64,000 bases of DNA from contig CBDFMR010000005.1 in the NCBI GenBank assembly GCA_965249765.1, positions 1,506,782 to 1,570,781 of the forward strand, in the 5' to 3' direction. The stretch is from Saprospiraceae bacterium (GTDB taxonomy: Bacteria; Bacteroidota; Bacteroidia; Chitinophagales; Saprospiraceae). The position numbers were made by a program, and so were the translations under genes. Position 1 is the stretch's first letter, and each line of letters opens with the position of its first letter. This document shows positions 1 through 64,000 of this stretch, piece after piece. The notes beneath the pieces are model-generated. The model saw nothing but the letters and a program-made list of their open reading frames with translations, had not been told where the DNA came from and did not search any database.

Positions 1-1113
1 TGTAAGGTCACCTTCAAAAATCACCTTGAATTTTCCTTTCTTTGCTTTGCTTAAGACTGAAATCAAATTATCTTTTGCAACCTTATTAAAAGAATTCGTG
101 GAGTTTACAATAATTTTATTCTCTCCTGTTGGTTTTACAAATAAATAATTATCAAATCTATTCGTTGATGCTTTTATTTTTCTTCTTGTCATTCGACTTA
201 GCAATTTAGCCTGACTCGAATTTAATTTTTTACCAACCAATAAAGCAATAATGTCATTGTTTAAAATATCATCATTTAAATTCGTCACCTCTTTTGGAAG
301 TATATTATTAAAAGCATTTGCGTGTAATTTCTCAATTTTGAAATCTTTTTTATTTACAGTAAAAAAGCCTTCTTCAAAATTTTTAAAAAATATGCTTTCA
401 TCTCCGAATTCAATCTTTAGTGATTTTAAATCATCAAGATACTTAGTGAAAATATCAACAAGTAATTCTTCATAGTTTGTTCTATGCTGAAAACTATATT
501 TATTTACGATATATCGAATTTCATTTGTCCGATCACCTAATAATTCATTATCTAATTGGACAATTTCATCTACAGATTGTTCTCGTCTTATTCTTTCGGC
601 AGCTTCAATCGGTTCATCTATATTTTTCAGAATGTCATCAGAAGATTCTATCTTATTGGTTTTTGTAGTGGTTTCTCCAAATTCATCAGCTTCTTCTTGG
701 ACGACTCTTCTACTTTCTGCGCCTTCATCCAAATTTGAGATTATCTTCTCTTCCGGAAAAATAGTTCCATGTCGATTCTTTTGTAATTGTTTGGCAAGTT
801 CATCTATATCTATTTCACCGTTTCGATATTGGTCAAAGAATTTTCCGTTTTCACCAAAAATTTCATCTGATTGGCGAGTCCATGTATTTGTTGGTATATC
901 ATCAATTGAATGTGTCCATGTGCTTGTTGGTATATCGTCAATTGAATGCGTCCATGTGCTTGTTGGTACATCGTCAATAAATCTTGCACTTCTGGAGCAC
1001 ATTTGTAAGGCGTCACCTCCAAGCATTGCTAAGACTACTCCAATCTTTGCAAAGATAGCGGCTATTCCACAACCTGAATTTTCGTTGTTATGATTTTGGT
1101 TAGTATTTTCCAT
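1..1113 (-). CDS. hypothetical protein, N-terminal portion; gene continues beyond the window start. Contains a 3x12-aa tandem repeat (IDDIPTSTWTHS).
   Basis: Reading the minus strand from the ATG at 1113-1111 gives an uninterrupted frame to position 1: MENTNQNHNNENSGCGIAAIFAKIGVVLAMLGGDALQ...IDDVPTSTWTHSIDDIPTSTWTHSIDDIPTNTWT... It is absent from the ORF track only because no stop lies within the window. The plus-strand ORF 632..1093 is low-complexity antisense. Confidence 0.45.
   Translation of the reverse strand, partial: MENTNQNHNNENSGCGIAAIFAKIGVVLAMLGGDALQMCSRSARFIDDVPTSTWTHSIDDIPTSTWTHSIDDIPTNTWTRQSDEIFGENGKFFDQYRNGEIDIDELAKQLQKNRHGTIFPEEKIISNLDEGAESRRVVQEEADEFGETTTKTNKIESSDDILKNIDEPIEAAERIRREQSVDEIVQLDNELLGDRTNEIRYIVNKYSFQHRTNYEELLVDIFTKYLDDLKSLKIEFGDESIFFKNFEEGFFTVNKKDFKIEKLHANAFNNILPKEVTNLNDDILNNDIIALLVGKKLNSSQAKLLSRMTRRKIKASTNRFDNYLFVKPTGENKIIVNSTNSFNKVAKDNLISVLSKAKKGKFKVIFEGDLT
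879..986 (-). repeat. 3 x 36-bp in-frame tandem repeat inside the partial ORF
   Basis: tccatgt(a/g)(t/c)ttgttggta(t/c)atc(a/g)tcaat(t/a)gaatg(t/c)g occurs three times head-to-tail at 879-914, 915-950 and 951-986. Confidence 0.8.
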
Positions 1114-1283
1114 GGTAAGGGGATTTTATTAACAAATGATTACATGTGTCCTGTCAACGTTTTCTGTATAAGAAAAATTGTTTCGTGATTATTTTGTTTT
1201 TTTCTTTTGGTGGAAGCTAACGGTTTGGCGATATCTGGCGGATTTGGCGATAGCCAATCTGACATGATCATCGCATGTTATCC

Positions 1284-1640
1284 TCAGTATTCTTTTACCA
1301 ATACTTCTGTTGAGATATTTAATTTTTTATTTAGTTTTCTGATCATACTTAGAGTTAGTTTTCTCTTCTTATTTAGAATTTCACTTGCTCTACTTTTATG
1401 TCCAATAATTTTAGCCAAATCAGTTTGATTCATTCCCATTTGATCCATTCGAAATTTAATTGCTTCGATTGGGTGAGGTGGATCGATGGGATAATTTTTA
1501 TCTTCATAATCTTCTATAATCAATGCCAATATTTCTAATTCATCTCCTTCTTTAGTGCAAGGTTCGGCGTCAAATATTTTGTCAAGACGTTTAAGAGCTA
1601 ATTCATAGTCTTTTTCTGTTCTTATAGGTTTCATTTTCAT
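1284..1640 (-). CDS. higA: HigA-like antitoxin (XRE-family HTH, type II TA)
   Basis: 118 aa with a C-terminal helix-turn-helix (QTDLAKIIGHKSRASEILNKKRKLTLSMIRKL). It starts 3 nt after the stop of the upstream RelE/HigB-like toxin gene, the typical higB-higA order. Confidence 0.7.
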   Translation of the reverse strand: MKMKPIRTEKDYELALKRLDKIFDAEPCTKEGDELEILALIIEDYEDKNYPIDPPHPIEAIKFRMDQMGMNQTDLAKIIGHKSRASEILNKKRKLTLSMIRKLNKKLNISTEVLVKEY

Positions 1641-1642
1641 TG

Positions 1643-1936
1643 TTATATTTTTGTAGGGTCAATTTTATCATATTCGTCATGGGTTCCAATAAATCTAACA
1701 TATACCATTTGATATTTGTAATTAACCCTGACTATTAATCGATATTGGTTTCCTTTGATGTTGAATATTACCCGATTATTTGATACAAGTCTTGAGTTTG
1801 GGAATTCGTCTTTAACAAAATTTGGATTTGACCAATTACCCTTTATAGTTTCTTGAAACCATGATTTTAATTGTTCTTCTGTATCAGGATGTAACTCCCA
1901 AAATTCTCTTAATATCTTTTTCGCAAGTACTCTCAA
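1643..1936 (-). CDS. higB: HigB-like toxin (RelE/ParE superfamily mRNA interferase)
   Basis: 97 aa; size and sequence pattern (WxxHPDTEEQLKSW, RVIFNIKGNQYRLIVRVNYKYQMVYVRFIGTHDEYDKI) are typical of HigB-family toxins. It sits immediately upstream of the HTH antitoxin. Confidence 0.7.
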   Translation of the reverse strand: MRVLAKKILREFWELHPDTEEQLKSWFQETIKGNWSNPNFVKDEFPNSRLVSNNRVIFNIKGNQYRLIVRVNYKYQMVYVRFIGTHDEYDKIDPTKI

Positions 1937-2074
1937 CTCTTTTACAAGTAAAGATACAAAAAGGTTCCCATTGTGGTATATTTATTTTTTATTGAGGATA
2001 ACGGTCTTGTGTATGAAACGTAGCGTGCAAAAAAACACTACCTTTTTGGAATAGCACAGAGCCGAAATTTTATA

Positions 2075-2143
2075 ATTTGTTTTTAATTTTTCTCTTTTTT
2101 TAAAGCCAAATTGAAAATTTGGCGGTCTTTGAAAATAAATACC
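2075..2143. repeat. about 70-bp intergenic element (copy 1) containing the palindrome gccaaat-N5-atttggc
   Basis: aatttgtttttaatttttctcttttttttaaagccaaattgaaaatttggcggtctttgaaaataaatacc. A near-identical element is present at 18617-18682. Confidence 0.6.
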
Positions 2144-2199
2144 AACTTTCAGTTTAGTAATTATTAGCCATGTTTTATACACCGTGTTAGCAATAGTTT

Positions 2200-2562
2200 T
2201 TAACATCCTGGAAAAGAATCACAGTCCAAATCATCACAATCAGTAAATCCATCTCCATCATTGTCTATTCCATCATTACAGATTTCAGCTGAACAACTTT
2301 GGTCAGAATCACAGTCCAAATCATCACAATCAGTAAATCCATCTCCATCATTGTCTATTCCATCATTACAGATTTCAGCTGAACAACTTTGGTCAGAATC
2401 ACAGTCCAAATCATCGCAATCAGTAAATCCATCTCCATCATTGTCTATTCCATCATTACAGATTTCAGCCTGAGGGTTGTCATCATCACTATTACATGAT
2501 TGATAAATAATTACACTAAAACTAAATAGTGTTAGTAGTAAAATTGGTCTTAAATTTTTCAT
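2200..2562 (-). CDS. small secreted lipoprotein with three perfect 30-aa Asp/Cys-rich (DxDxDG calcium-binding-like) repeats
   Basis: Signal peptide plus lipobox ([23 protein letters not shown]). This is followed by 3x [30 protein letters not shown]. Confidence 0.6.
2216..2470. repeat. 3 x 90-bp perfect tandem DNA repeat (coding)
   Basis: Units begin at 2216, 2306 and 2396. The first two are identical; the third differs by 1 nt and is truncated. Confidence 0.85.
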
Positions 2563-2802
2563 TATTTCTAAGTTTTAATTATTGCTAACGTTTTGGATAT
2601 GTAGAGTAGGTGAGGTACGAACCTATTCTGTCATATCTTTTGTTACCTACTGGCACTTTATCTTTCGTGTTTACAAATGTACTCATTTACTCATTTGTTT
2701 TGGGGTTGGCAGACATACTCTTTGGCAAGTTTGGATTTGTGCGGTGGCTTGTAGCGACTTGCCAATGTGTATGGCTATGCGTTGGCTTTTAGACATATCT
2801 TT

Positions 2803-3837
2803 TTATAAACTTTGAGCAATGCCAAGTAAATAACTTTCATATTCTCTTGGCTTTACTTGTTTTGAAGCGCGATAATTTGGTAATTTAAATTTACTCACAG
2901 CACTTCCGTTTAAAGCAAAAATTTCTTTTCCAATTTTAACCAGACAATATGCCCCATTTTTATAATTGATTACTTCTACATTTTTGACCAAAAAAGGCCA
3001 AGATTCGTGTTCTGTAGAATTAACAATTTTGGATTTAGCAGTAGTCTTAATTTTTAGATATTCTAAATTATGGCTTTCCCAAGGTAAATAATCTTTTTGA
3101 GGGTTTATTTTCGGAATAAGGTATTTTAGCTTCCCTAAATCCTCGTCACGTAATAAAATAAAGCTACCGAAATTTCCGTAATGCTTCCGCCCTTCATCGC
3201 CAAGTCCGTGAGTAAAGAACCGTGAAATAGCTCGTACTCCTTTTTCAATAGTTATGATTGTAGAATTTAATACAAAAGCATCCTCTTCATCATATGTTAA
3301 TTTTGAAACATCAATATCGTTAGAATAGGAATATAATAGCGTTTTAAATTTTTCAAAAGAGTTGTTTTCTTGTCTTTCTTTTTTTACGATTGTGTCGATA
3401 TAATAATAACGTTGAAATATAGAGAAGTCCGTGATTAATTCAAGAAATGTATTAAAACGAGTGTCGTTTTGTAAATAATCTAAATCTTCAATTACCATTG
3501 GTATTTTATTCATTAATTCAACATCTTTTGAATATAAAATGAGATTAGTTATCATTTTCTTAATTCCGTGACCATTATCAAACTGACCAAAATAATTCTT
3601 CTTCCCTTCTATTTGAGGATATTCTCCTGTAAGGTATTTTTCTTTGAGTAGAAGTAATATTTTAACTAACCGTTCAAATCCAGATGATAATAACTGTAGA
3701 GAAATATGATTGCTTGAAACAGCAGAACTTTGATTATCAAGTGCTCTAATACCTTCTTTAATGAAATTGAAAGAAGCTTCTATTTCTTCTCCTATAGCAA
3801 CAATTTTTTCTATTTCTAATGTTTCTTTAGAACTCAT
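2803..3837 (-). CDS. hypothetical protein (344 aa), translationally coupled downstream of the Type IIG R-M enzyme
   Basis: Complete ORF. Its start codon lies 1 nt after the stop of the upstream methylase-endonuclease gene. No recognisable motif. Confidence 0.55.
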   Translation of the reverse strand: MSSKETLEIEKIVAIGEEIEASFNFIKEGIRALDNQSSAVSSNHISLQLLSSGFERLVKILLLLKEKYLTGEYPQIEGKKNYFGQFDNGHGIKKMITNLILYSKDVELMNKIPMVIEDLDYLQNDTRFNTFLELITDFSIFQRYYYIDTIVKKERQENNSFEKFKTLLYSYSNDIDVSKLTYDEEDAFVLNSTIITIEKGVRAISRFFTHGLGDEGRKHYGNFGSFILLRDEDLGKLKYLIPKINPQKDYLPWESHNLEYLKIKTTAKSKIVNSTEHESWPFLVKNVEVINYKNGAYCLVKIGKEIFALNGSAVSKFKLPNYRASKQVKPREYESYLLGIAQSL

Positions 3838-3838
3838 A

Positions 3839-6800
3839 TCAACTCCCCTCTACAATTTTTATCTCGTCTTCCGTCAACCCATACAACGCATACACCATTT
3901 GGTCTATTTGGCGGTCTGTTTTACCAACCTCTGATTTTAGTGCTTGGGCTTCGGCTCTTTTAGTTTCAAAGAGTTGCATCCATTCCATTTCGTCTGATTT
4001 GGTGAGTTTAATGCCCCCTGCTTTTTTAATAGCTTTGTTGAGTTCTTTAATGAAATCTCCAAATTCCAATTCGTACCAGTTTTGGAGTTTTTTAGTGAGC
4101 TTTTCTAATGAATATTTTGAGGTTAAGTATTTCGAGAAAGTACCTTTTGTGCTATTGTATCTACCCAAAAAATCGCTTATTTGGACTGATAGGTTTGACA
4201 GTTCCACTTCCTTTTGTTTATCGGAAATAGCAATTGGAAATTCTTTTACGTAAATATTTATCCATCTCGTAGTTCCCATACCACTTGTATTTGCAATTTG
4301 TTTGAGATAAAACTCAATTAGCTTGGAATTCAAGATTGCAAGTAAGTAATCAAGGGCTATGTTTTCAGGTGGTATCAAAAAGTATGCACTATTCAGCAAA
4401 TATATTTCATCAATACTTTTGCTAAATCTTCCCTTATCTGTAAGTTCAATCCATACAATTTTCTCTTTTTTGAAATCATCAAAAAATGAACAGGCTCTTA
4501 AATTAGTCCAGTGTTGACCTTTGGCCCCACGTTGCTTAAATTTATCGCCAAATGAATCTAAATGATTAAAAATGGCCGGATAATTGGCTGAAACATCAAC
4601 TCCGTTTTTCGTGAGTAGTAAGTAAAGGTTTGGCAACTCATAACTGTATCGATTTATATCACGACCACGCAGTAACGGTTCTATTAAATCTTTACTGTTT
4701 GAATCTTGTCCAATTAGCTCGGTTTTTTTATCTTCCGAAATCACAAATGCTTGATTTGAGCCTGTGGCCAGTCCTAATCGTATTTTTGTGTTTAAATCTT
4801 CAAGAGTAGGGTTAGTACCTTTTATTTTGTTTCTCAATTTTAAGACTTCAGGACGAATCAAATTCCAAGACAAGTAGTCAAAATCTGATTGCTGATATGA
4901 AAATTTATTACTCTCTATAAATGCCCAAAAATCCGTTTGAGTATCGTATATACTGTTAACTATTCTTGCTTTGAAAGTGCTATCTTTTGATTTTCTGAGT
5001 GTGGTGATAACTGAATTTACAATAGCATCAGAAAATATTTGAGTTTCTTCAATATTTATAAGTTCCTTAATTGTACTATGAGCTATAAAATACTCTCTTA
5101 AAGGCTTTCCATAATCAGCTTTTAAAAATGAATTTGACGTAATATAAGATAATGTACCATTCGTTTTTAAGATTCTAATTCCTAATTCATAGAAAAAACA
5201 AAATAAATCTGCAAATGCTTGATACGTTTTGTAGTTCTTTTGAAGATAATTCTTATTGTCAATTCTGTCGTGACTCACATAAGGCGGATTTCCAATCACC
5301 ACATCAAAGCCACCTTTGGCAAATATTTCAGGAAATTCTTTGTCCCAATTAAATGCTTTATCGCCTGCTACTTCTGGGTCGTCTATAAGAGAATTACCAC
5401 ATTTTATATTGCTGTTTAGTGTAGTTAGTTTTCGGCCTTTTTGTGCTGTACGAAGCCAAAGGGATAGCTTCGCTATCTCTACACTTTCTTCGTTTATGTC
5501 AACACCAAAAAGGTTGTTTTCCAAAATTGCGTTTTGCACTTCGGAGAAAATCATTGCATAGCCCAATAGTTTGGCTTTGAGTTCGTCAATGTATCGGTGT
5601 TCTGCTATGAGAAATTCAAGGGCTTGGTTTAAGAATGCACCACTACCACAAGCCGGGTCGCAAATTGTGAGTTGGAGTAACCATTTTCTGTAAGTGTCCA
5701 ACTTGTTTTGCAGGGCTGTAAGAGTGGCTTTCTTTCTGCCTTTTCGTTCTTTTTCGTAGTCGGTTTCCTGTATGTCGAGTTCGGTTTTCTTTTTTTCACA
5801 GAGTTTGCCTACTGTATTGTCAACAATGTATTTGGTAATGTATTTTGGGGTGTAGAATACACCATCTTTTTTACGCTTGGTCTTGCTTTTATCAATTTCC
5901 GTGCCTTCTAATTGGGCTTGGATATTTTCAATTTCGGTTAGCGAGTGTTCAAAAATATGTCCGAGTATGTTTACGCTTACTTCGCTTTCAAAATCGTAAT
6001 GGCTCAGGTTTAGGGTATGCTTGTAGAGAAGTTCATCGTCAATTTTTATGTTGTCGAGTATGTCGTCAGGTGCAAACAGTCCGCCATTGTAAGCAAAAAT
6101 ATCGTGCTTCTGTCCTTTGTGACCTGTATTCATATACCCGAAGTACTTTTTGAATCGGTCGTACAAGGGTTGGTATTCATCATATTTATCTCGTAGGTCA
6201 GTCCATTGGTTTACGATTTCTCGGATTGAGTTTGGCGGTAGTAATAAGCGGTCTTCGGCAAAAAAGATAAACAGAAAACGGTCGAGCAGTTTTTGAGTTT
6301 TCTTGAATAATGTAAGTTTATCGTAATCGGAATTATTCTTTTGTATGCTGTCGAAAATCTCATTTCGGAATTGCGAATAATCTTTGTAGAGTTTCTTGGT
6401 TACGTTTTCCTCTTGGGTAAGCGATTCGTCTTTTATCTGCTTGGGAATGTCTTTGAGCAAGTTTTCGGCAGCAAGGCAGAGATACAGTTTTTCAAAATCG
6501 GTCTTGTTAAGATTAAAGAGATTGAATTCTTCAAAGTCCACCGCATTGTCAATATAGAAGCGTAGTTTTTCAAAGTTGGACGTAATCACATACATACAAT
6601 CGGGTTGATTGTTTTTATATCCAAATGCTTGTGTTTCTACTTTGGCAAGGTCAACGGTGTTGGTTCCTTTCAGTTCGATTACAGCAAGAGCTTTGTCGTC
6701 TTGTAAAATTGCTCCGTCTGTTTTCTTCGCTCCTTTTAGGTTTTTGAGTTCGGTGGTTAGGTTGAAATTGGTTTCGGGATTTAGTATGTAGCCAAATATG

Positions 6801-6979
6801 TTTACGAACAAGTCTCTTAGGAATCCTTCTTGATATTGTTCTTCTTTGGAGTTTCGTATGTTCTCCTGTATGGTTGGATTATGAAAGTGTGCCGTGTATT
6901 TATTCCAAGCCTGTTCTACCTGTCGGCTGTCAAGTCCTTTCAGGTATTTGTTTAAAACAGAATTTTGGAATAGACTCAT
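3839..6979 (-). CDS. Type IIG/IIL restriction-modification enzyme (MmeI-like): N-terminal PD-(D/E)xK nuclease fused to an N6-adenine DNA methyltransferase and a target-recognition domain
   Basis: 1046 aa. N-terminal D-x(n)-E-L-K motif (DGAILQDDKALAVIELKGT). Methylase motif I DPACGSGAFL and motif IV NPPY (VVIGNPPYVSHD). C-terminal 350 aa has no catalytic motifs and is consistent with a TRD. Confidence 0.8.
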   Translation of the reverse strand: MSLFQNSVLNKYLKGLDSRQVEQAWNKYTAHFHNPTIQENIRNSKEEQYQEGFLRDLFVNIFGYILNPETNFNLTTELKNLKGAKKTDGAILQDDKALAVIELKGTNTVDLAKVETQAFGYKNNQPDCMYVITSNFEKLRFYIDNAVDFEEFNLFNLNKTDFEKLYLCLAAENLLKDIPKQIKDESLTQEENVTKKLYKDYSQFRNEIFDSIQKNNSDYDKLTLFKKTQKLLDRFLFIFFAEDRLLLPPNSIREIVNQWTDLRDKYDEYQPLYDRFKKYFGYMNTGHKGQKHDIFAYNGGLFAPDDILDNIKIDDELLYKHTLNLSHYDFESEVSVNILGHIFEHSLTEIENIQAQLEGTEIDKSKTKRKKDGVFYTPKYITKYIVDNTVGKLCEKKKTELDIQETDYEKERKGRKKATLTALQNKLDTYRKWLLQLTICDPACGSGAFLNQALEFLIAEHRYIDELKAKLLGYAMIFSEVQNAILENNLFGVDINEESVEIAKLSLWLRTAQKGRKLTTLNSNIKCGNSLIDDPEVAGDKAFNWDKEFPEIFAKGGFDVVIGNPPYVSHDRIDNKNYLQKNYKTYQAFADLFCFFYELGIRILKTNGTLSYITSNSFLKADYGKPLREYFIAHSTIKELINIEETQIFSDAIVNSVITTLRKSKDSTFKARIVNSIYDTQTDFWAFIESNKFSYQQSDFDYLSWNLIRPEVLKLRNKIKGTNPTLEDLNTKIRLGLATGSNQAFVISEDKKTELIGQDSNSKDLIEPLLRGRDINRYSYELPNLYLLLTKNGVDVSANYPAIFNHLDSFGDKFKQRGAKGQHWTNLRACSFFDDFKKEKIVWIELTDKGRFSKSIDEIYLLNSAYFLIPPENIALDYLLAILNSKLIEFYLKQIANTSGMGTTRWINIYVKEFPIAISDKQKEVELSNLSVQISDFLGRYNSTKGTFSKYLTSKYSLEKLTKKLQNWYELEFGDFIKELNKAIKKAGGIKLTKSDEMEWMQLFETKRAEAQALKSEVGKTDRQIDQMVYALYGLTEDEIKIVEGS

Positions 6980-7031
6980 ACTATCATTCTTGCGTTTTGC
7001 AAATTTACTTTCTTTTTTAGCGTTGGCTAAA

Positions 7032-7096
7032 AATCAGGCTCTTTTGGTTTTTCGTATTGTGCTTTGCGGGTCAGCAAAAACCAAATGTGCCTGATT
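7032..7096. terminator. imperfect 21-bp-stem hairpin between the Type I operon and the Type IIG gene
   Basis: aatcaggctcttttggttttt-(23 nt loop)-aaaaaccaaatgtgcctgatt; 19 of 21 positions are complementary. It lies 270 bp downstream of the DUF45 gene and upstream of the Type IIG start. Confidence 0.3.
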
Positions 7097-7364
7097 GCGG
7101 GAGGGCTATACTTTTCAAGCTTGTAGGTAACGTCCCGTGTATGGTGTCGTAGCATCCCGAAGGGTGCTATGCACTATACACATTGTTGTGCTTTCGTGCT
7201 TTATTTTCTTTTCGTTTTTATTCTCATTTTCTATGTCCACTTGTGCGGTGGGGCATTTTTTTAAATTTCTCTTTTCTTGGGCAGGGACTTGAAAGCTCTT
7301 TTGCAGGTTTTGGTCGAGCGTTGGCATTGTGCGACCTGCAAATGTGCTTGAAAGTGTGCGTTGG

Positions 7365-8081
7365 CTAATACTCCCAATCTGCATGACTAACTGGTAATCT
7401 GTTTAACTCATCTCTCAGTTTCTTCCAATTTGGTAAATAATAGTCCATATGTGCTTTGAATTTGTCATTGTGATTTCGTTCTAATAAATGAACCATTTCA
7501 TGTACAAGAATGAATTCTAAACAGTGAATGGGCTTTTTTGCCAATTCTAAATTCAACCAAACTCTTTTCTTTTCTATGTTGCAAGAACCCCATTTAGTTT
7601 TCATCTGTTTAATGCCACAGAAATTGATTCTTACACCTATTTTCTTTTCCCAATGAGAAATCATTTCAGGTAAAATGCTTTTTAATTCAGCTCTATACCA
7701 TTCATTGAGTAGGTTCTTTTTATATTCAATCGAGACATCAGATTTTACTATTAAATCAAGATATGTTTTGCCTTTTAAATCTACTTTTCCTGCTCCTGTA
7801 GTTTCTTTTATTCTGAGCAAATACCTTCTTCCTTGGAAATAATGGCTTTCTCGTTCTTTGTATTCTTTTGGCGAAGTACGCTCTTGGGCTGCAAATTTGC
7901 GTTGGTGTCTTTTTATCCACCCTAGTTTTGAAATTGCAAAAAGGCGAATAGCGTCACCATGAACATTTAGTGGAACAGCAAGACGAACACGACCTGTTGG
8001 CGGATAAACAGCCAAGTGCATGTTTTTAATATCCTTTCGGATAACATCAACAGTCATATTGCTAATTGTAATTTGCTGCAT
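7365..8081 (-). CDS. DUF45/YgjP-like (M48/SprT-type) zinc metallopeptidase, common accessory gene of Type I R-M operons
   Basis: 238 aa with WGSCN and HExxH (ILVHEMVHLLERNHNDKF). It overlaps the hsdR stop by 1 nt. Confidence 0.8.
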   Translation of the reverse strand: MQQITISNMTVDVIRKDIKNMHLAVYPPTGRVRLAVPLNVHGDAIRLFAISKLGWIKRHQRKFAAQERTSPKEYKERESHYFQGRRYLLRIKETTGAGKVDLKGKTYLDLIVKSDVSIEYKKNLLNEWYRAELKSILPEMISHWEKKIGVRINFCGIKQMKTKWGSCNIEKKRVWLNLELAKKPIHCLEFILVHEMVHLLERNHNDKFKAHMDYYLPNWKKLRDELNRLPVSHADWEY

Positions 8082-11000
8082 TAGTATTCACGTTGATTTT
8101 TAACGATATCAAATATTCTGTCTATCTCGTCTGGTGTTACAATCCCTTTTTCAGCGAGTATCTCTTCAATTTTTAGCCTTACTTCTTTTGTTTTGAATTT
8201 GTTATCGCGCCAAGCATCTTTTTTAGTATATCGTACTGCTTTATCAAGAGAATTTGCTAGAAATTCATCTTTACCAGTATTGTCATAAAGTGCTCTTTTT
8301 GCCTCATTATCAATTGAGCTTGGATAGGTTGTTGAAGAACTTGGTTGTTTAATTTTTCTTGTCAATGCAACAATTTCATCCAAGTACTTTTCGTATTCAT
8401 CCGCTTTTTCTTTCCTCAGTTTTATAAGTTCGTCAAGCAGAATGCTCATCTTCTCATAATACATTGGGTTTGTTGGACTTTCTTCAATTATGACTTTTCG
8501 CAAGTTGTTTTCAATCGTCTCTGACATTGAATCCTTATTCTTTCTGAGTTTTTCAGGAAGGTCATTTATTGCGTCTTTTCCTTTTTCAACAATAAGTTCC
8601 ACCAAGCTTAAATCGTCAAAACTTGAAAGCATTCGGCTTTCTTCTGCTCCAATGTATGAGTCAATTAAATGACGCATTGCTGGTTCATACTGTTTTAGGT
8701 CAATGTAATCACCACTCGCTAACTGAATTTCTTTCCGCAGATTCTCGTAATATTTAACTTCATTTTTGATGCCTGCAATCTCGTTGTTCATGTATCCTGC
8801 TTCTGGCATTTCATCAGCAATATTGGCATAAGCACGAATAACAGAAATCACACATTTGTACAATGCAACCCTTCTGGGTTCGGTATCTTTTAATTCATCT
8901 GAATTTTCGGAATTCCCAACAAAGTAGTGCTGAAACTGAACTTGACCTTTCGGTGGTTCAACAGGTTCAATTAAAGCTCGCATTGTTTCTAAAGCGTCAT
9001 CTAAACGTTGTTTTCCCTTTTTCAAGCGATCTTCTAATAAACCTGCAACATCTTCTTTTTCAAAATTGTCAAAAGCACCTGAGGTGTAATCCTTAATGGA
9101 CTTGTCAAGGCTTTTAAATAGGTCTTTGTAGTCTATGACATAACCATAGTCTTTGTCATCCCCATCTAAGCGATTCACTCGGCAAATGGCTTGAAATAAA
9201 CCATGGTCTTTCATGTTTTTGTCTATGTACAAGTAAGTTGCTGATGGAGCGTCAAATCCCGTTAAAAGTTTATCTACTACAATAAGGAGCTTCATTTGAG
9301 CAGGTTCATCAACAAACTTCTTCTTGGCTTCAATTTCAAAGGCTTCAACATCTTTTCCATTGAGCATCTTTTGATAAATCTCGTATTTAATGAGTTTTTC
9401 TGTTAATCCTTCACCTGTCTCTTCACCTTTAATATCTGCATGAGAAGGAGCAAAGGAGGTGACGATAGCACAGTTCTTTAGTCCTGCATTTTGAAACAGT
9501 TCGTAATATCGGCAAGCGTTGTACACACTTTCGGAAACCAACATGGCATTTCCTCTACCATTTTGCAAACGCTCTTTAGTTTCCATGTCGAGCATTACAT
9601 CTGCAACAATTTTCTCTAATCGAGATTTGGAACTGAAGACCTTTTTTAAAGTACCCCATTTTTGTTTCAGTTCTGTTTTGGCGAAGTCTGTTAGCCCTTT
9701 TGTTTTAGCATCAAACCATTGGTCTATTTTATCAAAACTTGATATTTTCTGCTCAATGTCTCGTGCTTCATAACGCAAGTCAAGAACAACTTTATCAGCT
9801 ACTGCTTCATCAAATTTGTAAGTGTGAATGTATTTACCGAATACCTCTAGACTCGTTTGCTTGTCTTTTTTGAGAAGAGGAGTTCCTGTAAAACCAATAA
9901 ATAATGCATCAGGTAAAATGGTTGTCATGCTCTCATGAAGTTTACCACTTTGGGTTCGGTGACACTCGTCTACGAAAACAAAAACATCACCTTTGGCTTT
10001 AAAGTCAGTAGGCAAGCTTGCCTTTAAATCTTTGATATAATCATCAACATCCTTCTCATCAATTTCTTCTTTTCCGCCAAATTTGTGAACCAAAGAACAA
10101 AGTAACCAAGGTGAATTAGAATTGAGTTTATCGATTAAATCCTTACCGCTTGTTGTACGATAAATGTGTTCATCTACGCCTTTGTAAACTTTTTCAATTT
10201 GTTCATCCAGTTCCGTTCTATCTGTTATTATTAGAACTCGGGCATTTTCAACATTTTCTCTAATCCATTTGGTAAGCCAAACCATGGTTAAGGACTTCCC
10301 ACTTCCTTGCGTATGCCAAATGATTCCACCTTCTCTTTTTCGAACGTGTTCTTGGGCTGCTTTAATACCGAAATATTGGTTTGGTCTTGTTAGTTTTTTG
10401 ATTCCTCTATCAAATACTATGTAGTCATGGAGCAACTCAATGAAACGCTCTTTATTCAGCATTTCTATAATGTTCTTGTCCAAACGGTGCTCAACCGTTG
10501 CAGCTAAATGTCGAATAGGTTTTGTGAGTTGAAGTAAATACTTGTCTTTAGCGTTTACTTCTTCATTTACCTCTTTCCAACTTAGATAATATCTTTCTTT
10601 GGTTTCTATTGCTCCATAAGCCAATCCCTCATTATCACTTCCAGCCATTACAAATTGTAAGGTTGAAAAGAAAGGCTTTATAAAAAGGTGTTTTTGATTG
10701 TCTAAATTCTGACGAATTCCTTCTGAAATTGAAACGGTACTCCGTTTTAATTCAATAACGCCCAATGCAATTCCGTTTACATACAGAACAATATCTGGAC
10801 GCTTTTTATGAATTCCTTTTATTGTGACTTCTTCTGCAATTGCGAAATCATTTTTAAGCGGATGCTTCCAATCAATTAGTTGAATGGTTTTTTTATTCTT
10901 CCCAATTTCAGGTTGAACATTTACGCCATAACGTAGAAGCGTATAAAACTCTTTGTTTACATCATATAAACTTTTGCTTTGGTCGTTTGCAATCTTATCC

Positions 11001-11572
11001 AGTTCATACAAGGTTTTTGTAATGAGGTTGGAGTCGTATTTCTTTTGTAGAAATTCCGTTAATATCTCAGTTTCAATATTGCTGTTGTCTTCACGTTCTT
11101 CCCAATTTCCTAAGTAACGGTAGTTCAATTTGTTTTGAAATAATTCAACAACTCGGTCTTGGGTAACTCGTTCTAATTGACCAACCTCAGAACTTGCAGG
11201 GTTTTCTAGTTTATTCACAATATTTCTTTTTATGCCTGAGGCTAATGGTTTGTCAGGTGAGAGGAGTATTAACCCTGGATCAGGAAAAATGTCATCACTT
11301 ACAACGCCTGTGTAATCTTCTACTTCAAGTTCATTTTGATTGACAAAGCTTCCTTTTAAGAAACGAGATATTTTGTCATTAAAGACGGTTCTCAAATCAA
11401 GTTCGCCTGATAAGAATTTACCTGAATTTTCAGCATCTACTTTATGCCCAATGTATTCCTCGGTTTCCTCATCTAATAAGACAAAGAGGTAGTTAAACTG
11501 CTTCTCGTCTTCGCAGATAAGTAGCGTAGGAATCTCGTAATAGTACAGCTGTTTAACCACTTTTAAATTCAT
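8081..11572 (-). CDS. hsdR: Type I restriction endonuclease R subunit (HsdR)
   Basis: SF2 helicase motifs: Walker A WHTQGSGKSLTM, DEAH-box FVFVDECHRTQ, motif III TGTP. Start chosen at MNLKVV so that the ATG overlaps the stop of the upstream small ORF; the longest ORF would extend to 11629. Confidence 0.85.
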   Translation of the reverse strand: MNLKVVKQLYYYEIPTLLICEDEKQFNYLFVLLDEETEEYIGHKVDAENSGKFLSGELDLRTVFNDKISRFLKGSFVNQNELEVEDYTGVVSDDIFPDPGLILLSPDKPLASGIKRNIVNKLENPASSEVGQLERVTQDRVVELFQNKLNYRYLGNWEEREDNSNIETEILTEFLQKKYDSNLITKTLYELDKIANDQSKSLYDVNKEFYTLLRYGVNVQPEIGKNKKTIQLIDWKHPLKNDFAIAEEVTIKGIHKKRPDIVLYVNGIALGVIELKRSTVSISEGIRQNLDNQKHLFIKPFFSTLQFVMAGSDNEGLAYGAIETKERYYLSWKEVNEEVNAKDKYLLQLTKPIRHLAATVEHRLDKNIIEMLNKERFIELLHDYIVFDRGIKKLTRPNQYFGIKAAQEHVRKREGGIIWHTQGSGKSLTMVWLTKWIRENVENARVLIITDRTELDEQIEKVYKGVDEHIYRTTSGKDLIDKLNSNSPWLLCSLVHKFGGKEEIDEKDVDDYIKDLKASLPTDFKAKGDVFVFVDECHRTQSGKLHESMTTILPDALFIGFTGTPLLKKDKQTSLEVFGKYIHTYKFDEAVADKVVLDLRYEARDIEQKISSFDKIDQWFDAKTKGLTDFAKTELKQKWGTLKKVFSSKSRLEKIVADVMLDMETKERLQNGRGNAMLVSESVYNACRYYELFQNAGLKNCAIVTSFAPSHADIKGEETGEGLTEKLIKYEIYQKMLNGKDVEAFEIEAKKKFVDEPAQMKLLIVVDKLLTGFDAPSATYLYIDKNMKDHGLFQAICRVNRLDGDDKDYGYVIDYKDLFKSLDKSIKDYTSGAFDNFEKEDVAGLLEDRLKKGKQRLDDALETMRALIEPVEPPKGQVQFQHYFVGNSENSDELKDTEPRRVALYKCVISVIRAYANIADEMPEAGYMNNEIAGIKNEVKYYENLRKEIQLASGDYIDLKQYEPAMRHLIDSYIGAEESRMLSSFDDLSLVELIVEKGKDAINDLPEKLRKNKDSMSETIENNLRKVIIEESPTNPMYYEKMSILLDELIKLRKEKADEYEKYLDEIVALTRKIKQPSSSTTYPSSIDNEAKRALYDNTGKDEFLANSLDKAVRYTKKDAWRDNKFKTKEVRLKIEEILAEKGIVTPDEIDRIFDIVKNQREY

Positions 11573-11976
11573 ACTTCTACCTTTTGAATGGTTACAGAGC
11601 TTATGTCGAATGAATGAGAACGCCACCATGAATAATGACCATCTGAAAAAGTTTGCTTAATCATTCCGTCACCGTCATACAACACTATTTTTGCAAGCAA
11701 TTTTTCTTTCTTTTTGCCCGCAGGTGTTTTGAAAAATGCATTTAAAAGTCCTTCGGCACTGTCAAATGTGGATACCGCTCTGGCACAACATTCATCAGGA
11801 TATTCTTTAGTCGGGAATTTACTTCTGTGAGACATCAAACATTCTGAGGAAGCAGGATTGCATTTTACTATGCGATATAATTCCATAGAACCATCAGGAA
11901 TATTTGCATCTTCATGCGGGCAATTACAATCCGCAATGTCCAAATCTTCAAAATATCTGATTTCGCTTTTATCCAT
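11569..11976 (-). CDS. Cys-rich hypothetical protein (135 aa) inserted between hsdS and hsdR
   Basis: Starts 2 nt after the hsdS stop; its stop overlaps the proposed hsdR start (ATGA). Cys clusters CNCPHE, KCNPASSEC, ECCARAV. Confidence 0.45.
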   Translation of the reverse strand: MDKSEIRYFEDLDIADCNCPHEDANIPDGSMELYRIVKCNPASSECLMSHRSKFPTKEYPDECCARAVSTFDSAEGLLNAFFKTPAGKKKEKLLAKIVLYDGDGMIKQTFSDGHYSWWRSHSFDISSVTIQKVEV

Positions 11977-11977
11977 T

Positions 11978-13201
11978 TTAAACCAATCTCTTTTTACCGT
12001 TTAATAAATCTTGCATCATACCCCTTTTGAACATTTTTTGCTTTGTGAGTTTAGATTCTAATTGTTCTATTTCATTATCCATATCAAAAAGAATGGTTGC
12101 TATTTTTTTTTGCTCGTCAATTGTTTTGGGAGTTAGAAATTTAAAATTGACAAAGTCTTTTTGATATAGGTGATTTATAGTTGAACCAGCACTTAATTGG
12201 GTTAAAAATGTCAGAAAAACATCAGATAATAGAAGGTAATAGAAGAATTCTGGGTGAAATGATTTGTTAATAGGACGAATAACAAAAACCCCACTGTTAA
12301 GTGTTGCGGGCTTAGGCACATCTTTTATTAGTGCTACTTTACCAATGGTTCCATCTTTTGTGACAAGAACATCATGTGGTTTGACTTGAATAAATTTGTC
12401 TTGGCGATATCTGTCATATTCTACATAATGACATTTATCCCAATCGATAAAGCCATTCTTAAACTCTGTGCCAGTAATAAGAAAATATTCTCCAGTTTTT
12501 TTGTACTCAGCAGTTGTTAAACCTTGCCAGCCAATCCGTGCTTTAAGAGTAGCTGTTTTACCTAATTCGTTTTCGACCCAATCTTTTTTGGGTTTCATTA
12601 ATTTTTGGAGGATACCTTGTTTTAAATTTCGTTTCTTAGCAAGAAGTTTTTCAAGACAAGCAATCAATTGATCTGTATCACTGAGAGCAATAGAGATTTT
12701 TGTTTGCTCTGATTTCTTAAGAGGTAAAGCGACAGGACAATCTAGAATTTCTTGTCGCTTTATATTGGTTTGACCAGTACCACTATCAAATGCTAAATAG
12801 TATTTGTTTCTATTTAATTTATAGAACAGATACATATTGTCTGTATCATCATTGGCAGTTATTCCACCAATTCGTTGATTCAACGTATATCTGTCATCCT
12901 TATCAATGAGAAAGCATTTTGCTAATGCTTTTCCTTTTGGAATGTCACTCATTACAATTGTGATATCTCCTTTCGTTAATGGAAAAATGTTCTTCTTAGA
13001 AAATTTCTTTACTCCTCCTTCAGTTGAGATAAATTTTGAGTTCACTACGATGTATTCTCCATGCTCATCAATAAACTGTTCATGAGCTTTCCCATTTTCA
13101 AAATGGGCCACTTCATGCAAAGGTTTTACCACCCAATCGTTTGGAATGATTCCTGCGTCCGTTTGCTGAAAACCTTCTGCTATTTTCAATTCTTCTACCA
13201 T
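11978..13201 (-). CDS. hsdS: Type I R-M specificity subunit (HsdS), two target-recognition domains
   Basis: 407 aa. Bipartite TRD architecture with conserved spacer helices (LIACLEKLLAKKRNLKQGILQKLM ... NEIEQLESKLTKQKMFKRGMMQDLL). Overlaps hsdM by 7 nt. Confidence 0.85.
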   Translation of the reverse strand: MVEELKIAEGFQQTDAGIIPNDWVVKPLHEVAHFENGKAHEQFIDEHGEYIVVNSKFISTEGGVKKFSKKNIFPLTKGDITIVMSDIPKGKALAKCFLIDKDDRYTLNQRIGGITANDDTDNMYLFYKLNRNKYYLAFDSGTGQTNIKRQEILDCPVALPLKKSEQTKISIALSDTDQLIACLEKLLAKKRNLKQGILQKLMKPKKDWVENELGKTATLKARIGWQGLTTAEYKKTGEYFLITGTEFKNGFIDWDKCHYVEYDRYRQDKFIQVKPHDVLVTKDGTIGKVALIKDVPKPATLNSGVFVIRPINKSFHPEFFYYLLLSDVFLTFLTQLSAGSTINHLYQKDFVNFKFLTPKTIDEQKKIATILFDMDNEIEQLESKLTKQKMFKRGMMQDLLNGKKRLV

Positions 13202-15639
13202 GTGTAGTTCATTTGTTTTAGGTGGTCTTCAACTTTAGCAGTTAAGTCAGCTATGTCATTGGTAAGTTTAGGCATTGGTGTTTCGTATCTTTCACCAAGC
13301 TCTTTTATCCGTTCGGTTAATCGGTGACTTATGGCATCCATTTCTGATTTGACAAGTAGTTCCATGGTCACCATCCATTTCTTGTCAACCGTAAGTGTTT
13401 TGATTTCATCAATGCTCAAAACAGGATATTTCTTTATGACTTTACCTTCTAGTTCGGAAAGAGCTTTTTTTATACTTGCTTTTAGCTTGGTTTCTTTCGC
13501 CATTAGCTTTTTGTATTTGTCTAGCATATCCCATTCTTCGGCATTGTCTGCATCTTTCTTTCCAAGTTCCTTGATGCGTGCATCCAAACTCTTTTTAGAA
13601 ATCTTTTGCTTGTCGTCCATGGGTTCTGTCAACAAACCATCTTCACCACCATTTTCATCTCTCAATTCATCCATTTCGGAAACGGTTGTGTCTAAATCAG
13701 ATTGAAGTTTTTCAATGGCACCTTGCTCAGTTGCAAAATATTCTTGAATGATTATAGATGGCGGAATTAACCTGCCTTCTAGTCCGTCTATTCCATCAAC
13801 TGCTTTTTCAATTTCTTTACCTGCTTTCTTTGCTTTTTTCATGATTCTTGAAACCACATTTCCAGCTTTCCAGCCATCAGCTGATAACTCATACAAATCA
13901 TCTTGCATGATTTCAGACCAATAGTCCATCATGTGTTGATAAACTGCATATTTATCTACCAAGTCCTTTCCATGGTAGGTTTTAAGAAGGTCTTCTGATA
14001 TTTTATGAATGACTTCTTTAGGGTGACAGGCTTCTTCTAAACCTTTGAGGTAAGTTGTGTTTTTGACACACCATTCGTTGAATACCTTTTCCATTTTTTC
14101 TGAGTAGATTACGAATTCAGGGTGTTCAAAAATGGTAGACTTAATGCTGTCTTTTTCTACGTCTAAATCCCAATAGTTAGCACGAGAGTTTGGCTTGTAC
14201 ATATCGGTTTTTAGTGTTGGGTAAACTTTCCAGTAACTATTTAAAGCTTCAATATCTCTGTTAGGAATACCACCTCTTAAATGTGCATCAATGTCTTGAA
14301 TGTCCTCTTCTTCCTGACTGTCAATATATCTTGGAATATTTAAGTTGTAGTCATTCTTCGGGCCTGAGATTTCAGACAAAGGCACCATTCGGCTGTATTT
14401 CAGAATTTCAAGTTGTTTGTTAAAGACATCTACTATTTGGTGAAGGTCTTGCGAACGCAATCTGTTTTTGTTTCCGTCCTTCATAAATCCTTTACCTGCA
14501 TCAATCATAAAAATGCCTTTACGCTGAGCGGCATCTTCTTTGTCTATCACCAAAATACAAGCGGCTATACCAGTTCCATAAAACAAGTTGGCAGGTAGTC
14601 CGATTATTCCTTTGATGTATCCTCTTTTAACAATGCTTTTCCGAATCTCTGCTTCCGCATTTCCTCTGAACAAAACGCCTAGAGGTAGAATGATTGCTCC
14701 TTTTCCTTTGCTTTTCAGTGATTTGATTAAATGGAGCAGGAATGCATAATCTCCGTTTTTCTTTGGTGGAATGTCGTAATTCTCAAAACGCTTATATAGG
14801 TCATTAACCGCATCAAGTCCGTTTGTCCAAGTCTTGTTGCTAAAAGGGGGATTGGCTACTGCATAATCAAAAGTTTTTAAATCTCCAGTTTTATCATCTT
14901 TAAAAAGTGGATCAGCAATTGTATTTCCTTGGACAATTTCAGATGCAGGATTTCCATGCAGCCACATATTCATAACAGCCAAGGCTCGTGTAGCATTGTC
15001 ATTTTCTTGTCCGTAAATCGAAATGCCGTGAGGTGATTCATCTGCTGCTTTTAGCAGCAACGAACCTGAACCGCAAGTTGGATCGTAAAGACTTTCAGAT
15101 TGGCTTTTTGATTTTTGAATTCCAATCACTTTTGCCATTATTCGAGAAACTTCAGCAGGTGTATAGAATTGTCCTTTACTCTTTCCGCTTTCCGTTGCGA
15201 AGTGTCGCATCAAATACTCATAGGCGTCACCAAGGATGTCGTCATTCTCTGCGCGGTTTCCGCTAAAGTCAAGAGCTTCATTTTCGAAAATCTCGATTAG
15301 ATTACTTAATCTGTCAACTTTGTCTTTTCCCTTTCCAAGTTTCTCGCTATCGTCAAAGTCAGCAACGGTTATAATTCCATTCAGGTCATTGGCTTTTGCC
15401 AATGCTCCAATAATTACATTGATTTTTTCACCTATGTCTGACTTTCCTTTAAGTTTTATCATGTCCTTAAAGCTTCCACCTTCAGGTATGTCAACCAATG
15501 CACCGCCTTTGTCAGAGACATATTTCATAAAGAGTAAAACCAATACATAATCTTTGTACTGGCTTGCATCCATGCTTCCCCTTAATTCATCACAGCTTTT
15601 CCAAAGTGAGCTGTATAATTCTGATTTCTTTATTGCCAT
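13195..15639 (-). CDS. hsdM: Type I R-M methyltransferase subunit (HsdM) with an unusually long (about 300 aa) charged coiled-coil C-terminal extension
   Basis: 814 aa. N-terminal HsdM_N pattern (ELYSSLWKSCDELRG), motif I DPTCGSGSLL, motif IV NPPF (AVANPPFSNKTW). The last ~300 aa are K/E-rich with no methylase motifs. Confidence 0.85.
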   Translation of the reverse strand: MAIKKSELYSSLWKSCDELRGSMDASQYKDYVLVLLFMKYVSDKGGALVDIPEGGSFKDMIKLKGKSDIGEKINVIIGALAKANDLNGIITVADFDDSEKLGKGKDKVDRLSNLIEIFENEALDFSGNRAENDDILGDAYEYLMRHFATESGKSKGQFYTPAEVSRIMAKVIGIQKSKSQSESLYDPTCGSGSLLLKAADESPHGISIYGQENDNATRALAVMNMWLHGNPASEIVQGNTIADPLFKDDKTGDLKTFDYAVANPPFSNKTWTNGLDAVNDLYKRFENYDIPPKKNGDYAFLLHLIKSLKSKGKGAIILPLGVLFRGNAEAEIRKSIVKRGYIKGIIGLPANLFYGTGIAACILVIDKEDAAQRKGIFMIDAGKGFMKDGNKNRLRSQDLHQIVDVFNKQLEILKYSRMVPLSEISGPKNDYNLNIPRYIDSQEEEDIQDIDAHLRGGIPNRDIEALNSYWKVYPTLKTDMYKPNSRANYWDLDVEKDSIKSTIFEHPEFVIYSEKMEKVFNEWCVKNTTYLKGLEEACHPKEVIHKISEDLLKTYHGKDLVDKYAVYQHMMDYWSEIMQDDLYELSADGWKAGNVVSRIMKKAKKAGKEIEKAVDGIDGLEGRLIPPSIIIQEYFATEQGAIEKLQSDLDTTVSEMDELRDENGGEDGLLTEPMDDKQKISKKSLDARIKELGKKDADNAEEWDMLDKYKKLMAKETKLKASIKKALSELEGKVIKKYPVLSIDEIKTLTVDKKWMVTMELLVKSEMDAISHRLTERIKELGERYETPMPKLTNDIADLTAKVEDHLKQMNYTW

Positions 15640-15848
15640 TTAATTTCCTTTATCTTCTTTGTTAGAAATAATCAAGTCTTTGATATCGATATCTAATATC
15701 TCTGCAATTTCCATTAGCACTTCCAATCTTGGTTGTTGTCTGTTTTGCACATAGGAGTTCACCATATTGTAGCTCTTTCCAAGTTTCTCAGCCAGCCAAG
15801 TCTGTTTAATCCCTTTGTCTGCAAGTACTTCCTTAATACGATTCATTG
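15640..15848 (-). CDS. small XRE-family HTH transcriptional regulator (candidate controller of the Type I operon)
   Basis: Start taken at the internal Met: MNRIKEVLADKGIKQTWLAEKLGKSYNMVNSYVQNRQQPRLEVLMEIAEILDIDIKDLI. Its stop abuts the hsdM start codon. The upstream part of ORF 15640..16098 is low-complexity (PTFGTFAKPHKPTHNP) and probably not coding. Confidence 0.55.
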
Positions 15849-16203
15849 CTGTCAAATTATTCGGTTCTAAATTACAATTATATCTCAAATAATAAGATAT
15901 AAACCGATAGTTATTATGGGTAGAGCGTGGGAGATTTGGCTCTTTTGTAAAGCTTGGGTTGTGGGTTGGCTTGTGCGGCTTTGCAAATGTGCCAAATGTG
16001 GGTTGGCAGAGAAATTTAAAAAAATGCGAAGCGGGGGCTTTCAGATTATTTGGTCTGTAAGTTTGATTTAGTCTTATATCAATTCGGTTAGCATTCAAAG
16101 TTCAGTTTTCTCTTTTTTGCATGAAGCACAACGGTTGATGATATCTCGTCGTCTCTCGACGAAGGAGAGATATGCGATGATATCTATTGTTAGTCGCTTT
16201 TTT

Positions 16204-17253
16204 TCATATTCTGTACACAAATTCCAGAAAATCACCTAATTCAGAATTGTGAATTGATTTGTTAGTTCTCCAATGTAAATGTCTAACGATTATTCCTAAT
16301 GCATCCGCTATATCAGTTTTATGTTTACTTAAATCAATATCGAATTCTTCTTTAATAGTTTGATTTATTGATTGATTTTTATTCCCTATTTTGTTTACAA
16401 ATTCGCTTGTATTGCAATCTATTATTTTTAAAGTATTTAGGACTCCATAAAATAATTTGATTGGTATTGATGTTTCGAAATCGTGTTTAAATTGAAATGT
16501 GTGGTCTTCTGAGATTAGTCCATTTTTTATATGGTTTTGAAAGAAGTTTATATCGTTTCCGTCCTTATCTCCTTGTATAAATATTTCATATCCAACTTCA
16601 CGATTTTTCTCAATTAGCATTTTTATTTTCTTTTCGCTTTTATTGTTCTTTCCATCATAAGATTGCACGATAAACTGTTTAGCTGAAAAATCACCATTAG
16701 ATATTAATCTGTTTATGAAAATTTCTTCAGTTTTTCCTTCTACCATCAATATACCTTTAGTAGCACCAAATTCATTTAATTCTCTGAAATTTTTACCTAA
16801 TTCGTCTAAATAGTGTCGTATATAAAGAACGTGACCATAGTTTTGAGGTGAATGCTCGCCATACCAATCAAGCATATCTTTATCGAGAAACATACCTGTT
16901 TCAAGTTCGGATTGATATATGAATTTTTGAAAATAGTAAAGTCCGTTAAAGTATTTTTGGAGTTGGTCTTTCTTATATGTAGTTAAGAGATGAAAAGTTT
17001 GGTCGATAAAATTATTTATGACTTTAACTACGACTCCACATTGTATGTCTTTGAATTTATGTTTGACATATTCATGCTGAATGGTAAACTTACAATAATC
17101 AGATCTTCCACATTTATGGCACTCATAGTAAGGCACCCATCTATCTACTAATTCATTTGATAAACCCCTTTCTTCGAATTCTCCCATCAATTCCAATGGA
17201 TAGAGTCCATATGGATTTATTGTCGATATTTCTTTTTCAGTAAAGTCTATCAT
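16204..17253 (-). CDS. zinc-ribbon + TOPRIM-domain protein (OLD-family/AriB(DUF4435)-like nuclease core lacking an ATPase)
   Basis: 349 aa. N-terminal CxxC-x7-C (YECHKCGRSDYC). TOPRIM signature glutamate in ILMVEGKTEEIF and a DxD motif in IFIQGDKDGNDINFF about 57 aa downstream. Confidence 0.55.
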   Translation of the reverse strand: MIDFTEKEISTINPYGLYPLELMGEFEERGLSNELVDRWVPYYECHKCGRSDYCKFTIQHEYVKHKFKDIQCGVVVKVINNFIDQTFHLLTTYKKDQLQKYFNGLYYFQKFIYQSELETGMFLDKDMLDWYGEHSPQNYGHVLYIRHYLDELGKNFRELNEFGATKGILMVEGKTEEIFINRLISNGDFSAKQFIVQSYDGKNNKSEKKIKMLIEKNREVGYEIFIQGDKDGNDINFFQNHIKNGLISEDHTFQFKHDFETSIPIKLFYGVLNTLKIIDCNTSEFVNKIGNKNQSINQTIKEEFDIDLSKHKTDIADALGIIVRHLHWRTNKSIHNSELGDFLEFVYRI

Positions 17254-17274
17254 TTTCTATTTTTAAATTGCGAC

Positions 17275-17922
17275 TAACGTCTCATGTACATCCGTCTGTA
17301 CACTGTTTATAATTCCAAGTTACTAATAAAGTCGGGACTAATTTAGTGAGCATTATTCAGAAGTTAATGGCGCTTGCTGGTGTATGACGTGATGTACGGT
17401 GTTATCCAACGCCTACCATCAAAGAGGATGAGAATGAAAAGAGGGCGATTGCTCGGGAGACATATCATTCCCCAAATGCTAAGACCCGAATGCTTACCTC
17501 CACAGGAGGGAAAGTAAGGATATCCTGAATTTTCACAAGCCCTCTCAATTTTACCAATGACCTATGAGAGGATGAATAGTTTACGCGAAGAAAAGAGGGC
17601 GATTGCCAGATGCTTCCACAATTTCATGCGCAATTTTCGAAGCCCTTTCGCCTTACTTCTGACAGATCGAAATCACGTAATTTCAAATCTGTCATGAATG
17701 ATCCTTGAAATAGTTAGAACTGATTATTCTCTTACCCCACGAGAATCTGAGGAATGCTAATTCTTAAATTTTACCGTCTCAGGCTATTCTAAAAAGTCAG
17801 TCAGAAGAAAGGGGAGTGGAAGGAGGAAGTCTGTTTTGCCGAGCCCTCAACCAGTTTCGTTTTCAATAACAGGAGCAAAATTCTAAACGGATACCGAACT
17901 CTTTCTTGGGTGGTGGATAACG
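17275..17922. repeat. 648-bp ORF-free repeat, copy 1 (candidate structured ncRNA or non-autonomous mobile element)
   Basis: Identical by eye to 19296-19943 at constant offset 2021 in direct orientation. No ORF of 60 aa or more on either strand. Internal stem-loops, e.g. cttac-CCTCC-aca-GGAGG-gaaa-gtaag at 17493-17518; gaaaagagggcgattgc occurs twice. Confidence 0.7.
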
Positions 17923-18000
17923 GTCAATGATACCCGTTCGTACTGACGGTAGGAAGTATGACGTGGTATCTAATGTTATCATCCTTTTTAAATAGATATT

Positions 18001-18237
18001 ATGATTAAATTTTACAGTAAAGAGAATTGTCCATCTTGTGAGTATTTTGGCAGTATTGGATTGAAAAGGTTTGATTCAAGTAGGTTTCAGATTGTTAAAT
18101 TTGAAGATGACACAGAATTGGTTGCTGTAATGAAGAGATTTGGTGTAACTTCTGTTCCGTTTATAACTTTGAACGATAATAGTGTAATCAAGGGTGATGA
18201 TGTTAAGGATTTTGTATTTAGGCTTAGAAGCATTTAA
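18001..18237 (+). CDS. glutaredoxin/NrdH-like small thioredoxin-fold protein
   Basis: 78 aa with a CPSC active-site motif near the N-terminus (MIKFYSKENCPSCEYF) and a glutaredoxin-like C-terminal (TSVPFITLNDNSVIKGDDVKDF). Confidence 0.6.
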   Translation: MIKFYSKENCPSCEYFGSIGLKRFDSSRFQIVKFEDDTELVAVMKRFGVTSVPFITLNDNSVIKGDDVKDFVFRLRSI

Positions 18238-18511
18238 ACCATTCAAAGTTTTTGCATACAAAAGAAACAGCATCTAATTCGTTTTCAAAGTTGGCTTCTA
18301 TGTCCGAATTTGAGAACGTTGTTGAGTTTTCAGTTGCGTGAACACGGAACTTGGTTTTAGCGGGATTCATTGATATATGGACATTGTATTCTCGTCCGTT
18401 TGAGGATGATGGTACATTGTTATGACAGGACATATCTCTACAAGTGTGACAACCAGACCCTTTAGAGAAGTCTAAACCAAGTTCTTTAAATGTTTTGTAT
18501 TGTTTTTGCAT
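18224..18511 (-). CDS. hypothetical Cys/His-containing small protein (95 aa)
   Basis: Complete ORF between the two 648-bp repeats. It overlaps the glutaredoxin gene's 3' end by 14 nt. No motif recognised. Confidence 0.3.
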   Translation of the reverse strand: MQKQYKTFKELGLDFSKGSGCHTCRDMSCHNNVPSSSNGREYNVHISMNPAKTKFRVHATENSTTFSNSDIEANFENELDAVSFVCKNFEWFKCF

Positions 18512-18616
18512 ATGTGGTTTATTTAGTTTGTTTTAATTGATGATAACGTTTAGTATATGGCTAGTAGGGCAGTAGAAAGCGATAAACTTTCAATCTTACA
18601 CTTAGCCAAATATAAA

Positions 18617-18682
18617 TATTTTGTTTTTAATTTATTCATCTTTAAAAGCCAAATTTTATATTTGGCGGTGTTTGTAAATAGC
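18617..18682. repeat. about 70-bp intergenic element (copy 2) with palindrome gccaaat-N7-atttggc
   Basis: tattttgtttttaatttattcatctttaaaagccaaattttatatttggcggtgtttgtaaata. This is homologous to 2075-2143. Confidence 0.6.
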
Positions 18683-18710
18683 ACTGAACTTTCGTAAACC
18701 TCCGAACGCC

Positions 18711-19286
18711 CTATTTGCTATATACAGTGTTACCTGCTGGCTTTTCATTCAACTTATTAAACGACTGCACAAGCTTCTCTAATTGACTTTTCGTTTTATC
18801 GTCCAAAATCTCTCCACTACTATTTATTTTGCCTTTAATTCCTTGTATTAGAAGCGTAGTTTCGTCTGTGAAATTTGTTTGGATGGTTTTCATTATTAGC
18901 TTCAATTCTTCATGTCCTTTTTCACCACTTGCAGAAGCTGTAATCAGTCCAATTGGTTTATCAGAAAATACTACAGTCGAAACACACCATTCAATTGCAT
19001 TTTTAAGTCCGCTTGGGATACTAAAAACATATTCAGGTGTACAGATTATAATTCCGTCCGCATTTTCAATTTGATTACGAAATTCAATTATTTTTTGAGG
19101 GACGTTATTATCTGTCAATTCCGTTTTAAAATGCGGTAATTCGGTCAAGTCATCAATTATATTTAAATCAAATTTGGATTTTCCGAGCTCGGCAATTCTA
19201 TTTAAAATAGAAAGATTGGAAGAGTTTTTACTTGCACTTCCATTAATTCCTAAAATATTTAATTTCTTATTCATTCTGTTTTTCAC
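18711..19286 (-). CDS. NAD(P)H-dependent FMN reductase-family oxidoreductase
   Basis: 191 aa; flavodoxin-like pattern LNILGINGSASKNSSN...ADGIIICTPEYVFSIPSGLKNAIEW. An alternative start at MNKKLN is possible. Confidence 0.65.
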   Translation of the reverse strand: MKNRMNKKLNILGINGSASKNSSNLSILNRIAELGKSKFDLNIIDDLTELPHFKTELTDNNVPQKIIEFRNQIENADGIIICTPEYVFSIPSGLKNAIEWCVSTVVFSDKPIGLITASASGEKGHEELKLIMKTIQTNFTDETTLLIQGIKGKINSSGEILDDKTKSQLEKLVQSFNKLNEKPAGNTVYSK

Positions 19287-19295
19287 GCTTGCAGG

Positions 19296-19943
19296 TAACG
19301 TCTCATGTACATCCGTCTGTACACTGTTTATAATTCCAAGTTACTAATAAAGTCGGGACTAATTTAGTGAGCATTATTCAGAAGTTAATGGCGCTTGCTG
19401 GTGTATGACGTGATGTACGGTGTTATCCAACGCCTACCATCAAAGAGGATGAGAATGAAAAGAGGGCGATTGCTCGGGAGACATATCATTCCCCAAATGC
19501 TAAGACCCGAATGCTTACCTCCACAGGAGGGAAAGTAAGGATATCCTGAATTTTCACAAGCCCTCTCAATTTTACCAATGACCTATGAGAGGATGAATAG
19601 TTTACGCGAAGAAAAGAGGGCGATTGCCAGATGCTTCCACAATTTCATGCGCAATTTTCGAAGCCCTTTCGCCTTACTTCTGACAGATCGAAATCACGTA
19701 ATTTCAAATCTGTCATGAATGATCCTTGAAATAGTTAGAACTGATTATTCTCTTACCCCACGAGAATCTGAGGAATGCTAATTCTTAAATTTTACCGTCT
19801 CAGGCTATTCTAAAAAGTCAGTCAGAAGAAAGGGGAGTGGAAGGAGGAAGTCTGTTTTGCCGAGCCCTCAACCAGTTTCGTTTTCAATAACAGGAGCAAA
19901 ATTCTAAACGGATACCGAACTCTTTCTTGGGTGGTGGATAACG
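19296..19943. repeat. 648-bp ORF-free repeat, copy 2
   Basis: Same sequence as 17275-17922. It begins 9 nt from the FMN reductase start codon, as copy 1 begins 21 nt from the TOPRIM gene start. Both copies are bounded by TAACG. Confidence 0.7.
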
Positions 19944-20431
19944 TAAGTGTATATTACGTTGCCGACGAATGGAGGCAATGAAAATATACACCATGTTGAA
20001 TTTAGTTCTTTTCTTTTTCTCTTTATAATATCTCTTTTAGGATATTAATGGAAAGATATGAAAAACGTAGTTAAAAGTTAGAAAGATTCTATTTTTTTAG
20101 AAGTCTGTTCCAATTGAATATACACCTGTGTATGTACTGCTGGAACGCTAAAAAAAGGAACCTCCGGCAAAAAAGATAGGCCATTTCTAAACTATTTTAA
20201 ATCTCAATTGTTTACAAGCTGTTGTTTGCCAAAACAACTCAGGTTGTCCAGCTGGCTTTACTTAAAGTTGCTTTAATTCAGCCAACCGACGACCTCAAAT
20301 TATTGTTTAATTAGCTTGTAAACATTTCTATTTAAATCCCTTCTGCCTGATCTCTTTTTGTCTTTCTCTTTTAATTAAAATCAACATTCGAATATCAACA
20401 ACCTCCTATAATGGAGTTGTTGCTATTTCTA

Positions 20432-21544
20432 TTATGTATGCGTGTCTAATTTAGCATTTTCTATAATTTTATCCAACGGACTCATGACTGTTTTGTTATT
20501 AATCGAGATGATGTGTGTATAAATTTCAGTAGTCTTTGAAGAGCTATGACCTAGCAGGGATTGTATATATCTTAAGTTGACACCTTGCTGTAACAGATGT
20601 GTAGCAAAACTATGTCTCAAAGTGTGCACCGTGGCCCAGGCATTTACCCTGGCTGCTGATACTGCTCGCCTAAATATGACATTTACACTGGTTGCACTGT
20701 ACTTTTCTCCATCCTGCCCTTCAAATAACCAATATGCAGGCTTGTACGCCTTATAATAAGTACGTAATAGTGTGAGTAGAGTATGTGATAAGATTGTTTT
20801 TCGATCTTTCTTGCCTTTGGACGCCTTTATGAATATATATCCATCGTCAGAGTGAATATCTTCAATCCTTAGATTCAATAATTCGCTCTTCCGCAATCCT
20901 GCGCTATATATGGTGTACAATATGGCTTTGTGTTTTATATTTTTGGGGATATTGATTATTTTTAGAATGTCCTCTGCACTTAGTACATTGGGTAGTTCTT
21001 TAGATTTTTTAGGACGCTGAAGATCATAATAGGTCCGGGGCAGACCCAGCACATGTTCATAGAAAAATTTAATCGCGTTGATAATACTATTTTGTCGGCT
21101 GTCTGATATTGCATACTTCGACTTTAACCTATATAAATACTGTTCTATTTGATCTTTTGTGATGGAAGATAAATCATGATTATCGAAATGGACTAAATAG
21201 GCAATGAAGGCCTCTCTATAGGTCCTAAGTGTATTATTACTGTAGCCTTTAAGAATTATTTTCTGCTGTAGTGCATTCAGGGCTTCGATGGCTTTGGGAG
21301 TGAGTTCCTTAAATGGTAGAGCTGTAGGCTTTTCCATCTTTTTTATCTCATACTGCCCTCCAAAAACATCTTTGATTCTGGCCAATCCTTCAGATGTATT
21401 TACTATGCTCCATAGTTTTTGATGATAGTGAAAAAAGGTGCCATTCAGACTCTTTATCTGCTCACGCCAAGCTTTGGCAGCATAAGGGACGTACAGTTTT
21501 ATTCGCTTAGCATTGCGATGTGGTTCATATATTATAGCTTTCAT
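20432..21544 (-). CDS. tyrosine site-specific recombinase / phage-type integrase
   Basis: 370 aa. C-terminal catalytic region HTLRHSFATHLLQQGVNLRYIQSLLGHSSSKTTEIYTH (R..HxxR..Y). N-terminal SAM-like domain. Confidence 0.85.
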   Translation of the reverse strand: MKAIIYEPHRNAKRIKLYVPYAAKAWREQIKSLNGTFFHYHQKLWSIVNTSEGLARIKDVFGGQYEIKKMEKPTALPFKELTPKAIEALNALQQKIILKGYSNNTLRTYREAFIAYLVHFDNHDLSSITKDQIEQYLYRLKSKYAISDSRQNSIINAIKFFYEHVLGLPRTYYDLQRPKKSKELPNVLSAEDILKIINIPKNIKHKAILYTIYSAGLRKSELLNLRIEDIHSDDGYIFIKASKGKKDRKTILSHTLLTLLRTYYKAYKPAYWLFEGQDGEKYSATSVNVIFRRAVSAARVNAWATVHTLRHSFATHLLQQGVNLRYIQSLLGHSSSKTTEIYTHIISINNKTVMSPLDKIIENAKLDTHT

Positions 21545-21603
21545 ATATCAATTATAGTCTATAATAGCCTATGTATCAACCTTTTAATGAAATTAGTCGC
21601 TTA

Positions 21604-21636
21604 CATAACGGTTATTAGCGGGAATTAACCGTTATG
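21604..21636. promoter_or_regulatory. perfect 11-bp inverted repeat (cataacggtta-N11-taaccgttatg) in the divergent integrase/zinc-ribbon intergenic region; candidate operator
   Basis: Read directly from sequence. The arms extend imperfectly to 13 bp. Confidence 0.45.
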
Positions 21637-21701
21637 TGACGATATACAAGGATTATCAATGCAATTGAAGATTTTATATGATGCAATAAATAATAGAAAA
21701 T

Positions 21702-22055
21702 ATGAATAAGAAATGCCCTATATGCCGAAGTAAGGTTACTGGCAGATCCGATAAACGATTTTGTTGCATTGCCTGTAAAAATAACTATTATATCAGATTG
21801 AAAAAAAATACAACATCAGCTACAGAGCCAATAGATAAAATACTCCATCGCAACCGGTCCATATTACTCGAGACCATGGGACGAAGCAAAACCAACAAGA
21901 AAATATCCAGATTGTTATTGGATAATAAAAAATTTAATTTCGATTACGTTACAGGTTTTCATATTAACACCAGAAACAAAACCATTCATCATGTGTATGA
22001 TTTTTCATGGGCCATATTTTCAGATCAGGAAGTATTGATTATTTGTAATGATTGA
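21702..22055 (+). CDS. hypothetical zinc-ribbon protein (117 aa), divergent from the integrase
   Basis: CPIC-x13-CIAC motif at the N-terminus; basic. Confidence 0.4.
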   Translation: MNKKCPICRSKVTGRSDKRFCCIACKNNYYIRLKKNTTSATEPIDKILHRNRSILLETMGRSKTNKKISRLLLDNKKFNFDYVTGFHINTRNKTIHHVYDFSWAIFSDQEVLIICND

Positions 22056-22308
22056 CTCAAGTCAATGTATATAATACCAACCTAAGTTAGCAGTATATTA
22101 AAAAATTGGTAACTACTCAGGTATCAAAGATAGTGGGTGTAATTCAGTTTGTCGTATTAGGCCGCTATTTTACCCAGATACTCAGCAATCAAATTCCAAT
22201 GTCCACTTTTATTTAATATCCTCAAATTGATCATGTTTTGAAGGCCTTTTTTTGACCATCGCTGACACCAGGCTGTTTAAGCCGTTTATGCAATACATTC
22301 CTATGAGA

Positions 22309-23448
22309 TTAGGGTCCGCTATCCGCGTCAAAGATTTCTACTATTTCTCCAGTGGCATCTGTGATAAAAAATATCTGTGCATAGTCAGGATCCGTTTGAT
22401 AACCACTTCCCATCCAATTGACTAACTGACCTGGACAAGCTGGAACTGGATTTGCAGTAATAATTCCTGGGTCAGCCTGACAGCAAAACTCCACAACCAC
22501 GTTTACAGTATCTTATAGCATACAACCAGATGGTCCGGTTAGAGTAACTATGTACTCCATATCTGTGAGTGGACAGACCTCGATAGTCTACCACTTTCTC
22601 CTGTGCTCCAGTCGTACATACGGCATCCAGAGCCTGCATCAAGAGCCGTACATTCGTCTTTACATATTGTGATAGATTCGTCAGGAAGTAGAGAACCTAC
22701 ACCGATGATATTTATGGGAAATTCTAAAAGAAAGACACAACCATCTGAATTGTACCATCCGCCTGTCTCACCATCTTCTGTAAGGTAAAATGAAATAGAT
22801 TCGGCGATGTCACCCGTGGAAAGAGAGCAATAAGTCAGATCAAACCCAAATTTGGGACAAGTGGTCGTACAATTAATTCCCCAGTTATCTGAAGGATCAC
22901 CATCAACAAAAAATCCAGATGTCGCCTCACAACTTGTAAATACAGAAGAGCAAAATGTGCCTATGAAACTGGATATGTTTCCGCTATTATCACAGCCTGT
23001 GCCAGGAGGGTCCCAATAATATCCTGCTCCATAAGTTGTTCCAGTACAGATTCTTGTTAGTGAATTTAGGAAAATCCAGCCTGGATTTGGAGGAATAAGA
23101 ACTCCCTGCGCTGCGATCCACCCACCTGAAGAGGAAAACGAAACTTCATGAATCCAATTATTTTGGGTGCCAGGATTCCAATCAAAATCTATTTCGACAG
23201 ATAGTACAAGCTCACCACAATCTGTTGCTGTGACTTGCAAGGCATTTGATGCAGTACCTGTTTTGCCCTGCTTGGACATTACTACTTATGTTAGCTGAAC
23301 CAACATCAATTCTTCCTCTGGAAATTCCAGTGATGGTGGCAGAAATACTGCATACCTCACATGGACCATTACCACATTGCCCTAATAGGTATATGGTCGT
23401 AAATAGAAGTAAAACAATAATGGTTGTTAATCTCTTCAAAATCGGCAT
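22309..23448 (-). pseudogene. frameshifted gene for a secreted Cys/Gly-rich protein (three overlapping ORF fragments in frames 0/2/0)
   Basis: ORFs 23212..23448 (signal peptide MPILKRLTTIIVLLLFTTIYLLGQC), 22548..23279 and 22309..22500 are contiguous on the same strand in shifted frames. An in-frame TAA lies just upstream of the second fragment's ATG. Confidence 0.4.
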
Positions 23449-23633
23449 GCTCCGCTGAAAATAAGCAACTTCAACATTATATAATAAGCTGAATGTTGAA
23501 TTACCTGTTTATGTCAAAACAGATGATTAACGAGTAGTGACATTGAGTATGAATAATTTTAGTTATTCATTTACTCCCAATGAGAATCTACATACCCCTT
23601 GCCATTGACAAGAATAACGATAAGATTAAATAT

Positions 23634-24650
23634 TTAATCAAACAACCCCTCATACTCTGAACTAGAACCAGATGATTTCTTGATAGCATCAGGATCCTTG
23701 AGTTCAAGCAAATCTTCGTCAAAGGACTCTTTACCACCCAATAATAAAAGAGTCGATTTCTTCTCGTATTCCTCTAACATCTTGAGACCCTTATCTTCAA
23801 AAACACCTTGTTGAAGATCGATGCTATCCATGAATTCTGATGACATCTCCATGAACTGTTCCATCTCGCCTACTTTAGCAGCGACATCATCAGCAATGTT
23901 TTCCATGGCGGCATCAAACATGGCTCTTTTGTCAGGATCACCTTTGATAATACTCATTGCTGAGCGCATAGCAGAATGACTTGCTCTGATGGCTTTTCTT
24001 TCTTGCTCTTTGACTTTTACTTGATCCTTGGTGTCTTCAAGCAGTATCTCAGAATTGGAATGCATCTTGGACAATATCTTATACAAAACAGAAATTTTTC
24101 CGTGTAAGGCCGAATACTTCGCATTGGTGTCTTTTAGTCTTGCGGCCTTGCGACTGGAGAGCAGCATATGTTTTTGATTTCCCTGTTCCTTGGCTTTCCT
24201 GGCGATCAAGATGTGCTCCTCTATCTGCTTATTGTTTTCAGTAACCATCGTTTTGAGTTTTCTCGCCTGCCCTTTAAGGTTGCCGATTTGCTTACTCATT
24301 TTACGTAGGTTGTCTTCGAGATCGCTTATATAATTTTTTAAGATACCTATAGGGTTGATGGTAACAAATACCCCAGTTACCCATCTCATAAAACTCTTGT
24401 ACATGTAGCCTACAAGGTTTCTCATCTTTGGGTCCAATACCATATATATTATAGCTCCCAATACCAATAACGTCACAACGAGGCCCAATGTCTGTCCTAC
24501 GAATGCAGTAATCCAGGCTATATTAGAAAACAACAAGTACCCCAATCCTCCTACTACGGCTGTGAGAAATAAAGCACCAGTCGTTCCTTCAGGTCTTTTC
24601 CAAAATGACTTAGGCTTGGTCGTTCCATCGAGAGATGATAGCTCACTCAT
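23634..24650 (-). CDS. membrane-anchored coiled-coil protein (PspA/IM30- or TelA-like features)
   Basis: 338 aa: two N-terminal hydrophobic helices, then a long heptad-rich region (AMFDAAMENIADDVAAKVGEMEQFMEM). Confidence 0.4.
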   Translation of the reverse strand: MSELSSLDGTTKPKSFWKRPEGTTGALFLTAVVGGLGYLLFSNIAWITAFVGQTLGLVVTLLVLGAIIYMVLDPKMRNLVGYMYKSFMRWVTGVFVTINPIGILKNYISDLEDNLRKMSKQIGNLKGQARKLKTMVTENNKQIEEHILIARKAKEQGNQKHMLLSSRKAARLKDTNAKYSALHGKISVLYKILSKMHSNSEILLEDTKDQVKVKEQERKAIRASHSAMRSAMSIIKGDPDKRAMFDAAMENIADDVAAKVGEMEQFMEMSSEFMDSIDLQQGVFEDKGLKMLEEYEKKSTLLLLGGKESFDEDLLELKDPDAIKKSSGSSSEYEGLFD

Positions 24651-24678
24651 ATTTTAATTTTTATTATTTGAATGTAAT

Positions 24679-25260
24679 TTACAAATACTGTTTCACCATT
24701 TCTATATCTTTTTGTAAAGAATCAAAGACATGATCAAAGGATTGGTTGAATGTATTCTTGGTATACTCTATCTTTTCCTTGTCTTTGGCAATTTGCAAAT
24801 CAAGATTTTCTTTTTTATCAACTAATGTTTTTATCTGTTGTTTCAAGTCTTCAATCTTTTGACGATTGGATTTTATAGCATCATCAATTGCTCTATGCTT
24901 CTCTTCTTTATTCTCAACTTTTGTAGCTACTTGGTTGGCTAAGGCTTCAGCAAATTCTCGGCGTTCTTTTGTTAGGATATTTTCATAATGCTTGGCAGTG
25001 CTGAGCAATTTTGGCTTGGTTAGACCGATGGTAGTTGCCGTCATGAAAGCCGACTTTATCGCCTGTTCATCGTCCATGTTCATCTCCTTGAGATTGGCCA
25101 CGGACTGCTTGAATTTTAAGTAATCAAATCCATCTAGAGCATTGGTTTTAAGCGCTTTTAGCAAAGCTGATGCAAATTTCTTTTCTTCCAGTTGGTTAGT
25201 CTCAAAAAGTTGATGAAGGTCGATAGTCATGATCTGTTTATTTTTAAATATTTTGGTCAA
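24679..25260 (-). CDS. hypothetical coiled-coil protein (193 aa)
   Basis: Complete ORF. K/E-rich heptads (IEDLKQQIKTLVDKKENLDLQIAKDKEKI). Confidence 0.4.
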   Translation of the reverse strand: MTKIFKNKQIMTIDLHQLFETNQLEEKKFASALLKALKTNALDGFDYLKFKQSVANLKEMNMDDEQAIKSAFMTATTIGLTKPKLLSTAKHYENILTKERREFAEALANQVATKVENKEEKHRAIDDAIKSNRQKIEDLKQQIKTLVDKKENLDLQIAKDKEKIEYTKNTFNQSFDHVFDSLQKDIEMVKQYL

Positions 25261-25371
25261 TCAGGGTCATATTGAATAAGATAAAAATGGCGATTTTAGT
25301 TTCTACTAATGTAGTTTTCTCGATTAAACTTCCCATAGCATAGATACATAAATCTACATTCTATAAAATTA

Positions 25372-26601
25372 CTAAGTATCCAATTCCAATGTTTCAATAG
25401 ATAGAATAGAATCACCGGCAATTCCCTTGATGGAAGCATGCATATCTATGGTGTTTTGTATTACGGAATCGATCTGTTTCTCTCTACGTTTCCATATACT
25501 ATGCATGGCTCGTTTTTCTTTGTCTAGTTCTTCTTTCATTTTTGAGAAGCCATCGATAATTGCTCCTACTTGCTGTTTAAATTCTTCACTGGAGACAAAA
25601 CTATAGAGGATCTCTTTTTTATCACCTTTGTTTTCCTGAGCCAGACTTACACTATGAGTTTTTATCAGAGTCTGCCGTAATAGAGAGACCATCGATGTCA
25701 TTTCTTGATACCCACAAATCCATATTCCATCCATAGAACCAAAAAGTGATATCTCTTTAGGTAAAACACTGGTCACAAGTACTGCGAGTTCTGCTCCTAC
25801 ATTGCGTTGATCCATCTTGAGTTTGTCGATCCATTCTTTTGAAAAAGCCTTTGTTCTCTTGCTTTCAAAAATGATCTTTCCGCACACCTGCTGCATTGCA
25901 TTGACAACTGTCTGCATAGAGTCAGCACCTCTTACACCTTTAGGTACTTCTTCCACTATGTCAAAAGGGAAAGCACTTCTCAGCATATCTTCTATGACTA
26001 ATTCCTGTATCTCTCCTTGAAGTTGCATGGATCCTTGGTCTTTTTTTCTTTTCAGTTCTTCAATGAGTTCACTTTGGTCCTGAAGCTGCTTGTCCTTTTC
26101 TTTTAGTTTCAATTCGACTTGCTCGGTGAGCCTTTTGGAGATGGCATCCTCTTTTTCTGTCAGGCGTTCACTTAGTTTTTTTTCGTATTTGAGCTCGAAG
26201 TCTTTCTCTACCTCAGCCATCTTATTTTTTATACGTTGTATTTCTAGTTCTTTTTCTTTTAACTCCAGAACCTGTTTTCTTTTTTCCTCCAGTTCTTTTT
26301 TCTGTGCATTGATGGTAACGTCATACTCATCTTTTACGGACCTACGCATATCTTCTTCTCTCTTTGCCATTGCTTCTTTAAGCTTGTCTGCAAACAATTG
26401 ATTTTCCCGTTTTTTCTTCTCTTCAAACTCTTCTTGCATCTTACTCAGCGAGGATTCTCGCTCTCTAAATTCGGATTGTAACTTAGAGCGCTCATCATTT
26501 AACTTTACTTTGAATTGTTCCTCTAGGTTTTTTGAGAGAACATCTTCTATATCAAAAGCATGGCTACAGTTGGGACAAGTTATATTGTGGATTTTAGACA
26601 T
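25372..26601 (-). CDS. DUF2130-like protein (N-terminal zinc ribbon plus extended coiled coil)
   Basis: 409 aa beginning MSKIHNITCPNCSHAFDIEDV, followed by a roughly 200-aa E/K-rich coiled coil and a globular C-terminus. Confidence 0.5.
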   Translation of the reverse strand: MSKIHNITCPNCSHAFDIEDVLSKNLEEQFKVKLNDERSKLQSEFRERESSLSKMQEEFEEKKKRENQLFADKLKEAMAKREEDMRRSVKDEYDVTINAQKKELEEKRKQVLELKEKELEIQRIKNKMAEVEKDFELKYEKKLSERLTEKEDAISKRLTEQVELKLKEKDKQLQDQSELIEELKRKKDQGSMQLQGEIQELVIEDMLRSAFPFDIVEEVPKGVRGADSMQTVVNAMQQVCGKIIFESKRTKAFSKEWIDKLKMDQRNVGAELAVLVTSVLPKEISLFGSMDGIWICGYQEMTSMVSLLRQTLIKTHSVSLAQENKGDKKEILYSFVSSEEFKQQVGAIIDGFSKMKEELDKEKRAMHSIWKRREKQIDSVIQNTIDMHASIKGIAGDSILSIETLELDT

Positions 26602-26700
26602 AGAGATGGTTTTATATTACAATTACAAATATCTGAATTATCAAGCGCTAATAAGAATTAATTAGCTGAGATCAAACATCGGTATCTTCTAGATTTCTTT

Positions 26701-27735
26701 TTAAAGGAAATCAACATCCTCGGCATAGGGATAGCGCATCAGAAAATCAATAGCCTGTTCAATGTCAAAATTCTCATACACGATACGATATAACATCTGA
26801 GTGATGGGTACATGCAATTCGTAATATCGAGCAAGATGCTGTGCTATTTTTAGGGTTCTAAGACCTTCGATGACCTCTTTGGAGGAGTTTAGAATGTCCT
26901 CCACTGATTCACCTTGGCCCATACGCATACCACATATATAATTTCTACTTTTTTCGCTTGTGGCGGTAGCTACTAAGTCCCCGATTCCTGCAATACCAAG
27001 AAATGCTTTATGAGTACTTCCCATGGCTACACCGAGCCTAATCATTTCACCAAGACCCTTGGTGATTAATAACGACTGGATATTCTTCCCCATTTTCATT
27101 CCTCCCAGTATTCCTGATGCGAGAGCAATAATATTTTTATAAGCTCCCGCTAGCTCTGCCCCTTTAAGGTCGTGAGAACCAAAAACGAAAAATTTTGGTC
27201 CACTTAGGATTTTCCTGCCTATATCTATCACTTCGTCAAATTCTGACGCCAAGACAGTAGCAGCGGGTTGATTCTGCATGATCTCTCTTGCAAGATTGGG
27301 ACCCGACATACATCCGATTCTAAGTATCGTACTTTCTTGCATTATGACCTCGCTCATCGTGGAGATGTGTTTACGATCTAATTGTACATGGTCTAGTACA
27401 CTGTAGTCATAACCTACCAGATCGAGTCCTTTAGTGGCATGTATAAGTATATGTGATGGATTGATATGTGGGGATAAATCAATCATCATACTTCTAAACC
27501 CACTAGATGGGATGACGGGAAAGATAACATTGCATCTTTCGCCTATAATTTCCATGCTGTCCACAGCCTTGATTCTGGGAGAAAGTTTTACATTGAATCG
27601 CTCGTGATTTTCATTGATTGAATTCCTGACTTCAGTCTTCCTAGCATAGATGAGGACATCTACACTGGTTGATAGTAACCCGGCAATGGTGATACCAAAA
27701 CTTCCAGCACCGATGACTCCTACGGGTTTGGTCAT
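26701..27735 (-). CDS. gpsA: NAD(P)H-dependent glycerol-3-phosphate dehydrogenase
   Basis: 344 aa. N-terminal Rossmann VGVIGAGSFGITIA. GpsA pattern throughout (GDLVATATSEKSRNYICG). Confidence 0.85.
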   Translation of the reverse strand: MTKPVGVIGAGSFGITIAGLLSTSVDVLIYARKTEVRNSINENHERFNVKLSPRIKAVDSMEIIGERCNVIFPVIPSSGFRSMMIDLSPHINPSHILIHATKGLDLVGYDYSVLDHVQLDRKHISTMSEVIMQESTILRIGCMSGPNLAREIMQNQPAATVLASEFDEVIDIGRKILSGPKFFVFGSHDLKGAELAGAYKNIIALASGILGGMKMGKNIQSLLITKGLGEMIRLGVAMGSTHKAFLGIAGIGDLVATATSEKSRNYICGMRMGQGESVEDILNSSKEVIEGLRTLKIAQHLARYYELHVPITQMLYRIVYENFDIEQAIDFLMRYPYAEDVDFL

Positions 27736-27741
27736 GGGTAC

Positions 27742-29607
27742 TTATTTTTTATTCTTCTTCTGAGCTTGTTGTTGTTTCATTGCCTCTTCTAGTCTTGCCT
27801 GGAAACCTGATTTTTTCTTTGGTTTGGACTTTCGTACTTCGAGCTCAGCCTGTATTTTCTGTTCGTCAAACACATATTTCTTGGTAATTACAGTCTGTAG
27901 AATGTTGAATATATTACTAAAAAACATATAACATGTCAGCCCTGATGCGTAGTTGTTGAAGAATACCAAGAACATAATAGGCATAAAATATTGAACATAT
28001 TTCATAGCCGGGTTTGCCGACATGTCCATATGCTTGGTATTGTAATAAGTATATATTACGGTGGTTATGGCCCACAGGACGGTAAACAAACTTATATGGG
28101 CTCCAAACATGGGTATCTCGAACGGAAGTCTCGTAATCTCATCAAATGATGATAGATCATGTGCCCATAAGAAGCTTTCCTGTCGGAAAGTGATACTTGC
28201 AGGAAAGAATCTAAAAAGGGCATACCATATGGGCATCTGTAATACCATGGGCATACAACCCCCCAAGGGACTAACACCGTATTCCCTATAGATTTTCATG
28301 GACTCCATCTGCTTTTTCTGTGGCTCTTCCTTGAATTTCTCGGTAAGATGGGAAAGCTTAGGTTTGAGGGCCTGCATCTTTGCCTGTGAGTGAAGCATCT
28401 TATAGGTGAGCGGGTAGAGAAGCATCTTGATAATGAATATCAAGACAATGATTACCATTCCCTTCGATCCAATATATCGGACTAAGAAATCAAAGCAAGG
28501 TCTTATGATCCATCGATTAATCGTACCAAAAATACTACGCCCAAATGCTATGACTTCTTCAAGATTATTATCAAATGCCTTCAGTCTATCATATTCATTT
28601 GGCCCAAAATAAAATTGCATTGCATAGGTCTCCTCACTTCCACCATTGTACGGAATGTCAATCTCAGTACGTAGAATTTTTAAGTCATCAGAAGTTGGTT
28701 CTTGAACCTCAGTAGAAACTATGGCTTTATCAAAAGGCTTGTCCTTAGCAATAAGGGTAGAATTGAAAAACTGATTGACATGGGAAATCCATGAGACTTT
28801 CTCATTGAGTTCTTGATTGTCATCACCCGTACACGAGCAATAATCGGAGTCACTGTCTTCGACAGTCTGGTAATATACGCTGGTGTAGTTTCTTTCAAAA
28901 TTTGAGTTTTCCTCAAGCTTGTCAAGATGATTTACCCAATTAAGCTTTATTGGTTTCGTGTTATCTACTATCCTGTCTAAATCTATAAAAGTGATATCGT
29001 AGTCGACTTTGTACGATCCCGGTTGGATACTATAAGTCTGTTGAAGCTTGCCTCCTTCAACGGTCGTTGTTGTAAATGTTATTGAATTATTCTCCTCAGA
29101 AGAATTAAATACGATGTCATTGGTACTGACAGTTCCATTAGGTGCTGAAGATACGGGGAGTATGTATTCAAATCTGTTTTTCTCGTCTTCCATCAGGTAG
29201 AGAGGACGTTCTTCCCGCTTGCTACCTTCTACTCTTTCTAGTTTTTTGAAGTTCTTCATCTCGATGCCGGTGACTCGGGCACCTTTGTTGGACAAAGAGA
29301 TTTTCATCAGATCATTTTCGAGATTGAATGATTGCTCAGGATATTGACCCGCACTGGCAAATAATCCCAGTTTGGTGTTGAGTAGCTGTCTGCGAATGCT
29401 GTCATTCTGGGGTGGCTGCACCTCTTCTTTTACCAGAGTACTGGTATCTATTTCTTTTTGAACAGGGGCATCTTCTTGAATATTCTCCAAGCTGTCTCTT
29501 TGACGCTGTGACTCTGCAAGTTCTTCCTTGCTGGGAGCGCTAAAAAACGTGTAACCTAGTAAGAGAATAAATATGAGGATTAGTCCTACAAACTGATTTT
29601 TATCCAT
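27742..29607 (-). CDS. yidC: membrane protein insertase YidC (long Bacteroidota form)
   Basis: 621 aa: N-terminal TM helix, large periplasmic domain, a C-terminal five-TM core with conserved PLGGCMPMVLQMPIWYALF, and a basic tail (KKKSGFQARLEEAMKQQQAQKKNKK). Confidence 0.85.
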   Translation of the reverse strand: MDKNQFVGLILIFILLLGYTFFSAPSKEELAESQRQRDSLENIQEDAPVQKEIDTSTLVKEEVQPPQNDSIRRQLLNTKLGLFASAGQYPEQSFNLENDLMKISLSNKGARVTGIEMKNFKKLERVEGSKREERPLYLMEDEKNRFEYILPVSSAPNGTVSTNDIVFNSSEENNSITFTTTTVEGGKLQQTYSIQPGSYKVDYDITFIDLDRIVDNTKPIKLNWVNHLDKLEENSNFERNYTSVYYQTVEDSDSDYCSCTGDDNQELNEKVSWISHVNQFFNSTLIAKDKPFDKAIVSTEVQEPTSDDLKILRTEIDIPYNGGSEETYAMQFYFGPNEYDRLKAFDNNLEEVIAFGRSIFGTINRWIIRPCFDFLVRYIGSKGMVIIVLIFIIKMLLYPLTYKMLHSQAKMQALKPKLSHLTEKFKEEPQKKQMESMKIYREYGVSPLGGCMPMVLQMPIWYALFRFFPASITFRQESFLWAHDLSSFDEITRLPFEIPMFGAHISLFTVLWAITTVIYTYYNTKHMDMSANPAMKYVQYFMPIMFLVFFNNYASGLTCYMFFSNIFNILQTVITKKYVFDEQKIQAELEVRKSKPKKKSGFQARLEEAMKQQQAQKKNKK

Positions 29608-29819
29608 TCAGTATCGGTCAGTATTTGAGGCGCAAAGGTAGTTGAATAATGATAATATTAGATGAAATATTAAGACGAATGCACCTAAGATTTAGACTCA
29701 CGGCAATGTATTTATAAAAATTAGTATTGCTTCTTTGGTATTAGTGGCACTTATGATATTTTTGCACTCTCTTTGTAGAAAGGAACTATATTTTACGATT
29801 ATTCGTAATAAGATAATAT

Positions 29820-29892
<73 letters not shown>

Positions 29893-29896
29893 CTAG

Positions 29897-29935
29897 AAGT
29901 CCTGTAAATCATTGATTTACAGGACTATTTTATTT
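29897..29935 (+). terminator. rho-independent terminator after the tRNA
   Basis: Perfect 14-bp stem agtcctgtaaatca-t-tgatttacaggact followed by attttatttct. Confidence 0.7.
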
Positions 29936-29954
29936 CTGGTCGTCGTTTTGGTCG

Positions 29955-30383
29955 TCACTTATTTATGTCTTTAAGAAATATTGCTGAATTTGACGGCGCT
30001 ATAATAAGTTCCTTTTTTTTGTCATCAAACCAAGTTCCGATCGAACCCCAGAATTTAGAATGGATTCTAAGTTTACCAACTGGTAATGTATAAGTACGCC
30101 TCAAATTGACAGATGTTTTCTCATATTTTGTATGGGGATTAGTTGTTGCCAATGAGAACACTGAAATGTTAGAAACAAATTCCTGAATCATTGTATCTTC
30201 TGGAAGAAATTTTGAACCATTGCTCCAGCATGTCATTTTTAAGATACTGGACTCAGGTTCTCTTAGTACTTTTTTCCATTGATTTAAATCGTAGCTTGTT
30301 TTACTTCCATGATGTGGCACCTTTAAAATGTTGATAGTTTCTTCATTATTGATTATATCATGTAATACAGTTCGTAGTCCCAT
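29955..30383 (-). pseudogene. 5'-truncated MBL-fold (ComEC/metallo-beta-lactamase-like) hydrolase fragment
   Basis: The 142-aa ORF carries only the C-terminal HHGS motif (ILKVPHHGSKTS) near its N-terminus. The upstream HxHxDH region expected of MBL enzymes is absent. It lies next to the tRNA. Confidence 0.4.
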
Positions 30384-30480
30384 ACCAGACTGATCGGAGT
30401 ATTCTATATCTGCTATAAATTATTAGTGCGTAGTGAATCTATTTTTTAGTTAAGAAGATTTATTAGCCGACATTCAGGAA

Positions 30481-30510
30481 AAGCCCTGTAGTTTTAAAAC
30501 TACAGGGCTT
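30481..30510. terminator. perfect 15-bp palindrome hairpin (bidirectional terminator-like)
   Basis: aagccctgtagtttt/aaaactacagggctt, flanked by gaaa and ccttttc. Confidence 0.45.
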
Positions 30511-30760
30511 CCTTTTCTAATGATATTTGCTCAAGTTATTATATCAGATTTCCTGAATACAATAATTTGAAATGATCGCAGGATTGTGCCAGTTAATGGG
30601 GTCATTATAGTCCAAGATCCCATTGCTTCTAAGTAATAATCTACCAATTAGCCAATATATCCGACAAACAAACCCATTTCATGAAACTTCAATATCTTAA
30701 TATTATGTTAATTTAATGCGCAGATTTACATTCAGCTAATGATAATAAAGACATAATACC

Positions 30761-31288
30761 ATGATCACAATACTCACTTGGACATCCATCATCGCTGGCG
30801 GCATACTTGTGCTTCTATTGCTTCTCTCCATCCTGGGAGGCCTTGACATGGACATAGACATAGGGGGAGATGATGCCGATACTAGTGAGGGGGGATTAGG
30901 TATCATCAAAGGCTTACTCACCTTTGTATCTGTAGGAGCCTGGATGATGAGAATTCTTCTTATCGGCGATCAACATCCTGGACTAGCTTTGGCCATAGGA
31001 GTTGTTGCCGGATTAGTAGCTTTGTTTTTGCTTAATTATCTTCTTCGAGTATTGCTAAGTAATGAAGAAAATGTCAACTGGGAAATGGATGATGCGCTTT
31101 TCCAGACTGGAGAAGTTTACCTTAAGGTTCCTGCAAAAGACGGTAGCGGGATCGTCAATGTCGATGTCAAAGGAGCAAGTAGAGAACTCAAAGCTCGGTC
31201 AAGAAATGGTGAGCTTCCTACAGGAACATCCATCCGTGTAGTAGACATAGATGGCGAATATGTAATCGTAAGTAAAGACAATAAATAA
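30761..31288 (+). CDS. NfeD-like membrane protein (partner of the SPFH/flotillin protein)
   Basis: 175 aa: N-terminal TM helices plus a C-terminal OB-fold-like segment (GEVYLKVPAKDGSGIVNVDVKGASRELKARS). It ends 8 nt upstream of the flotillin gene. Confidence 0.7.
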   Translation: MITILTWTSIIAGGILVLLLLLSILGGLDMDIDIGGDDADTSEGGLGIIKGLLTFVSVGAWMMRILLIGDQHPGLALAIGVVAGLVALFLLNYLLRVLLSNEENVNWEMDDALFQTGEVYLKVPAKDGSGIVNVDVKGASRELKARSRNGELPTGTSIRVVDIDGEYVIVSKDNK

Positions 31289-31295
31289 TATCAAT

Positions 31296-32705
31296 ATGAC
31301 CAATCTATTAATTCTCATTGGATTCGTAGTGTTTCTCGCACTGCTACTCATTATCTTTTTTGTAAGTCGTTACAAGCGTTGCCCGTCTGACAAAATACTT
31401 GTCGTCTATGGAAGAACCAAAGGTGAGCAATCAGCGAAGTGCTATGCTGGAGGAGCAGCATTTGTATTACCTGTATTTCAAGATTACAGGTTTCTAGATC
31501 TTACGCCTATTAGCATAGATGTCAATCTACAAGACGCCTTATCCAAACAAAATATCCGTGTGTCTGTACCGGCACAGTTTACGGTAGGAGTAAGCAATAA
31601 ACCAAATCTAATGATTGCTGCCGCTGAGAGATTACTGGGATTGGACCAACCATCGATAAGATCACTGGCCCACGACATCATCATGGGTCAGATGAGACTG
31701 GTAATCGCCAACATGGACATCGAAGAACTTAATACCGATCGTGACAAGTTTGTCGACTCTGTATATAGAAATGTGGGAAATGAGCTTCACAAAATTGGTC
31801 TAGAGCTGATCAACGTCAATGTAACAGATATCCAGGATGAGTCGGGCTATATTCAGGCTCTTGGTAAAGAAGCCGCAGCTAAGGCTATTAACGATGCCAA
31901 GGTTAAAGTCGCAAATGAGGAACGAAGTGGGGCAATCGGACAGGCCGAGGCACAACAAGACCAAAGAACTAAGGTGTCCGATGCCAACAGCCGTGCAGAA
32001 ATAGGTGAAGCAGATGCGCAAGCCAAAGCAACAGAGGGAAAAAATACGGCCGGAATAAAAATAGCAAACTCTAATGCTTCCCGTGATATAGAAATTGCTG
32101 AAGCTGAAAGAAGGGCTACCGCAGCACAAAAAGTAGCCGCTGCCAAAGCGCTTGAAGAGGCATATAATGCGGAGCGAATAGCTGAAGATGCCAGGGCGAA
32201 AAAAGAACTTGCAAGAAAACAAGCCGACGAAGTTGTGGAAGCTGACATCGAAAAGCAAAAAGCTGTCATCGCTGCACAGGCTGAGGCTGAGTGGCAGCGA
32301 GAAACCGCTAAGGGAGAGGCCGATGCCATCCTGGCTAAGTACATGGCGCAGGCAAAAGGACAAGAGGAATTACTTACCAAACAAGCTGAGGGATTTGAAA
32401 AGTTGGTCGCCGCTGCCAATGGTGATCCACAGAGTGCCATCGGCTATCTTCTTGTTGATAAGCTCACCGCTCTTGCAGAGATTCAGACTTCAGCAATTAA
32501 AGATCTGGATATAGATAAGGTTGTAGTATATGACAATGGGTCAGGAAAGGGTGTAGGCAATTTTGTGCAAGGTCTTTATAGCATGATGCCACAATTAAGT
32601 GATTTTCTCGCTCAGAGTGGAATGAATCTGCCAGAGAGCTTGATAAAGACCAGTGAGCAAGAAGCGGAAAGTCCTGAAAATGGTCAAGAGACCACTGCGT
32701 CTTAG
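31296..32705 (+). CDS. SPFH/band-7 flotillin-like protein
   Basis: 469 aa: N-terminal TM, an SPFH domain, then a long A/E/K-rich region (AEAERRATAAQKVAAAKALEEAYNAERIAEDARAKKELARKQ) typical of flotillins (YqiK/FloA type). Confidence 0.8.
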   Translation: MTNLLILIGFVVFLALLLIIFFVSRYKRCPSDKILVVYGRTKGEQSAKCYAGGAAFVLPVFQDYRFLDLTPISIDVNLQDALSKQNIRVSVPAQFTVGVSNKPNLMIAAAERLLGLDQPSIRSLAHDIIMGQMRLVIANMDIEELNTDRDKFVDSVYRNVGNELHKIGLELINVNVTDIQDESGYIQALGKEAAAKAINDAKVKVANEERSGAIGQAEAQQDQRTKVSDANSRAEIGEADAQAKATEGKNTAGIKIANSNASRDIEIAEAERRATAAQKVAAAKALEEAYNAERIAEDARAKKELARKQADEVVEADIEKQKAVIAAQAEAEWQRETAKGEADAILAKYMAQAKGQEELLTKQAEGFEKLVAAANGDPQSAIGYLLVDKLTALAEIQTSAIKDLDIDKVVVYDNGSGKGVGNFVQGLYSMMPQLSDFLAQSGMNLPESLIKTSEQEAESPENGQETTAS

Positions 32706-32737
32706 GTTTTCAGTACAGCAGACAGAAATTTTATCAG

Positions 32738-32780
32738 TGTGATCTAAGGTTGTTATACTCAACCTTAGATCACATTTTTT
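32738..32780 (+). terminator. rho-independent terminator downstream of the flotillin gene
   Basis: gtgatctaaggttg-ttatact-caaccttagatcac followed by attttttt. Confidence 0.75.
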
Positions 32781-32839
32781 TGTAAAGATTTTAAAATCTC
32801 ATTGGTTCGCATGAACCTGCGATTTGACACCGACTTAAC

Positions 32840-33541
32840 TTGTCCTTAACTTTTTTTATAAAACTCTCTACCTTCATCTACGTTTATTTTAAAACCCAAA
32901 TCATGCATCATCTAGTACTAGTGATCATTTATAGTCTTATGCTTTCCGGAAATTGCGGACAAGCAACTATCAAAACACAATCTATCATGCAATCAAGTCC
33001 AATGGAGCATAATAATGAAGTCATAACCCTCGGTGCGGGATGCTTTTGGTGTGTAGAAGCAGTTTTTCAAGAAATTGAAGGCGTCGAGAAAGTCGTTTCA
33101 GGATATATGGGAGGTCAGGTTGATGATCCTACTTATAAGATGATATGTACCGGTGAGACTGGTCATGCAGAAGTGGCACAATTATCTTTTGATCCTACCG
33201 TGGTCTCATTAGAAGAGATATTGGATATTTTCTGGGTGAGTCATGACCCTACAACGGTCAATAGACAAGGGGCTGATGCAGGAACACAATACAGGTCAGC
33301 AATTTTTTACCATGACGATAATCAGAGAGTGATCGCAGAGAAAAGCAAGAAAGAACTGGCTACGGAGTATTGGGATGATCCAATAGTCACTGAAATAACG
33401 GAATTGTCAACTTTTTATCCAGCAGAAGACTATCATCAAGACTTTTACTCACTAAATCCGAACAACGGCTATTGTAGAGCAGTCATCAACCCTAAAATTG
33501 CCAAAGTTCGAAAAAAATTTGCTGACAAGCTCAAGAAATAG
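32840..33541 (+). CDS. msrA: peptide-methionine (S)-S-oxide reductase MsrA, with an N-terminal signal/anchor
   Basis: 233 aa with the catalytic GCFWC motif (LGAGCFWCVEAVFQ) and the MsrA core (GHAEVAQLSFDP...YHQDFY). Confidence 0.85.
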   Translation: MSLTFFIKLSTFIYVYFKTQIMHHLVLVIIYSLMLSGNCGQATIKTQSIMQSSPMEHNNEVITLGAGCFWCVEAVFQEIEGVEKVVSGYMGGQVDDPTYKMICTGETGHAEVAQLSFDPTVVSLEEILDIFWVSHDPTTVNRQGADAGTQYRSAIFYHDDNQRVIAEKSKKELATEYWDDPIVTEITELSTFYPAEDYHQDFYSLNPNNGYCRAVINPKIAKVRKKFADKLKK

Positions 33542-33567
33542 ACTCCATAAGACCTGAGCTCAACTCT

Positions 33568-34320
33568 CTAATCTACATACATTAAACTCCAGTTCTCCTG
33601 CATCTCCATGAGAGTCTTATTCATCCAATCTTCAGCCATTTGAGAAGCGTTTTCTCCACCCATTTCATTAAGTGGAGATCCGAAATTTAGCTTGACTTGA
33701 ATGGCCCATTTTCCACACATTTTAATGTATTGCCTTATCATGCCAGGCTCATGCCAAAAGTCGTCAGGATGTTGATACTCGATGGTGATTGGGACGATCG
33801 GAATACTTATTTTGGATGCTTCTATGAAAGTTCCTTTCTTCAATGGCAAAACCTCACGATTGGGACTGATGGTTCCTTCTGGGTAAACTAGGACATTCCA
33901 CCCAGCTTTAAGTGTATCTACCATTGCTTGACGAGTCGCAACTCTGCTTGATTTATCTTCCCGCTTGACATAAATGATGCCTGTGATTTTAGCACCTTGA
34001 CTGATCACCGGCATATCTGCTACTTCAGCTTTGGCGATTACGTAGGCGTCCAGATGTCGACATAGAATTACAGGATCTAGAAATGACCGATGATTGCTGA
34101 CGTATAATGCTGTGTTACTTATTGGTTTACCCTCAACGGTTACATGAATATTCAGAATTTGATAAGCCAGTCGTAGCCAGTTTCTTCTGAGAAGGAAAGC
34201 TCTCTTCGGTGAATTTGAAAGTATAGGTATAGTGATGACATAAACAAGTACAAACAATGCCATAGAGACAACAATCATTAGGAATCTGATGCCGGCCAAG
34301 ATGTATTTGAATATCCTCAA
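33568..34320 (-). CDS. 1-acyl-sn-glycerol-3-phosphate acyltransferase family (PlsC-like)
   Basis: 250 aa: N-terminal TM, HxxxxD motif (SNHRSFLDPV), and YPEGTISPNRE (PEGTR-like) motif. Confidence 0.75.
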   Translation of the reverse strand: MRIFKYILAGIRFLMIVVSMALFVLVYVITIPILSNSPKRAFLLRRNWLRLAYQILNIHVTVEGKPISNTALYVSNHRSFLDPVILCRHLDAYVIAKAEVADMPVISQGAKITGIIYVKREDKSSRVATRQAMVDTLKAGWNVLVYPEGTISPNREVLPLKKGTFIEASKISIPIVPITIEYQHPDDFWHEPGMIRQYIKMCGKWAIQVKLNFGSPLNEMGGENASQMAEDWMNKTLMEMQENWSLMYVD

Positions 34321-34361
34321 GAAAAACAGTTTCTTATATAAAATCCCTAATCTTTAAACCC

Positions 34362-35888
34362 TCAACTCTCATCCCTCTTCTCCTTCTCCTGCTTCATCTG
34401 AGGGAAAAACAGAACATCTTGTATGGAATCTTGATTGGTAATAATCATGGCAAGACGATCCATCCCTATCCCCAGACCCGCCGTAGGGGGCATTCCATAT
34501 TCCAATGCTCTGAGGAAATCTTCATCTAACACCATGGATTCATCATCACCACGTTTTCCCAGTTCTAGCTGTGCTTCAAATCGTTCCCTTTGATCGATGG
34601 GATCATTTAGTTCTGAAAAAGCATTGCATATCTCTTTGCCATTACATATGGCTTCAAAACGCTCAACAAGACCTTCCTTAGATGCATGCTTTTTAGCGAG
34701 GGGTGACATTTCGATAGGGTAGTCTGTTATAAATGTTGGTTGAATGAGTTGACCTTCGCACTTTTCACCAAATATCTCATCGATGAGTTTTCCTTTCCCC
34801 ATGGATGCATCAACTTCGATGTGGAGTGATTTGGCTGTTGCCCTGAGTCCATCTTCATCCATTTCTGATATATCAATTTCAGTATAATTCTCGATAACCT
34901 CATACATGGTCATACTTTTCCATGGTCTCTTGAAGTCGATATCGTTTTCTCCAACTTTAATAATTGTTGACCCCGTTACGTCTAGAGCCACTTTCTCCAC
35001 CATCTCTTCCACGAGATTCATCATCCATTGGTAATCTTTGTAGGCTACATACAACTCTATCTGAGTAAACTCCGGGTTGTGAAATCGACTCATACCTTCA
35101 TTTCTGAAGTCCTTAGAAAACTCGTAAACTCCATCATAACCACCCACTATAAGTCTCTTGAGGTATAACTCATTTGCTATCCGCAGATACAATTTCATAT
35201 CCAACGTGTTATGATGAGTTGTAAACGGCCGGGCCAGAGCACCTCCATACAAAGGTTGTAGAATTGGGGTCTCCACTTCTAGGTAACCCTTATCATCGAG
35301 ATACGCTCTCATTGTATTATACATGCGAGATCTTTTGACAAAGACATCCCGTACTTCAGGGTTGACTACTAGATCGACATAGCGCTGTCTGTATCTTTGT
35401 TCTGGATCCGTAAAAGCATCATGGACATTTCCTTTGGCATCCGTCTTTACTACAGGAAGAGGTCGAAGAGATTTTGATAAGAGAGTCAATTCTTTTACAT
35501 GTATGGTCAACTGTCCCATTTTGGTAAAAAAGGCATACCCTCTCACACCGATGTAATCCCCCAGATCCATCCATTTCTTGAACAAGCCATTATACATGGT
35601 CTTATCTTCATCGGGGCAGATGTCATCTCTCGAAATATAAAGTTGAATCCTGCCATCGCTTCCCATAATCTCTGCAAAGGACGCCTTGCCCATGATTCGC
35701 CTTGACATGAGCCTTCCGGCTACGACCACATCAATATAGTCTTCATTCCCTTCTTTGAAGTTGTTTTTTATTTCCGTTATAGTTGTATTAATGGGAAATG
35801 TCGCGCTGGGATAAGGGTCAATGCCAGCATCTTTAATCTTTTGAAGGTTTTCTCTTCTTACTATTTCCTGCTCACTGAGGTTTGTCAT
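34362..35888 (-). CDS. lysS: lysine--tRNA ligase (class II)
   Basis: 508 aa. N-terminal anticodon-binding OB region; class II motifs ([56 protein letters not shown]). Confidence 0.9.
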
Positions 35889-36032
35889 TATTATTATAAT
35901 AATCTCTATTAGGCAGCAAAAATAGACATTCTATTGCAGCAAATTATTCCTATTTTTGGCATGGAATTCGTTTTATCACCTATTACGATAAATCCGGTCA
36001 TTTACAAACGGAATATTTTGTGACTATTTGAT

Positions 36033-39000
36033 ATGGATTTAATGGACTTCATGAGACGTTATTGCTACTTCGCCCTTTGTATTCTCACCATGCAGCTGTC
36101 TAGCTATGGACAGGGGTTGATTGTTAATGAGGTTTCTCAAGGAACGGGTGGACTCAAGGAGTGGGTCGAGTTGGTTGTAGTGGGTTCTCCATGTGCAACT
36201 GTAGACATAAGAGGTTGGGTAATAGATGATAACAATGGATTATTTACGAGTTGTCCTCCCAATGCAGAACATGGTGCATTGGCTGGAGTGGGATTAAACA
36301 AAGGTCATATTCGATTTAAAAATCATGCAGATTGGGCTGAAGTTCCGGTAGGGACAGTAATACTTTTGTATGCTTGGGAACCAGGAGTCCCAAATGCACA
36401 AGCTGAGATTTTTCCTCTTACTGTTGACTATGATGACGCGGATTGTGACTTTCTAAGGGTCGTCCCAATCAATGCAGCTAGTTTCGCTCACCTAGAACAA
36501 AGTAATACGCTGCCAATATTTGCTTCCGGAGGCTCCTGTGCTCAAAATAGGACATGCCCTAATGGGACTGCTACTCCCGGAAATCCGAGCTATGGAGGAA
36601 CTTACGTAAATGTGGGAAACCAATCGTTTGTTGGAAATATTTCGATACCAGTTAGTGGGGTTATTGGCTTAAGGAATGGTGGGGATGCATTTCAGGTGAG
36701 GAATCCATCGTACGCTTACTTTCATGGTTTTTCCTGGGGCTCTGGAGATGGTGGCAGCTGTGGAATGGCTCCCACGCTTACCGGTGGGCCAGATAACCTA
36801 CATATTTCGGCAACGGGAGCTGCGAACAATGCTTATCAGTTCCAGAATATAATTAGTGATGATTATCGTGTCGTAGGAAATTTTGCAAAGGTTACTGCTT
36901 CTACCTCACAATCTCCCGGTGAAGCCAATTCTTGCGCAAATGCCCAATGGATCGCCTCTCTTAGATACCCACCCGACGATGAATTTAGTGATGGTAGTGG
37001 GGCTTGTGTAACATCAGACCCTACAACTTACATGGTTTGTGAAGGGGAGACCATAGATCTTGAGTTGACTGGATGCGAGTCTGATACATATAGCTGGATA
37101 TCCAATAATACTTCTATAGTCTCTATTTCAGGGATGACAACTACTCAATCCACTACAATACTAGGTGTCAGCGTTGGAACAACGACGGTCGATGTCACAG
37201 CTATATTAAATAATACGAATTTGGGAACCTTCGCCGGATGTCCCCTCACAACAGAAGAAACTTATTCGTTCACCGTAGAGGTAACTCCGGCTGATGTACC
37301 TACATTATCCCCTATAGGATCATTTTGTGAAAGTGACATGGCTGTAGGTCTAAATATCTCTCAGGATGGTTATACTGGTTCATGGTCGGGTCTTGGTGTG
37401 ACTGGTAATACTTTCGATCCTAGATCGGCCGGGTCGGGAGGATCGCCTCATACATTGACATTTACACCTGATCCGATGCAGTGTGCTATTGCAAATACTC
37501 TGATGGTGGTGGTGTTGCCTAATGTTACACCTATCCTCACCTCGTTGGGACCGTTCTGTGATTCTGATCTATCATTTCCATTGATTACAACCCAAGATGG
37601 AATAAATGGAAACTGGTCAGGACCGGGCGTTACTGGCAATGCCTTTGATCCTGGAACCGCTGGTGCAGGAGGATCACCGCATACGTTGACATTCACCCCT
37701 TTGGCTGGACAATGTGCTTCACCCAATTCAATGATGGTGACTGTTGAAGAAGCCCCTGACGCAGGGACAAATGGAACATTGACTTTATGTGAGGGTGATG
37801 CGTTGAGTGAGGCTATCTTACTTGGCTCACTAGGCGGAACACCTGATGGCGGAGAAACGTGGAGTCCGGGAGTACCAGGGACAGCGATGGCAGATGCGAC
37901 CTATACCTATACGGTAAGTGGCATATCACCTTGTATGAACGCCATGGCTACAGTTATGCTGACAGTAAATACCCCCCCTGATGCTGGAACAAATGGCGCA
38001 TTGACCTTATGTGCAGGTGATGGACTGAGTGAGGCGATCTTGTTTGACGAGTTGGGCGGAACACCCGATGGCGGAGGAACGTGGAGTCCGGGAGTACCGG
38101 GAACAGCAACGGCAGATGATACCTATACATATACGGTGACCGGAACGAGTCCATGCTTGAATGCCTCAGCGATGGTGCAGCTTATTGTTCATGCCAACCC
38201 CGATGTAGATGACATCACCGATGTAGTGATGTGCAACAGCTATACATTGCCGGCGATCACGGGGACGAACCTTTCTGGAAATGAAGCATATTGGACTGGT
38301 CCCAACGGAACGGGGACACAGTACATTGCCGGACAAATGATTACAGCTGATATTACCTTGTTTATCTATGACGAGAGTGGAACGATGCCGAATTGTAGTG
38401 ACGAAGAGAGCTTCATGATAGATATCACGCCACCCCCGAGTTTGGATGCGGTAATGAATGTGATAGAGTGTGGCAGTTATACATTACCTACGATCACGGG
38501 AATGAATCTTACGGGAAGTGAGTCGTATTATGATGGACCGGGAGGGACAGGTATGCAGTACACAGTAGGACAATCGATTACATCGAGCATAGGGACGATG
38601 TATATATATAATGGGATGACAGGGTGTGAAGATGAGGAGAGTTTCTCGATAACGATAAACACATCCCCCGATATAGATGACATCACCGATGTAGTGATGT
38701 GCAACAGTTATACATTGCCGGCGATCACGGGGACGAACCTTTCTGGAAATGAAGCGTATTGGACTGGTCCCAACGGAACGGGGACACAGTACATTGCCGG
38801 ACAAATGATTACAGCTGATATTACCTTGTTTATCAATGACGATAGTGGAACGATGCCGAATTGTAGTGACGAAGAATCCTTTAATATTACCATTGCACCA
38901 CCACCTGATTTAGATCCTGTTTCAAATGTAATTTCATGTGACCTTTATGTGTTACCTGTCATTACAGGATCGAATTTGACAGGTGGTCAGCTTTATTATG

Positions 39001-42000
39001 ATGGTCCCGGAGGAATTGGAACCTCATTTGGTCCTGGTCAAGTTATCACATCTTCAATTGCAACATTGTTTGTTTATGATGGAACTGTAGACTGCGATGA
39101 TGAAGAGTCTTTTTCCATAACGATTAACTCGACTCCGGTGATTGATGATATGAGTAATGTGACAGCATGTCAAAATTATACGCTTCCTTTAATCACGGGA
39201 TTCAACCTTACTGGTAACGAGGCTTATTATACTGCACCTAACGGAGGTGGAATGTCATTTTCTTCAGGTCAGGTTATTACAAATGATATCACTTTATTTA
39301 TATATGACGAGACGGGAACAACTCCTAACTGTGCCGATGATGAAAGTTTTACAATTACGATTAACGAACCACCGAATTTAGATGTGCCTCCTAATGTTAG
39401 CGAATGTGACCTCTACATTCTTCCCGGTATTTCCGGATCCAACTTGACTGGCAGTGAAAACTACTTTAGTGGTCCTGGTGGAACGGGCATTCCCTATTTC
39501 GTAGGTCAAATGATAACATCGACTATTCCAGTAATTTACGTCTACGATGGAGTCCTTGACTGTGGTGATGAAGAAAGCTTTTCTATAACGATATTCCCTT
39601 CTCCTTCAGTGGAAGATATTCTGGATCAAACTATCTGTGATAGCTATCAACTCCCTATGATAACGGGATTAAATTTATCAGGAAATGAAAGCTATTGGAC
39701 ACAATCTGGAGGAATGGGCAATAAATTTTTTGCTGGACAGATGATCACATCCAGTCAGACGTTGTTTATCTATGACGAAACTGGATCTATGCCCAATTGC
39801 TTTTCTGAGGAGTCTTTTTCTATAACTATAAACATTAGCCCGGATGTTGATGACCTTTCTAATGTGGCGCAATGTGAAAGCTATGAGCTACCTCCTATAA
39901 CTGGTATCAACCTTACTGGTTCAGAATCATACTGGACTGGGCCAAATGGAACTGGAATGCAACTTTCTCCAGGGGACATGGTCACCGAAGACAATACACT
40001 TTTTATTTATAATGAGACTGGAACATCTCCCAATTGCTCTGGCGAGGAAATATTTTTCGTAGCCATTTTTGATCAGCCTAACGCTGGCGTTGATGTTAGT
40101 TCGTCCGTATGCGAAGGTATCATTCTAGATCTTACAACCGTGCTTTCAGGTGCAGATGTAGGTGGAGTGTTTACGGATGATAGTGGTACCCGAGCATTGT
40201 CGGGCAATAATTTTAATACAACTGGTTTGGCTGGCGCAACTTACCAGTTCACCTATGAGCTGACTGCACAACCACCCTGCCTTGATGATAAATCGATTCT
40301 TATGATAACAGTTGTCACAAGTGTGAGCGCTGGCAACGATAATTCTGAAAGCACGTGTAAAGGCAATATGATCGACTTGTTTACTCTACTTGATGGAGCG
40401 GATGCGGGTGGTAGCTTTACGGACGATGATGGGACAGGAGCGTTAGTTGGTTCAGTATTCAACACTACAGGATTTGGAGGGGGAAGCTTTGATTTTTCAT
40501 ATAATATTGGAGACGGAGTGATTTGTCCCGAAGATGAGGCAATTATCACGGTTAATGTATTTGACAACATTGATATTAATAATCCTGGCGATGTAGCGGA
40601 ATGTGGCTCTTACATCCTACCCACGATTGTTGGGGTAAATTTGACAGGAGGTGAAGCCTATTTCGATGCACCCATGGGGATGGGTAATCAATATGATGCA
40701 GGTGACATGATAACTGTATCAATAACTTTGTATTTATATGATTCAAATCGCAATTGCGAAGATCAAGAGGAGCTAAATATTTCGATCACTGATTCGCCTC
40801 TATTAGATAATCCTGGTAATCAACAGGCTTGTGGCTCATATACACTTCCTTTAATTACAGGAAGTGATCTTACTGGAGCTGAAGCCTATTACGACGCACC
40901 ACTGGGAATGGGAAATCAGTATACTGAAGGAAACATGATTTTTGCTGATGTTACTCTATATATCTACGATGGGGCACCAGGGTGCGATGATGAAACTAGT
41001 TTTATAGTTGATATCAACGACTTACCTGATATTGACGGGATGCCGAATGTAGTACAGTGTGGACAATATATCCTTCCAGATATCACTGGCACTAATCTTA
41101 CAGGAAATGAATCATTTTGGTCTCAATCAGGGGGCGCCGGTACTCAATACTTAGAGGGAGACATCATTTCCGGGGATATTCTCTTATATATATATGACGG
41201 TGTGGTTGGTTGCGAAGATCAAGAGTCATTTACTATAGATATTTCGCCTGCACCTGAGATTATTGAGATAGCAGACTTAACGGAGTGTGACGAGGTGACG
41301 TTACCTATAATTACTGGATCTAACTTGACAGGAAATGAATCCTATTGGACAATGTCTGGAGGGACAGGGATACAATACTTTGATGGAGATCTCATAGATG
41401 CCAATATTACTTTATATCTGTATGATGGATTCCCTAGTTGTGATGATCAAGATACAGTCAGTATTGCAATAGCCACAACATCGACAGTCGATGATTTAGC
41501 AGATGTGATAGAGTGTGGCCAATTCATTCTTCCGGAGATAACTGGGACTAATTTGAGCGGTAATGAAGCGTACTACGATATTACTGGAGGTGCTGGTATT
41601 ATGTACCTTGAAGGAGATGTCATTACTTCTTCCATTCTACTTTTTATTTATGACGGAGCTGCTGGATGCGATAGTGAAGAAAGCGTCAGTATAGTGATCA
41701 ATTTACCTATTGATGAATTGTTTACTATAACTACAAGCTATTGCATCGATGATACGCCTGATGTTTTACCAGGAACATCCGACAATGGAATTACAGGTAC
41801 TTGGCTACCAACATCTATTGCGACGGATGCAGCAGGAATGTCAGACTACATTTTTACTCCTGATGCCGATCAATGCGCCAATTCTTATACGCTCACTGTT
41901 ACCATCAACGATTGCAATTGTATCATCGACATCCCTGTGGTCAGCAATATTCAGTGTGATGACAATGGTACGGATACAGATCCATCGGATGATATCTATA

Positions 42001-44501
42001 CATTTGACATAATCGTGACTGGAACAAATCTCGGATCTGGTTGGACTGCCGATGACACAAATTTTTCTTCCGGTAATTATGATGTAGTGATCAGTCTTGG
42101 TCCTTATGCTATATCGGATGGGGCACTTTCCTTTGTGATAGAAGACGTGGGAGATAGTGACTGCTTTATACAAGTGGATGTGCCACTCCCACGGTCTTGC
42201 TCTGACAACTGTCAAATTACAGTTCTTTCTTCTGAAATTGGAATTTGCGATGACAATAATACTGGAACCATTGATAGTGATGATATCTATAATGTTACGA
42301 TCAACGTAGATGAGTCAAATACAGCTCCGGGTAGTCAATATACGGTGACATGGAATGCAATGACTCGGGGTCCATTTGACTATAATACAGACCATGTCAT
42401 TACGGGATTACCAGCCGATGGCAGTAATATCACGTTGACAATTGTGGATGCATCAGGCAATTGCCAGACAACTTTAGATGTCACGCAGGTTTCATGCTCG
42501 TCCTGTGACCAAACAGTGGATGCTGGTACTGACCAGACCATCGATTGTAGTACTCCCGAGGTGACCATCATTACCAATTTATTAGAGATACCAACAACGT
42601 ACAACTGGACAGGACCTTCAGGATTCACGAACGACCAGAGGTCATTTATAACTTCCACAGATGGGACCTATTGTGTGACCGTGACATTTGATAACTTCTG
42701 TACGGCTACAGATTGCACAGCGGTCATTGCAGGTGCAAGTTTACCAGTTGCGGATCCAGGAGCAAATCAGACCATAACATGTACAAACCTAATGGTAACC
42801 TTGGGTGGCCCCCTGACCACAACAGGATCTGGAATAACGTATGAGTGGAAGGATGAAGCTGGAATTATCGTTTCGACGGATCAATTCTTTACTAGTAATA
42901 TTCTAGGAACATATTTCTTTCAGGTTATTAATGGAGGATGTGCTTCTACTATTCAATCTGTCACAGTTATTGACGGAACGACAGTACCATCAGCCGTCAT
43001 CTATACCGACCCAGGAAACGTGATCAACTGTCTGGTTTCCTCTGTTCTATTGACCACTGATGAAGAAACAGACGTCACCTATACATGGATATTGACAGAT
43101 GGGTCAATTGAAGCTGATTCAATAATTATATTAGTAGGAGGAGAAGTGATTCTTGTTGCATTAGATACCATTACAGGATGCAATAATCAAAGTGCCATTC
43201 AGATTGGTGACTTCATAGAATACCCGATCATTGACATAGCTAGCGTAGATCCACTTACTTGCACGATCCCGACCACGACCATCAATGCGACCGCTTCTCA
43301 GTCTGGTACTAGCATTGTCTATCAATGGTATGACAGCAACTTTAATCCTATTGTTGGGGGGACGTCAAGCACCTTGGATGTCGCCTCGCCCGATACGTAC
43401 TACTTTGAAGCAAGAGATGGTGACAACGGATGTACCAATGTAGATACTGTAATTGTATTATCAGAGATAGACTATCCACTAGCTGATGCTGGCGAGAATG
43501 TCACCATTAGGTGTAGTGATACTGATATCTCACTCAATGGAACTGGCTCTGAGATGGGAAGTACGATCCACTACAATTGGAGCAGTCTTGACGGCAACAA
43601 TATCATCAGTGGAAATACAACAATACCGTCAGTTGATGAAGCAGGTTGGTATTTCTTAGAGGTTAGCAATGGTGACAATGGGTGTGCTTCCATTGACTCT
43701 GTATTGGTGCAGGAAAATATGAATATGCCTGAGGTAGATGAGATCATCGTTCTTCATCCAAGTTGTTTTGGGGATACTGGTGGTGTGATAGATATTAGCA
43801 TCATGGGAGGTACTCCTGAGTATCAGTACTCGATCAACGGTGGTGCTTTCACTAGCGGATCGACATTCTCTAACATTGGTGGAGGGACTTACGACATTGT
43901 AGTAGAAGATCAGGATGGTTGCGTATTGGATACATCAATTGTCTTGACTGCACCTCAAGAACTCACCCTTGAGATCATAGGAGATTTTGAAATTGACTTG
44001 GGAGAGAGCACCATACTGGAAGGTGTAACAAACATATCAGCTAGTGAAATAGCTTCCATTGAATGGACTCCTGCAGATAATCTCAACTGTCCAGGATGCC
44101 TAATCACAGAAGCCAACCCAGGAGAAACTACGCTATATTTATTGACATTAATAGATGCCAATGGTTGTGAGATTAGTGAATCAGAAGTAATCTCAGTTTC
44201 TACAGATGTAGATATCTTTGTTCCAACAATATTTTCACCCAATGGGGATCAGGTCAATGATAATTTTACTGTATTCTCTAAAGACAATGTACGAGAGATC
44301 AAAAGGATTTTGATATTCGATCGATGGGGCGAGCGGGTATTCTCTAACTTTGACTTTCAGTCGAATGATCCATCATTAGGATGGGATGGTTCATTCGAGG
44401 GAGTAAATGTGGTCCAAGGTGTATATGTTTACCTCATAGAATACAAACTCATCAATGGTCAAATTAGGCAATTGATCGGCGATGTGACTATCGTAAGATA
44501 G
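36033..44501 (+). CDS. giant (2822 aa) secreted T9SS substrate/adhesin: N-terminal lamin-tail-like domain, about 20 copies of an 80-aa repeat, a SprB-type repeat, and a type-B T9SS C-terminal sorting domain
   Basis: Signal peptide. An 80-aa repeat consensus CxSYxLPxITGxNLTGxExYxxxPxGxGxxxxxGxxITxxxTLYIYD recurs through 38.2-41.7 kb. SprB-like GGTPEYQYSINGGAFTSGSTFSNIGGGTYDIVVEDQDGC. C-terminal FVPTIFSPNGDQVNDNF (T9SS type B CTD motif). Confidence 0.8.
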   Translation: MDLMDFMRRYCYFALCILTMQLSSYGQGLIVNEVSQGTGGLKEWVELVVVGSPCATVDIRGWVIDDNNGLFTSCPPNAEHGALAGVGLNKGHIRFKNHADWAEVPVGTVILLYAWEPGVPNAQAEIFPLTVDYDDADCDFLRVVPINAASFAHLEQSNTLPIFASGGSCAQNRTCPNGTATPGNPSYGGTYVNVGNQSFVGNISIPVSGVIGLRNGGDAFQVRNPSYAYFHGFSWGSGDGGSCGMAPTLTGGPDNLHISATGAANNAYQFQNIISDDYRVVGNFAKVTASTSQSPGEANSCANAQWIASLRYPPDDEFSDGSGACVTSDPTTYMVCEGETIDLELTGCESDTYSWISNNTSIVSISGMTTTQSTTILGVSVGTTTVDVTAILNNTNLGTFAGCPLTTEETYSFTVEVTPADVPTLSPIGSFCESDMAVGLNISQDGYTGSWSGLGVTGNTFDPRSAGSGGSPHTLTFTPDPMQCAIANTLMVVVLPNVTPILTSLGPFCDSDLSFPLITTQDGINGNWSGPGVTGNAFDPGTAGAGGSPHTLTFTPLAGQCASPNSMMVTVEEAPDAGTNGTLTLCEGDALSEAILLGSLGGTPDGGETWSPGVPGTAMADATYTYTVSGISPCMNAMATVMLTVNTPPDAGTNGALTLCAGDGLSEAILFDELGGTPDGGGTWSPGVPGTATADDTYTYTVTGTSPCLNASAMVQLIVHANPDVDDITDVVMCNSYTLPAITGTNLSGNEAYWTGPNGTGTQYIAGQMITADITLFIYDESGTMPNCSDEESFMIDITPPPSLDAVMNVIECGSYTLPTITGMNLTGSESYYDGPGGTGMQYTVGQSITSSIGTMYIYNGMTGCEDEESFSITINTSPDIDDITDVVMCNSYTLPAITGTNLSGNEAYWTGPNGTGTQYIAGQMITADITLFINDDSGTMPNCSDEESFNITIAPPPDLDPVSNVISCDLYVLPVITGSNLTGGQLYYDGPGGIGTSFGPGQVITSSIATLFVYDGTVDCDDEESFSITINSTPVIDDMSNVTACQNYTLPLITGFNLTGNEAYYTAPNGGGMSFSSGQVITNDITLFIYDETGTTPNCADDESFTITINEPPNLDVPPNVSECDLYILPGISGSNLTGSENYFSGPGGTGIPYFVGQMITSTIPVIYVYDGVLDCGDEESFSITIFPSPSVEDILDQTICDSYQLPMITGLNLSGNESYWTQSGGMGNKFFAGQMITSSQTLFIYDETGSMPNCFSEESFSITINISPDVDDLSNVAQCESYELPPITGINLTGSESYWTGPNGTGMQLSPGDMVTEDNTLFIYNETGTSPNCSGEEIFFVAIFDQPNAGVDVSSSVCEGIILDLTTVLSGADVGGVFTDDSGTRALSGNNFNTTGLAGATYQFTYELTAQPPCLDDKSILMITVVTSVSAGNDNSESTCKGNMIDLFTLLDGADAGGSFTDDDGTGALVGSVFNTTGFGGGSFDFSYNIGDGVICPEDEAIITVNVFDNIDINNPGDVAECGSYILPTIVGVNLTGGEAYFDAPMGMGNQYDAGDMITVSITLYLYDSNRNCEDQEELNISITDSPLLDNPGNQQACGSYTLPLITGSDLTGAEAYYDAPLGMGNQYTEGNMIFADVTLYIYDGAPGCDDETSFIVDINDLPDIDGMPNVVQCGQYILPDITGTNLTGNESFWSQSGGAGTQYLEGDIISGDILLYIYDGVVGCEDQESFTIDISPAPEIIEIADLTECDEVTLPIITGSNLTGNESYWTMSGGTGIQYFDGDLIDANITLYLYDGFPSCDDQDTVSIAIATTSTVDDLADVIECGQFILPEITGTNLSGNEAYYDITGGAGIMYLEGDVITSSILLFIYDGAAGCDSEESVSIVINLPIDELFTITTSYCIDDTPDVLPGTSDNGITGTWLPTSIATDAAGMSDYIFTPDADQCANSYTLTVTINDCNCIIDIPVVSNIQCDDNGTDTDPSDDIYTFDIIVTGTNLGSGWTADDTNFSSGNYDVVISLGPYAISDGALSFVIEDVGDSDCFIQVDVPLPRSCSDNCQITVLSSEIGICDDNNTGTIDSDDIYNVTINVDESNTAPGSQYTVTWNAMTRGPFDYNTDHVITGLPADGSNITLTIVDASGNCQTTLDVTQVSCSSCDQTVDAGTDQTIDCSTPEVTIITNLLEIPTTYNWTGPSGFTNDQRSFITSTDGTYCVTVTFDNFCTATDCTAVIAGASLPVADPGANQTITCTNLMVTLGGPLTTTGSGITYEWKDEAGIIVSTDQFFTSNILGTYFFQVINGGCASTIQSVTVIDGTTVPSAVIYTDPGNVINCLVSSVLLTTDEETDVTYTWILTDGSIEADSIIILVGGEVILVALDTITGCNNQSAIQIGDFIEYPIIDIASVDPLTCTIPTTTINATASQSGTSIVYQWYDSNFNPIVGGTSSTLDVASPDTYYFEARDGDNGCTNVDTVIVLSEIDYPLADAGENVTIRCSDTDISLNGTGSEMGSTIHYNWSSLDGNNIISGNTTIPSVDEAGWYFLEVSNGDNGCASIDSVLVQENMNMPEVDEIIVLHPSCFGDTGGVIDISIMGGTPEYQYSINGGAFTSGSTFSNIGGGTYDIVVEDQDGCVLDTSIVLTAPQELTLEIIGDFEIDLGESTILEGVTNISASEIASIEWTPADNLNCPGCLITEANPGETTLYLLTLIDANGCEISESEVISVSTDVDIFVPTIFSPNGDQVNDNFTVFSKDNVREIKRILIFDRWGERVFSNFDFQSNDPSLGWDGSFEGVNVVQGVYVYLIEYKLINGQIRQLIGDVTIVR
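38202..38412. repeat. about 210-bp near-identical (about 97%) DNA duplicate inside the adhesin gene; second copy at 38670-38880, offset 468 bp
   Basis: gatgtagatgacatcaccgatgtagtgatgtgcaacagctatacattgccggcgatcacgggg... is repeated with about 6 mismatches. Other adhesin repeats are much more diverged at DNA level. Confidence 0.8.
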
Positions 44502-44574
44502 CATTATCACTCCTTCAGTATTTCAGATACAGGTCATGTATTTCGATGATTTGGTATGTCTTTAAAGATTAAAT

Positions 44575-47037
44575 TTGCTGATCTTGAATAAGTCCGAAAA
44601 ATACGTTTCTGTTATCCTTCCATTGGCAATTCCCAAGACCTACACTTATATAGTTCCAGAGCACTTGCTGGATAAAGTGAGTTTTGGTAAAAGAGTAGAA
44701 GTACAATTGAGGAATAAGCTTTATTCTGCATTGGTTGTGGAGTTTCCCGAAGAAGTGGACACTACGCATAAGCTAAAGCATATAATTTCGGTGCTTGATA
44801 ATACTCCCATCATCACCGAATCGCAGTTTGAGCTTTGGGCATGGATATCAAAGTACTATATGAGTACGATAGGGGAGGTGATGAATGTAGCGCTTCCATC
44901 TGGACTAAAACTCAATTCTGAAACCAAGATAATATCCAATGCAGATTACGATGATCTCCAGCAAGAGTTAACTGATGATGAATACTTAGTTGTAGAGGCC
45001 GTTTCAATACAGAATGAACTAAGCATTGATCAGATCAGAGAGATACTAAATAAGAAGACCGTCTATCCGGTAATTCATTCCTTGCTATCCATGTCGATAA
45101 TTCTGATCAAAGAGGAATTACAACAAGGTTACAAACCAAGAATGACTTCTCATGTAAAGGTTGCGGATTTTTATTTGGCATCGGACAAAAATATGACGAC
45201 TGCTTTTGATGCAATCGGCAGATCTGAGAAGCAGACTTTTGCATTGTTGGCGCTTGTAAAATTGAAAGGAACGGAACATTTTGTTCAAAGATCATTGGTA
45301 TGTAAGGAAGCTGGAGTAGACACCTCTGTGGTCAATGCCTTGGTAAAGAAAGGCATCTTGGTGAAGGAAGATCGGCAGGAGAGCAGGATCAAAAGTTATG
45401 ATTCGGAGGAGCATGGCATACCTCCGATGAGTGATGACCAGATCGTGGCTCACAAGAAGATTGTAGACAAGTTTGAGGACAAAGATTGTGTGCTTCTTCA
45501 TGGGGTGACTGGAAGTGGTAAAACACGGGTTTATATTGAGTTGATTCAAGAAGCGATTGATCAAGGAAAACAAGTCTTGTATTTATTGCCCGAGATAGCT
45601 CTGACGACTCAAGTAGTAGCGAGATTGAGAGTTGTTTTTGGCAATAAAATAGGTCTTTATCATAGTAAGTTGAATAATCATGAGAGGGTAGAGGTTTGGC
45701 AAAATTGCATGAAAGGTCAGTCTGTTGTTCTAGGTGCAAGGTCTAGTCTCTTTCTACCGTTTCGCGACTTAAGTCTCATCATTATTGATGAAGAACATGA
45801 TCCCTCATATAAACAAAATGATCCAAGCCCACGGTATAATGGAAGAGACGCAGCTCACTTCCTCGCAAAATCTTTTGGAGCAAAAATTCTATTAGGTACT
45901 GCTACTCCATCATTGGAAACTTTTTACAATGTAAAACAAGAGAAGTATGGTCTGGTTGAATTGACTGAGCGCTACGGAGAGGCATTAATGCCGGCCATAG
46001 AAGTCATTGATATGCAATATCAACAGAATACCAATCGTGTCAAGGATTACCTGAGTCTTGATTTACGAGAAGCAATTCGATCTACTCTTGACGAAGGAGA
46101 GCAAGTGCTCTTGTTTCAAAATAGAAGAGGGTATGCTCCTATCTTGACTTGCGATATTTGTGCTTGGGTTGCAGAATGTGTTCATTGTGATGTAAGCTTG
46201 ACCTATCACCAGTTTCATGATGAATTGAGGTGTCACTACTGCAGTCATCGTACTAGAAAAATGAACATATGCTCCCAATGTGGTTCTGATAAGTTGTCTA
46301 TTAAAGGACTCGGAACACAGAAAATTGAGGAGATCATTGGGATTCATTTTGAGGATGCTACCATAAAGCGTATGGACTATGATACGGCAAAGACAAGAAG
46401 GGCATTTGAACGAATAATTACCGACTTTGAGCAAAGGAAGATAGACATACTTGTAGGTACTCAGATGATTACAAAGGGCCTTGATTTTGACAACATAGGA
46501 CTGGTGGGAATTCTCAATGCGGACGGTATCATATACTTCCCAGACTTTAGGTCTCACGAAAGAGCTTTTCAACTATTTACCCAAGTGAGTGGTAGAGCCG
46601 GTAGAAAGAAAAAGAGAGGACGAGTTATTATTCAGTCCTATTCTCCTACGCACCCGATACTCTCAGAGACCATCAATAATGATTTCGATGGATTTTATAA
46701 TAGAGAAGAGAGAGAACGTGCAAGATTCGTATTTCCCCCGCACATTAAGCTGATAGGTGTGCTGTTAAAACATAAAAAATCAAATACCGTGGCTGATGCA
46801 GCCAACTACCTTGTCAAGGAATTGAAACCAGTTCTAGGAAATAGGGTTGTAGGACCTTCAGTACCGGGTATAGCTCGCATACGAAATATGTATCAACAAT
46901 ATGTTCTCATTAAGATGGAAAACGACCCAGTTGTAATATCAAGAATAAAGACATTGCTATCAGAGAAAAAATCTCAACTTGTCAACGCTCCAGGATTCAA
47001 GTCAGTCCGAGTAAATATTGATGTAGATCCGTATTAA
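44575..47037 (+). CDS. priA: primosomal protein N' (replication-restart helicase PriA)
   Basis: 820 aa. Walker A LHGVTGSGKT, DEAH-type IIIDEEHD, Cys-rich zinc-binding insert CDICAWVAECVHCDVSLTYHQFHDELRCHYCS...CSQCGS. Its stop TAA (47035-47037) overlaps the stop (47034-47036) of the convergent peptidase-gene remnant. Confidence 0.9.
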   Translation: MLILNKSEKYVSVILPLAIPKTYTYIVPEHLLDKVSFGKRVEVQLRNKLYSALVVEFPEEVDTTHKLKHIISVLDNTPIITESQFELWAWISKYYMSTIGEVMNVALPSGLKLNSETKIISNADYDDLQQELTDDEYLVVEAVSIQNELSIDQIREILNKKTVYPVIHSLLSMSIILIKEELQQGYKPRMTSHVKVADFYLASDKNMTTAFDAIGRSEKQTFALLALVKLKGTEHFVQRSLVCKEAGVDTSVVNALVKKGILVKEDRQESRIKSYDSEEHGIPPMSDDQIVAHKKIVDKFEDKDCVLLHGVTGSGKTRVYIELIQEAIDQGKQVLYLLPEIALTTQVVARLRVVFGNKIGLYHSKLNNHERVEVWQNCMKGQSVVLGARSSLFLPFRDLSLIIIDEEHDPSYKQNDPSPRYNGRDAAHFLAKSFGAKILLGTATPSLETFYNVKQEKYGLVELTERYGEALMPAIEVIDMQYQQNTNRVKDYLSLDLREAIRSTLDEGEQVLLFQNRRGYAPILTCDICAWVAECVHCDVSLTYHQFHDELRCHYCSHRTRKMNICSQCGSDKLSIKGLGTQKIEEIIGIHFEDATIKRMDYDTAKTRRAFERIITDFEQRKIDILVGTQMITKGLDFDNIGLVGILNADGIIYFPDFRSHERAFQLFTQVSGRAGRKKKRGRVIIQSYSPTHPILSETINNDFDGFYNREERERARFVFPPHIKLIGVLLKHKKSNTVADAANYLVKELKPVLGNRVVGPSVPGIARIRNMYQQYVLIKMENDPVVISRIKTLLSEKKSQLVNAPGFKSVRVNIDVDPY

Positions 47038-47151
47038 AATGTTACTTTCTTTGAGAGTTCCTTTCCATTTCGTTCAATAATTACATCTACCGTCTCACCC
47101 GGATTGAAAGCACTGAGAGCTTCCATATATGACATCATATTGGATATATTT
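47004..47151. repeat. 148-bp long target-site duplication, left copy (= 53871-54018)
   Basis: Identical 148-bp segment at both outer junctions of the IS1634 composite. It contains the 3' ends of priA and of the convergent M28 peptidase gene. Confidence 0.75.
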
Positions 47152-47514
47152 CTTGACTTTGACACTTGTATGAGAGAAATCGTCTGAAACCCTTGCAGGG
47201 TAAGGGTTTAGTTTTTTTATAGTGTAAATTGTATTGCGAAGACAGTTTGTTTTTCTAAGAAATTATTAATATAATGTAGTTATTATGGCTACAATTCGTA
47301 TTGATAAAAAGAAGTCCGGACACTATATGAGTCTGATTCATTCCTATCGCGATGAAAACGGCGTTGCGCGAATGAAAACCCCTTGACTTTGACACTTGTA
47401 TGAGAGAAATCGTCTGAAACCCTTGCAGGGTAAGGGTTTAGTTTTTTTATAGTGTAAATTGTATTGCGAAGACAGTTTGTTTTTCTAAGAAATTATTAAT
47501 ATAATGTAGTTATT

Positions 47515-49125
47515 ATGGCTACAATTCGTATTGATAAAAAGAAGTCCGGACACTATATGAGTCTGATTCATTCCTATCGCGATGAAAACGGCGTTGCGCG
47601 AATGAAAACCCTAGCCAATTTGGGCAAGGCAGAGGACTATAACCCTGAGACACTTAAGAAAATGGGATCCAGGCTGTACGCTCTAGGGGGTGGCAATCCC
47701 TTAGACTTGATGGGTACTGAGGTGGAGGAAGTGGGCAGGTTCAATTTTGGTTATGTGCAATTAGTTGACAGCGTGCTGCACACATTTAAGCTGGACCAGG
47801 TCTTTGCCAGAATAAAAAGAAAGCACCACCTGACCTTTGATTTATACGAAGCGGTGTTGCTGATGTTGGTCGAGCGCTTTAATGTTCCCAACAGTAAACT
47901 GGCTAATTATCACAATCAGGCTGAATATTACTCGGTACAAGACATAAAACTCCATTGGTTGTACCGTGCCTTGGATAAGCTGGACCAATATAGCCACGCC
48001 ATACAGCAAAGTATATATATGACCGGTCGCAATTTATTCAATCAAAAATTAGATATTGTTTTTTATGATGTAACGACTTTTTATTTTGATAGTGATGTAG
48101 AACAAGAAAACACATTAAGAAAAAAGGGATACTCCAAGGATGGTAAAATAGGAAAGACTCAAGTGGTATTAGGAATGCTCATGGATCGTAACAAGCAACC
48201 GGTGGCCTATCATATATTCGAGGGAAACACTGCCGAAGTCAAGACGATAAGTAAAATACTGGAACAGGTAAAAAAGCAATATAGTATCGACAAGGTCATC
48301 GTAGTAGCTGACCGAGCCATGTTATCAGAACAAAACATTGACCTGATCAGTGGGCAAATGGACTTTCCATTCATATTTGGTGAAAAGCTAAAAATGATGA
48401 AAACGCCCGCCAAAGAAGCATTGGTAGATAAGAGCCGCTATAACAATGAATGGGTGTATCAAAAAGATGGAAAACCAATAAAGCTAAAATACACTACACT
48501 AATGTACCAGGGACGAAAAGTGATCTGCACCTACAGTGAAAAAAGGGCACGCAAAGACCGTCATGAAAGAGAAAAACGCCTAATAAAGGCACAGTACTTC
48601 ATGGACAACCCTTCCCAGTTAAAAAAGAAAGCCTCTTACCATTACTTGAACAAAACGGGCAAGGACAGCTACCAGCTCAACGAAAAAAAGATCAAGCAGG
48701 ACCAAATGTACGATGGCTTTTTAGCCATCAGTACCAATGTAGACAACTTGAGTGTTGTGCAAATATTAGATCAATACCGTCACTTGTTTTTAATCGAACA
48801 AGGCTTTAGAACCATGAAAAGCATCTTGGAAGTCAGACCAATGTTTCATTGGACAGACAAAAGAATCCGCGGCCACATTGCTATGTGCTTTATGGCCTTG
48901 GCACTATTAAGACATGTCGAGATCAGACTTGAGAAAAACAAAACACCGCTCTCAGAGCTTACCATTCTAAAAACACTCGACAGGATGCAGTCTAGCAAGA
49001 TTACCCAAGATGGAAAGGACTTTTACCTACGCAGTGCTATGGATTCAAACCAACAAGTACTGATAGATAAATTCAAATTGAAAAAAATCAAACCCCTCAA
49101 TTACAACAGCCTGACAATCAGATAG
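47515..49125 (+). CDS. IS1634-family (IS4-related DDE) transposase, intact
   Basis: 536 aa beginning MATIRIDKKKSGHYMSLIHSYRDENGVARMKTLANLGK, the typical N-terminus of IS1634-group transposases. The element is 1.8 kb with 14-bp IRs. Confidence 0.75.
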   Translation: MATIRIDKKKSGHYMSLIHSYRDENGVARMKTLANLGKAEDYNPETLKKMGSRLYALGGGNPLDLMGTEVEEVGRFNFGYVQLVDSVLHTFKLDQVFARIKRKHHLTFDLYEAVLLMLVERFNVPNSKLANYHNQAEYYSVQDIKLHWLYRALDKLDQYSHAIQQSIYMTGRNLFNQKLDIVFYDVTTFYFDSDVEQENTLRKKGYSKDGKIGKTQVVLGMLMDRNKQPVAYHIFEGNTAEVKTISKILEQVKKQYSIDKVIVVADRAMLSEQNIDLISGQMDFPFIFGEKLKMMKTPAKEALVDKSRYNNEWVYQKDGKPIKLKYTTLMYQGRKVICTYSEKRARKDRHEREKRLIKAQYFMDNPSQLKKKASYHYLNKTGKDSYQLNEKKIKQDQMYDGFLAISTNVDNLSVVQILDQYRHLFLIEQGFRTMKSILEVRPMFHWTDKRIRGHIAMCFMALALLRHVEIRLEKNKTPLSELTILKTLDRMQSSKITQDGKDFYLRSAMDSNQQVLIDKFKLKKIKPLNYNSLTIR

Positions 49126-49844
49126 TTATAGACAACGTATTGCGAAAACGAAAAACTTAACTACTTGATAATCAAATGCTTATGGCTAAAACGTGTCAAA
49201 GTCAAGAAATTGTATTGCGAAGACAGTTTGTTTTTCTAAGAAATTATTAATATAATGTAGTTATTATGGCTACAATTCGTATTGATAAAAAGAAGTCCGG
49301 ACACTATATGAGTCTGATTCATTCCTATCGCGATGAAAACGGCGTTGCGCGAATGAAAACCCTAGCCAATTTGGGCAAGGCAGAGGACTATAACCCTGAG
49401 ACACTTAAGAAAATGGGATCCAGGCTGTACGCTCTAGGGGGTGGCAATCCCTTAGACTTGATGGGTACTGAGGTGGAGGAAGTGGGCAGGTTCAATTTTG
49501 GTTATGTGCAATTAGTTGACAGCGTGCTGCACACATTTAAGCTGGACCAGATCTTTGCCAGAATAAAAAGAAAGCACCACCTGACCTTTGATTTATACGA
49601 AGCGGTGTTGCTGATGTTGGTCGAGCGCTTTAATGTTCCCAACAGTAAACTGGCTAATTATCACAATCAGGCTGAATATTACTCGGTACAAGACATAAAA
49701 CTCCATTGGTTGTACCGTGCCTTGGATAAGCTGGACCAATATAGCCACGCCATACAGCAAAGTATATATATGACCGGTCGCAATTTATTCAATCAAAAAT
49801 TAGATATTGTTTTTTATGATGTAACGACTTTTTATTTCCTGGAT

Positions 49845-50846
49845 TCAAGTAACAAATGCAACACTTGATTGATTGTCTAATTTGTCAGCAAAAACTTCGT
49901 TGGGTGTATTGTACCCAAATCTTTTTCTAGGTCTGTTATTTAATATGTTTTGAACTTCAATTATACGTTGTTTTGTGATCTTATCAAAGTTGTAATCTTT
50001 TGGGAAGTATTGTCTGATAAGACCATTTAGGTTTTCATTTGCACCACGTTGCCAACTGTGATAGGGTTTGGCAAAATAGAAGTCTATATTCAGTTTATTT
50101 GCAATATTTTTATGGTTGGCAAATTCTTTGCCATTGTCAGAGGTGATGGTATGAATAAGAGGCTGCCAATCCTCCAATAATTCTGTTGTTTTGGACTCAA
50201 TTTCTATAGCTTGCTTACTTAATACTTTATCCATTATCAGTATTCCTGTAGCCCGATCATTGATGGTCAATAATGCTTGTTTGTGCTTTTTTCCAATGAC
50301 TAGGTCTATTTCTAAATCCCCTATTCTTTCTTTGCTATCCACTATCGGTGGTCTTTGATCTATACCAACTCTGTCCACCAGAATCCCTCTACAGTCCTTA
50401 CTGTGGCCTCTCTTGCGATATCTCTTGCCCCTGTTTCTTAGATGCTGATACAGCTGGCCACCCTTCTTTTTATCTGCCCAGATGAACTGATATATTCTTT
50501 CAGTACTGACACAATTAATTTCTTCTAATTTAGCCCTTCCCGCGATCTGTTCCGGGCTATAGTCCTTATTAAGTAGATCAATAACATAATCCTCAATAGC
50601 TTGATTCCAGTGCTTCTTTTTGGGCTTTGCTATCTGGCGTTCAACCGCTTTTTTATGTGCTAATTCAGCTCTATAAACCTTAGATCTCTGATCAGTGTTT
50701 CTTTTTATCTCTCGACTAACTACTGACTTGTCTTTTCCAATAAACTCAGCAATCATCGAAATTGACATCTTCTTAGCAAGGCAAATTTCAATATCGCACC
50801 TTTGTTTCAGCGTTAAATGACCCATTCTTTTTTGAGATTTTTGCAA
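49845..50846 (-). CDS. IS30-family transposase
   Basis: 333 aa: N-terminal HTH, DDE integrase core (DLVIGKKHKQALLTINDRATG, ITSDNGKEF, YFAKPYHSWQRGANENLNGLIRQYFPK). Confidence 0.85.
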   Translation of the reverse strand: MQKSQKRMGHLTLKQRCDIEICLAKKMSISMIAEFIGKDKSVVSREIKRNTDQRSKVYRAELAHKKAVERQIAKPKKKHWNQAIEDYVIDLLNKDYSPEQIAGRAKLEEINCVSTERIYQFIWADKKKGGQLYQHLRNRGKRYRKRGHSKDCRGILVDRVGIDQRPPIVDSKERIGDLEIDLVIGKKHKQALLTINDRATGILIMDKVLSKQAIEIESKTTELLEDWQPLIHTITSDNGKEFANHKNIANKLNIDFYFAKPYHSWQRGANENLNGLIRQYFPKDYNFDKITKQRIIEVQNILNNRPRKRFGYNTPNEVFADKLDNQSSVAFVT

Positions 50847-50873
50847 CCCAAAATTAGAATGAAATTTTTCGCC

Positions 50874-50928
50874 GACCAGCCAACAGGCTTTTGGCCTAGG
50901 CCAAAAGCCTGTTGGCTGGTCTTTTTTT
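50874..50928 (+). terminator. perfect 48-bp palindrome (23-bp stem) followed by T7, inside the IS30 element upstream of its transposase
   Basis: gaccagccaacaggcttttggcc-ta-ggccaaaagcctgttggctggtc-ttttttt. Confidence 0.5.
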
Positions 50929-52027
50929 TACAAACAAGAATACCGTTGCATTAACTACTTGAATTCAAGTTTTGATAGTGATGTAGAACAAGAAAACACA
51001 TTAAGAAAAAAGGGATACTCCAAGGATGGTAAAATAGGAAAGACTCAAGTGGTATTAGGAATGCTCATGGATCGTAACAAGCAACCGGTGGCCTATCATA
51101 TATTCGAGGGAAACACTGCCGAAGTCAAGACGATAAGTAAAATACTGGAACAGGTAAAAAAGCAATATAGTATCGACAAGGTCATCGTAGTAGCTGACCG
51201 AGCCATGTTATCAGAACAAAACATTGACCTGATCAGTGGGCAAATGGACTTTCCATTCATATTTGGTGAAAAGCTAAAAATGATGAAAACGCCCGCCAAA
51301 GAAGCATTGGTAGATAAGAGCCGCTATAACAATGAATGGGTGTATCAAAAAGATGGAAAACCAATAAAGCTAAAATACACTACACTAATGTACCAGGGAC
51401 GAAAAGTGATCTGCACCTACAGTGAAAAAAGGGCACGCAAAGACCGTCATGAAAGAGAAAAACGCCTAATAAAGGCACAGTACTTCATGGACAACCCTTC
51501 CCAGTTAAAAAAGAAAGCCTCTTACCATTACTTGAACAAAACGGGCAAGGACAGCTACCAGCTCAACGAAAAAAAGATCAAGCAGGACCAAATGTACGAT
51601 GGCTTTTTAGCCATCAGTACCAATGTAGACAACTTGAGTGTTGTGCAAATATTAGATCAATACCGTCACTTGTTTTTAATCGAACAAGGCTTTAGAACCA
51701 TGAAAAGCATCTTGGAAGTCAGACCAATGTTTCATTGGACAGACAAAAGAATCCGCGGCCACATTGCTATGTGCTTTATGGCCTTGGCACTATTAAGACA
51801 TGTCGAGATCAGACTTGAGAAAAACAAAACACCGCTCTCAGAGCTTACCATTCTAAAAACACTCGACAGGATGCAGTCTAGCAAGATTACCCAAGATGGA
51901 AAGGACTTTTACCTACGCAGTGCTATGGATTCAAACCAACAAGTACTGATAGATAAATTCAAATTGAAAAAAATCAAACCCCTCAATTACAACAGCCTGA
52001 CAATCAGATAGTTATAGACAACGTATG

Positions 52028-53796
52028 TAAGTACTCAATACCTGTTGAGAATTGGGCATAGTTATCCCAAGGATAGTTGATATTTTTGGGTCATTATTTC
52101 GCTTAGCGGGGGGATATTGTTAAGGTTTTGAAGTCGATCCTGAAGATACTCCCAGAAAGATATTTCTAACTTTCTACAGGTTTTTTTCAGTGACAAAAAA
52201 GTATCTCTTGCCAATCTGCCATTTTCACTTCTGGTGCCGGCACTTATCTTTCTTCTTTTGACATATTCGCGGATGTCACTTTCCGAATCATTGTTGTGCA
52301 AAGAACTATTAGGTCGAAGAAGTACCACCAGAAGCTGGTCTTTGTTTTCTCTCAATTTTTCCAATACCTGATTTAGTGAAGAATAGTTAATCACTGGTTC
52401 GCATAAGGTATCAAATTGTTCGTTTAATTGCAATGCCAGATCATCATCAGGGGTTTTCTTGTATTTTTTGAGGGCTTGATACAACTGCCAGAAGGCTGTC
52501 TTTCTGTTTTCTAATTGTGATTGTTGAACTGGATTATAACTTTTGAGTTTTACCAGAGGTCTTTCGGCATGCTTCCAACATAGTGAATGGACAAATAAAT
52601 TGAACTGACCTGCTCCGTCTGAGTGAATCACAGTATTAGGGTCAAATCCATGGGCCACAATAGTTCCTATTAACAAGGCTTCTGTTATTTGTCTGATGAC
52701 GTATTGGGCCGTTATTCCCTCGCGGTTAAAATAATTTTCTAAGCTCGTTTTGTCTTCAAAGATTCGCTCACCACTTTCATAACTTTGCCTTAGTATCCGG
52801 TAATATTTGCTTGCAAATTTTTCTCTTTTAACATACGAAAGGCTCGTCTGGTTGATTTGATAATCTCTTCTTGACTGACGCAGTATTTCCAGAAAATTGA
52901 TACGACTTTTTGAAAACGTTGTCGTAAAGTAGGTAAACAATGAGGAATTGATGCAATTACAAAACCCATTCCTAAACTCATGTCTTGCTCCTGTATCATC
53001 AGTGCGCAATTCTTCCCCCAATTCTATTCCTTTAGATAACAAGGATGCCTTTTCTATGTGAAAAGACTGCTTGTCTTCTGTTAATATAAAGCTGATCTGT
53101 CCAGATGATATATCTATCCCATAGTCTTTCAGTGAGGTTAAAAGTAGCGGCTGGGTCACACCACACTCATAATATTGGTGGAGGATAAAGGCTTTTAATC
53201 TCGGACCAAAATGGGTGTTTTGTAAATGTATAGGTAGCTCCGCTATTCGGATCTCTCCTTTTGGACCCTTCCATTTTTCTAATTTATACTCGATATTATT
53301 GGCCCTTATTATAATATCCTGTCTGATGTGTTTCTGATGACCTATTAATTTCCAGCCTTCCCCTAATCCTGTGATTTTGATCTCTTTGGTCTCGTGAATT
53401 TTTAGCGACGACTTCTTATTCCGTTTTCCACTTGTACGGCTCCCCTTTCCTTTATTCTTATTAGGATTCTTATCTAGTTGACTCGCCTTTATAGTAGGCT
53501 TCTTTGGAAGCTTCTTCAATTTCCTGATTTCAGCTTCTAGTTCTTCAACCTTTTTTGATAGCTTCTCTATTTGCCCAAATCCTTTATTTATCTGTTCATG
53601 AAGAAATTGAACATAGGGCTCTTCCAGTAATTCTTTTCTGAATCCCGGTATACTAATTGCTGATCTTTGTTTCTTTTGACTGATAATTGAGCTTTTTACT
53701 CTATTATCTATTCACGGTCGTACTTATTTAACGTTCAATTTCCTTCTTTGGTTTATTTTCCCAAATTTACTTTTTTTTCGACTATTGAGTACTTAC
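52028..53796 (-). mobile_element. IS66-family single-ORF element (ISBst12-like group, 1769 bp) nested in the right end of IS1634 copy B, with an 8-bp TSD caacgtat
   Basis: Perfect 14-bp IRs gtaagtactcaata. The 8-bp target duplication lies at 52020-52027 and 53797-53804. The 8-bp TSD fits the IS66 family. Confidence 0.7.
52062..53519 (-). CDS. IS66-family DDE transposase (TnpC-like)
   Basis: 485 aa. CWKHAERP (cf. the IS66 CWAHARR motif). The C-terminal LSLKKTCRKLEISFWEYLQDRL resembles the conserved IS66 TnpC tail. HSDGAGQF is a DDE-region segment. Confidence 0.6.
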   Translation of the reverse strand: MKKLPKKPTIKASQLDKNPNKNKGKGSRTSGKRNKKSSLKIHETKEIKITGLGEGWKLIGHQKHIRQDIIIRANNIEYKLEKWKGPKGEIRIAELPIHLQNTHFGPRLKAFILHQYYECGVTQPLLLTSLKDYGIDISSGQISFILTEDKQSFHIEKASLLSKGIELGEELRTDDTGARHEFRNGFCNCINSSLFTYFTTTFSKSRINFLEILRQSRRDYQINQTSLSYVKREKFASKYYRILRQSYESGERIFEDKTSLENYFNREGITAQYVIRQITEALLIGTIVAHGFDPNTVIHSDGAGQFNLFVHSLCWKHAERPLVKLKSYNPVQQSQLENRKTAFWQLYQALKKYKKTPDDDLALQLNEQFDTLCEPVINYSSLNQVLEKLRENKDQLLVVLLRPNSSLHNNDSESDIREYVKRRKISAGTRSENGRLARDTFLSLKKTCRKLEISFWEYLQDRLQNLNNIPPLSEIMTQKYQLSLG

Positions 53797-53870
53797 CAAC
53801 GTATTGCGAAAACGAAAAACTTAACTGCTTGATAATCAAATGCTTATGGCTAAAACGTGTCAAAGTCAAG

Positions 53871-54018
53871 AGTCCGAGTAAATATTGATGTAGATCCGTA
53901 TTAAAATGTTACTTTCTTTGAGAGTTCCTTTCCATTTCGTTCAATAATTACATCTACCGTCTCACCCGGATTGAAAGCACTGAGAGCTTCCATATATGAC
54001 ATCATATTGGATATATTT
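53871..54018. repeat. 148-bp long target-site duplication, right copy
   Basis: Identical to 47004-47151. It begins immediately after the IS1634 right IR (gtcaag|agtccgag). Confidence 0.75.
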
Positions 54019-55151
54019 AAATCTCCCATTTTTATAACGACATCTCCTTTCTCGATTCCTGCGTTACTAGCCGGTCTATTATCTTTTACCCCATCTATAC
54101 GCATTCCTTTTCCGTCAAATAGATAATCAGGCATAACGCCCAGTGTCACTTTGAAATCAGGAACAGCGTCAGACTCGTCTACGGTCTTAGTAAACTTTAA
54201 TTTTCCTTTTCCATCAAGTCGACTTACAAGATCAGTAATATACATGGCGATATCCTTCATTCCTTTGAAGTTCACTTTCTCATAGTCATCAGACGGTTTA
54301 TGGTAGTCACTGTGCTGGCCTGTGAAGAAGTGTAATACAGGGATGTCGTTGTTGTAAAACGATGTATGATCTGACGGTCCTACACCCGATTCTTTTTTTA
54401 CCAGTTTAAAGTTGAACTTATTGGTCTTGTCGAGATGTTTTTCCCATGTTGGGGAGGTGCCCGTTCCACTTATGGCAAGTGATCTTTCAGTGTTGAGTCG
54501 ACCGACCATATCCAGGTTTATCATATAGTTGATAGTGGACAAGTCAATGTTGGCATTCTTTACCCAATAGTTGGATCCCCATAGTCCTTCTTCTTCGCCT
54601 GAGAAAGCCATGATGATGTAGTTATTGTTTTTAGGACCATTAACCAATTCTTTGGCAACACTTAGTAGTACAGCTACACCGCTTGCGTTATCATCAGCGC
54701 CATTGTGTACCTCGGGGTCACCATCCCATAGAGTTCCAAAATGACCATATCCTAGATGATCATAGTGGGCTCCGATGATGACAGTATGTTCCGTTTTATT
54801 ATCAATATGTCCTACAATATTCATCGTGTTGATCTCGCCAGTAGGAGTAAGAGAATGCGGATTTGGTTTCTTATTCAAAGTAAACCTATGGTAGTATCCC
54901 TCATATTCTTTCATGCTGACAAGACCGATCTCCTGATATCTATCTGCGATCCACTTGGCAGCCTTAACCTCGCCTGGAGTCCCTACAAGCCTGCCTTCTA
55001 GATCGTCGGAAGCTAGGAATTTTACAACTGATCTCATTTCTATAGTAGAAATATCAGATTGAATATTTTCAGTAATACTTCCAGTTTTTCTGGAGCAAGA
55101 AATAATTAGGAATACACATAGAATGGTTGTGAGGAACTTCATATTAATCAT
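53901..55151 (-). CDS. M28-family zinc aminopeptidase lipoprotein with a C-terminal PDZ domain
   Basis: M28 motifs (GAHYDHLGYGHF, GADDNASGVAVLL, EEEGLWGS) and a PDZ-like C-terminus (GIEKGDVVIKMGD). Start chosen at MINMKFLTTILCVFLIISCS (lipoprotein signal); the longest ORF extends to 55202. Confidence 0.8.
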   Translation of the reverse strand: MINMKFLTTILCVFLIISCSRKTGSITENIQSDISTIEMRSVVKFLASDDLEGRLVGTPGEVKAAKWIADRYQEIGLVSMKEYEGYYHRFTLNKKPNPHSLTPTGEINTMNIVGHIDNKTEHTVIIGAHYDHLGYGHFGTLWDGDPEVHNGADDNASGVAVLLSVAKELVNGPKNNNYIIMAFSGEEEGLWGSNYWVKNANIDLSTINYMINLDMVGRLNTERSLAISGTGTSPTWEKHLDKTNKFNFKLVKKESGVGPSDHTSFYNNDIPVLHFFTGQHSDYHKPSDDYEKVNFKGMKDIAMYITDLVSRLDGKGKLKFTKTVDESDAVPDFKVTLGVMPDYLFDGKGMRIDGVKDNRPASNAGIEKGDVVIKMGDLNISNMMSYMEALSAFNPGETVDVIIERNGKELSKKVTF

Positions 55152-55264
55152 CTTTCGGCCTACAATATTAGTACTTATTGAGGTACTTTTGCCGCCTGCC
55201 ATTATAATATTACAATGTCATGACCTTGGAATAGTCGGCAAGCATTATTTTCAGCTTTTAAAAT

Positions 55265-56428
55265 TTGACAATGAAATTATTTACTTATATAATGGTCGGC
55301 TTTGCAGTCTCGGTAATGGCTTGCAAAAATGATAAATCGAATAGTCAGGATGATCACGAGCATCCCCATTCTGAAAGTCATGATCAATCCCATTGGCATG
55401 CATCATCGGCAGGGGAGGAGTTGTTGGACCTTCAGTATCCAAGTGAGAAGTACATTAAAAATATCAAGCAGCTCACCTTTGGTGGTGACAATGCGGAGGC
55501 TTACTGGAGCTTTGATGATAAAAATTTAGTATTTCAGGCCAATAATGAAAAATGGGAAACAAGATGTGACCAGATTTTTCTGGAGGATTTTTCAATAGAT
55601 CATTCTGATGGTTCGCCGGCACCGATGCTTAGTACAGGAAGGGGAAGGACCACCTGCTCGTACTTTTTACCAGGTAATAAAGACATATTGTATGCTTCAA
55701 CTCATGAAGAAGATGACAACTGTCCAGAAGAGCCTCCACGTGGAGAGAAATACGTGTGGCCGGTGTATCAGAGTTTTGATATCTATACTGCAGATTTAGA
55801 TGGTCATATTACGGGGAAGCTCACTGATTCGCCAGGATATGATGCAGAGGCTACTGTTTCACCTAAAGGTGATTTGATTGTTTATACTTCTATATCATCT
55901 GGCGACTTAGAGTTGTGGACCATGAAGATTGATGGCTCTGATAAAAAACAAGTTACCGGTGGCTTGGGATATGATGGAGGAGCATTCTTTTCTCCTGACG
56001 GAAGCAAGCTTATTTTCAGAGCCAGTAGACCCAAGACAGACGAGGCGAAAAAAGAGTATATGGACTTACTCTCTCGTGGTCTTGTGCAGCCGACAGAGAT
56101 GGAGCTATACATCTGCAACGTTGATGGATCTGAGCTAAAACAAATTACAAACCTTGGCAATGCCAATTGGGCTCCCTTCTTTCATCCATCAGGTGATAAG
56201 GTAATTTTCAGCTCTAATCACAAATCTAAAAGAGGATTTCCATTTAATCTTTTCATGATAAATACCGATGGTACTGGATTGGAACAGATAACATTTGATG
56301 ACACATTTGACTCATTTCCTATGTTTTCATTTGACGGTAAGAAATTGGTCTTTGCCTCAAATAGAAACAACGGAGACACAAGAGACACCAATCTATTTGT
56401 TGCCGATTGGGTAGAAAATGCTGAATGA
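55265..56428 (+). CDS. secreted TolB-like WD40/PD40 beta-propeller protein
   Basis: 387 aa: signal peptide, PD40-type repeats (ATVSPKGDLIVYTS, GGAFFSPDGSKLIFRAS, APFFHPSGDKVIFSSN, FPMFSFDGKKLVFASNR). Confidence 0.7.
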   Translation: MTMKLFTYIMVGFAVSVMACKNDKSNSQDDHEHPHSESHDQSHWHASSAGEELLDLQYPSEKYIKNIKQLTFGGDNAEAYWSFDDKNLVFQANNEKWETRCDQIFLEDFSIDHSDGSPAPMLSTGRGRTTCSYFLPGNKDILYASTHEEDDNCPEEPPRGEKYVWPVYQSFDIYTADLDGHITGKLTDSPGYDAEATVSPKGDLIVYTSISSGDLELWTMKIDGSDKKQVTGGLGYDGGAFFSPDGSKLIFRASRPKTDEAKKEYMDLLSRGLVQPTEMELYICNVDGSELKQITNLGNANWAPFFHPSGDKVIFSSNHKSKRGFPFNLFMINTDGTGLEQITFDDTFDSFPMFSFDGKKLVFASNRNNGDTRDTNLFVADWVENAE

Positions 56429-56718
56429 GCTGGGTAAAAAAGCTACAGGAAAGATGGAATGTATCTGGAAGTAGGGTGTTTATCATTTTGCTAGTATTTG
56501 CCTGTACAGGATTCACTGTAATGTTTTTAAAGTATCCTATCGTGGATTTTATAGTAGGGGAGAATGGTAGGAGCTGGTGGCATTCTGTATTATATTTCAT
56601 TCTAATACTACCGGTGTACAACCTGTTTTTACTTATCTATGGATTCATTTTTGGGCAGTTCACTTTTTTCTGGGAGTTCGAAAAACGATTTTTTAAGCGT
56701 ATATTCAGAATTAAGTAG
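56425..56718 (+). CDS. small hypothetical membrane protein (97 aa, two TM helices)
   Basis: Overlaps the preceding gene by 4 nt (ATGA). Hydrophobic segments VFIILLVFACTGFTVMF and VLYFILILPVYNLFLLIYGFIF. Confidence 0.5.
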   Translation: MSWVKKLQERWNVSGSRVFIILLVFACTGFTVMFLKYPIVDFIVGENGRSWWHSVLYFILILPVYNLFLLIYGFIFGQFTFFWEFEKRFFKRIFRIK

Positions 56719-56722
56719 CAAA

Positions 56723-57835
56723 TCATTGCTGAAGAATATCAGTAACCTTTCTGTCTCTGACTAGGATCATCTTCATGCTATCCCGCCTATTGGTACCTTT
56801 AAATAATATAGAGTCTTTACTTATAATCTCATATCTACCTTTGATATCGAAGGATCGATAATCGTGAAAATCATACATTTCAAACTGGTGATAAGTCGTG
56901 TCGACTAGGTATTTTAAAGTTGATAGATCGGCTCCTAGTTTCATCTTGGCATAGACTCCTTTATCAAATATCAATTTCTCTGCTGGTGGAAATTGCTCTC
57001 TCAATGTACTGTCACGCATCGATTCTTCAAATTCTGTTATATACCAACTGCCTACAATTGGATGATCGAAACTACCTTTGAACCAGGAATGGTAACGTTG
57101 GTTTTTCCATAGAAAAAGAATTAGAGGACCAATGATGAACGCAACTTTGAGAATGTTAAAGGCCTTATGAGTTGTGCTAGATGATGGAAAAATATCATAA
57201 GTCTTTAATGGAACATTCTTGTTATTGAAGAAATTGAAAATTCTATGGCTGTCATGTAATAAGATGACACATAGTGAGGAAATCAGAATCGTATTCATCG
57301 TTTTTAAACACAATTCAAAATTCAAATTTAAAGCAAGCGAGATGGCAATAAGTGGAAAAAGGATAAATACTGCGAGCGTGGAGGTTCGTCGAAAGAAAAG
57401 TAATGTGGCTCCCAGAAGTTCAAAGCATCCCAGAATTTTCAATAATTCTGGCCAGTAGCCATTAAAAGTATTCACAACTTCATAGGGAGAGAGGTCGGCT
57501 AGTGTTGTTTCAAACAGGTAAAAGCTCGCATTATGGTATTGTCCCGATATCTTTGGATAAGCATATATCAGAATAATGTAAGCGGTCAGATATCGGACCA
57601 GTGACAATAGAATGTAGTCCGCATATTTCTTTGAAGTTTCCCGGTAAAGAAGTAGACCTGTTATTAAAGATATTAAGAAGAACGCCGATGAAAACTCTAA
57701 GACCAGCCTTAGATTATCTGTGGAATCAAAACACTGCCTGGTGTTGAGGAAAAAGTAAGACACGAGGGCTCCATTACTTGTCCACTTTAGCGACCATAAG
57801 CCTACGTTCTCCAGCAACTTTAGTTTCTGTTTCAC
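56723..57835 (-). CDS. hypothetical polytopic membrane protein (370 aa)
   Basis: Complete ORF with at least 6 hydrophobic helices in the N-terminal two-thirds and a soluble C-terminal domain. Confidence 0.5.
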   Translation of the reverse strand: MKQKLKLLENVGLWSLKWTSNGALVSYFFLNTRQCFDSTDNLRLVLEFSSAFFLISLITGLLLYRETSKKYADYILLSLVRYLTAYIILIYAYPKISGQYHNASFYLFETTLADLSPYEVVNTFNGYWPELLKILGCFELLGATLLFFRRTSTLAVFILFPLIAISLALNLNFELCLKTMNTILISSLCVILLHDSHRIFNFFNNKNVPLKTYDIFPSSSTTHKAFNILKVAFIIGPLILFLWKNQRYHSWFKGSFDHPIVGSWYITEFEESMRDSTLREQFPPAEKLIFDKGVYAKMKLGADLSTLKYLVDTTYHQFEMYDFHDYRSFDIKGRYEIISKDSILFKGTNRRDSMKMILVRDRKVTDILQQ

Positions 57836-57838
57836 TTA

Positions 57839-58750
57839 ATGCATTTAACTTTAGGCAAAATAAGCACCTCTGGTTTAATGAGAAGACGTAAGAGACTTTT
57901 TAAGTTTTTTTTAATCACACTGTTTCTGTTGGTGGCCACTTTAATTATTCTCATGCACGTTTTTAGTGCAAGTATGAGGGGAGGAGACGATGAGGATGTA
58001 AATATGTTGTTTGAGGAACAGGGCATCGAAGCTAGTATTCGACATATTGAGTACAATGAGACTCTTGGTCGATACGTATATGTCTCAGGAAACGACTCTG
58101 TATTGACGGTTTTTATTCATGGAGCACCTGGATCATGGGATGCTTTTAAAACTTACATGTGCGATGAAGAACTAATCAAACATACTTCTATGATTTCTGT
58201 AGATAGACTTGGTTATGGTTTTAGTGAGTATGGTAATGTAGCGAACATCGAAGATCAGATAGTTTTTTTACGTAAGATTATAATGGGACATAAGTTGCCT
58301 ACCATTTTGCTTGTTGGTCATTCATATGGGGCTCCCATTGCGGTTCGGTATCAGTCGAGATATGGGGATGCTTCGGGCATTATCATGCTTGCCCCCGTCA
58401 ATGATCCTATCTCAGAGAAGATTAAGTGGTATGCGTATCCTCCCCGATGGAAGTTGACGAGATGGCTGTTTCCGAAATATATCCAAGTAGCTTCTGATGA
58501 AAAACTTGATCATGCAGATCAGTTGGCTTTAATTCTTGATGATTGGTCTCGACTGAGTATACCTGTGATTCATGTTCATAATGAAGATGATGGTATCGCT
58601 GATGGAGTTGCCAATATGCAGTTTAGTCACGATAATATACCTAGTCTCAATCTAATAATTCATGAGCGACCAGGGAAGGGTCACCTATTACCCTGGAATG
58701 ATTTCACTTTCACCAAGGAACTACTTCTTTCGGTTATTTCTAATAACTAG
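57839..58750 (+). CDS. alpha/beta-fold hydrolase with N-terminal membrane anchor
   Basis: 303 aa. Nucleophile elbow GHSYGAP, HGAPGSW oxyanion region, C-terminal PGKGHLLP (catalytic His). Confidence 0.7.
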   Translation: MHLTLGKISTSGLMRRRKRLFKFFLITLFLLVATLIILMHVFSASMRGGDDEDVNMLFEEQGIEASIRHIEYNETLGRYVYVSGNDSVLTVFIHGAPGSWDAFKTYMCDEELIKHTSMISVDRLGYGFSEYGNVANIEDQIVFLRKIIMGHKLPTILLVGHSYGAPIAVRYQSRYGDASGIIMLAPVNDPISEKIKWYAYPPRWKLTRWLFPKYIQVASDEKLDHADQLALILDDWSRLSIPVIHVHNEDDGIADGVANMQFSHDNIPSLNLIIHERPGKGHLLPWNDFTFTKELLLSVISNN

Positions 58751-58954
58751 TAAATTATATATATGATTTTTAACATATATAAATAGTTTTATATATATTT
58801 GCATTAAGCTAACCTCTTCTTACGATTGGAATCTTACGAATATCGACTATTCATAAGAATTCTAGGGTTAGCAATAAGTTGAGGTTGGAGAATTTTATAG
58901 GCAACTAAAACTTCCACAATGGGGAAACTGCATGTGAAGCCATGTCGTAGCTAT

Positions 58955-61900
58955 ATGTATGCGATATTGGTCATTTTCTTAACCACTATTTCTTTTAACC
59001 TTATTTCACAATGCGCTGAGATAGATATACAAAATGTCTATTTCGAGTGTAACTCAGATGGTACTTCAACTGATGAGTTCTACATTGACATCACCTTCAT
59101 ACCTCTTGCCATGTCGGGCACTTATACCTTCACGGATGCCATGGGTAATACACCTACTATTATGGCAGACATCGGTGATGTATTCGACTTTGGAGTTCCA
59201 AGCCCCGGAAGTTATACGCTGACATCGGGAATGTCGTTCACATACGAATTTGGTCCTTTCACTGATGGGGATGCCTTTGACGTGACGATAGAAACTCCCA
59301 ATGGTTGCATAATTGATGTAATGGCTGGTACTTACGATTGCGACGATAACATAAGCGGAGGTTGTGAAACAGATGTCCCATTCTATGATCTAGACTTCAC
59401 AGGTGATCCTGACGGGGTGTTTGACATAAATTACACGGAGAGATTTGAAGAGTGCTGCATGTCCGGCGACCGATGTGTGGAGTTTAAGATTACCCTAGAC
59501 CCCAATACGGAAGGGATAAGCGCTGCTATAAGTGGTGGTGGTGGATATGTTTATTCTGTTTTGGAGGCGGACTTTGATTGTATGGATTATCCTATTGGCA
59601 ATGAACAGAATCAACTTCCTAATATCCAAAATGATGTTTGTTTGACGTCTGGTGAGACATTTTTTGTCTTTATTTGTAAATCTGGAACAAATCAAAATGA
59701 GATAACAATAAATGCCATCCCTAAGCCAGGAATTATACCCATGCCAGAGATTTCTCAGATATGTGATGTTGACCTGATGGTACAGAATCTAACGAACTTT
59801 ACATGGTCTAGCGTTGCAGATCCAAATTTGGATAACTTGACATGCGCTACTCCATGTACCGATGTGAGTCCGGTAACATTTCTATATGATGAGGTTGAGT
59901 TTGGTATTGTAACGGATTGCGATGGTGTGGTATATGACTATACAGTATCAGGAATGCCATTAAATACAAGCTGTAGTATGGGTGTGGTAATGGCATCTAC
60001 GACGGTTACTGTTTTTCCAGAATTTAATATAATGCTTGAAACCCAATGCAATGACAACGGTACGATGGACATTACAGCGACACCTACCGGCAATGGCGCA
60101 TTATGTTCATACCTATTTGACTGGAGCAATGGGGAGATGACACAGACAATCGTGGTGGATCAAGATGGAGCGGAATATTGTGTTGATGTAAAAAGAACAG
60201 CCAATGTACATGAATGTGCTGTAGTTTCCTTATGTATAAATGCAAACTGCTGTTTACAGTCAGCTAGTTGCGGAATAGGCGATCTATCGATCCAGGGATG
60301 TGATTTGACAGTTGCTCCAGCACCATTCACGTTACCTTATGAAGTTTTTTCAATGTTTGAAAGTTGTAGCAACGATACATTGCTACAGGTAGAGGCAGAT
60401 ACAGTAGGAATGCTTTGTTTTGGCGGAATTGCAATAGAGCGTATATACCATCTTGTGGTGGATATGGATACCGTTGCAAGTTGTATGCAAACCATTACAA
60501 TAACAGATACAACAGATCCAACAATTACAGCACCAGACGATATAACCTTGGAGGTTTGTGGAGTGACCTCTACAACAGTCAATGCAGGAAATGCAGGATT
60601 TTCATATTCAGACTTGGTCATTGTACTGACAGATGCAGATGTATTGACTTATCTGGGATTACCCGGAGCATTGGCAGCAGATAATTGCAGTTTTGAGATT
60701 TCATATCAGGATGATTATATCATGTCGTGCCCTTGGTTATTGACCAGAACATATACAATAACAGACACATGTGGTAACACAGCGATGGACACACAACTTA
60801 TCACAGTAGATGACACAACGGATCCAGTGATAGTAGCACCAGATGATATAAGTATAGAAGCATGTTTTGCAGATGCTACTACGGTAACAGCAGCACTGGC
60901 CGGCTTCGTGTATTCAGAGATCTTGGTAACCGTAGACCATTCCGAGGAAGCTACATTCCTAGGCTTGGCAGGAGCATTAGTGACGGAAGCATGTGGATAC
61001 GAGCTGACCTACATAGATGTAGCAGCAGGTACATGCCCGACAATAGTGACAAGAACGTGGACCATCACAGATACGTGTGACAACACAGCGATGGACACAC
61101 AACTTATCACGGTAGATGACACAACTGATCCCGTGATAGTAGCTCCAGATGACATAAATATAGAAGCATGTTTTGCTGATGTTACTACTGTGACAGCATT
61201 ATTGGCAGGCTTCGTGTATTCAGAGACCTTGGTAACCCTAGACCATTCCGAGGAAGCTACCTTCTTAGGCTTGACGGGAGCCTCAGTGACGGAGGCATGT
61301 GGTTATGAGCTGACGTACATAGATGTAGCAGCAGGCACGTGCCCTACAATAGTGACAAGAACGTGGACGATCGCAGATACATGTGACAACACAGCGATGG
61401 ACACACAGTTGATCACGGTAGATGACACAACAGATCCAGTGATAGTAGCGCCAGATGATATAAGTATAGAAGCATGTTTTGCAGATGCCACGACTGCGAC
61501 AGCAGCACTGACTGGTTTTGTGTATTCAGAGACCTTGGTAACCCTAGACCATTCCGAGGAGGCTACTTTCCTAGGCTTGACAGGAGTCTCAGTGACAGAG
61601 GCCTGCGGTTATGAGCTGACGTACATAGATGTAGCAGCGGGCACGTGCCCTACAATAGTGACAAGAACGTGGACGATCACAGATACATGTGACAACACAG
61701 CGATGGACACTCAGTTGATCACGGTAGATGACACAACAGATCCAGTGATAGTAGCGCCAGACGACATAAGTATAGAAGCATGTTTTGCAGATGCCACGAC
61801 GGTGACAGTAGCACTGACCGGCTTCGTGTATTCAGAGACCTTAGTAACATTAGACCATTCCGAGGAAGCTACATTCCTAGGCTTGGCAGGATCCTCAGTG

Positions 61901-64000
61901 ACAGAGGCCTGCGGTTACGAGCTGACGTACATAGATGTAGCAGCGGGCACGTGCCCTACAATAGTGACAAGAACGTGGACGATCACAGACACATGTGACA
62001 ACACAGCGATGGACACGCAGCTGATCACCGTAGATGACACAATGGATCCAGTGATAGTAGCTCCAGATGACATTACTTTGGAGGCGTGCATGGTAGACAT
62101 GACGACGGTTGATGCTGCCAACACAGGCTTTGACTACTCGGAGACATTGGTGACATTGACGCATTCCGAGGAAGCGAACTTCCTTGGTTTGATGGGAGCC
62201 TCAGTGACCGAGGCATGTGGCTATGAGATCACATATATAGATGTGGCAGCGGGAACATGTCCGGCAGTGGTAACAAGAACGTGGACGATCACAGATACAT
62301 GTGACAACACGGCGATGGATAGCCAGCTTATCAGTGTAGGTGATGCAATAGATCCAATAATAGTAGCACCGGAGGATATAAGTATAGAAGCATGCTTTGC
62401 GGATGCCACGACGGTGACGGCAGCCGATGCCGGCTTCGTGTATTCAACGACCTTAGTAACTCTGGACCATTCCGAGGAAGCTACATTCTTTGGCTTGACA
62501 GGTGCATCAGTGACGGAAGCATGTGGCTACGAGCTGACTTATATAGATGTAGCAGCAGGCACGTGCCCTACAATAGTGACAAGAACGTGGACCATTATAG
62601 ACACGTGTGACAACACAGCGATGGACACTCAGTTGATCACAGTAGATGACACAACAGATCCAGTGATAGTAGCCCCTGATGATATCACATTAGAGGCATG
62701 TACTGCAGATATAACAACAGTGACAGCTGGGAATACGGGTTTTGACTACTCGGAGACATTGGTAACCCTAGATCATTCAGAGGAAGCTACATTCTTAGGC
62801 TTGACAGGTGCATCAGTTACGGAAGCCTGTGGCTATGAGATCACATATATAGATGTGGCAGCGGGAACATGTCCGGCAGTGGTAACAAGAACGTGGACGA
62901 TCACAGATACATGTGACAACACGGCGATGGATAGCCAGCTTATCAGTGTAGGTGATGCAATAGATCCAATAATAGTAGCCCCTGATGATATCACATTAGA
63001 GGCATGTACTGCAGATATAACAACAGTGACAGCTGGGAATACGGGTTTTGACTACTCGGAGACATTGGTGACATTGACACAAGCAGAAGAAGCGACCTTT
63101 CTAGGTTTGACGGGAGCCTCAGTGACGGAGGCCTGTGGTTATGAGATTACGTATATAGATAGTCCATCAGGAACATGTCCTGTAATCATAACGAGAACAT
63201 ATACGATCACAGATACGTGTGATAATGTAGACATGGATAGTCAGCTTCTCAGTGTAGGCGATGCGATAGATCCCATAATAGTAGCACCTGATGATATAAG
63301 TATAGAAGCATGCTTTGCTGATGCCACGACGGTGACGGCAGCCGATGCCGGCTTCGTGTATTCAACGACCTTAGTAACTCTGGACCATTCCGAGGAAGCT
63401 ACATTCTTTGGCTTGGCAGGTGCATCAGTGACGGAAGCATGTGGCTACGAGCTGACGTACATAGATGTAGCAGCGGGCACGTGCCCTACAATAGTGACCA
63501 GAACGTGGACCATTATAGACACGTGTGACAACACAGCGATGGACACTCAGTTGATCACAGTAGATGACACAACAGATCCAGTGATAGTAGCACCAGAAGA
63601 TATAAGCATAGAAGCATGCTTTGCTGATGCCACGACGGTGACAGCAGCACTGACCGGCTTCGTGTATTCAGAGACCTTAGTAACATTAGACCATTCCGAG
63701 GAAGCTACATTCCTAGGCTTGGCAGGATCCTCAGTGACAGAGGCCTGCGGTTACGAGCTGACGTACATAGATGTAGCAGCGGGGACATGTCCGACGGTAA
63801 TCACACGTACATGGACCATCACAGATACATGTGACAATACCGCGATGGACACACAGTCGATCACAGTAGATGACACAACTGATCCCGTGATAGTAGCACC
63901 GGATGACATAAGTATAGAAGCATGTCTTGCAGACGCCACGACAGTGACAGCAGCACTTGCAGGCTTTGAATATTCAGAGACCTTAGTAACATTAGACCAT
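58955..64000 (+). CDS. giant repetitive adhesin-like secreted protein (5' part only; runs off the window end) with tandem HYR-like 102-aa repeats
   Basis: Frame traced by hand from ATG 58955 (MYAILVIFLTTISFNLISQC signal) with no stop to 64000. It is missing from the ORF track because no stop lies in the window. The repeat unit is TRTWTITDTCDNTAMDTQLITVDDTTDPVIVAPDDISIEACFADATTVTAALTGFVYSETLVTLDHSEEATFLGLTGASVTEACGYELTYIDVAAGTCPTIV. Confidence 0.75.
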   Translation, partial: MYAILVIFLTTISFNLISQCAEIDIQNVYFECNSDGTSTDEFYIDITFIPLAMSGTYTFTDAMGNTPTIMADIGDVFDFGVPSPGSYTLTSGMSFTYEFGPFTDGDAFDVTIETPNGCIIDVMAGTYDCDDNISGGCETDVPFYDLDFTGDPDGVFDINYTERFEECCMSGDRCVEFKITLDPNTEGISAAISGGGGYVYSVLEADFDCMDYPIGNEQNQLPNIQNDVCLTSGETFFVFICKSGTNQNEITINAIPKPGIIPMPEISQICDVDLMVQNLTNFTWSSVADPNLDNLTCATPCTDVSPVTFLYDEVEFGIVTDCDGVVYDYTVSGMPLNTSCSMGVVMASTTVTVFPEFNIMLETQCNDNGTMDITATPTGNGALCSYLFDWSNGEMTQTIVVDQDGAEYCVDVKRTANVHECAVVSLCINANCCLQSASCGIGDLSIQGCDLTVAPAPFTLPYEVFSMFESCSNDTLLQVEADTVGMLCFGGIAIERIYHLVVDMDTVASCMQTITITDTTDPTITAPDDITLEVCGVTSTTVNAGNAGFSYSDLVIVLTDADVLTYLGLPGALAADNCSFEISYQDDYIMSCPWLLTRTYTITDTCGNTAMDTQLITVDDTTDPVIVAPDDISIEACFADATTVTAALAGFVYSEILVTVDHSEEATFLGLAGALVTEACGYELTYIDVAAGTCPTIVTRTWTITDTCDNTAMDTQLITVDDTTDPVIVAPDDINIEACFADVTTVTALLAGFVYSETLVTLDHSEEATFLGLTGASVTEACGYELTYIDVAAGTCPTIVTRTWTIADTCDNTAMDTQLITVDDTTDPVIVAPDDISIEACFADATTATAALTGFVYSETLVTLDHSEEATFLGLTGVSVTEACGYELTYIDVAAGTCPTIVTRTWTITDTCDNTAMDTQLITVDDTTDPVIVAPDDISIEACFADATTVTVALTGFVYSETLVTLDHSEEATFLGLAGSSVTEACGYELTYIDVAAGTCPTIVTRTWTITDTCDNTAMDTQLITVDDTMDPVIVAPDDITLEACMVDMTTVDAANTGFDYSETLVTLTHSEEANFLGLMGASVTEACGYEITYIDVAAGTCPAVVTRTWTITDTCDNTAMDSQLISVGDAIDPIIVAPEDISIEACFADATTVTAADAGFVYSTTLVTLDHSEEATFFGLTGASVTEACGYELTYIDVAAGTCPTIVTRTWTIIDTCDNTAMDTQLITVDDTTDPVIVAPDDITLEACTADITTVTAGNTGFDYSETLVTLDHSEEATFLGLTGASVTEACGYEITYIDVAAGTCPAVVTRTWTITDTCDNTAMDSQLISVGDAIDPIIVAPDDITLEACTADITTVTAGNTGFDYSETLVTLTQAEEATFLGLTGASVTEACGYEITYIDSPSGTCPVIITRTYTITDTCDNVDMDSQLLSVGDAIDPIIVAPDDISIEACFADATTVTAADAGFVYSTTLVTLDHSEEATFFGLAGASVTEACGYELTYIDVAAGTCPTIVTRTWTIIDTCDNTAMDTQLITVDDTTDPVIVAPEDISIEACFADATTVTAALTGFVYSETLVTLDHSEEATFLGLAGSSVTEACGYELTYIDVAAGTCPTVITRTWTITDTCDNTAMDTQSITVDDTTDPVIVAPDDISIEACLADATTVTAALAGFEYSETLVTLDH
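60743..64000 (+). repeat. at least 11 head-to-tail copies of a 306-bp coding tandem repeat (HYR-like domain array)
   Basis: The anchor ac(a/c)agaac(g/a)t(g/a)gac recurs at 60743, 61049, 61355, 61661, 61967, 62273, 62579, 62885, 63191, 63497 and 63803, an exact 306-bp period. Some units are nearly identical at DNA level (e.g. 62260-62350 vs 62870-62960). Confidence 0.9.

What the first reader, a model, noticed from the sequence alone, without database searches (positions are those of the whole stretch)
2690..16060. Three promoter-region segments of the island share a family of GC-rich motifs (ttgtgcggtgg, gggttggcag, gcgttggc, tgcaaatgtgc)
Three intergenic stretches are locally GC-rich in an AT-rich genome: about 2690-2800 (upstream of the repeat-lipoprotein gene), about 7240-7380 (upstream of the Type IIG gene, downstream of the DUF45 gene) and about 15950-16060 (upstream of the HTH-hsdM operon). 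They share exact 11-mers. ttgtgcggtgg occurs in the first and second regions. gggttggcaga occurs in the first and third. tgcaaatgtgc occurs in the second and third. gcgttggc occurs once in the first and twice in the second. The third region contains TTGGC-N20-GCCAA and the first contains TGGC-N12-GCCA. The sharing suggests a common regulator, perhaps the small XRE HTH protein at 15640-15848 acting as a C-protein-like controller. Alternatively they are a shared promoter cassette spread by recombination within the island.
Basis: seen in the sequence. Interest (0 to 1): 0.55.

Follow-up and report, generated by a model that had tools for sequence, protein, structure and literature searches.

The report
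Hairpin brackets on integron-like defence cassettes
The shared GC-rich motifs belong to a conserved ~105-base DNA hairpin element that sits at both ends of large anti-phage gene cassettes, inside a Bacteroidota gene-cassette array that is built like an integron but uses a different kind of recombinase.

Summary
The motifs are pieces of one ~105-nt element, "E": a GCCAAC box, a short stem, an invariant ACA/AGA bubble, a 9-10 bp stem, a CA-rich loop and another GCCAAC box. All four copies lie on the gene (minus) strand.

I recovered 190 copies from Bacteroidota genomes and metagenomes. The stems covary strongly. G·T pairs are no commoner than A·C pairs, which points to pairing at the DNA level.

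E copies bracket defence operons. In the window, E3...E2 bracket the Type I RM operon, and E2b...E1 bracket the Type IIG gene plus a 344-aa gene. Elsewhere the brackets are about 90% conserved while the cargo between them is unrelated.

The context is an integron-like array. Cassettes tile 20384→1223, each starting after G|TT with 9-10 nt complementary to its own 3' hairpin. A strain with a 99% identical integrase diverges exactly after the GTT beside the integrase gene. That integrase is Xer-like and lacks the insertion that defines integron integrases.

The HTH-regulator idea is poorly supported. The "shared cassette spread by recombination" idea is partly right. What E actually does remains inferred.

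The parts
2690..2796 (-). E1: 3' bracket element of the Type IIG cassette. Read on the minus strand: 5' box GCCAAC 2786-2781, stem1 ATAC 2772-2769, ACA 2768-2766, stem2 TTGGCAAGT 2765-2757, loop containing CCACCGCACAA, stem2' 2730-2722, AGA 2721-2719, stem1' GTAT 2718-2715, 3' box GCCAAC 2710-2705.
   Evidence: 95.7 bits; sequence read; the DNA fold gives the same hairpin on both strands.
7007..7116 (-). E2b: 5' bracket element of the Type IIG cassette. Its hairpin is followed by a T-run and a GCCAACGC box. A TAAATTTG word, which matches the Bacteroidetes -7 promoter consensus TAnnTTTG (from my own knowledge), lies 28 nt before the Type IIG ATG.
   Evidence: 86.1 bits; TAnnTTTG match; fold z-score -5.4.
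7266..7375 (-). E2: 3' bracket element of the Type I RM cassette. Its 5' GCCAAC box (7365-7360) overlaps the TAG stop codon of the YgjP-like gene.
   Evidence: 87.6 bits; sequence read.
15912..16017 (-). E3: 5' bracket element of the Type I RM cassette, upstream of the HTH-hsdM operon.
   Evidence: 91.2 bits. About 85% identical, by eye, to an Aequorivita copy, L038 13558-13663.
16008..16027 (.). Left arm of the perfect 20-nt inverted repeat GCATTTTTTTAAATTTCTCT, abutting E3 on its outer side.
   Evidence: I22; the same repeat holds the same positions in L014, and a related AT-rich repeat does so in L038.
7241..7272 (.). Right arm of the 20-nt inverted repeat (7253-7272) plus a solitary CCACCGCACAA box (7241-7251), lying outside E2.
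7123..7193 (-). attC-like hairpin that ends the Type I cassette. R'' is AAGCACAAC (7193-7185), complementary to that cassette's first bases GTTGTGCTT (16132-16124). R' is GTTACCTAC (7131-7123), which starts the Type IIG cassette.
   Evidence: sequence read.
2580..2650 (-). attC-like hairpin that ends the Type IIG cassette. R'' is GTAGGTAAC (2650-2642), complementary to GTTACCTAC at 7131-7123. R' is GTTAGCAATA (2589-2580).
16124..16197 (-). attC-like hairpin that ends the 349-aa cassette. R'' is GCGACTAAC, complementary to GTTAGTCGC at 17278-17270. R' is GTTGTGCTT, which starts the Type I cassette.
   Evidence: sequence read.
1215..20004 (-). The whole cassette array. Cassette starts (GTT word) paired with their own R'' words: 19299/18737 (FMN reductase), 18547/17983 (95-aa ORF plus a glutaredoxin-like ORF), 17278/16197 (349 aa), 16132/7193 (Type I RM), 7131/2650 (Type IIG), 2589/2195 (repeat lipoprotein), 2002/1286 (HigBA). 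Also included: two copies of a 650-nt ORF-less cassette, a first ORF-less cassette running 20384 to about 19943, and a further cassette that starts at 1223 and runs off the window.
   Evidence: One search shows 9-10 nt complementary words tiling end to end; sequences read.
20383..20422 (-). attI-like site: hairpin CAACAACTCC (20422-20413) / GGAGGTTGTTG (20406-20396), then ATATTCGAAT, then G|TT (20385 | 20384-20383). It starts 10 nt after the integrase stop codon.
   Evidence: In the strain comparison the sequences are identical through ...CGAATGTT and unrelated after it.
20432..21544 (-). Xer-like tyrosine recombinase of 370 aa with an extra ~95 N-terminal residues and without the IntI-specific insertion. 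It is the platform recombinase.
21702..22055 (+). Conserved 117-aa protein with CxxC motifs (zinc-ribbon-like by eye), transcribed divergently from the recombinase gene.
   Evidence: 48% and 42% identical in L038 and L070 at the same position; the region is 99.8% identical at DNA level in strain L203.
15640..15846 (-). 68-aa XRE HTH, part of the conserved 5' end of the Type I cassette.
   Evidence: 84%/75% identity to the HTH that follows E in L070/L034; 96% over 49 aa in L188.
7365..15639 (-). Cargo of cassette 1: hsdM, hsdS, a 135-aa ORF, hsdR, YgjP-like peptidase.
2803..6979 (-). Cargo of cassette 2: Type IIG Eco57I/MmeI-like enzyme plus a 344-aa protein.

Best explanation
Shown: the three segments, plus a fourth at 7007-7116, are copies of a conserved ~105-nt element E. 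Its structure is GCCAAC box, 4-5 bp stem, invariant ACA opposite AGA (folding as A·A mismatch, C-G pair, A·A mismatch), 9-10 bp stem of free but complementary sequence, ~25-nt CA-rich loop with further GCCAAC/CGCACAA boxes, then another GCCAAC box. E lies just inside both ends of large defence-gene cassettes. These cassettes belong to an integron-like array downstream of a Xer-like tyrosine recombinase. Each cassette begins after G|TT and ends in an attC-like hairpin whose R'' word is complementary to the cassette's own first bases. Together with neighbouring sequence (an AT-rich inverted repeat, an A-rich spacer and sometimes a small HTH gene), E forms a conserved "chassis" around interchangeable RM or defence cargo.

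Inferred: E acts as DNA, not RNA. In an excised circular cassette the order would be 3' E, attC-like hairpin, 5' E. My preferred mechanism (about 35%) is therefore that E is an accessory structure of the recombination site. Its hairpin with conserved mismatches and its repeated boxes, which resemble the R'' words GCCAAC and GCACAAC, would be bound by the recombinase, its N-terminal extension or the conserved 117-aa partner protein, helping unusually large cassettes (2-10 kb) to be excised and inserted. The main alternative function (about 25%) is transcriptional insulation of self-regulated toxic cargo from the rest of the array.
For: Element and structure:
- The model finds 4 copies in the window only, 10 in genome loci, all on the integrase strand and downstream of the integrase, and 176 in metagenome loci.
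- The metagenome loci were retrieved with a pattern covering only the 5' half of E, so the complementary 3' arm is an independent confirmation.
- Covariation on 119 sequences: 93% of cells paired, 11 of 13 pairs with changes on both sides, 333 compensatory cells, 0 of 500 shuffles as high.
- Over the 12 pairs left after dropping the loop-closing pair: Watson-Crick 1374, G·T/T·G 11, A·C/C·A 11, other 32. ACA is present in 116/119 (largely fixed by the search pattern) and AGA in 115/119.
- The same hairpin is the minimum-energy DNA fold of all four window copies on both strands.

Bracketing:
- All 38 multi-copy metagenome loci have their copies on one strand.
- The E-E intervals are packed with ORFs, and the last stop codon abuts the 3' E.
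- The cargo is Type I/IIG/III RM, Wadjet-like, HerA, GmrSD and AbiEii-like proteins.

Chassis: the window cassette and L188 share only 16037-15670 (90%) and 7367-7175 (89%).

Integron-like frame:
- Cassettes tile the window array.
- 29 of 51 E modules carry a 9-nt or longer GTT word complementary to an AAC word across the module, against 3% for mismatched module pairs.
- Downstream of 19 integrase homologues there are 96 chain links, against 3 upstream.
- The strain pair diverges just after GTT.

Orientation: in L203 the methylase and its neighbour are antisense, yet E keeps the cassette orientation.
Against: - No experiment or transcript data bears on function.
- Small cassettes in the same array have no E and yet carry the cassette-end signature, so E is not required for cassette structure.
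- GCCAA words are not enriched in the region just downstream of the integrase across loci.
- The 5' copies of one E subtype end in a T-run like an intrinsic terminator, and E2b is followed by a good -7 box. Both fit an expression role.
- The lack of wobble pairs argues against RNA-level selection but does not prove a single-stranded DNA role.
- Only one clear case separates E orientation from gene orientation (L203).
Confidence: 0.55

Rival explanations
1. E is a transcriptional insulator. The 5' copy stops read-through from upstream cassettes before the cassette's own promoter, and the 3' copy ends the operon. Toxic RM cargo is thereby kept under its own control, and transcription is kept off the recombination hairpin.
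For: 5' copies of the alpha subtype (E2b, L013, L070a, L034a, L014a, L068) have a T-run straight after the hairpin. E2b is followed by TAAATTTG 28 nt before the ATG. The 3' copies start at the stop codon. The cargo is self-contained RM or defence operons.
Against: The 3' copies and the other 5' subtype have no T-run. Terminator stems need neither invariant A·A mismatches nor three conserved GCCAAC boxes. Wobble pairs are no commoner than A·C pairs. In L203 the alpha copy lies next to the 3' end of an antisense methylase gene.
Confidence: 0.25
2. One reading: E holds operators for the small XRE HTH, which acts as a C-protein-like controller and co-regulates the island's RM operons.
For: An HTH that is 75-96% identical follows the 5' E in L070, L034, L133, L188 and others. 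E contains invariant words (GCACATTTG, CAAAAGAGC, GCCAAC boxes) that some protein could read.
Against: Most E-bracketed modules have no small first ORF (about 9 of 58). Half of the copies are 3' of operons. Stems vary in sequence but stay complementary. The boxes are direct repeats, not palindromes. A separate palindrome at about 15873-15895 sits next to the HTH gene.
Confidence: 0.1
3. E is a structured RNA element in the 5' and 3' untranslated regions that affects stability, processing or translation of the defence operons.
For: E is co-oriented with the cargo genes in 52 of 60 modules by my ORF test, and in about 56 of 60 once four modules with a single long ORF are counted. The hairpin is strongly conserved.
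Against: G·U 11 against A·C 11 among 1428 pair cells. No Rfam family matches even at E<=5. E keeps the cassette orientation when the cargo is antisense in L203. Both strands fold equally well.
Confidence: 0.07
4. The E pairs are the ends of an independent hairpin-ended transposable element (like IS200/IS605 passenger elements or MITEs) that carries defence genes and merely happens to land in the array.
For: Subterminal hairpins lie in direct orientation at both ends. A perfect 20-nt inverted repeat lies outside E2 and E3.
Against: No transposase is present. The 5' and 3' copies belong to different conserved subtypes. The modules are framed by the matching G|TT / R'' words of the cassette system. 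Within every locus all copies share one strand, and in the genome loci that strand is the integrase's. The inverted repeat is absent from the short-spacer cassettes.
Confidence: 0.03

Closest known systems
Integrons (sedentary chromosomal integrons with attC-bounded cassettes; IntI, attI, G|TTRRRY crossover)
   Same: A tyrosine recombinase sits next to an array of co-oriented cassettes. Each cassette ends in an imperfect hairpin framed by ...AAC and GTT.... The cassette's first bases after G|TT are complementary to its own R'' word. The array includes a toxin-antitoxin cassette and ORF-less cassettes. Its content differs completely between strains with a 99% identical platform. Defence genes occur as cassettes.
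   Different: The recombinase lacks the IntI-specific insertion and is about equally close to the Xer families. The array and the attI-like site lie 3' of the recombinase gene and are co-oriented with it. The attI-like site has its own hairpin. Cassettes reach 9 kb and carry whole RM operons. Large cassettes carry the E brackets, for which integrons have no counterpart.
attC sites
   Same: E is a DNA hairpin with conserved unpaired positions and free but complementary stem sequence. It carries AAC-ending boxes that resemble the R'' words used in this array.
   Different: The boxes flanking E are direct repeats (GCCAAC ... GCCAAC), not an inverted AAC/GTT pair. E occurs at both cassette ends. 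The real cassette junctions lie in separate hairpins 7-190 nt away.
C-protein (controller) operators of restriction-modification systems
   Same: A small HTH gene begins some E-bracketed RM operons.
   Different: C-boxes are short palindromes placed just upstream of the C gene. E is a ~105-nt covarying hairpin, is also found 3' of operons, and occurs in cassettes without an HTH.
Subterminal hairpins of IS200/IS605-type elements and REP/BIME repeats
   Same: Imperfect hairpins with conserved mismatches, in direct orientation at both ends of a DNA segment.
   Different: No HUH enzyme is present. E is confined to the arrays rather than dispersed. The 5' and 3' copies are distinct subtypes.

Membership tests
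Integron (sensu stricto) | Integrase of the IntI clade carrying the IntI-specific additional domain around patch III (Messier & Roy 2001, as cited in PMC9668308) | tested here: not met
   Against VchIntIA (2a3v) the protein aligns in two pieces, 98-261 to 15-178 and 287-359 to 247-319. That leaves 25 residues where IntI has 68. It aligns without a break to Xer-type recombinases. TIGR02249 scores 199 bits against a cut-off of 265, in two stretches. Homologues are named XerD or tyrosine recombinase, never integron integrase.
Integron (sensu stricto) | Cassettes bounded by hairpin sites with R'' ...AAC and R' GTT..., where each cassette's 5' end is complementary to its own R'' | tested here: met
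   Seven cassettes tile 19299 to 1223 with 9-10 nt complementary words. 29 of 51 modules elsewhere show the same, against 3% for the null. There are 96 chain links downstream of 19 homologues against 3 upstream.
Integron (sensu stricto) | attI next to the integrase gene, with insertion at G|TT | tested here: met
   Two strains are identical through ...CGAATGTT at 20385-20383 and unrelated beyond it. The position is atypical: 3' of the gene and co-oriented with it.
Integron (sensu stricto) | Recognition by the standard attC covariance model and intI_Cterm profile of IntegronFinder; demonstrated recombination | not testable with these tools
   IntegronFinder's models are not available here, and no experiment is possible.
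attC site (tested for E itself) | Inverted R''/R' core (AAC ... GTT) forming the outer stem, at the 3' end of the cassette only | tested here: not met
   The boxes flanking E are direct GCCAAC repeats, and E occurs at both ends.
C-box operator of RM controller proteins | Short palindromic operator immediately upstream of the C gene, found only there | tested here: not met
   There are 3' copies. About 9 of 58 modules have a small first ORF. Stem sequences are variable.
Intrinsic terminator | Stable stem followed directly by a T-run | tested here: inconclusive
   A T-run is present only in the alpha-type 5' copies (E2b, L013, L070a, L034a and others) and is absent in E1, E2 and E3.
Any Rfam family | Match to a curated covariance model | tested here: not met
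   The only hit at gathering score is tRNA-Met. Nothing overlaps E at E<=5 in 1-21000.
REP / MITE-type dispersed repeat | Copies scattered genome-wide in intergenic regions | tested here: inconclusive
   No copy lies outside the array in the 64-kb window. In related loci all copies lie downstream of the integrase. The rest of the 2.88-Mb source genome could not be scanned.

The most novel reading that the evidence does not exclude
This is a previously unrecognised, Bacteroidota-wide class of integron. It would be run by a Xer-type recombinase without the IntI insertion (more than 7,000 homologues) together with a small zinc-ribbon-like partner. It would have a hairpin attI 3' of the recombinase gene. 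E would be a new kind of accessory DNA hairpin that lets it mobilise complete 2-10 kb defence operons, held in a reusable chassis whose cargo is swapped.
Probability: 0.3. Interest if true: 0.9.

Novelty: new variant of a known kind. Interest (0 to 1): 0.75.

Why it matters
Integrons are defined by the IntI integrase and are considered rare in Bacteroidota. IntegronFinder 2.0 reports one complete integron there (PMC9024848). Here a very large recombinase family, annotated only as XerD or tyrosine recombinase, sits next to arrays that show the cassette-end signature and the G|TT junction of integrons.

If this holds up, structure-specific cassette capture is not tied to the IntI insertion. A large, unannotated reservoir of mobile defence systems would also become searchable, using the E model and the tiling signature as markers. 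E itself is a strongly covarying DNA element of unknown role. It could explain how cassettes far above the usual size limit are handled, or how toxic cargo is insulated. The conserved chassis around exchangeable cargo is also of practical interest for finding new defence systems.

Tried and rejected
- **AAC...GTT hairpin scan.** A naive scan of the whole window gave 82 mostly spurious hits. I replaced it with the complementary-word tiling test.
- **Motif searches in loci.** Single-motif searches gave few hits but pointed to L013, L070 and L038.
- **Rfam.** Neither the gathering nor the E-value threshold gave any match for E or for the 650-nt repeat.
- **Literature.** Nine searches found no description of E or of a Xer-type integron in Bacteroidota. 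One search was badly designed and uninformative.
- **Promoter motifs downstream of the 5' copies.** TAnnTTTG fits only E2b and L038a.
- **GCCAA enrichment just downstream of the integrase.** None found. The enriched words there are ATATAC/CGTATA and GTTAG.
- **Long-range pairing of the spacers.** Only the 20-nt repeat and the R''/R' words pair (read by eye).
- **Pfam call on L188.** It failed because I used wrong coordinates.
- **E as a small ORF.** Considered and rejected: loop lengths vary, indels are not in threes, and the variation follows pairing, not codons.

Full report
**1. Observation**

A fourth GCGTTGGC lies at 7020. All genes from 1 to 21544 are on the minus strand.

So 2690-2800 and 7240-7380 follow operons rather than precede them. 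Only 15950-16060 precedes one. A perfect 20-nt inverted repeat (7253-7272 / 16008-16027) also links the second and third regions.

**2. What the motifs are**

Searching loci that encode relatives of the nearby recombinase showed the same words downstream of the integrase homologue. In L013, L070 and L026 they lie directly after it; in L038 they lie further into the array.

Aligning these with the window revealed one element, E. Read on the gene strand it consists of:

- a box GCCAAC(G/C)CACA;
- a 4-5 bp stem;
- ACA;
- a 9-10 bp stem arm beginning TT(T/G)G;
- a ~25-nt CA-rich loop with GCCAAC/CGCACAA boxes;
- the complementary arm ending CAAA;
- AGA;
- the closing stem;
- sometimes a T-run;
- a second GCCAAC(G)C box.

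GGGTTGGCAGA is a flanking box (3' in E1, 5' in E3). TTGTGCGGTGG is a loop box in E1 and a solitary box at 7241-7251, outside E2. TGCAAATGTGC is the stem, bubble and stem junction. GCGTTGGC is the box itself.

A covariance model finds four copies in the window: 2690-2796, 7007-7116, 7266-7375 and 15912-16017. All are on the minus strand at 86-96 bits, and nothing else in the 64 kb scores.

**3. Is the structure real, and in what molecule?**

Ten further copies occur in six genome loci, from Vicingaceae, Negadavirga, Flavobacteriales, Aequorivita, Saprospiraceae and Cryomorphaceae. All are on the integrase strand and downstream of the integrase.

All 120 carry a full E with the complementary 3' arm, and many carry a second copy. 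That gives 176 copies in total.

On 119 sequences, 93% of cells pair, 11 of 13 pairs change on both sides, and there are 333 compensatory cells. No shuffle and no slid register comes close. AGA, which was not in the search pattern, is present in 115 of 119.

Pair types, after dropping the loop-closing pair, are Watson-Crick 1374, G·T/T·G 11, A·C/C·A 11 and other 32. Wobble pairs are thus no more tolerated than plain mismatches on either strand. That is what DNA pairing predicts and not what RNA selection predicts.

The same hairpin is the minimum-energy DNA fold on both strands of all four window copies. The ACA/AGA bubble folds as A·A, C-G, A·A. No Rfam family matches.

**4. Where E sits**

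E copies come in same-strand pairs that bracket gene modules.

| Locus | 5' E ... 3' E | Cargo between them |
|---|---|---|
| Window | E3 ... E2 | HTH, hsdM, hsdS, 135-aa ORF, hsdR, YgjP-like |
| Window | E2b ... E1 | Type IIG enzyme plus a 344-aa protein |
| L038 | pair | HTH, Eco57I-type IIG, methylase, GmrSD, RelA/SpoT-like |
| L070 | pair | HTH, Dcm, HATPase, Z1, DUF4420, AIPR |
| L034 | pair | Type I RM in another gene order, with an AAA_13 protein |
| L014 | pair | 616-aa protein plus a helicase |

All 38 metagenome loci with more than one copy have them on one strand. The 58 E-E intervals in those loci are filled with ORFs, and in about 30 the last stop codon abuts the 3' E.

A domain census of 95 ORFs from these intervals is dominated by Type I/IIG/III RM, helicases, Wadjet-like, HerA, GmrSD and AbiEii-like proteins.

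**5. The ends are a conserved chassis around exchangeable cargo**

The window's Type I cassette and metagenome locus L188 share only two stretches. One is 16037-15670 (inverted repeat, E3, promoter region and most of the HTH gene; 90% over 368 nt). The other is 7367-7175 (E2, inverted repeat and spacer up to R''; 89% over 194 nt).

The 8.3 kb between them is unrelated, apart from a 27% methylase match.

By my reading of the alignments, there are two chassis types. One has short spacers, with an alpha 5' E and a beta 3' E (window Type IIG cassette, L070, L034, L203). The other has long spacers plus the AT-rich inverted repeat (window Type I cassette, L014, L038, L188).

**6. The context is an integron-like array**

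Each intergenic region also holds an imperfect hairpin framed by ...AAC and GTT.... The first 9-10 bases of each cassette, counted from the GTT, are complementary to the R'' word of that cassette's own 3' hairpin. They are not complementary to the neighbour's.

Seven such pairs tile the region end to end:

| GTT word / own R'' word | Cassette |
|---|---|
| 19299 / 18737 | FMN reductase |
| 18547 / 17983 | 95-aa ORF plus glutaredoxin-like ORF |
| 17278 / 16197 | 349-aa protein |
| 16132 / 7193 | Type I RM |
| 7131 / 2650 | Type IIG |
| 2589 / 2195 | repeat lipoprotein |
| 2002 / 1286 | HigBA |

Three further results show this is general:

- The same signature frames 29 of 51 E-bracketed modules elsewhere, against 3% for mismatched module pairs.
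- Downstream of 19 integrase homologues there are 96 chained cassette links, against 3 in equal-length upstream controls. The first GTT word usually lies about 70-100 nt after the gene.
- A second strain (L203) has the integrase region 99.2% identical and the partner-gene region 99.8% identical, but a completely different array. Identity stops just after ...CGAATGTT at 20385-20383, consistent with exchange at G|TT, and L203's array also tiles and contains E-bracketed Type II RM.

Many contigs break just after this integrase. That fits repeats in the arrays.

**7. The recombinase**

It is a 370-aa tyrosine recombinase with an SAM_4-type N-terminal domain and about 95 extra N-terminal residues.

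Its best family matches are integron integrase TIGR02249 (199 bits, below the 265 cut-off, in two stretches) and archaeal XerA (195 bits). Against VchIntIA it lacks about 43 residues exactly where the IntI-specific insertion lies. It aligns without a break to Xer proteins.

More than 7,000 homologues score E<=1e-30. They are annotated XerD or tyrosine recombinase. A 117-aa protein with CxxC motifs is conserved divergently upstream.

**8. How E most likely works**

Shown: E is a conserved, hairpin-forming element at the inner ends of large cassettes. It is fixed in orientation relative to the cassette frame and is part of a conserved chassis.

Inferred: in the excised circle the order would be 3' E, attC-like hairpin, 5' E. 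In the long-spacer type the 20-nt repeat could close a stem around the hairpin. The E boxes (GCCAAC, CGCACAA) resemble R'' words used in these arrays (GTTGCCAAC...GCACAAC).

I therefore favour an accessory role in recombination of oversized cassettes (about 35%).

The points against my preferred reading are these. Small cassettes do without E. The alpha copies look like terminators. E2b is followed by a good -7 box.

**9. Comparison and novelty**

The array behaves like an integron on every sequence criterion I could test. It fails the defining IntI-insertion test, so I call it integron-like and not an integron.

E is not an attC site, a C-box, a typical terminator, an Rfam family or a dispersed repeat. 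In the literature I could search, IntegronFinder 2.0 reports one complete integron in Bacteroidetes. Reviews list the phylum among integron hosts. Nothing describes this recombinase class or E. Prior description elsewhere cannot be excluded.

**10. Verdict**

The finding is a new variant of a known kind and the interest is high. The function of E is still an inference.

Noticed in passing
window 17276-17923 and 19297-19943: Two identical copies of a ~650-nt stretch with no ORF. Each is framed like a cassette (it starts GTTATCC... and ends ...GAGACG|TT). There is no Rfam match and no relative in any fetched locus. It may be a non-coding cassette or an element inserted at cassette junctions.
   Followed up: partly
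L203 8822-9845, compared with window 21545-21701: In the related strain an insertion sequence (HTH_33 and DDE_3 genes) sits between the recombinase gene and the divergent 117-aa gene. The sequence beyond the 117-aa gene (window >22134) also differs between the two strains, so the platform may have variable DNA on both sides or may itself move.
   Followed up: partly
window 21702-22055 (+): A 117-aa protein with CxxC motifs and no Pfam or NCBIfam match is conserved divergently upstream of the recombinase in distant Bacteroidota (42-48% identity). It is a candidate accessory factor.
   Followed up: partly
window 1284-1936 (-): A HigB/HigA toxin-antitoxin pair forms its own cassette in the array, as in large chromosomal integrons.
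   Followed up: partly
window 2200-2562 (-), repeats 2202-2471: This cassette encodes an acidic double-disulfide repeat protein built from three 90-nt tandem repeats at 90-100% identity.
   Followed up: no
window 1993-2195 and 18539-18737: Two long (~200-nt) attC-like sites share an inner motif, CCGCCAAAT...ATTTGGC followed by AAATTAAAAACAAA. This suggests a subfamily of recombination sites with a conserved centre.
   Followed up: no
window 7175-7240, L034, L070: A conserved A-rich spacer, ACGAAAAGAAAATAAAGCACG..., lies between the 3' E and the R'' word in cassettes from different organisms.
   Followed up: no
L026 11250-11340: Directly after the integrase lies an "inside-out" E: the 3'-type arm (AAAATTAAA AGA GCTG) comes first and the 5'-type arm (CAGC ACA TTTAATTTT) second, so the short stem is inner and the long stem outer. 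The model does not detect it. Its origin is unexplained.
   Followed up: no
window 47000-54100: Several identical duplicated blocks (for example 47456-47755 = 49207-49506, 48084-48383 = 50970-51269, 47004-47151 = 53871-54018), plus a perfect 24-nt palindrome at 50874-50921. These probably reflect repeated insertion-sequence-like copies.
   Followed up: no
window 37700-42000 and 60500-64000: Long in-frame tandem repeats (units of about 231-237 nt and 306 nt), typical of very large repetitive surface proteins.
   Followed up: no
L201/L202 (IMG/VR contig IMGVR_UViG_3300028602_002388, 65.6 kb): Two E copies lie on a contig classified as viral. It is either a misclassified array or a phage or plasmid-like element carrying such cassettes.
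   Followed up: no

What the first reader, a model, noticed from the sequence alone, without database searches (positions are those of the whole stretch)
2803..6979. Uncharacterised 344-aa gene translationally coupled to an MmeI-like Type IIG R-M enzyme
Type IIG/IIL enzymes (PD-ExK nuclease + NPPY methylase + TRD) are normally self-sufficient single proteins. Here a complete, motif-less 344-aa ORF starts 1 nt after the enzyme's stop codon. That suggests co-expression and possibly a functional partnership: a specificity or regulatory subunit, an Abi-like companion, or a toxin kept in check by methylation.
Basis: partly seen in the sequence, partly recalled or inferred. Interest (0 to 1): 0.6.

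Follow-up and report, generated by a model that had tools for sequence, protein, structure and literature searches.

The report
HEPN-like cargo gene behind restriction enzyme
The 344-aa gene is real, conserved and unannotated, has a HEPN-like fold, and sits as one of many interchangeable defence genes just behind a Type IIG restriction enzyme gene; it is an add-on, not a subunit the enzyme needs.

The parts
3839..6979 (-). Type IIG restriction-modification enzyme, 1046 aa. It comprises an N-terminal PD-ExK nuclease (D88, E102, K104), an MmeI-type helical spacer, a gamma-class N6-adenine MTase (DPACGSG at 441, NPPY at 564), a TaqI_C-type TRD and a conserved C-terminal tail (YGLTEDEIKIVEGS).
   Evidence: Pfam and PADLOC; motifs read from the translation. 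NCBIfam BREX PglX models score far below their cut-offs.
2803..3837 (-). X344: a 344-aa protein of an unannotated family. The coordinates include the stop codon at 2803-2805.
3118..3837 (-). X344 N-domain (residues 1 to ~240), all-helical with a HEPN-like fold. Residues conserved across the superfamily are E18, G53, E55, R56, K59, H90, F138, R143, Y144, D/N148, E198, R202 and R206. This domain also exists alone, as ~240-aa proteins.
2806..3090 (-). X344 C-domain (residues ~250-344), a small alpha/beta domain with a YebY/DUF2511-like fold and a conserved W280-P-F motif.
3835..3841 (-). Gene junction TGA-T-ATG, a 1-nt spacer. This is the inferred site of translational coupling or re-initiation.
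   Evidence: Equivalent junctions in relatives measure -4, -1, +1, +2 and +7 nt.
3839..3909 (-). Conserved 3' tail of the IIG gene. This is where DNA homology to other X344 loci begins, so it is the inferred left-hand crossover point for cargo exchange.
   Evidence: blastn and alignment. A ~75-nt remnant of such a tail lies directly upstream of X in L047, where no IIG gene is adjacent.
2702..2787 (-). Conserved ~87-nt hairpin element, copy 1. It lies 15 nt after the X344 stop and marks the right-hand boundary of the cargo slot.
   Evidence: CM hit of 86.8 bits, E 4.5e-21. Covariation: 18 pairs, 97% paired, 8 pairs with compensatory changes, 0 of 500 shuffles as high.
2775..2796 (-). Remnant of the first codons (ATGTCTAAAAGCCAACGC = MSKSQR) of the SLFN/AlbA_2-type gene that follows X344 in its closest relatives. 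That gene is deleted here.
   Evidence: blastn break points: window 2775 matches L044 5035, and window 2779 matches L044 6379. Gene content of L044-L046. Sequence.
7019..7107 (-). Hairpin element, upstream variant copy, ending 39 nt before the IIG ATG. The same spacing (35-47 nt) is seen in 25 relatives.
   Evidence: CM hit of 41.2 bits, E 7.8e-9; alignment A8; spacing table.
7000..7007 (-). TAAATTTG, which matches the Bacteroidetes -7 promoter consensus TAnnTTTG. It is the likely promoter of the IIG-X344 transcript. The consensus is taken from general knowledge.
   Evidence: Sequence. The box is invariant in the alignment of 12 relatives.
7279..7366 (-). Hairpin element copy directly after the stop of the YgjP-like gene, closing the upstream Type I R-M module. 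It lies inside a spurious 89-aa ORF (7115-7384).
   Evidence: CM hit of 71.8 bits, E 4.9e-17; alignment.

Best explanation
X344 belongs to a widespread, so far unannotated protein family. It has a HEPN-fold helical N-domain with a non-canonical conserved site (E55-R56-x-x-K59, H90, R143-Y144-x3-D/N148, E198) and a small YebY-like C-domain.

In this genome it occupies a variable cargo slot between the stop codon of a self-sufficient Type IIG R-M gene and a conserved hairpin element. It is most likely transcribed from the IIG promoter and translated by coupling.

It is not part of the restriction enzyme. It is a modular second-line defence gene, most likely a self-regulated abortive-infection-type effector. 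Its HEPN-like domain would bind or cleave RNA (or another nucleotide substrate), and its C-domain would sense a signal or dock to a partner. Other lineages put TIR, STAND-like, Mrr, RhuM or PDC-S11 genes downstream of related IIG genes.

The gene probably arrived by homologous recombination between the conserved IIG 3' tail and the hairpin element.

What is shown: gene reality, fold, conserved residues, linkage statistics, slot anatomy and the recombination scars. What is inferred: co-translation, the defence role, the RNase or effector activity, and autonomy from the IIG protein.

For: Conserved polar site: E55, K59 and H90 are invariant, and R143 and Y144 are present in 79 of 80 representatives. 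The HEPN survey (PMC3710099) reports HEPN-T members with D in place of the motif His and a conserved His elsewhere.

Linkage to R-M systems: 12 of 23 close loci are IIG-linked. The IIG genes are of Eco57I/TaqI_C type, DUF7149 type, HSDR_N type and true MmeI type. Distant homologues lie in Type III operons (L017, L018), in or beside Type I loci (L020, L007), and two small ORFs upstream of a IIG-like gene (L021).

X is far more conserved than its IIG partner, for example 87% against 36%, and 65% against 26%.

Independence from the enzyme: none of 41 informative IIG-relative loci has X. In 41 of the 80 relatives the hairpin element lies within 40 nt of the IIG stop. Elsewhere, defence genes follow the IIG gene: TIR, STAND-like, PDC-S11/DUF4268, Mrr, RhuM, DUF1883-TIR and a ClpP-like protease. 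For six loci (L100, L106, L119, L120, L125, L128) the hairpin was detected beyond the cargo.

Autonomy of X: solo copies are under purifying selection (L043, dN/dS 0.09-0.13). N-domain-only forms lie next to tyrosine integrases in arrays of small same-strand ORFs. No conserved small partner gene was found.

Recombination scars: there is an IIG-tail remnant upstream of X in L047, and an AlbA_2 start remnant after X in the window.

Concept: at least 16 HEPN clades are linked to R-M systems.

Against: No experiment links the family to phage defence, and it is absent from PADLOC. About 40% of close loci show no defence neighbour within the fetched flanks.

Tight coupling to IIG genes in many lineages could reflect a real physical partnership, which my data cannot exclude.

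The AFDB fold library was unavailable.
Confidence: 0.55

Rival explanations
1. R-M guardian, on the PrrC-EcoprrI model. X344 binds the Type IIG enzyme and is held inactive by it. It fires as an Abi effector when a phage anti-restriction protein inhibits the enzyme or the enzyme is overwhelmed. On this view the coupling serves stoichiometric co-assembly.
For: Junctions are overlapping or nearly touching in at least 7 lineages, with four IIG architectures. One homologue is embedded between hsdR and hsdS, as prrC is (L020). Others are the first gene of Type III operons. The PrrC analogy has been proposed for R-M-linked HEPN genes, and the 'RM guardian' concept appears in a recent review.
Against: Solo copies are under equally strong purifying selection. 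The partners belong to three different R-M types that share no common subunit X could recognise. X does not co-vary with the IIG C-terminus. The same downstream position hosts self-contained effectors such as TIR, STAND-like and Mrr genes.
Confidence: 0.2
2. Non-catalytic accessory. The HEPN-like domain is an inactive binding module, comparable to MtlR/YggD or the sacsin type. X344 would act as a sensor, adaptor or regulator, for example of expression or of another effector such as the adjacent SLFN/AlbA_2 or RhuM gene.
Against: The strictly invariant charged and His residues (E55, K59, H90, R143, Y144) look more like an active site than a scaffold. X persists without those neighbours, as in the window, L043 and L001.
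Confidence: 0.12
3. Passenger gene with a role unrelated to defence. It would be carried in mobile islands and merely compacted against the IIG gene.
For: There is no match in any defence-gene library. About 10 of 23 close loci lack recognisable defence neighbours. The closest structural relatives of the C-domain, YebY and MlbQ, are not defence proteins.
Against: Adjacency to non-orthologous IIG, Type I and Type III R-M genes recurs across phyla. The alternative genes downstream of related IIG genes are defence genes. The gene is almost absent from phages and plasmids.
Confidence: 0.1
4. Obligatory specificity, regulatory or activity subunit of the Type IIG enzyme.
For: Only the tight coupling.
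Against: None of 41 informative close IIG relatives has it, and in 41 of the 80 relatives the hairpin element follows the IIG stop directly. The IIG enzyme carries intact nuclease, MTase and TRD modules. X occurs without any IIG gene.
Confidence: 0.03

Closest known systems
PrrC anticodon nuclease embedded in the Type Ic EcoprrI R-M locus (an 'RM guardian')
   Same: Both are accessory proteins with a HEPN-fold effector domain, encoded inside or against an R-M locus. In PrrC this provides a second line of defence. One X homologue (L020) lies between hsdR and hsdS/hsdM.
   Different: X344 has no ABC-ATPase N-domain and no Rx4-6H motif. Its usual partner is a single-chain Type IIG enzyme. No physical interaction or trigger is known, and many copies are solo.
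R-M-linked HEPN clades of Anantharaman et al. 2013 (AbiU2, AbiJ, ApeA, EC042_2821, HEPN-T and others)
   Same: They share the genomic logic: at least 16 HEPN clades are linked to R-M operons. Some HEPN-T members have D in place of the motif His and a conserved His elsewhere. RhuM and Schlafen-type neighbours also recur.
   Different: None of the Pfam models built for those clades matches X344 or its relatives at E <= 0.1. The YebY-like C-domain and the specific coupling to Type IIG genes are not described there.
MNT-HEPN toxin-antitoxin toxins and DUF86 (4nqf, 5yep, 7ae2, 8xdj, YutE)
   Different: No nucleotidyltransferase antitoxin gene lies next to X in any locus examined. The domain is about 100 residues larger because of an insert carrying the invariant GH motif. 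The RX4HXY motif is absent.
YebY / DUF2511 and MlbQ
   Different: YebY is a secreted protein of a copper-related operon, and the PDB entry describes MlbQ as a putative lipoprotein. X344 has no signal peptide, and sequence identity is 14-19%.
Defence-island hotspots and gene-cassette arrays (integron cassettes, P2/P4 hotspots)
   Same: A fixed slot flanked by conserved sequence holds alternative defence genes. The modules are unidirectional, each followed by a structured repeat. Short X forms lie in integrase-adjacent arrays of small ORFs.
   Different: The hairpin is not an attC site: its flanking GCCAACGC boxes are direct repeats, not inverted R''/R' cores. The cassettes include large genes with their own promoter. 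No dedicated recombinase has been identified.
BREX, DISARM and MADS multi-gene systems built around a IIG-like methyltransferase (PglX, DrmMI, MAD2)
   Same: The IIG protein shares the MTase domain with PglX and DrmMI.
   Different: PglX NCBIfam scores are far below cut-off (154 against 500). An intact PD-ExK nuclease is present. No BREX or DISARM domains turned up among the neighbouring ORFs I scanned.

Membership tests
HEPN superfamily | Four-helix up-and-down bundle of the HEPN fold | tested here: met
HEPN superfamily | Rx4-6H catalytic motif at the start of the last core helix | tested here: not met
   The family has R143-Y-[YH]-[NY]-[LI]-[D/N]148, with D in 54 and N in 25 of 80 representatives. 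H90 is invariant in a different segment. R206xxxH210 occurs only in the close subfamily. D-for-H variants are known in HEPN-T. Structural equivalence could not be checked.
HEPN superfamily | Match to a curated HEPN sequence profile | tested here: not met
   No Pfam or NCBIfam HEPN family matched X344 or ten distant relatives at E <= 0.1-1. No PDB sequence hit was found with the profile.
HEPN superfamily | Metal-independent endoRNase activity | not testable with these tools
   This needs biochemistry.
Type IIG R-M enzyme (the upstream gene) | A single polypeptide with a PD-ExK nuclease, a gamma-class N6A methyltransferase (NPPY) and a TRD | tested here: met
MmeI family proper (the upstream gene) | MmeI_N, MmeI_TRD and MmeI_C domains | tested here: not met
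   Only MmeI_hel (29 bits) and a secondary MmeI_Mtase hit were found. The TRD is TaqI_C and the MTase is Eco57I type. True MmeI-family partners do exist in L009 and L025.
PrrC-like R-M guardian | Gene embedded in or attached to an R-M locus | tested here: met
PrrC-like R-M guardian | Regulatory ABC-ATPase domain fused to the HEPN domain | tested here: not met
   No ATPase domain is present. The architecture is a HEPN-like domain plus a YebY-like domain.
PrrC-like R-M guardian | Physical inhibition by the R-M enzyme and activation on its inhibition | not testable with these tools
   Indirect evidence is mixed: there is tight coupling, but there are also solo conserved copies.
HEPN-MNT toxin-antitoxin | Adjacent minimal nucleotidyltransferase antitoxin | tested here: not met
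   No NTase partner was found in any X locus. The single SMODS neighbour (L005) is not an MNT.
BREX (PglX) | PglX equivalog score and accompanying brx/pglZ genes | tested here: not met
   The NCBIfam score is 154.5 against a cut-off of 500. No BREX domains were found among the scanned neighbouring ORFs.
DUF2511 / YebY (C-domain) | Pfam PF10709 match above gathering score, and the YebY fold | tested here: inconclusive
Integron gene cassette | attC site with inverted R''/R' core sites, and an IntI integrase with attI | tested here: inconclusive
   A covarying hairpin follows each module, but its conserved GCCAACGC boxes are direct repeats. The nearest tyrosine recombinase gene lies ~4.4 kb beyond the outermost copy, in the same orientation. 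No attC model was run.

The most novel reading that the evidence does not exclude
In marine Flavobacteriia and other Bacteroidota, Type IIG (and Type I) R-M modules are built as hairpin-delimited cassettes. A covarying ~87-nt element with three GCCAACGC boxes lies 39 nt before the IIG start and right after its stop. Second-line effectors are swapped into the space between them: X344, and possibly also TIR, STAND-like, Mrr, RhuM and PDC-S11 genes.

The swapping would run on a dedicated mechanism. It could be site-specific, or ssDNA/HUH-type: some partner IIG enzymes carry an embedded IS200-like Y1 domain. X344 itself would be a new non-canonical HEPN guardian that reads out the state of the R-M enzyme.
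Probability: 0.15. Interest if true: 0.8.

Novelty: new member of a known kind. Interest (0 to 1): 0.5.

Why it matters
It puts a name and a testable hypothesis on a protein family of at least 771 sequence clusters, annotated everywhere as 'hypothetical'. The family appears to be another HEPN-fold accessory of restriction-modification systems. Here it is attached mainly to single-chain Type IIG enzymes, which are usually treated as complete one-gene systems.

The comparison also shows that the 3' end of this IIG gene family is a defined, hairpin-bounded slot that is either empty or filled with different defence genes. That gives a simple guilt-by-position handle for finding new effectors. Several occupants have no known domains: 254, 233, 284, 471 and 606 aa.

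It also raises the question of how such cassettes are exchanged. If X344 proves to sense failure of the restriction enzyme, it would extend the PrrC/PARIS 'guardian' idea to Type IIG systems.

Tried and rejected
- **Profile and sequence searches of X344.** Pfam, NCBIfam, PADLOC, PHROGs, PDB by sequence and PDB by profile gave nothing.
- **Fold searches.** Foldseek against PDB found only the C-domain match. The AFDB50 library was unavailable.
- **Mobile-element searches.** tblastn against plasmids and phages found no match. IMG/VR gave three weak short-form hits, apparently from a single sequence, which I did not pursue.
- **Specificity subunit or obligatory partner.** Rejected by the reverse neighbourhood test.
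- **Transposase remnant or spurious ORF.** Rejected by conservation, dN/dS and the structure model.
- **BREX, DISARM or MADS membership of the IIG gene.** Rejected on scores and gene content.
- **Toxin-antitoxin with a small partner.** Neighbours of solo and short-form copies share no similarity.
- **Co-variation of X with the IIG C-terminus or TRD, as a hint of docking.** None found.
- **The hairpin as a known RNA or tRNA.** There was no Rfam or ARAGORN hit.
- **The hairpin as an attC site.** The core-site pattern does not fit (by inspection).
- **Errors and dead ends.** My first structure string for the hairpin was out of register and gave meaningless counts; it was corrected. One neighbourhood look-up was wasted on a 919-nt contig.
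- **Spurious cargo.** The ~100-aa and 166-aa 'cargo' ORFs after some IIG relatives turned out to be spurious ORFs running over the hairpin.
- **Sigma-70 promoter scan.** It is uninformative for a Bacteroidetes-type genome.


Full report
**1. The observation**

On the minus strand, a 1046-aa ORF (3839-6979) is followed by a 344-aa ORF (2803-3837). The junction reads TGA-T-ATG, a one-base spacer.

The large protein is a complete Type IIG enzyme.
- Pfam gives Eco57I methylase (2.5e-51), TaqI_C specificity domain (1.6e-17) and MmeI helical spacer.
- A PADLOC Type IIG model matches end to end at 1404 bits.
- The translation shows D88...E102xK104, DPACGSG at 441 and NPPY at 564.
- It is not a BREX PglX: the score is 154 bits against a cut-off of 500.

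The small protein ('X344') has no hit in Pfam, NCBIfam, PADLOC, PHROGs or PDB sequences. The coordinates and description are therefore right. 'MmeI-like' is only loosely so, and 'motif-less' is true only for public profile libraries.

**2. X344 is a real, conserved gene**

- There are 101 homologue clusters at 29-88% identity, almost all 340-355 aa, mostly from Bacteroidota.
- A profile search finds 771 clusters at E <= 0.001 across many phyla.
- Pairwise dN/dS between seven orthologues is 0.09-0.25.
- All sources call the protein 'hypothetical', except one UniProt label, 'HEPN domain-containing'.

The family has two architectures: full length (~345 aa), and the N-terminal ~240 aa alone.

**3. 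Fold and conserved residues**

AlphaFold2 with a 48-sequence alignment gives pLDDT 91.8. The model has a helical domain (residues 1 to ~230) followed by a small alpha/beta domain.

Foldseek recovers only the YebY match.

Conservation over 80 diverse representatives:
- E55, K59 and H90 are invariant.
- E18, G53, R143 and Y144 are present in 78-79 of 80.
- R56 and E198 are each present in 72 of 80.
- Position 148 is D in 54 and N in 25.

The canonical HEPN Rx4-6H motif is therefore absent. What is present is Rx4[D/N] plus an invariant His in another segment. The HEPN survey describes exactly such variants in the HEPN-T family: D replaces H, and a conserved H lies elsewhere (PMC3710099). I could not superpose structures, so the equivalence of these residues to the HEPN active site is an inference.

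**4. Forward neighbourhood test**

I examined 23 distinct loci with homologues at >= 41% identity.

- *IIG gene immediately upstream (9 loci):* the window, L001, L009, L025, L033, L035, L037, L044 and L046. Junctions are -4, -4, -1, +1, +1, +2 and +7 nt, with about 7 and 22 nt in the two MmeI-type loci.
- *IIG gene upstream with inserted genes in between (3 loci):* L002, L011 and L047.
- *Next to a Type I hsdMSR locus (1 locus):* L007.
- *No R-M gene in the fetched flank (10 loci).* This group includes a 77%-identical copy between priA and pfk (L043) and a copy overlapping a SMODS gene (L005).

The IIG partners have four different architectures:
- Eco57I/TaqI_C type, as in the window;
- DUF7149-DUF7814 type;
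- HSDR_N type;
- true MmeI family.

X is much better conserved than its partner: 87% against 36%, 65% against 26%, and 49% against 21%. Its divergence does not track the IIG C-terminus.

Among 24-30%-identical homologues from other phyla:
- X is the first gene of Type III mod-res operons (L018, overlapping mod by 14 nt; L017).
- X lies between hsdR and hsdS/hsdM (L020).
- X lies two small ORFs upstream of a IIG-like gene (L021).
- X lies near a TOTE-type primase-helicase (L014).

X is followed by RhuM in two lineages and by a SLFN/AlbA_2 ATPase in its closest relatives. Several copies are decayed (L011, L025, L028-L030).

Short N-domain-only forms lie beside tyrosine integrases in arrays of small same-strand ORFs that include toxin-antitoxin pairs (L130, L131), or alone in an archaeon. 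No conserved small partner gene exists. The family has no match in the plasmid and phage collections, and IMG/VR gave only three weak short-form loci.

**5. Reverse test**

I fetched 80 metagenomic loci encoding relatives of the window's IIG enzyme at 48-83% identity. Of these, 41 have at least 1100 nt downstream. None encodes an X-family protein anywhere (hmmsearch with both family profiles). The enzyme family clearly works without X.

Genes found downstream of the IIG gene in these relatives:

| Gene | Locus | Distance from the IIG stop |
|---|---|---|
| PDC-S11/DUF4268 protein | L049 | 1 nt, as for X344 |
| TIR-domain protein (420 aa) | L084 | -4 nt |
| Unannotated 420-aa ORF (not scanned; does not cluster with the L084 gene) | L100 | -1 nt |
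| DUF1883-TIR | L113 | 12 nt |
| STAND-like ATPase (1080 aa; weak AAA/nSTAND hits) | L099 | -1 nt |
| Mrr | L077 | 33 nt |
| RhuM | L102 | 20 nt |
| ClpP-like protease | L115 | 32 nt |
| Proteins without known domains (254, 233, 284, 471, 606, 190 and 225 aa) | several | -4 to 45 nt |

**6. Anatomy of the slot**

DNA comparison shows that the homology between the window and other X loci begins 70-270 nt inside the IIG 3' end. This is the conserved tail encoding ...EIDQMVYxLYGLTxEEIKIVEG. The homology to the closest relatives (L044, L046) ends 28 nt after the X stop.

- In the solo locus L043 the homology starts exactly at the base before the ATG.
- In L047 a four-gene system (CTD2, MComp1, SMC-like, DUF2130) separates the IIG gene from X. 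Even so, a ~75-nt remnant of an IIG tail still sits directly upstream of X.

Immediately downstream of X in the window lies a conserved ~87-nt element (2702-2787).

- In 41 of the 80 IIG relatives this element lies within 40 nt of the IIG stop. In 34 of them it starts 13 nt before the stop, so the stop codon lies within the element's 5' flank.
- In L062 and L064 a partial copy at the IIG stop is followed by a 254-aa gene and a second, full copy.
- In six further loci the element follows the cargo: L100, L106, L119, L120, L125 and L128.
- It also closes IIG-X-AlbA_2 (L044), IIG-X-RhuM (L037) and MmeI-type IIG plus an X fragment (L025).

The element folds into an 18-bp imperfect hairpin with a ~29-nt loop. 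Conserved GCCAACGC boxes lie on both flanks and in the loop. On 20 copies, 97.2% of cells are paired and 8 pairs show compensatory changes. None of 500 shuffles is as high, and slid controls drop to 25-47%. It has no Rfam match.

A covariance model finds four copies in the 64-kb window, all on the gene strand and all in this island:
- 15924-16008, before the Type I module;
- 7279-7366, right after that module's last gene;
- 7019-7107, ending 39 nt before the IIG ATG, a spacing shared by 25 relatives;
- 2702-2787, after X344.

A TAAATTTG box (7000-7007) matches the Bacteroidetes -7 consensus (from general knowledge). It lies between the third copy and the IIG start, and it is invariant among relatives.

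The 22 nt at 2775-2796 are the remnant of the start of the AlbA_2-type gene that follows X in L044 and L046. The window therefore derives from an IIG-X-AlbA_2 arrangement by deletion.

**7. Interpretation**

*Shown.*
- X344 is a conserved protein with a HEPN-like N-domain and a YebY-like C-domain.
- It is recurrently and tightly attached to non-orthologous Type IIG genes, and more distantly to Type I and Type III systems.
- It is dispensable for the IIG family and can persist alone.
- It occupies a delimited slot that is usually empty and in some relatives holds other cargo genes. Defence genes follow related IIG genes elsewhere.

*Inferred.*
- It is co-transcribed from the IIG promoter and translated by coupling.
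- It is a second-line, self-regulated defence effector.
- Its HEPN-like site binds or cleaves RNA.
- It was acquired by homologous exchange between the IIG tail and the hairpin.

I put 0.55 on this reading. I put 0.2 on the stronger PrrC-like guardian model, in which X is physically held in check by the R-M enzyme. A non-catalytic adaptor or regulator gets 0.12, an unrelated passenger 0.1 and an obligatory subunit 0.03.

**8. Comparison with what is known**

The logic matches the R-M-linked HEPN genes catalogued in 2013. It also matches the PrrC-EcoprrI paradigm, in which an R-M-embedded HEPN nuclease is released when the R-M system is neutralised.

Membership of the HEPN superfamily is supported by fold only. 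The motif test and the profile test are not met. It is not an MNT-HEPN toxin, since it has no NTase partner. It is not PrrC-like in architecture, since it has no ABC ATPase.

I file it as a new member of a known kind: R-M-associated HEPN-fold accessory genes. It has unusual features, namely the variant site, the YebY-like domain and the preference for Type IIG genes.

The hairpin-bounded cassette organisation and the IS200-like Y1 domain embedded in some partner IIG enzymes are the least expected findings. I have not explained them.

**9. Limits**

- There is no experiment and no structural superposition, and AFDB was unavailable.
- Neighbourhoods were sampled rather than censused. The genome and metagenome scans were capped, and the metagenome scan kept only the 80 best IIG relatives.
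- Gene calls in fetched loci are simple ORF calls.
- The sigma-70 promoter scan is not applicable to this lineage.

Noticed in passing
window 2702-2787, 7019-7107, 7279-7366, 15924-16008 (all minus strand); also L025, L037, L044 and most of L052-L128: A conserved ~87-nt hairpin element with an 18-bp covarying stem and three GCCAACGC boxes brackets the Type I module and the IIG-X344 module. In relatives it lies at the IIG stop or follows the cargo genes. It has no Rfam match. Its function is unknown: it could be a terminator/insulator, a promoter carrier or a recombination site.
   Followed up: partly
L044 228-3971 (protein residues 604-704); also the IIG genes of L037-L040 and L045: Some Type IIG enzymes partnered with X344 homologues carry an IS200-like Y1 transposase domain (PF01797, E 5e-14). 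It is inserted in the methyltransferase domain just before the NPPY motif. The window's enzyme lacks it. Y1 enzymes act on DNA hairpins, so a link to the hairpin element is conceivable but untested.
   Followed up: partly
L047 7925-8000 versus L047 697-999: A ~75-nt duplicate of the IIG 3' tail sits directly upstream of the X homologue. A four-gene system (CTD2, MComp1, SMC-like, DUF2130) is inserted between the real IIG end and this remnant. It looks like a recombination scar at the IIG tail.
   Followed up: partly
window 2775-2796 (minus strand): This is the remnant of the first six codons of a SLFN/AlbA_2-type gene that follows X344 in its closest relatives (L044-L046). The gene has been cleanly deleted here.
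   Followed up: yes
window 7365-16098 (minus strand): A complete Type I R-M module lies upstream. It comprises a small HTH (controller-like) gene, hsdM (13195-15639), hsdS (11978-13201), a 135-aa unknown ORF, hsdR (8081-11629) and a YgjP-like metallopeptidase (7365-8081). A tyrosine integrase lies at 20432-21544. The whole region looks like an integrated defence island.
   Followed up: partly
window 1284-1936 (minus strand): A HigB-like toxin (97 aa) and an HTH antitoxin-like protein (118 aa) match PADLOC PD-Lambda-2 A and the first 120 positions of the 402-position PD-Lambda-2 B profile. This looks like a plain HigBA pair or a truncated PD-Lambda-2.
   Followed up: no
window 2200-2562 (minus strand): A 120-aa protein with a signal-peptide-like N-terminus and three near-identical acidic double-disulfide repeats (NCBIfam NF033662, 1.2e-28) is encoded just downstream of the hairpin element.
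   Followed up: no
window 2000-2188 (inside the 74-aa ORF 1982-2206): This block is ~75% identical at the DNA level to sequences near IIG genes in L058, L067, L071, L075 and L095. The 74-aa ORF looks spurious. It may be another conserved non-coding block of these islands.
   Followed up: no
window 7115-7384 (minus strand); L091, L098, L109-L112 directly after their IIG genes: ORFs of ~90-166 aa at these places are artefacts that run across copies of the hairpin element. They should not be annotated as genes.
   Followed up: yes
L130 7001-7729; L131 7001-7732: The ~240-aa N-domain-only form of the family lies next to a tyrosine integrase, at the head of arrays of small same-strand ORFs that include ParE/Phd and YoeB pairs. 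The layout resembles an integron cassette array. attC sites were not checked.
   Followed up: no
L062 6136-6900, L106 2801-3502, L125 3156-4010, L128 3441-4856, L119 7120-8940: These proteins have no Pfam hit, and those of L119, L125 and L128 also have no PADLOC hit. They occupy the same slot between an IIG stop and the hairpin element, which makes them candidate new defence genes by position.
   Followed up: no
L011 10001-10778, L025 4193-4483, L028-L030: These are degraded or truncated copies of the X family: stop codons in L011, and N-terminal fragments in the others. The pattern fits the rapid gain and loss typical of defence genes.
   Followed up: partly

What the first reader, a model, noticed from the sequence alone, without database searches (positions are those of the whole stretch)
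17275..19943. Two identical 648-bp ORF-free direct repeats, each placed immediately 5' of a minus-strand gene start, with internal stem-loops: candidate large structured ncRNA or non-autonomous mobile element
The repeats 17275-17922 and 19296-19943 are identical by eye in direct orientation at a constant 2021-bp offset. Neither contains an ORF of 60 aa or more on any frame. Each ends 21 and 9 nt from the start codons of the TOPRIM gene and the FMN-reductase gene respectively, so each would supply the promoter/5' leader of those genes. Both are bounded by the pentamer TAACG. Inside are convincing RNA-like helices: a 10-bp stem with a GAAA bulge at 17493-17518 (cttac-CCTCC-aca-GGAGG-gaaa-gtaag), the 17-mer gaaaagagggcgattgc twice in direct orientation, and complementary segments ggaaagtaagg / gccttacttc. 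There are no terminal inverted repeats and no transposase, RT or intron-type ORF. It lacks the GUGYG start and domain V of a group II intron. Perfect identity over 648 bp in an AT-rich accessory island implies recent duplication or mobilisation. Its size matches large ornate bacterial RNAs (OLE, GOLLD, ROOL class) and it sits next to defense genes.
Basis: seen in the sequence. Interest (0 to 1): 0.8.

Follow-up and report, generated by a model that had tools for sequence, protein, structure and literature searches.

The report
Duplicated gene-less integron-type cassette
The two identical 648-bp repeats are two copies of one 643-bp gene-less mobile cassette in a roughly 19-kb integron-like array of defence genes in a Bacteroidota genome, not a large structured RNA; the more unusual feature is that the array's recombinase lacks the domain that defines integron integrases.

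Summary
In detail: window 17275-17922 and 19296-19943 are 100% identical and contain no ORF longer than 47 aa. The interpretation needs replacing. On the minus strand the region from 20385 down to 1221 resolves into 10 consecutive integron-type cassettes. Each starts after a G|TT crossover. Each has a first 9 nt that is 8-9/9 complementary to an R'' box (xxxxxxAAC) at the 5' edge of its own 3' attC-like imperfect palindrome. The repeat is cassette 2 (19941-19299) and cassette 5 (17920-17278), 643 bp each. The "TAACG" ends are the conserved crossover core CG|TTA. The left-end stem-loops are the 138-nt attC. The position just upstream of the TOPRIM and FMN-reductase genes is simply how cassettes abut. 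Two sister contigs show different first cassettes joined at the identical attI point, and the same TOPRIM cassette between other neighbours. The cargo (about 505 nt) has no Rfam hit, no homologue, no excess folding energy, no consensus promoter and no protein signal, so its function is inferred only; a cis-acting expression module is the most likely. The adjacent recombinase lacks the IntI-specific insertion. Related Flavobacteriia recombinases are followed by the same kind of array.

The parts
17278..17920 (-). Gene-less cassette, copy A (array position 5): first base T17920 (TTATCCACC...), last base G17278
   Evidence: Chain-walk. It is 100% identical to copy B. Longest ORF is 47 aa.
19299..19941 (-). 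Gene-less cassette, copy B (array position 2)
17272..17409 (-). attC-like site of copy A (138 nt). The R'' box TTGGATAAC lies at 17409-17401. L''/L' are GTACATCACGTCATACAC / GTGTACAGACGGATGTAC. The crossover is G17278|T17277.
   Evidence: R'' is 8/9 complementary to the cassette start GTTATCCAC. The bottom-strand fold pairs the AAC and GTT ends.
19293..19430 (-). attC-like site of copy B; crossover G19299|T19298
17436..17452 (+). Exact 17-mer GAAAAGAGGGCGATTGC, first copy in cassette A (also at 19457-19473 in cassette B)
   Evidence: It is read in different frames in the two small ORFs that cover it, so it is a DNA- or RNA-level repeat. Function unknown.
17590..17606 (+). Exact 17-mer, second copy in cassette A (also at 19611-19627 in cassette B)
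1221..20384 (-). Cassette array, 10 complete cassettes: c1 20384-19942 (gene-less); c2 = copy B; c3 19298-18547 (FMN reductase); c4 18546-17921 (95-aa ORF); c5 = copy A; c6 17277-16132 (OLD-like TOPRIM); c7 16131-7131 (HTH plus type I R-M); c8 7130-2589 (type IIG R-M); c9 2588-2002; c10 2001-1221 (HigB/HTH). It continues past 1220.
   Evidence: (control).
20385..20431 (-). attI-like region: hairpin CAACAACTCC-ATTAT-AGGAGGTTGTTG, then ATATTCGAATG|TT, with the crossover at G20385|T20384
   Evidence: The window, L001 and L082 are identical up to this G|TT and then carry three different first cassettes.
20432..21544 (-). Tyrosine recombinase (370 aa), co-oriented with the array. It is Xer/IntI-like but lacks the IntI-specific insertion and has an extra N-terminal region of about 90 aa.

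Best explanation
The repeat is a 643-bp gene-less cassette of an integron-type array that runs on the minus strand, downstream of a co-oriented tyrosine recombinase gene and its attI site.

Shown:
- Each copy starts right after a G|TT crossover and ends at the G of the next one.
- Its last 138 nt form an attC-like imperfect palindrome.
- The R'' box of that attC (TTGGATAAC) is complementary to the cassette's own first bases (GTTATCCAC). This is what a circular cassette intermediate would require.
- The 5 extra identical flanking bases (CG...TTA, read as TAACG on the plus strand) are the conserved core shared by nearly all attC sites in the array.

Inferred (copying): the recombinase excised the cassette as a circle from one chromatid while the sister kept its copy. 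The circle was re-inserted at attI. The gene-less cassette c1 was then captured in front of it. That leaves copies at positions 2 and 5 that are still 100% identical.

Inferred (function, about 0.35): the roughly 505-nt non-coding cargo acts in cis on expression of the cassette behind it, as an internal promoter or 5' leader. Gene-less cassettes of Vibrio and Treponema integrons were shown experimentally to do this. The exact 17-mer present twice would be a protein- or RNA-binding site in that module.
For: Repeat and boundaries.

attC and R''/start complementarity of the element and of every neighbour.

Control: walking from all 1952 GTT sites in the window, every chain of 4 or more cassettes funnels into this one array. 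Elsewhere the maximum is 3.

Independent evidence of mobility:
- The neighbouring 1146-bp TOPRIM cassette is 99.7% identical in contig L001, with identical boundaries but different cassettes on both sides.
- The attI junction GAATG|TT is identical in the window, L001 and L082, and is followed by three unrelated first cassettes.

Same architecture downstream of related recombinases in Polaribacter, Flavobacterium, Algibacter and a Flavobacteriaceae isolate. Their attCs are mostly 131-163 nt, so the element's 138-nt attC is typical.

Array content is typical of integron biobanks: type I and IIG R-M, OLD-like TOPRIM, HigBA (10.1101/2024.07.02.601686).

[quoted passage not shown] Duplicated cassettes occur in the V. 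cholerae array.
Against: The recombinase is not a canonical IntI.
- It scores 199 bits against the TIGR02249 cutoff of 265.
- It has no residues where IntI1 and VchIntIA carry the IntI-specific insertion.
Single-strand attC recombination by this enzyme is therefore assumed, not shown.

For the function step:
- There is no Bacteroidota-type promoter (TAnnTTTG with a -33 TTTG) in either orientation of the element.
- The sigma-70-like hits are antisense and no more frequent than in shuffles.
- In-silico promoter calls were shown to be unreliable for such cassettes, so this is weak evidence against.

No second genome carries the cassette, so conservation and selection cannot be judged.

The attC model of IntegronFinder could not be run.

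An assembly artefact cannot be formally excluded from the sequence alone.
Confidence: 0.82

Rival explanations
1. The cassette is real, but its cargo is a stand-alone product: a trans-acting or structured ncRNA, or a very small peptide such as the 34-aa hydrophobic sense ORF at 17468-17364. It would not be a cis expression module.
For: About 505 nt of non-coding cargo is kept with an intact attC. An exact 17-mer occurs twice. Local hairpins are present. Only 3 of 38 cassettes in 8 arrays lack an ORF, and all three are in this window: c1 and the two copies of this element. From my own knowledge, sRNA-encoding integron cassettes are known, for example sRNA-Xcc1 of Xanthomonas.
Against: No Rfam family matches at E<=10. 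Folding is no more stable than shuffles. There are no homologues, so no covariation. No Pfam signal appears in any frame. The two small plus-strand ORFs read the 17-mer in different frames.
Confidence: 0.2
2. The cassette is functionless cargo, either a decayed gene or random DNA captured with an attC. It persists and was copied only because its attC is still recombination-proficient.
For: It has no homologue in any collection searched, no promoter consensus, no structure signal and no coding signal. The 100% identity of the copies means there has been no time for selection to be visible.
Against: The plus-strand frame 0 has only 6 stops, but no frame gives a protein-family hit, so there is no positive sign of a decayed gene. 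The exact 17-mer duplication is not expected in random DNA. In Vibrio, most tested gene-less cassettes proved functional as promoters.
Confidence: 0.3
3. It is a non-autonomous transposon that targets TAACG (MITE, IS200/IS605-type PATE, or an ORF-less group II / IIC-attC intron).
For: It has identical copies, a pentamer at both ends, subterminal hairpins and no ORF. Group IIC-attC introns are known to home into attC sites (PMC3001079, listed).
Against: There are no TIRs. The pentamer is shared by essentially all cassette junctions in the array, including junctions of gene-carrying cassettes. The ends coincide with the G|TT crossover, and the start is complementary to the element's own R''. No group II intron model matches on either strand at E<=10. 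No further copies lie outside the array in 64 kb.
Confidence: 0.03
4. It is a plain segmental duplication by homologous or illegitimate recombination, or an assembly artefact.
For: There are two perfect copies 2 kb apart and no copy elsewhere.
Against: Both ends of both copies fall on cassette crossover points to the base. The intervening DNA is two other complete cassettes. The flanks outside CG...TTA are unrelated.
Confidence: 0.05

Closest known systems
Gene-less (ORF-less) integron cassettes with promoter activity (Vibrio sedentary chromosomal integrons, 10.1101/2023.11.21.568050; Treponema oral-metagenome cassettes, PMC6557892)
   Same: It is a cassette of a few hundred bp with a normal attC and no ORF. 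It sits directly in front of gene-carrying cassettes in a long array. Such cassettes are a small minority of cassettes.
   Different: No promoter or transcript has been shown here, and no Bacteroidota promoter consensus was found. The host is Bacteroidota, and the array's recombinase is not a canonical IntI.
Duplicated cassettes in sedentary chromosomal integrons (V. cholerae superintegron; 'second copies of duplicated cassettes', 10.1101/2024.07.02.601686)
   Same: Identical copies of one cassette sit at different positions of the same array, bounded by crossover points. The array is rich in defence and toxin-antitoxin cassettes.
   Different: The array seen here is much smaller (at least 11 cassettes in the window). 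It also includes very large multi-gene cassettes, such as a 9.0-kb type I R-M cassette.
Integrons with intI co-oriented with the array and attI just downstream of intI (the 'inverted' Treponema-type from my own knowledge; archaeal integrons, PMC9668308)
   Same: The recombinase gene is on the same strand as the cassettes. The attI crossover lies about 50 nt after its stop codon.
   Different: Those IntIs keep the IntI-specific additional domain. This recombinase and its Flavobacteriia relatives lack it and instead carry an extra N-terminal region of about 90 aa.
Large ornate bacterial RNAs (OLE, GOLLD, ROOL)
   Same: Only the size (about 650 nt), the lack of an ORF and a location among mobile or defence genes.
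   Different: There is no covariance-model match, no homologues and no excess structure. The strongest helices belong to a DNA recombination site.

Membership tests
Integron-type gene cassette | Bounded on both sides by the G|TT crossover of a core site (GTT...) | tested here: met
   Both copies run from TT after ...CG| to ...GAGACG|TT. The same junction form is seen at all 16 distinct attC junctions examined.
Integron-type gene cassette | A 3' attC: inverse core ...AAC (R'') and core GTT... (R') flanking an imperfect palindrome (L''/L') with unpaired spacers. Typical length is 57-141 nt. | tested here: met
   The element's attC is 138 nt. R'' is TTGGATAAC. The L'' and L' arms pair with bulges in bottom-strand DNA folds. 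The identity and position of canonical extrahelical bases were not verified.
Integron-type gene cassette | The first bases of the cassette are complementary to its own R'', so the circular form recreates a full attC | tested here: met
   8/9 for the element and 8-9/9 for all 10 cassettes. The control over all 1952 GTT sites is.
Integron-type gene cassette | Detected by the IntegronFinder attC covariance model | not testable with these tools
   That model is not in Rfam and is not available here.
Integron-type gene cassette | Evidence of movement as a unit | tested here: met
   The element lies at two array positions with different neighbours. The adjacent TOPRIM cassette is found with identical ends in another array context, L001. 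No circular intermediate was observed.
Canonical integron (IntI platform) | Integrase with the IntI-specific additional domain around patch III (Messier & Roy 2001, cited in PMC9668308) | tested here: not met
   About 43 residues are missing relative to VchIntIA 2a3v. There are no residues opposite the 32-aa IntI1 insertion. The IntI1 sequence was taken from L069.
Canonical integron (IntI platform) | Integrase scores above the curated integron-integrase cutoff | tested here: not met
   TIGR02249 scores 199 bits against a cutoff of 265, matched in two stretches. NF011946 scores 140.8 against 435.
Canonical integron (IntI platform) | attI next to the integrase gene, used as the insertion point for different cassettes | tested here: met
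   The junction GAATG|TT is identical in three contigs, each with a different first cassette.
Large structured ncRNA (OLE/GOLLD/ROOL or any Rfam family) | Match to a covariance model, or conserved homologues with covarying helices | tested here: not met
   There are no Rfam hits in the element at gathering threshold. At E<=10 there are only sub-threshold chance hits on the 17100-18100 stretch: two touch the element's left edge and RF02172 lies inside it, all far below their gathering scores. No homologues were found in genome, metagenome, viral, plasmid or phage collections.
Large structured ncRNA (OLE/GOLLD/ROOL or any Rfam family) | Folding more stable than composition-matched shuffles | tested here: not met
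   z = +0.69 (sense) and -1.47 (antisense) for the whole element. The best of 28 local windows is -2.67.
MITE / IS-derived non-autonomous transposon | Terminal inverted repeats and a target-site duplication | tested here: not met
   There are no TIRs. The flanking pentamer is the conserved junction core of all cassettes, not a duplication.
Group II intron (including IIC-attC) | Domain V/VI and a 5' GUGYG | tested here: not met
   No Intron_gpII or group-II-D1D4 match on either strand at E<=10. The ends read UUAUCC... and ...GAGACG.

The most novel reading that the evidence does not exclude
The repeat is a cassette of a previously unrecognised class of integron that is widespread in Flavobacteriia and other Bacteroidota. 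The integrase of this class is a Xer-like tyrosine recombinase. It lacks the 'essential' IntI-specific domain, carries a new N-terminal domain of about 90 aa, and is co-oriented with the array. Even so, it appears to shuffle classical R''/R' attC cassettes, including 9-kb multi-gene defence cassettes. The gene-less 643-bp cassette, with its twice-repeated 17-mer, would be a mobile regulatory or RNA module of that system.
Probability: 0.3. Interest if true: 0.7.

Novelty: new variant of a known kind. Interest (0 to 1): 0.45.

Why it matters
For the finding itself, a candidate giant ncRNA turns out to be an ordinary kind of object: a gene-less integron-type cassette that was recently copied. Annotators should not chase it as an OLE/GOLLD-like RNA.

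The context is more valuable. The IntI-specific domain is treated as defining and necessary for integron recombination. IntegronFinder-style surveys, which require it, report complete integrons as very rare in Bacteroidetes (PMC9024848). Here there is strain-level evidence of cassette turnover next to a recombinase without that domain:
- three different first cassettes at one attI;
- one cassette shared between arrays;
- one cassette duplicated.

The same architecture is found in several flavobacterial genera. If this is confirmed, integron-like gene capture, here stocking restriction-modification, OLD-like and toxin-antitoxin cassettes, would be much more common in Bacteroidota than current tools report. 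It would also show that attC recombination does not strictly need the IntI domain.

Tried and rejected
1. Rfam at gathering threshold on the whole window and at E<=10 on 17100-18100: only chance hits (snoRNA, MicC, lncRNA fragments).

2. Homologue hunts, all negative:
- The double 17-mer pattern in genome contigs and metagenome contigs gave zero hits.
- The single 17-mer in viral contigs and a degenerate 21-mer in metagenomes gave only 17-28-nt matches in unrelated sequence, i.e. chance.
- blastn and nhmmer against 80 loci around related recombinases found nothing.
- blastn 'distant' against plasmids and phages found no match.
- Exact look-up of the 46- and 47-aa ORFs as called genes found nothing on record.

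3. Decayed-gene idea: six-frame translation and Pfam at E<=1 gave nothing except a 0.24 Holin_9 hit.

4. Promoter idea: the Bacteroidota -7/-33 consensus is absent in both orientations. Sigma-70-like hits are at or below shuffle expectation.

5. Internal tandem-module idea: the two 154-nt segments share little beyond the 17-mer.

6. IS200/IS605-PATE, MITE and group II intron readings were considered and dropped (see rival explanations).

7. The first version of the chain-walker mis-chose distant 8/9 matches and the lowest-energy GTT. It was fixed by taking the nearest hit first and using an energy-density rule.

8. Literature search for a described Xer-like integron platform in Bacteroidota/Flavobacteriia: none found in the held library. 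This does not prove that none exists.
Full report
**1.
Window 17275-17922 and 19296-19943 are identical over all 648 bases, at an offset of 2021. Identity ends abruptly on both sides. No frame has an ORF longer than 47 aa. The 17-mer GAAAAGAGGGCGATTGC occurs twice per copy, 154 nt apart. The element is 41.7% G+C against 38.7% for the window. There are no other copies or fragments in the 64 kb.

**2. A sister contig gives the key.**
An exact-protein look-up of the downstream TOPRIM gene returned the metagenome contig L001.
- The gene and its flanks are 99.7% identical to the window, but only over L001 3204-4362 = window 17288-16130.
- Upstream, the homology stops at ...ACGTTAGTCGC, exactly where the repeat ends.
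- Downstream, it stops after GCGACTAAC-(57 nt)-AACCG|TT.
- GCGACTAAC is the reverse complement of the segment's first bases, GTTAGTCGC.

This is the signature of an integron gene cassette. The 3' attC site has an inverse core (R'', ...AAC) that pairs with the core (R', G|TT...) carried at the start of the same cassette.

**3. The whole region is a cassette array.**
I wrote a chain-walker with these steps:
- Start at a G|TT.
- Find the nearest downstream 9-mer ending in AAC that is at least 8/9 complementary to the cassette start.
- Require that this 9-mer opens a foldable imperfect palindrome ending at another GTT.
- Repeat from that GTT.

Starting at G20385|T20384, 47 nt after the recombinase stop codon, the walker resolves the minus strand into 10 consecutive cassettes down to 1221:

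| Cassette | Coordinates (minus strand) | Size | Content |
|---|---|---|---|
| c1 | 20384-19942 | 443 bp | gene-less |
| c2 | 19941-19299 | 643 bp | repeat copy B |
| c3 | 19298-18547 | 752 bp | FMN reductase |
| c4 | 18546-17921 | 626 bp | 95-aa ORF |
| c5 | 17920-17278 | 643 bp | repeat copy A |
| c6 | 17277-16132 | 1146 bp | OLD-like TOPRIM |
| c7 | 16131-7131 | 9001 bp | HTH plus complete type I R-M |
| c8 | 7130-2589 | 4542 bp | type IIG R-M plus a 344-aa ORF |
| c9 | 2588-2002 | 587 bp | 120-aa ORF |
| c10 | 2001-1221 | 781 bp | HigB plus HTH antitoxin |

As a control, I started the walker from every one of the 1952 GTT sites on both strands. All chains of 4 or more steps funnel into this one array. 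On the opposite strand the array is read backwards, as expected for palindromic sites. Elsewhere the longest chain is 3.

**4. What the repeat is.**
On the minus strand the repeat reads CG|TTATCCACC ... GAGACG|TTA. The cassette proper is 643 bp.
- Its R'' box, TTGGATAAC (17409-17401), is 8/9 complementary to its start, GTTATCCAC.
- The 138 nt from R'' to the crossover form an imperfect palindrome. The arms are GTACATCACGTCATACAC and GTGTACAGACGGATGTAC, and short unpaired spacers lie next to AAC and GTT.
Of 16 distinct attC sites examined, 15 end in CG and 10 are followed by TTA.
- The 76% similarity between 17382-17406 and 17956-17980 (family D3) is two neighbouring attC 5' halves resembling each other.
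- The position 21 nt and 9 nt upstream of the next start codons is how cassettes abut. ORFs begin a few bases after the crossover.

**5. Evidence that the array is active.**
- The window, L001 and the sister contig L082 carry the same recombinase 3' end and the same attI. L082's recombinase is in the 90%-identity cluster, and its DNA is 99.2% identical to the window over the recombinase gene and attI. All three are identical up to GATATTCGAATG|TT and then carry three unrelated first cassettes.
- Each of those first cassettes has a 9/9 R'' match further on.
- The TOPRIM cassette occupies different positions with different neighbours in the window and in L001.
- The 643-bp cassette itself sits at positions 2 and 5 with four different neighbours.

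The most economical history is as follows. The cassette was excised as a circle while one chromatid kept the original. It was re-inserted at attI, and c1 was captured afterwards. This is inference. It draws on the replicative model of integron recombination, which I know from the literature (Loot et al. 2012). The 100% identity of the copies says the event is recent.

**6. What the cargo does is not shown.**
The roughly 505 nt ahead of the attC gave no positive signal in any test:
- No Rfam match.
- No protein-family signal in any frame.
- No homologue in any collection I could query.
- Folding energies are indistinguishable from shuffles. Whole-element z is +0.69 in sense and -1.47 in antisense. 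The best of 28 local windows is -2.67, and the first 200 nt are less structured than random.
- No Bacteroidota promoter consensus in either orientation.

The exact 17-mer duplication is real. It is read in different frames by the two small ORFs that cover it, so it acts, if at all, at the DNA or RNA level.

Gene-less cassettes are rare here. Only 3 of 38 cassettes in eight arrays lack an ORF, and all three are in this window: c1 and the two copies of this element.

By analogy with Vibrio and Treponema gene-less cassettes, I rank the possibilities as follows:

| Reading of the cargo | Probability |
|---|---|
| cis expression module | about 0.35 |
| functionless cargo | about 0.3 |
| stand-alone sRNA or peptide | about 0.2 |

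In those organisms most tested gene-less cassettes drive downstream cassettes, and in-silico prediction failed.

**7. The platform is not a canonical integron.**
- The 370-aa recombinase (20432-21544, minus strand) hits the integron-integrase model TIGR02249 best, but below its cutoff (199 against 265 bits) and in two pieces.
- Against VchIntIA (2a3v) it aligns on both sides of the IntI-specific region, with 25 residues opposite 68.
- Against IntI1 (translated from L069) it and three flavobacterial relatives have no residues opposite the 32-aa insertion. They carry about 90 extra N-terminal residues.
- That insertion is described as the defining IntI feature and as necessary for activity (PMC9668308, PMC8138268).
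- The family is large. All 120 best hits are 55-64% identical at full length, and the named ones come from Aequorivita, Algoriphagus, Algibacter, Saprospiraceae and Cytophagales.
- Arrays with perfect 9/9 R''/start matches follow the gene in Polaribacter (L002), a Flavobacteriaceae isolate (L007), Flavobacterium (L013, L023) and Algibacter (L021).
- IntegronFinder 2.0 reported only one complete integron in Bacteroidetes proper.
- I found no paper describing this platform in the held library. That is not proof of novelty.

**8. Verdict.**
It is wrong on the large structured RNA reading and on the TAACG target. The repeat is a duplicated gene-less cassette, an ordinary object in integron biology. 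It sits in an integron-like array whose recombinase fails the defining IntI test, so I rate the whole as a new variant of a known kind. The repeat itself deserves low interest. The platform raises the overall score to moderate.

Noticed in passing
window 20432-21544 (-), with relatives in L002, L007, L013, L021, L023: The array's tyrosine recombinase lacks the IntI-specific insertion and has an extra N-terminal region of about 90 aa. Even so, related genes in several flavobacterial genera are each followed by co-oriented arrays of classical R''/R' cassettes. This may be an unrecognised integron class.
   Followed up: partly
window 7029-7104 (-); L082 12583-12658 and 16428-16502; window 2696-2790 (-); L082 14471-14571: Hairpin-forming non-coding motifs of 80-100 nt are shared at 78-81% identity between otherwise unrelated cassettes. 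One example is ...AATCAGGCACATTTGGTTTTT...AAAAACCAAAAGAGCCTGATT..., often flanked by GCCAACGC. They have no Rfam match at the gathering threshold and could be a cassette-borne regulatory or terminator motif.
   Followed up: no
window 7131-16131 (-): A single 9.0-kb cassette (R'' match 9/9) carries an HTH gene, a complete type I R-M system (hsdM, hsdS, a 135-aa ORF, hsdR), a YgjP-like metallopeptidase and an 89-aa ORF. This is far larger than typical integron cassettes.
   Followed up: partly
window 19942-20384 (-): The first cassette, c1 (443 bp), is also gene-less (longest ORF 33 aa). It is unrelated in sequence to the 643-bp cassette.
   Followed up: partly
window 20386-20431 (-): A 10-bp perfect hairpin (CAACAACTCC-ATTAT-AGGAGGTTGTTG) lies immediately after the recombinase stop codon and 11 nt before the attI crossover. 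It could be a terminator or part of attI.
   Followed up: no
window 21702-22055 (+); L082 8411-8764: A 117-aa Cys-rich (zinc-ribbon-like) ORF lies divergent from the recombinase gene and has no family hit. It is conserved at 99.8% in L082, but the DNA beyond it differs, so ORF, recombinase and attI may travel together. In L082 an IS (DDE_3 transposase) is inserted between the two genes.
   Followed up: no
L001 1-945: In contig L001 only the C-terminal part of the recombinase gene, about 135 codons, remains and is fused to unrelated upstream sequence. The attI and a cassette array (EcoRI-type methylase plus GmrSD, TOPRIM, EcoRV) are retained. This is a CALIN-like state.
   Followed up: partly
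window 18541-18737 and 1996-2194 (-): Two attC sites are unusually long (197 and 199 nt). They share an internal hairpin, ...CCGCCAAATxTxAAATTTGGCTTT...AAATTAAAAACAAA.... This suggests either an attC subfamily or an insertion within attC.
   Followed up: no
window 29820-29892 (+): A tRNA gene (Rfam, 66.7 bits) lies about 8 kb beyond the recombinase side of the array. Whether it marks an island boundary was not examined.
   Followed up: no

What the first reader, a model, noticed from the sequence alone, without database searches (positions are those of the whole stretch)
47004..54018. Nested IS1634/IS30/IS66 composite with a 148-bp target duplication that regenerates both flanking genes
The region contains a partial IS1634 left end, an intact IS1634 copy, and a second copy missing 74 bp of its left end. 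That second copy carries an IS30 (3-bp TSD ttt) inside its transposase gene and an IS66-family single-ORF element (8-bp TSD caacgtat) inside its right end. The whole composite is bracketed by identical 148-bp direct repeats (47004-47151 = 53871-54018). Very long, variable TSDs are a hallmark of the IS1634 group. Because the duplicated segment spans the overlapping stop codons of convergent priA and the M28 peptidase gene, both genes remain intact. This is a clear nested-transposition history. The head-to-tail IS1634 dimer with tandem left ends may be a transposition intermediate (IS-dimer or active junction).
Basis: partly seen in the sequence, partly recalled or inferred. Interest (0 to 1): 0.6.

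Follow-up and report, generated by a model that had tools for sequence, protein, structure and literature searches.

The report
Nested insertion sequences with very long target duplications
Four mobile elements are stacked between two convergent genes, and the founding element belongs to a Bacteroidota group of IS1634-family elements that duplicate tens to hundreds of bases of target DNA on insertion, a rare but already described behaviour that here leaves both neighbouring genes intact.

Summary
An 1825-bp IS1634-family element (IS-A) sits at the overlapping stop codons of convergent priA and an M28/PDZ peptidase gene, flanked by identical 148-bp repeats. A near-identical metagenomic strain carries the empty site, with the 148 bp present once.

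The "partial left end + intact copy + copy lacking 74 bp" is not a head-to-tail dimer. It is a second copy (IS-B) inserted into IS-A, flanked by an exact 156-bp duplication of IS-A positions 75-230. No abutted right-end/left-end junction exists.

IS-A also carries an IS30-family element (target duplication TTT) and a single-ORF IS66-family element (target duplication CAACGTAT).

Long duplications are the rule for this element:
- 9 of 9 insertions with recognisable duplications have 66-281 bp.
- 18 insertions of 30-50 %-identical relatives, mostly Bacteroidota, have 35-704 bp.
- In three of four distant family members checked on plasmids (25-28 % identity) the flanks share only about 3-6 bp; the fourth was unclear.

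Both joints prefer a pyrimidine-rich site ending in T. The predicted transposase fold is Tn5-like.

Long variable repeats were already reported for IS1634 and IS1549. This is therefore a new member of a known kind, with a corrected history. The mechanism remains inferred.

The parts
44575..47037 (+). priA (replication restart helicase), intact. Its last 34 nt lie inside the left copy of the 148-bp duplication.
   Evidence: ORF. TIGR00595 575.6 bits and the PriA Pfam domains. The same gene abuts the peptidase gene at the empty site L003.
47004..47151 (.). Left copy of the 148-bp target duplication made by IS-A. It holds the priA 3' end plus a relic of the peptidase gene 3' end.
   Evidence: 100 % identical to 53871-54018. 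Present once at the empty site L003.
47152..47381 (+). IS-A, positions 1-230: left inverted end, terminator-like hairpin and the first 97 nt of the transposase ORF.
   Evidence: No mismatch to 47382-47611. Hairpin at 47187-47209.
47226..47381 (.). Left copy of the 156-bp target duplication made by IS-B inside IS-A (IS-A positions 75-230).
   Evidence: Identical to 49207-49362.
47382..49206 (+). IS-B, an intact 1825-bp IS1634-family element with 14-bp perfect inverted ends. Transposase at 47515-49125 (536 aa).
   Evidence: NF033559 375.7 bits and PF01609. Catalytic D185/D266/E428 are invariant among 37 relatives. Predicted fold is Tn5-like.
49207..49362 (.). Right copy of the 156-bp duplication made by IS-B.
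49207..49837 (+). IS-A, positions 75-705. Contains the regenerated start of the IS-A transposase ORF (49266-), which is truncated by the IS30-family element.
   Evidence: 99.8 % identical to IS-B 75-705 with one SNP at 49551.
49838..50969 (-). IS30-family element (1132 bp) with imperfect ~25-bp inverted ends and target duplication TTT. Transposase at 49845-50846 (333 aa). A 48-bp palindrome plus T-run lies at 50874-50929.
   Evidence: Junctions. NF033563 290.6 bits; HTH_38, and a sub-threshold rve match (21.8 bits against a 32.6-bit cut-off). Palindrome.
50970..52026 (+). IS-A, positions 703-1759 (3' part of the transposase gene, 350-aa ORF remnant).
   Evidence: 100 % identical to IS-B 703-1759.
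52027..53796 (-). Single-ORF IS66-family (ISBst12-like) element, 1770 bp. Inverted ends are GTAAGTACTCAATA. Target duplication is CAACGTAT. Transposase at 52062-53519 (485 aa).
   Evidence: Junctions. PF03050 43.2 bits; NCBIfam IS66 103.6 bits, below its cut-off. Other copies in L006, L091, L092.
53797..53870 (+). IS-A, positions 1752-1825 (right inverted end).
   Evidence: One mismatch to IS-B 1752-1825.
53871..54018 (.). Right copy of the 148-bp target duplication. It holds the peptidase gene 3' end plus a 34-nt relic of the priA 3' end.
53901..55202 (-). M28 peptidase with a C-terminal PDZ domain, intact.
   Evidence: PF04389 144.5 bits and PF13180. Directly abuts priA at the empty site.

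Best explanation
This is an insertion-sequence nest built by ordinary, separate transposition events at the 3'-3' junction of priA and an M28/PDZ peptidase gene.

(1) An 1825-bp IS1634-family element (IS-A) inserted with its two ends joined 148 bp apart on the target. One joint lay 31 nt before the priA stop and the other 115 nt before the peptidase stop. Gap repair duplicated the 148 bp, so each gene kept a complete 3' end.

(2) A second, nearly identical copy (IS-B) inserted into the left part of IS-A in the same way. It duplicated IS-A positions 75-230 (156 bp). This produces the apparent 'partial left end, intact copy, copy lacking 74 bp'.

(3) An IS30-family element (TTT) split the IS-A transposase gene right after the first catalytic Asp. 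A single-ORF IS66-family element (CAACGTAT) separated the IS-A right end from the rest. The order of (2) and (3) is not resolved, and IS-A may already have carried the IS30 element when it arrived.

Mechanism of the long duplications (inferred, not shown): the transposase is a Tn5-like DDE enzyme. Its two transposon 3'-OH ends attack opposite target strands tens to hundreds of bp apart, not the rigid 9 bp of Tn5. Each end picks a pyrimidine-rich site ending in T. Host repair synthesis then fills the two long single-stranded gaps.
For: Shown:
- Exact 148-bp and 156-bp flanking repeats that directly abut the inverted ends.
- Empty site in a 99.9 %-identical strain, with priA and the peptidase gene overlapping by their stops and the 148 bp present once.
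- Seven further copies of the same element (at least 99.7 % identical) at unrelated loci carry flanking repeats of 281, 66, 194, 239, 79, 121 and 111 bp.
- 18 insertions of 30-50 %-identical relatives carry 35-704-bp repeats abutting conserved ends (C)CTGAGTTTGACAC.
- Of four distant family members on plasmids, three have flanks that share only about 3-6 bp when read by eye next to the inverted ends; Rhodococcus was unclear.
- Joint preference over 18 half-sites: T at -1 in 14 of 18, and no G at -3 to -1 in 54 positions. Relatives show the same trend.
- IS-A and IS-B differ at element positions 419 and 1782. They share 1135A against all metagenome copies.
- Family and fold.

Literature: IS1634 and IS1549 make long variable repeats of 8-514 bp, and no mechanistic model had been proposed (PMC2266710).
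Against: - There are no reads, so the assembly of three near-identical stretches cannot be checked directly.
- The same IS1634::IS30 junction occurs at two other loci (L089, L090), and those copies have no flanking repeat at all. Part of the nest may therefore have arrived pre-assembled or spread by recombination.
- Several relatives also lack flanking repeats.
- The widely staggered joining step is inferred from end products only. No biochemical data exist for this element.
Confidence: 0.82

Rival explanations
1. One reading: the partial left end, the intact copy and the truncated copy form a head-to-tail IS dimer or 'active junction', that is, a transposition intermediate.
For: Three same-orientation stretches of one element lie in tandem.
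Against: - No right-end/left-end junction exists. The IS-B right end abuts IS-A position 75, and the IS-B left end abuts IS-A position 230.
- The two junctions are related by an exact 156-bp duplication, within the 66-281-bp range of this element's other insertions.
- Both joints obey the pyrimidine-rich half-site rule (CCC| and TTT|).
- The two copies differ by 2 SNPs.
Confidence: 0.03
2. Assembly artefact: one IS1634-family insertion was expanded into several by mis-assembly of repeats.
For: Near-identical repeats are error-prone in assembly. Most homologues in public short-read assemblies sit on about 1.8-2-kb collapsed contigs. No reads are available here.
Against: - The structure follows the element's own insertion rule exactly: a precise 156-bp duplication flanking complete ends.
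- The copies carry private SNPs.
- The IS30 and IS66 insertions mark only one copy.
- The contig is 2.88 Mb, which suggests long-read data (inference).
Confidence: 0.04
3. Different order of events: IS-A was already interrupted by the IS30-family element (and perhaps the IS66-family element) when it was mobilised in trans to the priA/peptidase site. Only IS-B inserted afterwards.
For: The IS1634::IS30 composite has the identical junction, orientation and TTT at two other loci, L089 and L090. Intact copies are available to supply transposase, and both IS-A ends are intact.
Against: L089 and L090 show no target duplication, so their spread may reflect homologous recombination or gene conversion between copies and not transposition. 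IS30-family elements can also have strong site preference (general knowledge). The IS66-family element did hit the same 8 bp independently, which shows that repeated targeting does happen in this nest.
Confidence: 0.3
4. The long flanking repeats are not made by transposition. They would arise from later tandem duplication or recombination around a conventionally inserted element.
For: None specific. Most IS1634-family members are reported with 5-6-bp duplications (PMC2266710).
Against: 27 independent insertions have repeats that end exactly at the inverted ends. No short duplication lies inside them. The empty site shows a single copy.
Confidence: 0.02

Closest known systems
IS1634 (Mycoplasma mycoides subsp. 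mycoides SC) and IS1549 (Mycobacterium smegmatis), founding members of the IS1634 family
   Same: - Single-ORF DDE element of 1.5-2 kb.
- The transposase matches the IS1634-family model.
- It lacks the Arg of the YREK motif.
- It makes long, variable-length direct repeats on insertion (reported as 8-514 bp; here 66-281 bp, and 35-704 bp in relatives).
   Different: The host is an uncultured Saprospiraceae-like Bacteroidota. The closest public transposase is only 62 % identical. I could not compare sequences with IS1634 or IS1549 directly. Whether the long-duplication trait is shared by descent or evolved twice was not tested.
Typical IS1634-family members (e.g. ISGka5 of Geobacillus; plasmid copies in Sulfitobacter, Cupriavidus, Rhodococcus)
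   Same: Same family model, similar length and one ORF.
   Different: Published family members make 5-6-bp duplications: PMC2266710 gives 5-6 bp as typical and PMC8024623 reports 6 bp for ISGka5. In the plasmid copies I read about 3-6 bp by eye in three of four. They are only 25-28 % identical to this transposase.
Tn5 / IS50 transposase (IS4 family)
   Same: Best structural match of the predicted transposase (Foldseek E 1.8e-9, about 450 aligned columns). It has a DDE triad and a Y-x2-?-x3-E-x6-K signature.
   Different: Tn5 joins its ends 9 bp apart in a rigid synaptic dimer. Here the spacing is 35-704 bp and variable. The Arg of YREK is replaced by Leu424. The spacer between the second Asp and the Glu is 162 residues.
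ISBst12 group of the IS66 family
   Same: The 1770-bp inner element has one ORF with a DDE_Tnp_IS66 domain, an 8-bp duplication and ends starting GTAAG.
   Different: It scores below the NCBIfam IS66 cut-off (103.6 against 180 bits). No N-terminal IS66 zinc-finger or leucine-zipper domains were detected.
IS30 family
   Same: The 1132-bp element has an HTH_38 domain (its integrase-core match is below the Pfam cut-off), a 3-bp duplication and imperfect ~25-bp inverted ends.
   Different: Nothing notable, apart from a 48-bp perfect palindrome with a T-run upstream of its transposase gene.

Membership tests
IS1634 family | Transposase matches the curated family model above its cut-off | tested here: met
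   NF033559 375.7 bits against a cut-off of 100, aligned 2-482 of 483. PF01609 40.1 bits.
IS1634 family | DDE catalytic triad with a variant YREK motif (Arg usually missing) and a long spacer before the Glu (PMC2266710) | tested here: met
   D185, D266 and E428 are invariant in 37 sequences. The motif reads Y421-x2-L424-x3-E428-x6-K435, and the D266-E428 spacer is 162 aa.
IS1634 family | Length 1500-2000 bp, one ORF, ends of the form C-----YT (PMC2266710, table) | tested here: met
   1825 bp with ends CTTGACTT....
IS1634 family | Target duplication of 5-6 bp, AT-rich (typical members) | tested here: not met
   66-281 bp in 9 insertions. This matches the atypical founders IS1634 and IS1549 (8-514 bp), so it does not exclude membership.
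IS4 superfamily / Tn5-like fold | RNase-H-like catalytic core with the Tn5-type insertion domain | tested here: met
   AlphaFold2 model with pLDDT 81.6. Top PDB matches are Tn5 transposase, E 1.8e-9 to 3e-8, probability 1.00. There is no sequence-level PDB hit.
IS dimer / active junction intermediate | Right end of one copy abutting the left end of the next, separated by a few bp | tested here: not met
   The IS-B right end (49206) is followed by IS-A position 75. The IS-B left end (47382) is preceded by IS-A position 230.
IS30 family | IS30 transposase model, an HTH domain plus an integrase core, a 2-3-bp duplication and 20-30-bp inverted ends | tested here: met
   NF033563 290.6 bits against 80. 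HTH_38 passes its Pfam cut-off; the rve (integrase core) match is below it (21.8 bits against 32.6). TTT duplication; ends match at 20 of 25 positions, read.
IS66 family (ISBst12 group) | DDE_Tnp_IS66 domain | tested here: met
   PF03050 43.2 bits against a gathering score of 23.1, residues 296-434.
IS66 family (ISBst12 group) | NCBIfam IS66 equivalog cut-off | tested here: not met
   103.6 bits against a cut-off of 180. It is a divergent member at best.
IS66 family (ISBst12 group) | Single ORF (no tnpA/tnpB), 8-bp duplication, ends starting GTAA | tested here: met
   One long ORF. Duplications CAACGTAT and, in L091, GAATTCGG. Ends are GTAAGTACTCAATA. That these are the group's defining features rests on my own knowledge.

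The most novel reading that the evidence does not exclude
A whole clade of IS1634-family elements centred on Bacteroidota uses a Tn5-like transposase whose two ends are integrated without a fixed spacing. Each end independently picks a pyrimidine-rich site ending in T, 35-704 bp from the other. This would be a mechanistically distinct, loosely coupled or sequential target-joining pathway. Copies without any flanking repeat could then be the opposite-polarity outcome, in which the target is deleted and not duplicated. A by-product would be that insertions near gene ends, and even into the element's own 5' end, leave the affected ORFs intact.
Probability: 0.35. Interest if true: 0.6.

Novelty: new member of a known kind. 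Interest (0 to 1): 0.4.

Why it matters
For genome annotation, the locus shows that tandem-looking partial copies of an IS1634-family element can be parsed as nested insertions with long target duplications. It also shows that 100-700-bp 'gene fragment' repeats next to such elements are footprints of insertion, not pseudogenes or assembly errors.

For transposon biology, it supplies a recently active, nearly clonal element (at most 5 differences in 1825 bp among 11 copies). The set includes one documented empty site, 27 measured duplications and a half-site preference. No mechanistic model for the variable duplication size had been proposed as of the 2008 review PMC2266710, so this material is suited to testing that question.

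The split within the family points to where the determinant should be sought. Relatives at 30 % identity or more make long duplications, while family members at about 25 % identity show only short ones.

Tried and rejected
- A genome-contig scan with the single transposase found no relative. The profile scan did.
- Helical periodicity of the duplication lengths was tested. The best Rayleigh R was 0.34 at 10.6 bp, below the 95 % null of 0.47, so there is no evidence of phasing.
- I looked for partner flanks that would explain the repeat-less L089 and L090 copies as inversions or exchanges between sampled copies. None were found.
- I looked for a strict target consensus for the IS66-family element. 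L091 uses GAATTCGG and L092 has no duplication, so CAACGTAT is a local hot spot and not a consensus.
- A sequence search of the PDB found nothing. Only the fold search gave Tn5.
- Rfam and tRNA scans of 44-57 kb found nothing.
- The promoter scan was no better than shuffles, 21 against 21.5, and is not used.
- The first IR/TSD script timed out and was replaced by a BLAST-based one.
- I could not name the source organism. PriA is at most 57 % identical to anything else, and the best named relatives are Saprospiraceae and Portibacter.
Full report
**1. What is in the sequence**

- 47004-47151 and 53871-54018 are identical over 148 bp.
- 47152-47381 equals the first 230 bp of an element whose complete copy lies at 47382-49206. 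That copy is 1825 bp with perfect 14-bp inverted ends, CTTGACTTTGACAC / GTGTCAAAGTCAAG.
- These ends occur nowhere else in the window apart from the four expected places.
- From 49207 the same element resumes at its position 75 and runs to its right end at 53870, interrupted twice.
- The first interruption is a 1132-bp element at 49838-50969 flanked by TTT.
- The second is a 1770-bp element at 52027-53796 flanked by CAACGTAT, with ends GTAAGTACTCAATA.

**2. Families**
- The 536-aa ORF (47515-49125) scores 375.7 bits on the NCBIfam IS1634 model (cut-off 100) and hits Pfam DDE_Tnp_1.
- In an alignment with 36 relatives, D185, D266 and E428 are invariant. The signature reads Y421-x2-L424-x3-E428-x6-K435, so the Arg of the IS4 'YREK' motif is absent. 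PMC2266710 describes this for the IS1634 family.
- An AlphaFold2 model (pLDDT 81.6) finds Tn5 transposase as its best solved match (Foldseek E 1.8e-9).
- The 333-aa ORF is an IS30-family transposase: 290.6 bits against 80, with an HTH_38 domain and a sub-threshold rve match.
- The 485-aa ORF carries DDE_Tnp_IS66 above the Pfam threshold but falls below the NCBIfam IS66 cut-off (103.6 against 180). With one ORF, an 8-bp duplication and GTAAG ends, it is best called a divergent ISBst12-like member of the IS66 family.
- The flanking genes are priA (44575-47037, +) and an M28 peptidase with a PDZ domain (53901-55202, -).

**3. The 148-bp repeat is a target duplication**

A metagenome assembly (ENA ERZ26222911) contains a nearly identical strain in which the peptidase gene and priA abut directly and overlap by their stop codons (L003). 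I deleted 47152-54018 from the window. The result aligns with L003 collinearly and without gaps at 99.9 % over 3134 bp. The 148 bp are therefore single-copy in the uninterrupted state.

The duplicated block holds the last 34 nt of priA and the last 118 nt of the peptidase gene. That is why both ORFs are complete, even though the two joints lie inside both coding regions.

**4. The 'dimer' is a self-nested insertion**

47226-47381 is identical to 49207-49362 (156 bp). These two blocks are IS-A positions 75-230, and they flank the complete copy exactly at its inverted ends. The simplest reading needs one event. A second copy (IS-B) inserted into IS-A and duplicated 156 bp of it, just as IS-A duplicated 148 bp of the chromosome.
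- There is no right-end/left-end junction, which an IS dimer or active junction would require.
- IS-A and IS-B differ at element positions 419 and 1782. They share 1135A, which none of the nine metagenome copies has. They are distinct but closely related copies from the same genome, which also argues against an assembly duplication.
- The duplication starts 59 bp upstream of the transposase ATG, so the IS-A ORF start was itself regenerated downstream of IS-B.

**5. Long duplications are this element's rule**

Exact-protein look-ups retrieved seven further copies (at least 99.7 % identical) at unrelated loci.
- All carry flanking direct repeats that end exactly at the inverted ends.
- Their lengths are 281, 66, 194 (one mismatch), 239, 79, 121 and 111 bp.
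- With the two in the window, that makes nine insertions of 66-281 bp.

A profile scan of species-representative genomes gave 80 loci of 30-50 %-identical relatives, mostly Bacteroidota.
- Eighteen of them show the same pattern, with repeats of 35-704 bp.
- These include Imperialibacter 102/124/151, Polaribacter 262/482 and Saprospiraceae 362/448/704.
- Their end motif is conserved: (C)CTGAGTTTGACAC.
- Over all 27 insertions the median is 148 bp and the interquartile range 90-220 bp. No 10-11-bp periodicity is detectable.

By contrast, I checked four distant family members on plasmids (25-28 % identity). In Sulfitobacter, Cupriavidus and Geobacillus the flanks next to the inverted ends share only about 3-6 bp, read by eye; Rhodococcus was unclear. 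This agrees with the 5-6 bp given as typical and with the 6 bp measured for ISGka5 (PMC2266710, PMC8024623). The trait is thus clade-specific within the family.

Some copies have no flanking repeat at all: L089, L090, three of six Imperialibacter copies and three of five Polaribacter copies.

**6. How it most likely works**

Shown:
- Both joints of each insertion follow one half-site rule. The base next to the element end is T in 14 of 18 cases, and no G occurs in the last three target bases (0 of 54).
- Relatives show the same pyrimidine-rich pattern.
- The rule holds for the IS-B joints inside IS-A (CCC| and TTT|).

Inferred:
- A Tn5-like DDE transposase liberates the element.
- Its two 3'-OH ends attack opposite target strands at two such sites, separated by a variable 35-704 bp with 5' stagger.
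- Repair synthesis across the two long gaps produces the duplication.
- The absence of a fixed spacing or helical phase suggests that the two joining events are only loosely coupled. The target may be looped, or integration may be sequential.
- PMC2266710 states that no mechanistic model had been proposed for IS1634 and IS1549. I found nothing later in the held library.

**7. The history is less linear than it looks**
- The IS1634::IS30 composite, with the same junction, orientation and TTT, occurs at two other loci (L089, L090). IS-A may therefore have arrived already interrupted and been mobilised in trans, or the interruption may spread between copies by recombination.
- The IS66-family element has hit the same 8 bp of the IS1634-family right end at least three times. 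One hit is in the window. Two are in L006, in the opposite orientation and as a tandem: CAACGTAT|IS|CAACGTAT|IS|CAACGTAT.
- Elsewhere the IS66-family element uses GAATTCGG. The site in the IS1634-family right end is therefore a hot spot, not a strict consensus.

**8. Verdict**
It is wrong about a dimer or transposition intermediate.
- The behaviour is already known for the two founding members of the family, so this is a new member of a known kind.
- The added points are that the trait is shared by a broad Bacteroidota clade, that it follows a half-site rule, and that it explains tandem-looking partial copies.
- The host is an uncultured Bacteroidota whose PriA is at most 57 % identical to any other. 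Its best named relatives are Saprospiraceae and Portibacter.
- Nothing else (RNA genes, tRNAs) lies in 44-57 kb.

Noticed in passing
window 52019-52026 / 53797-53804; L006 6619-6626, 8397-8404, 10142-10149: The IS66-family element has inserted at least three times into the same 8 bp (CAACGTAT) of the IS1634-family right end. One hit is in the window. Two are in L006, in the opposite orientation, forming a tandem pair separated by exactly the 8-bp target. Elsewhere it uses GAATTCGG (L091), so this is a local hot spot and not a consensus.
   Followed up: partly
L089 6175-9134; L090 6175-9134: The IS1634::IS30 composite, with the same junction, orientation and TTT as in the window, lies at two further unrelated loci. 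Neither has any flanking direct repeat, and no partner flanks were found among the sampled loci. Mobilisation in trans, recombination or a non-duplicating insertion outcome could explain this.
   Followed up: partly
L012, L037, L047 (Imperialibacter); L046, L048, L049 (Polaribacter): About half of the copies in two complete MAG chromosomes have intact inverted ends but no detectable flanking repeat within about 2.8 kb. Their sister copies have repeats of 102-482 bp.
   Followed up: partly
window 50874-50929: A perfect 48-bp palindrome (24-nt arms, no spacer) followed by a run of T lies inside the IS30-family element, between its transposase start and its end. It looks like a strong terminator on the + strand.
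   Followed up: no
window 47187-47218 and 47417-47448: A terminator-like hairpin (AAACCCTTGCAGGGTAAGGGTTT plus a T-run) lies at positions 36-67 of the IS1634-family element, just inside the left end and upstream of the transposase gene. It probably blocks read-through from outside. The 156-bp inner duplication starts just after it.
   Followed up: no
L006 4103-4867 and 10226-10454: The IS1634-family composite in L006 is itself inserted, with a 79-bp duplication, into a second and more divergent IS66-family element (88-95 % identity). The two element types therefore insert into each other.
   Followed up: partly
L007 (ENA ERZ26222911 ctg998583_20x_c): One copy of the element sits on a 39.5-kb contig labelled circular, at about 20x coverage against 7-11x for the other contigs. 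The contig also encodes two giant SprB/TSP3-type proteins. It may be a plasmid-like replicon or a mis-circularised repeat.
   Followed up: no
one search hit list: Most of the 1755 homologous transposases in public data lie on contigs of about 1.8-2.5 kb, that is, the element alone. Short-read assemblies break at these elements, so their long duplications go unseen.
   Followed up: no
window 36033-44501: A 2822-aa ORF lies immediately upstream of priA. The equivalent gene is also present next to priA at the empty site L003. I did not examine it.
   Followed up: no
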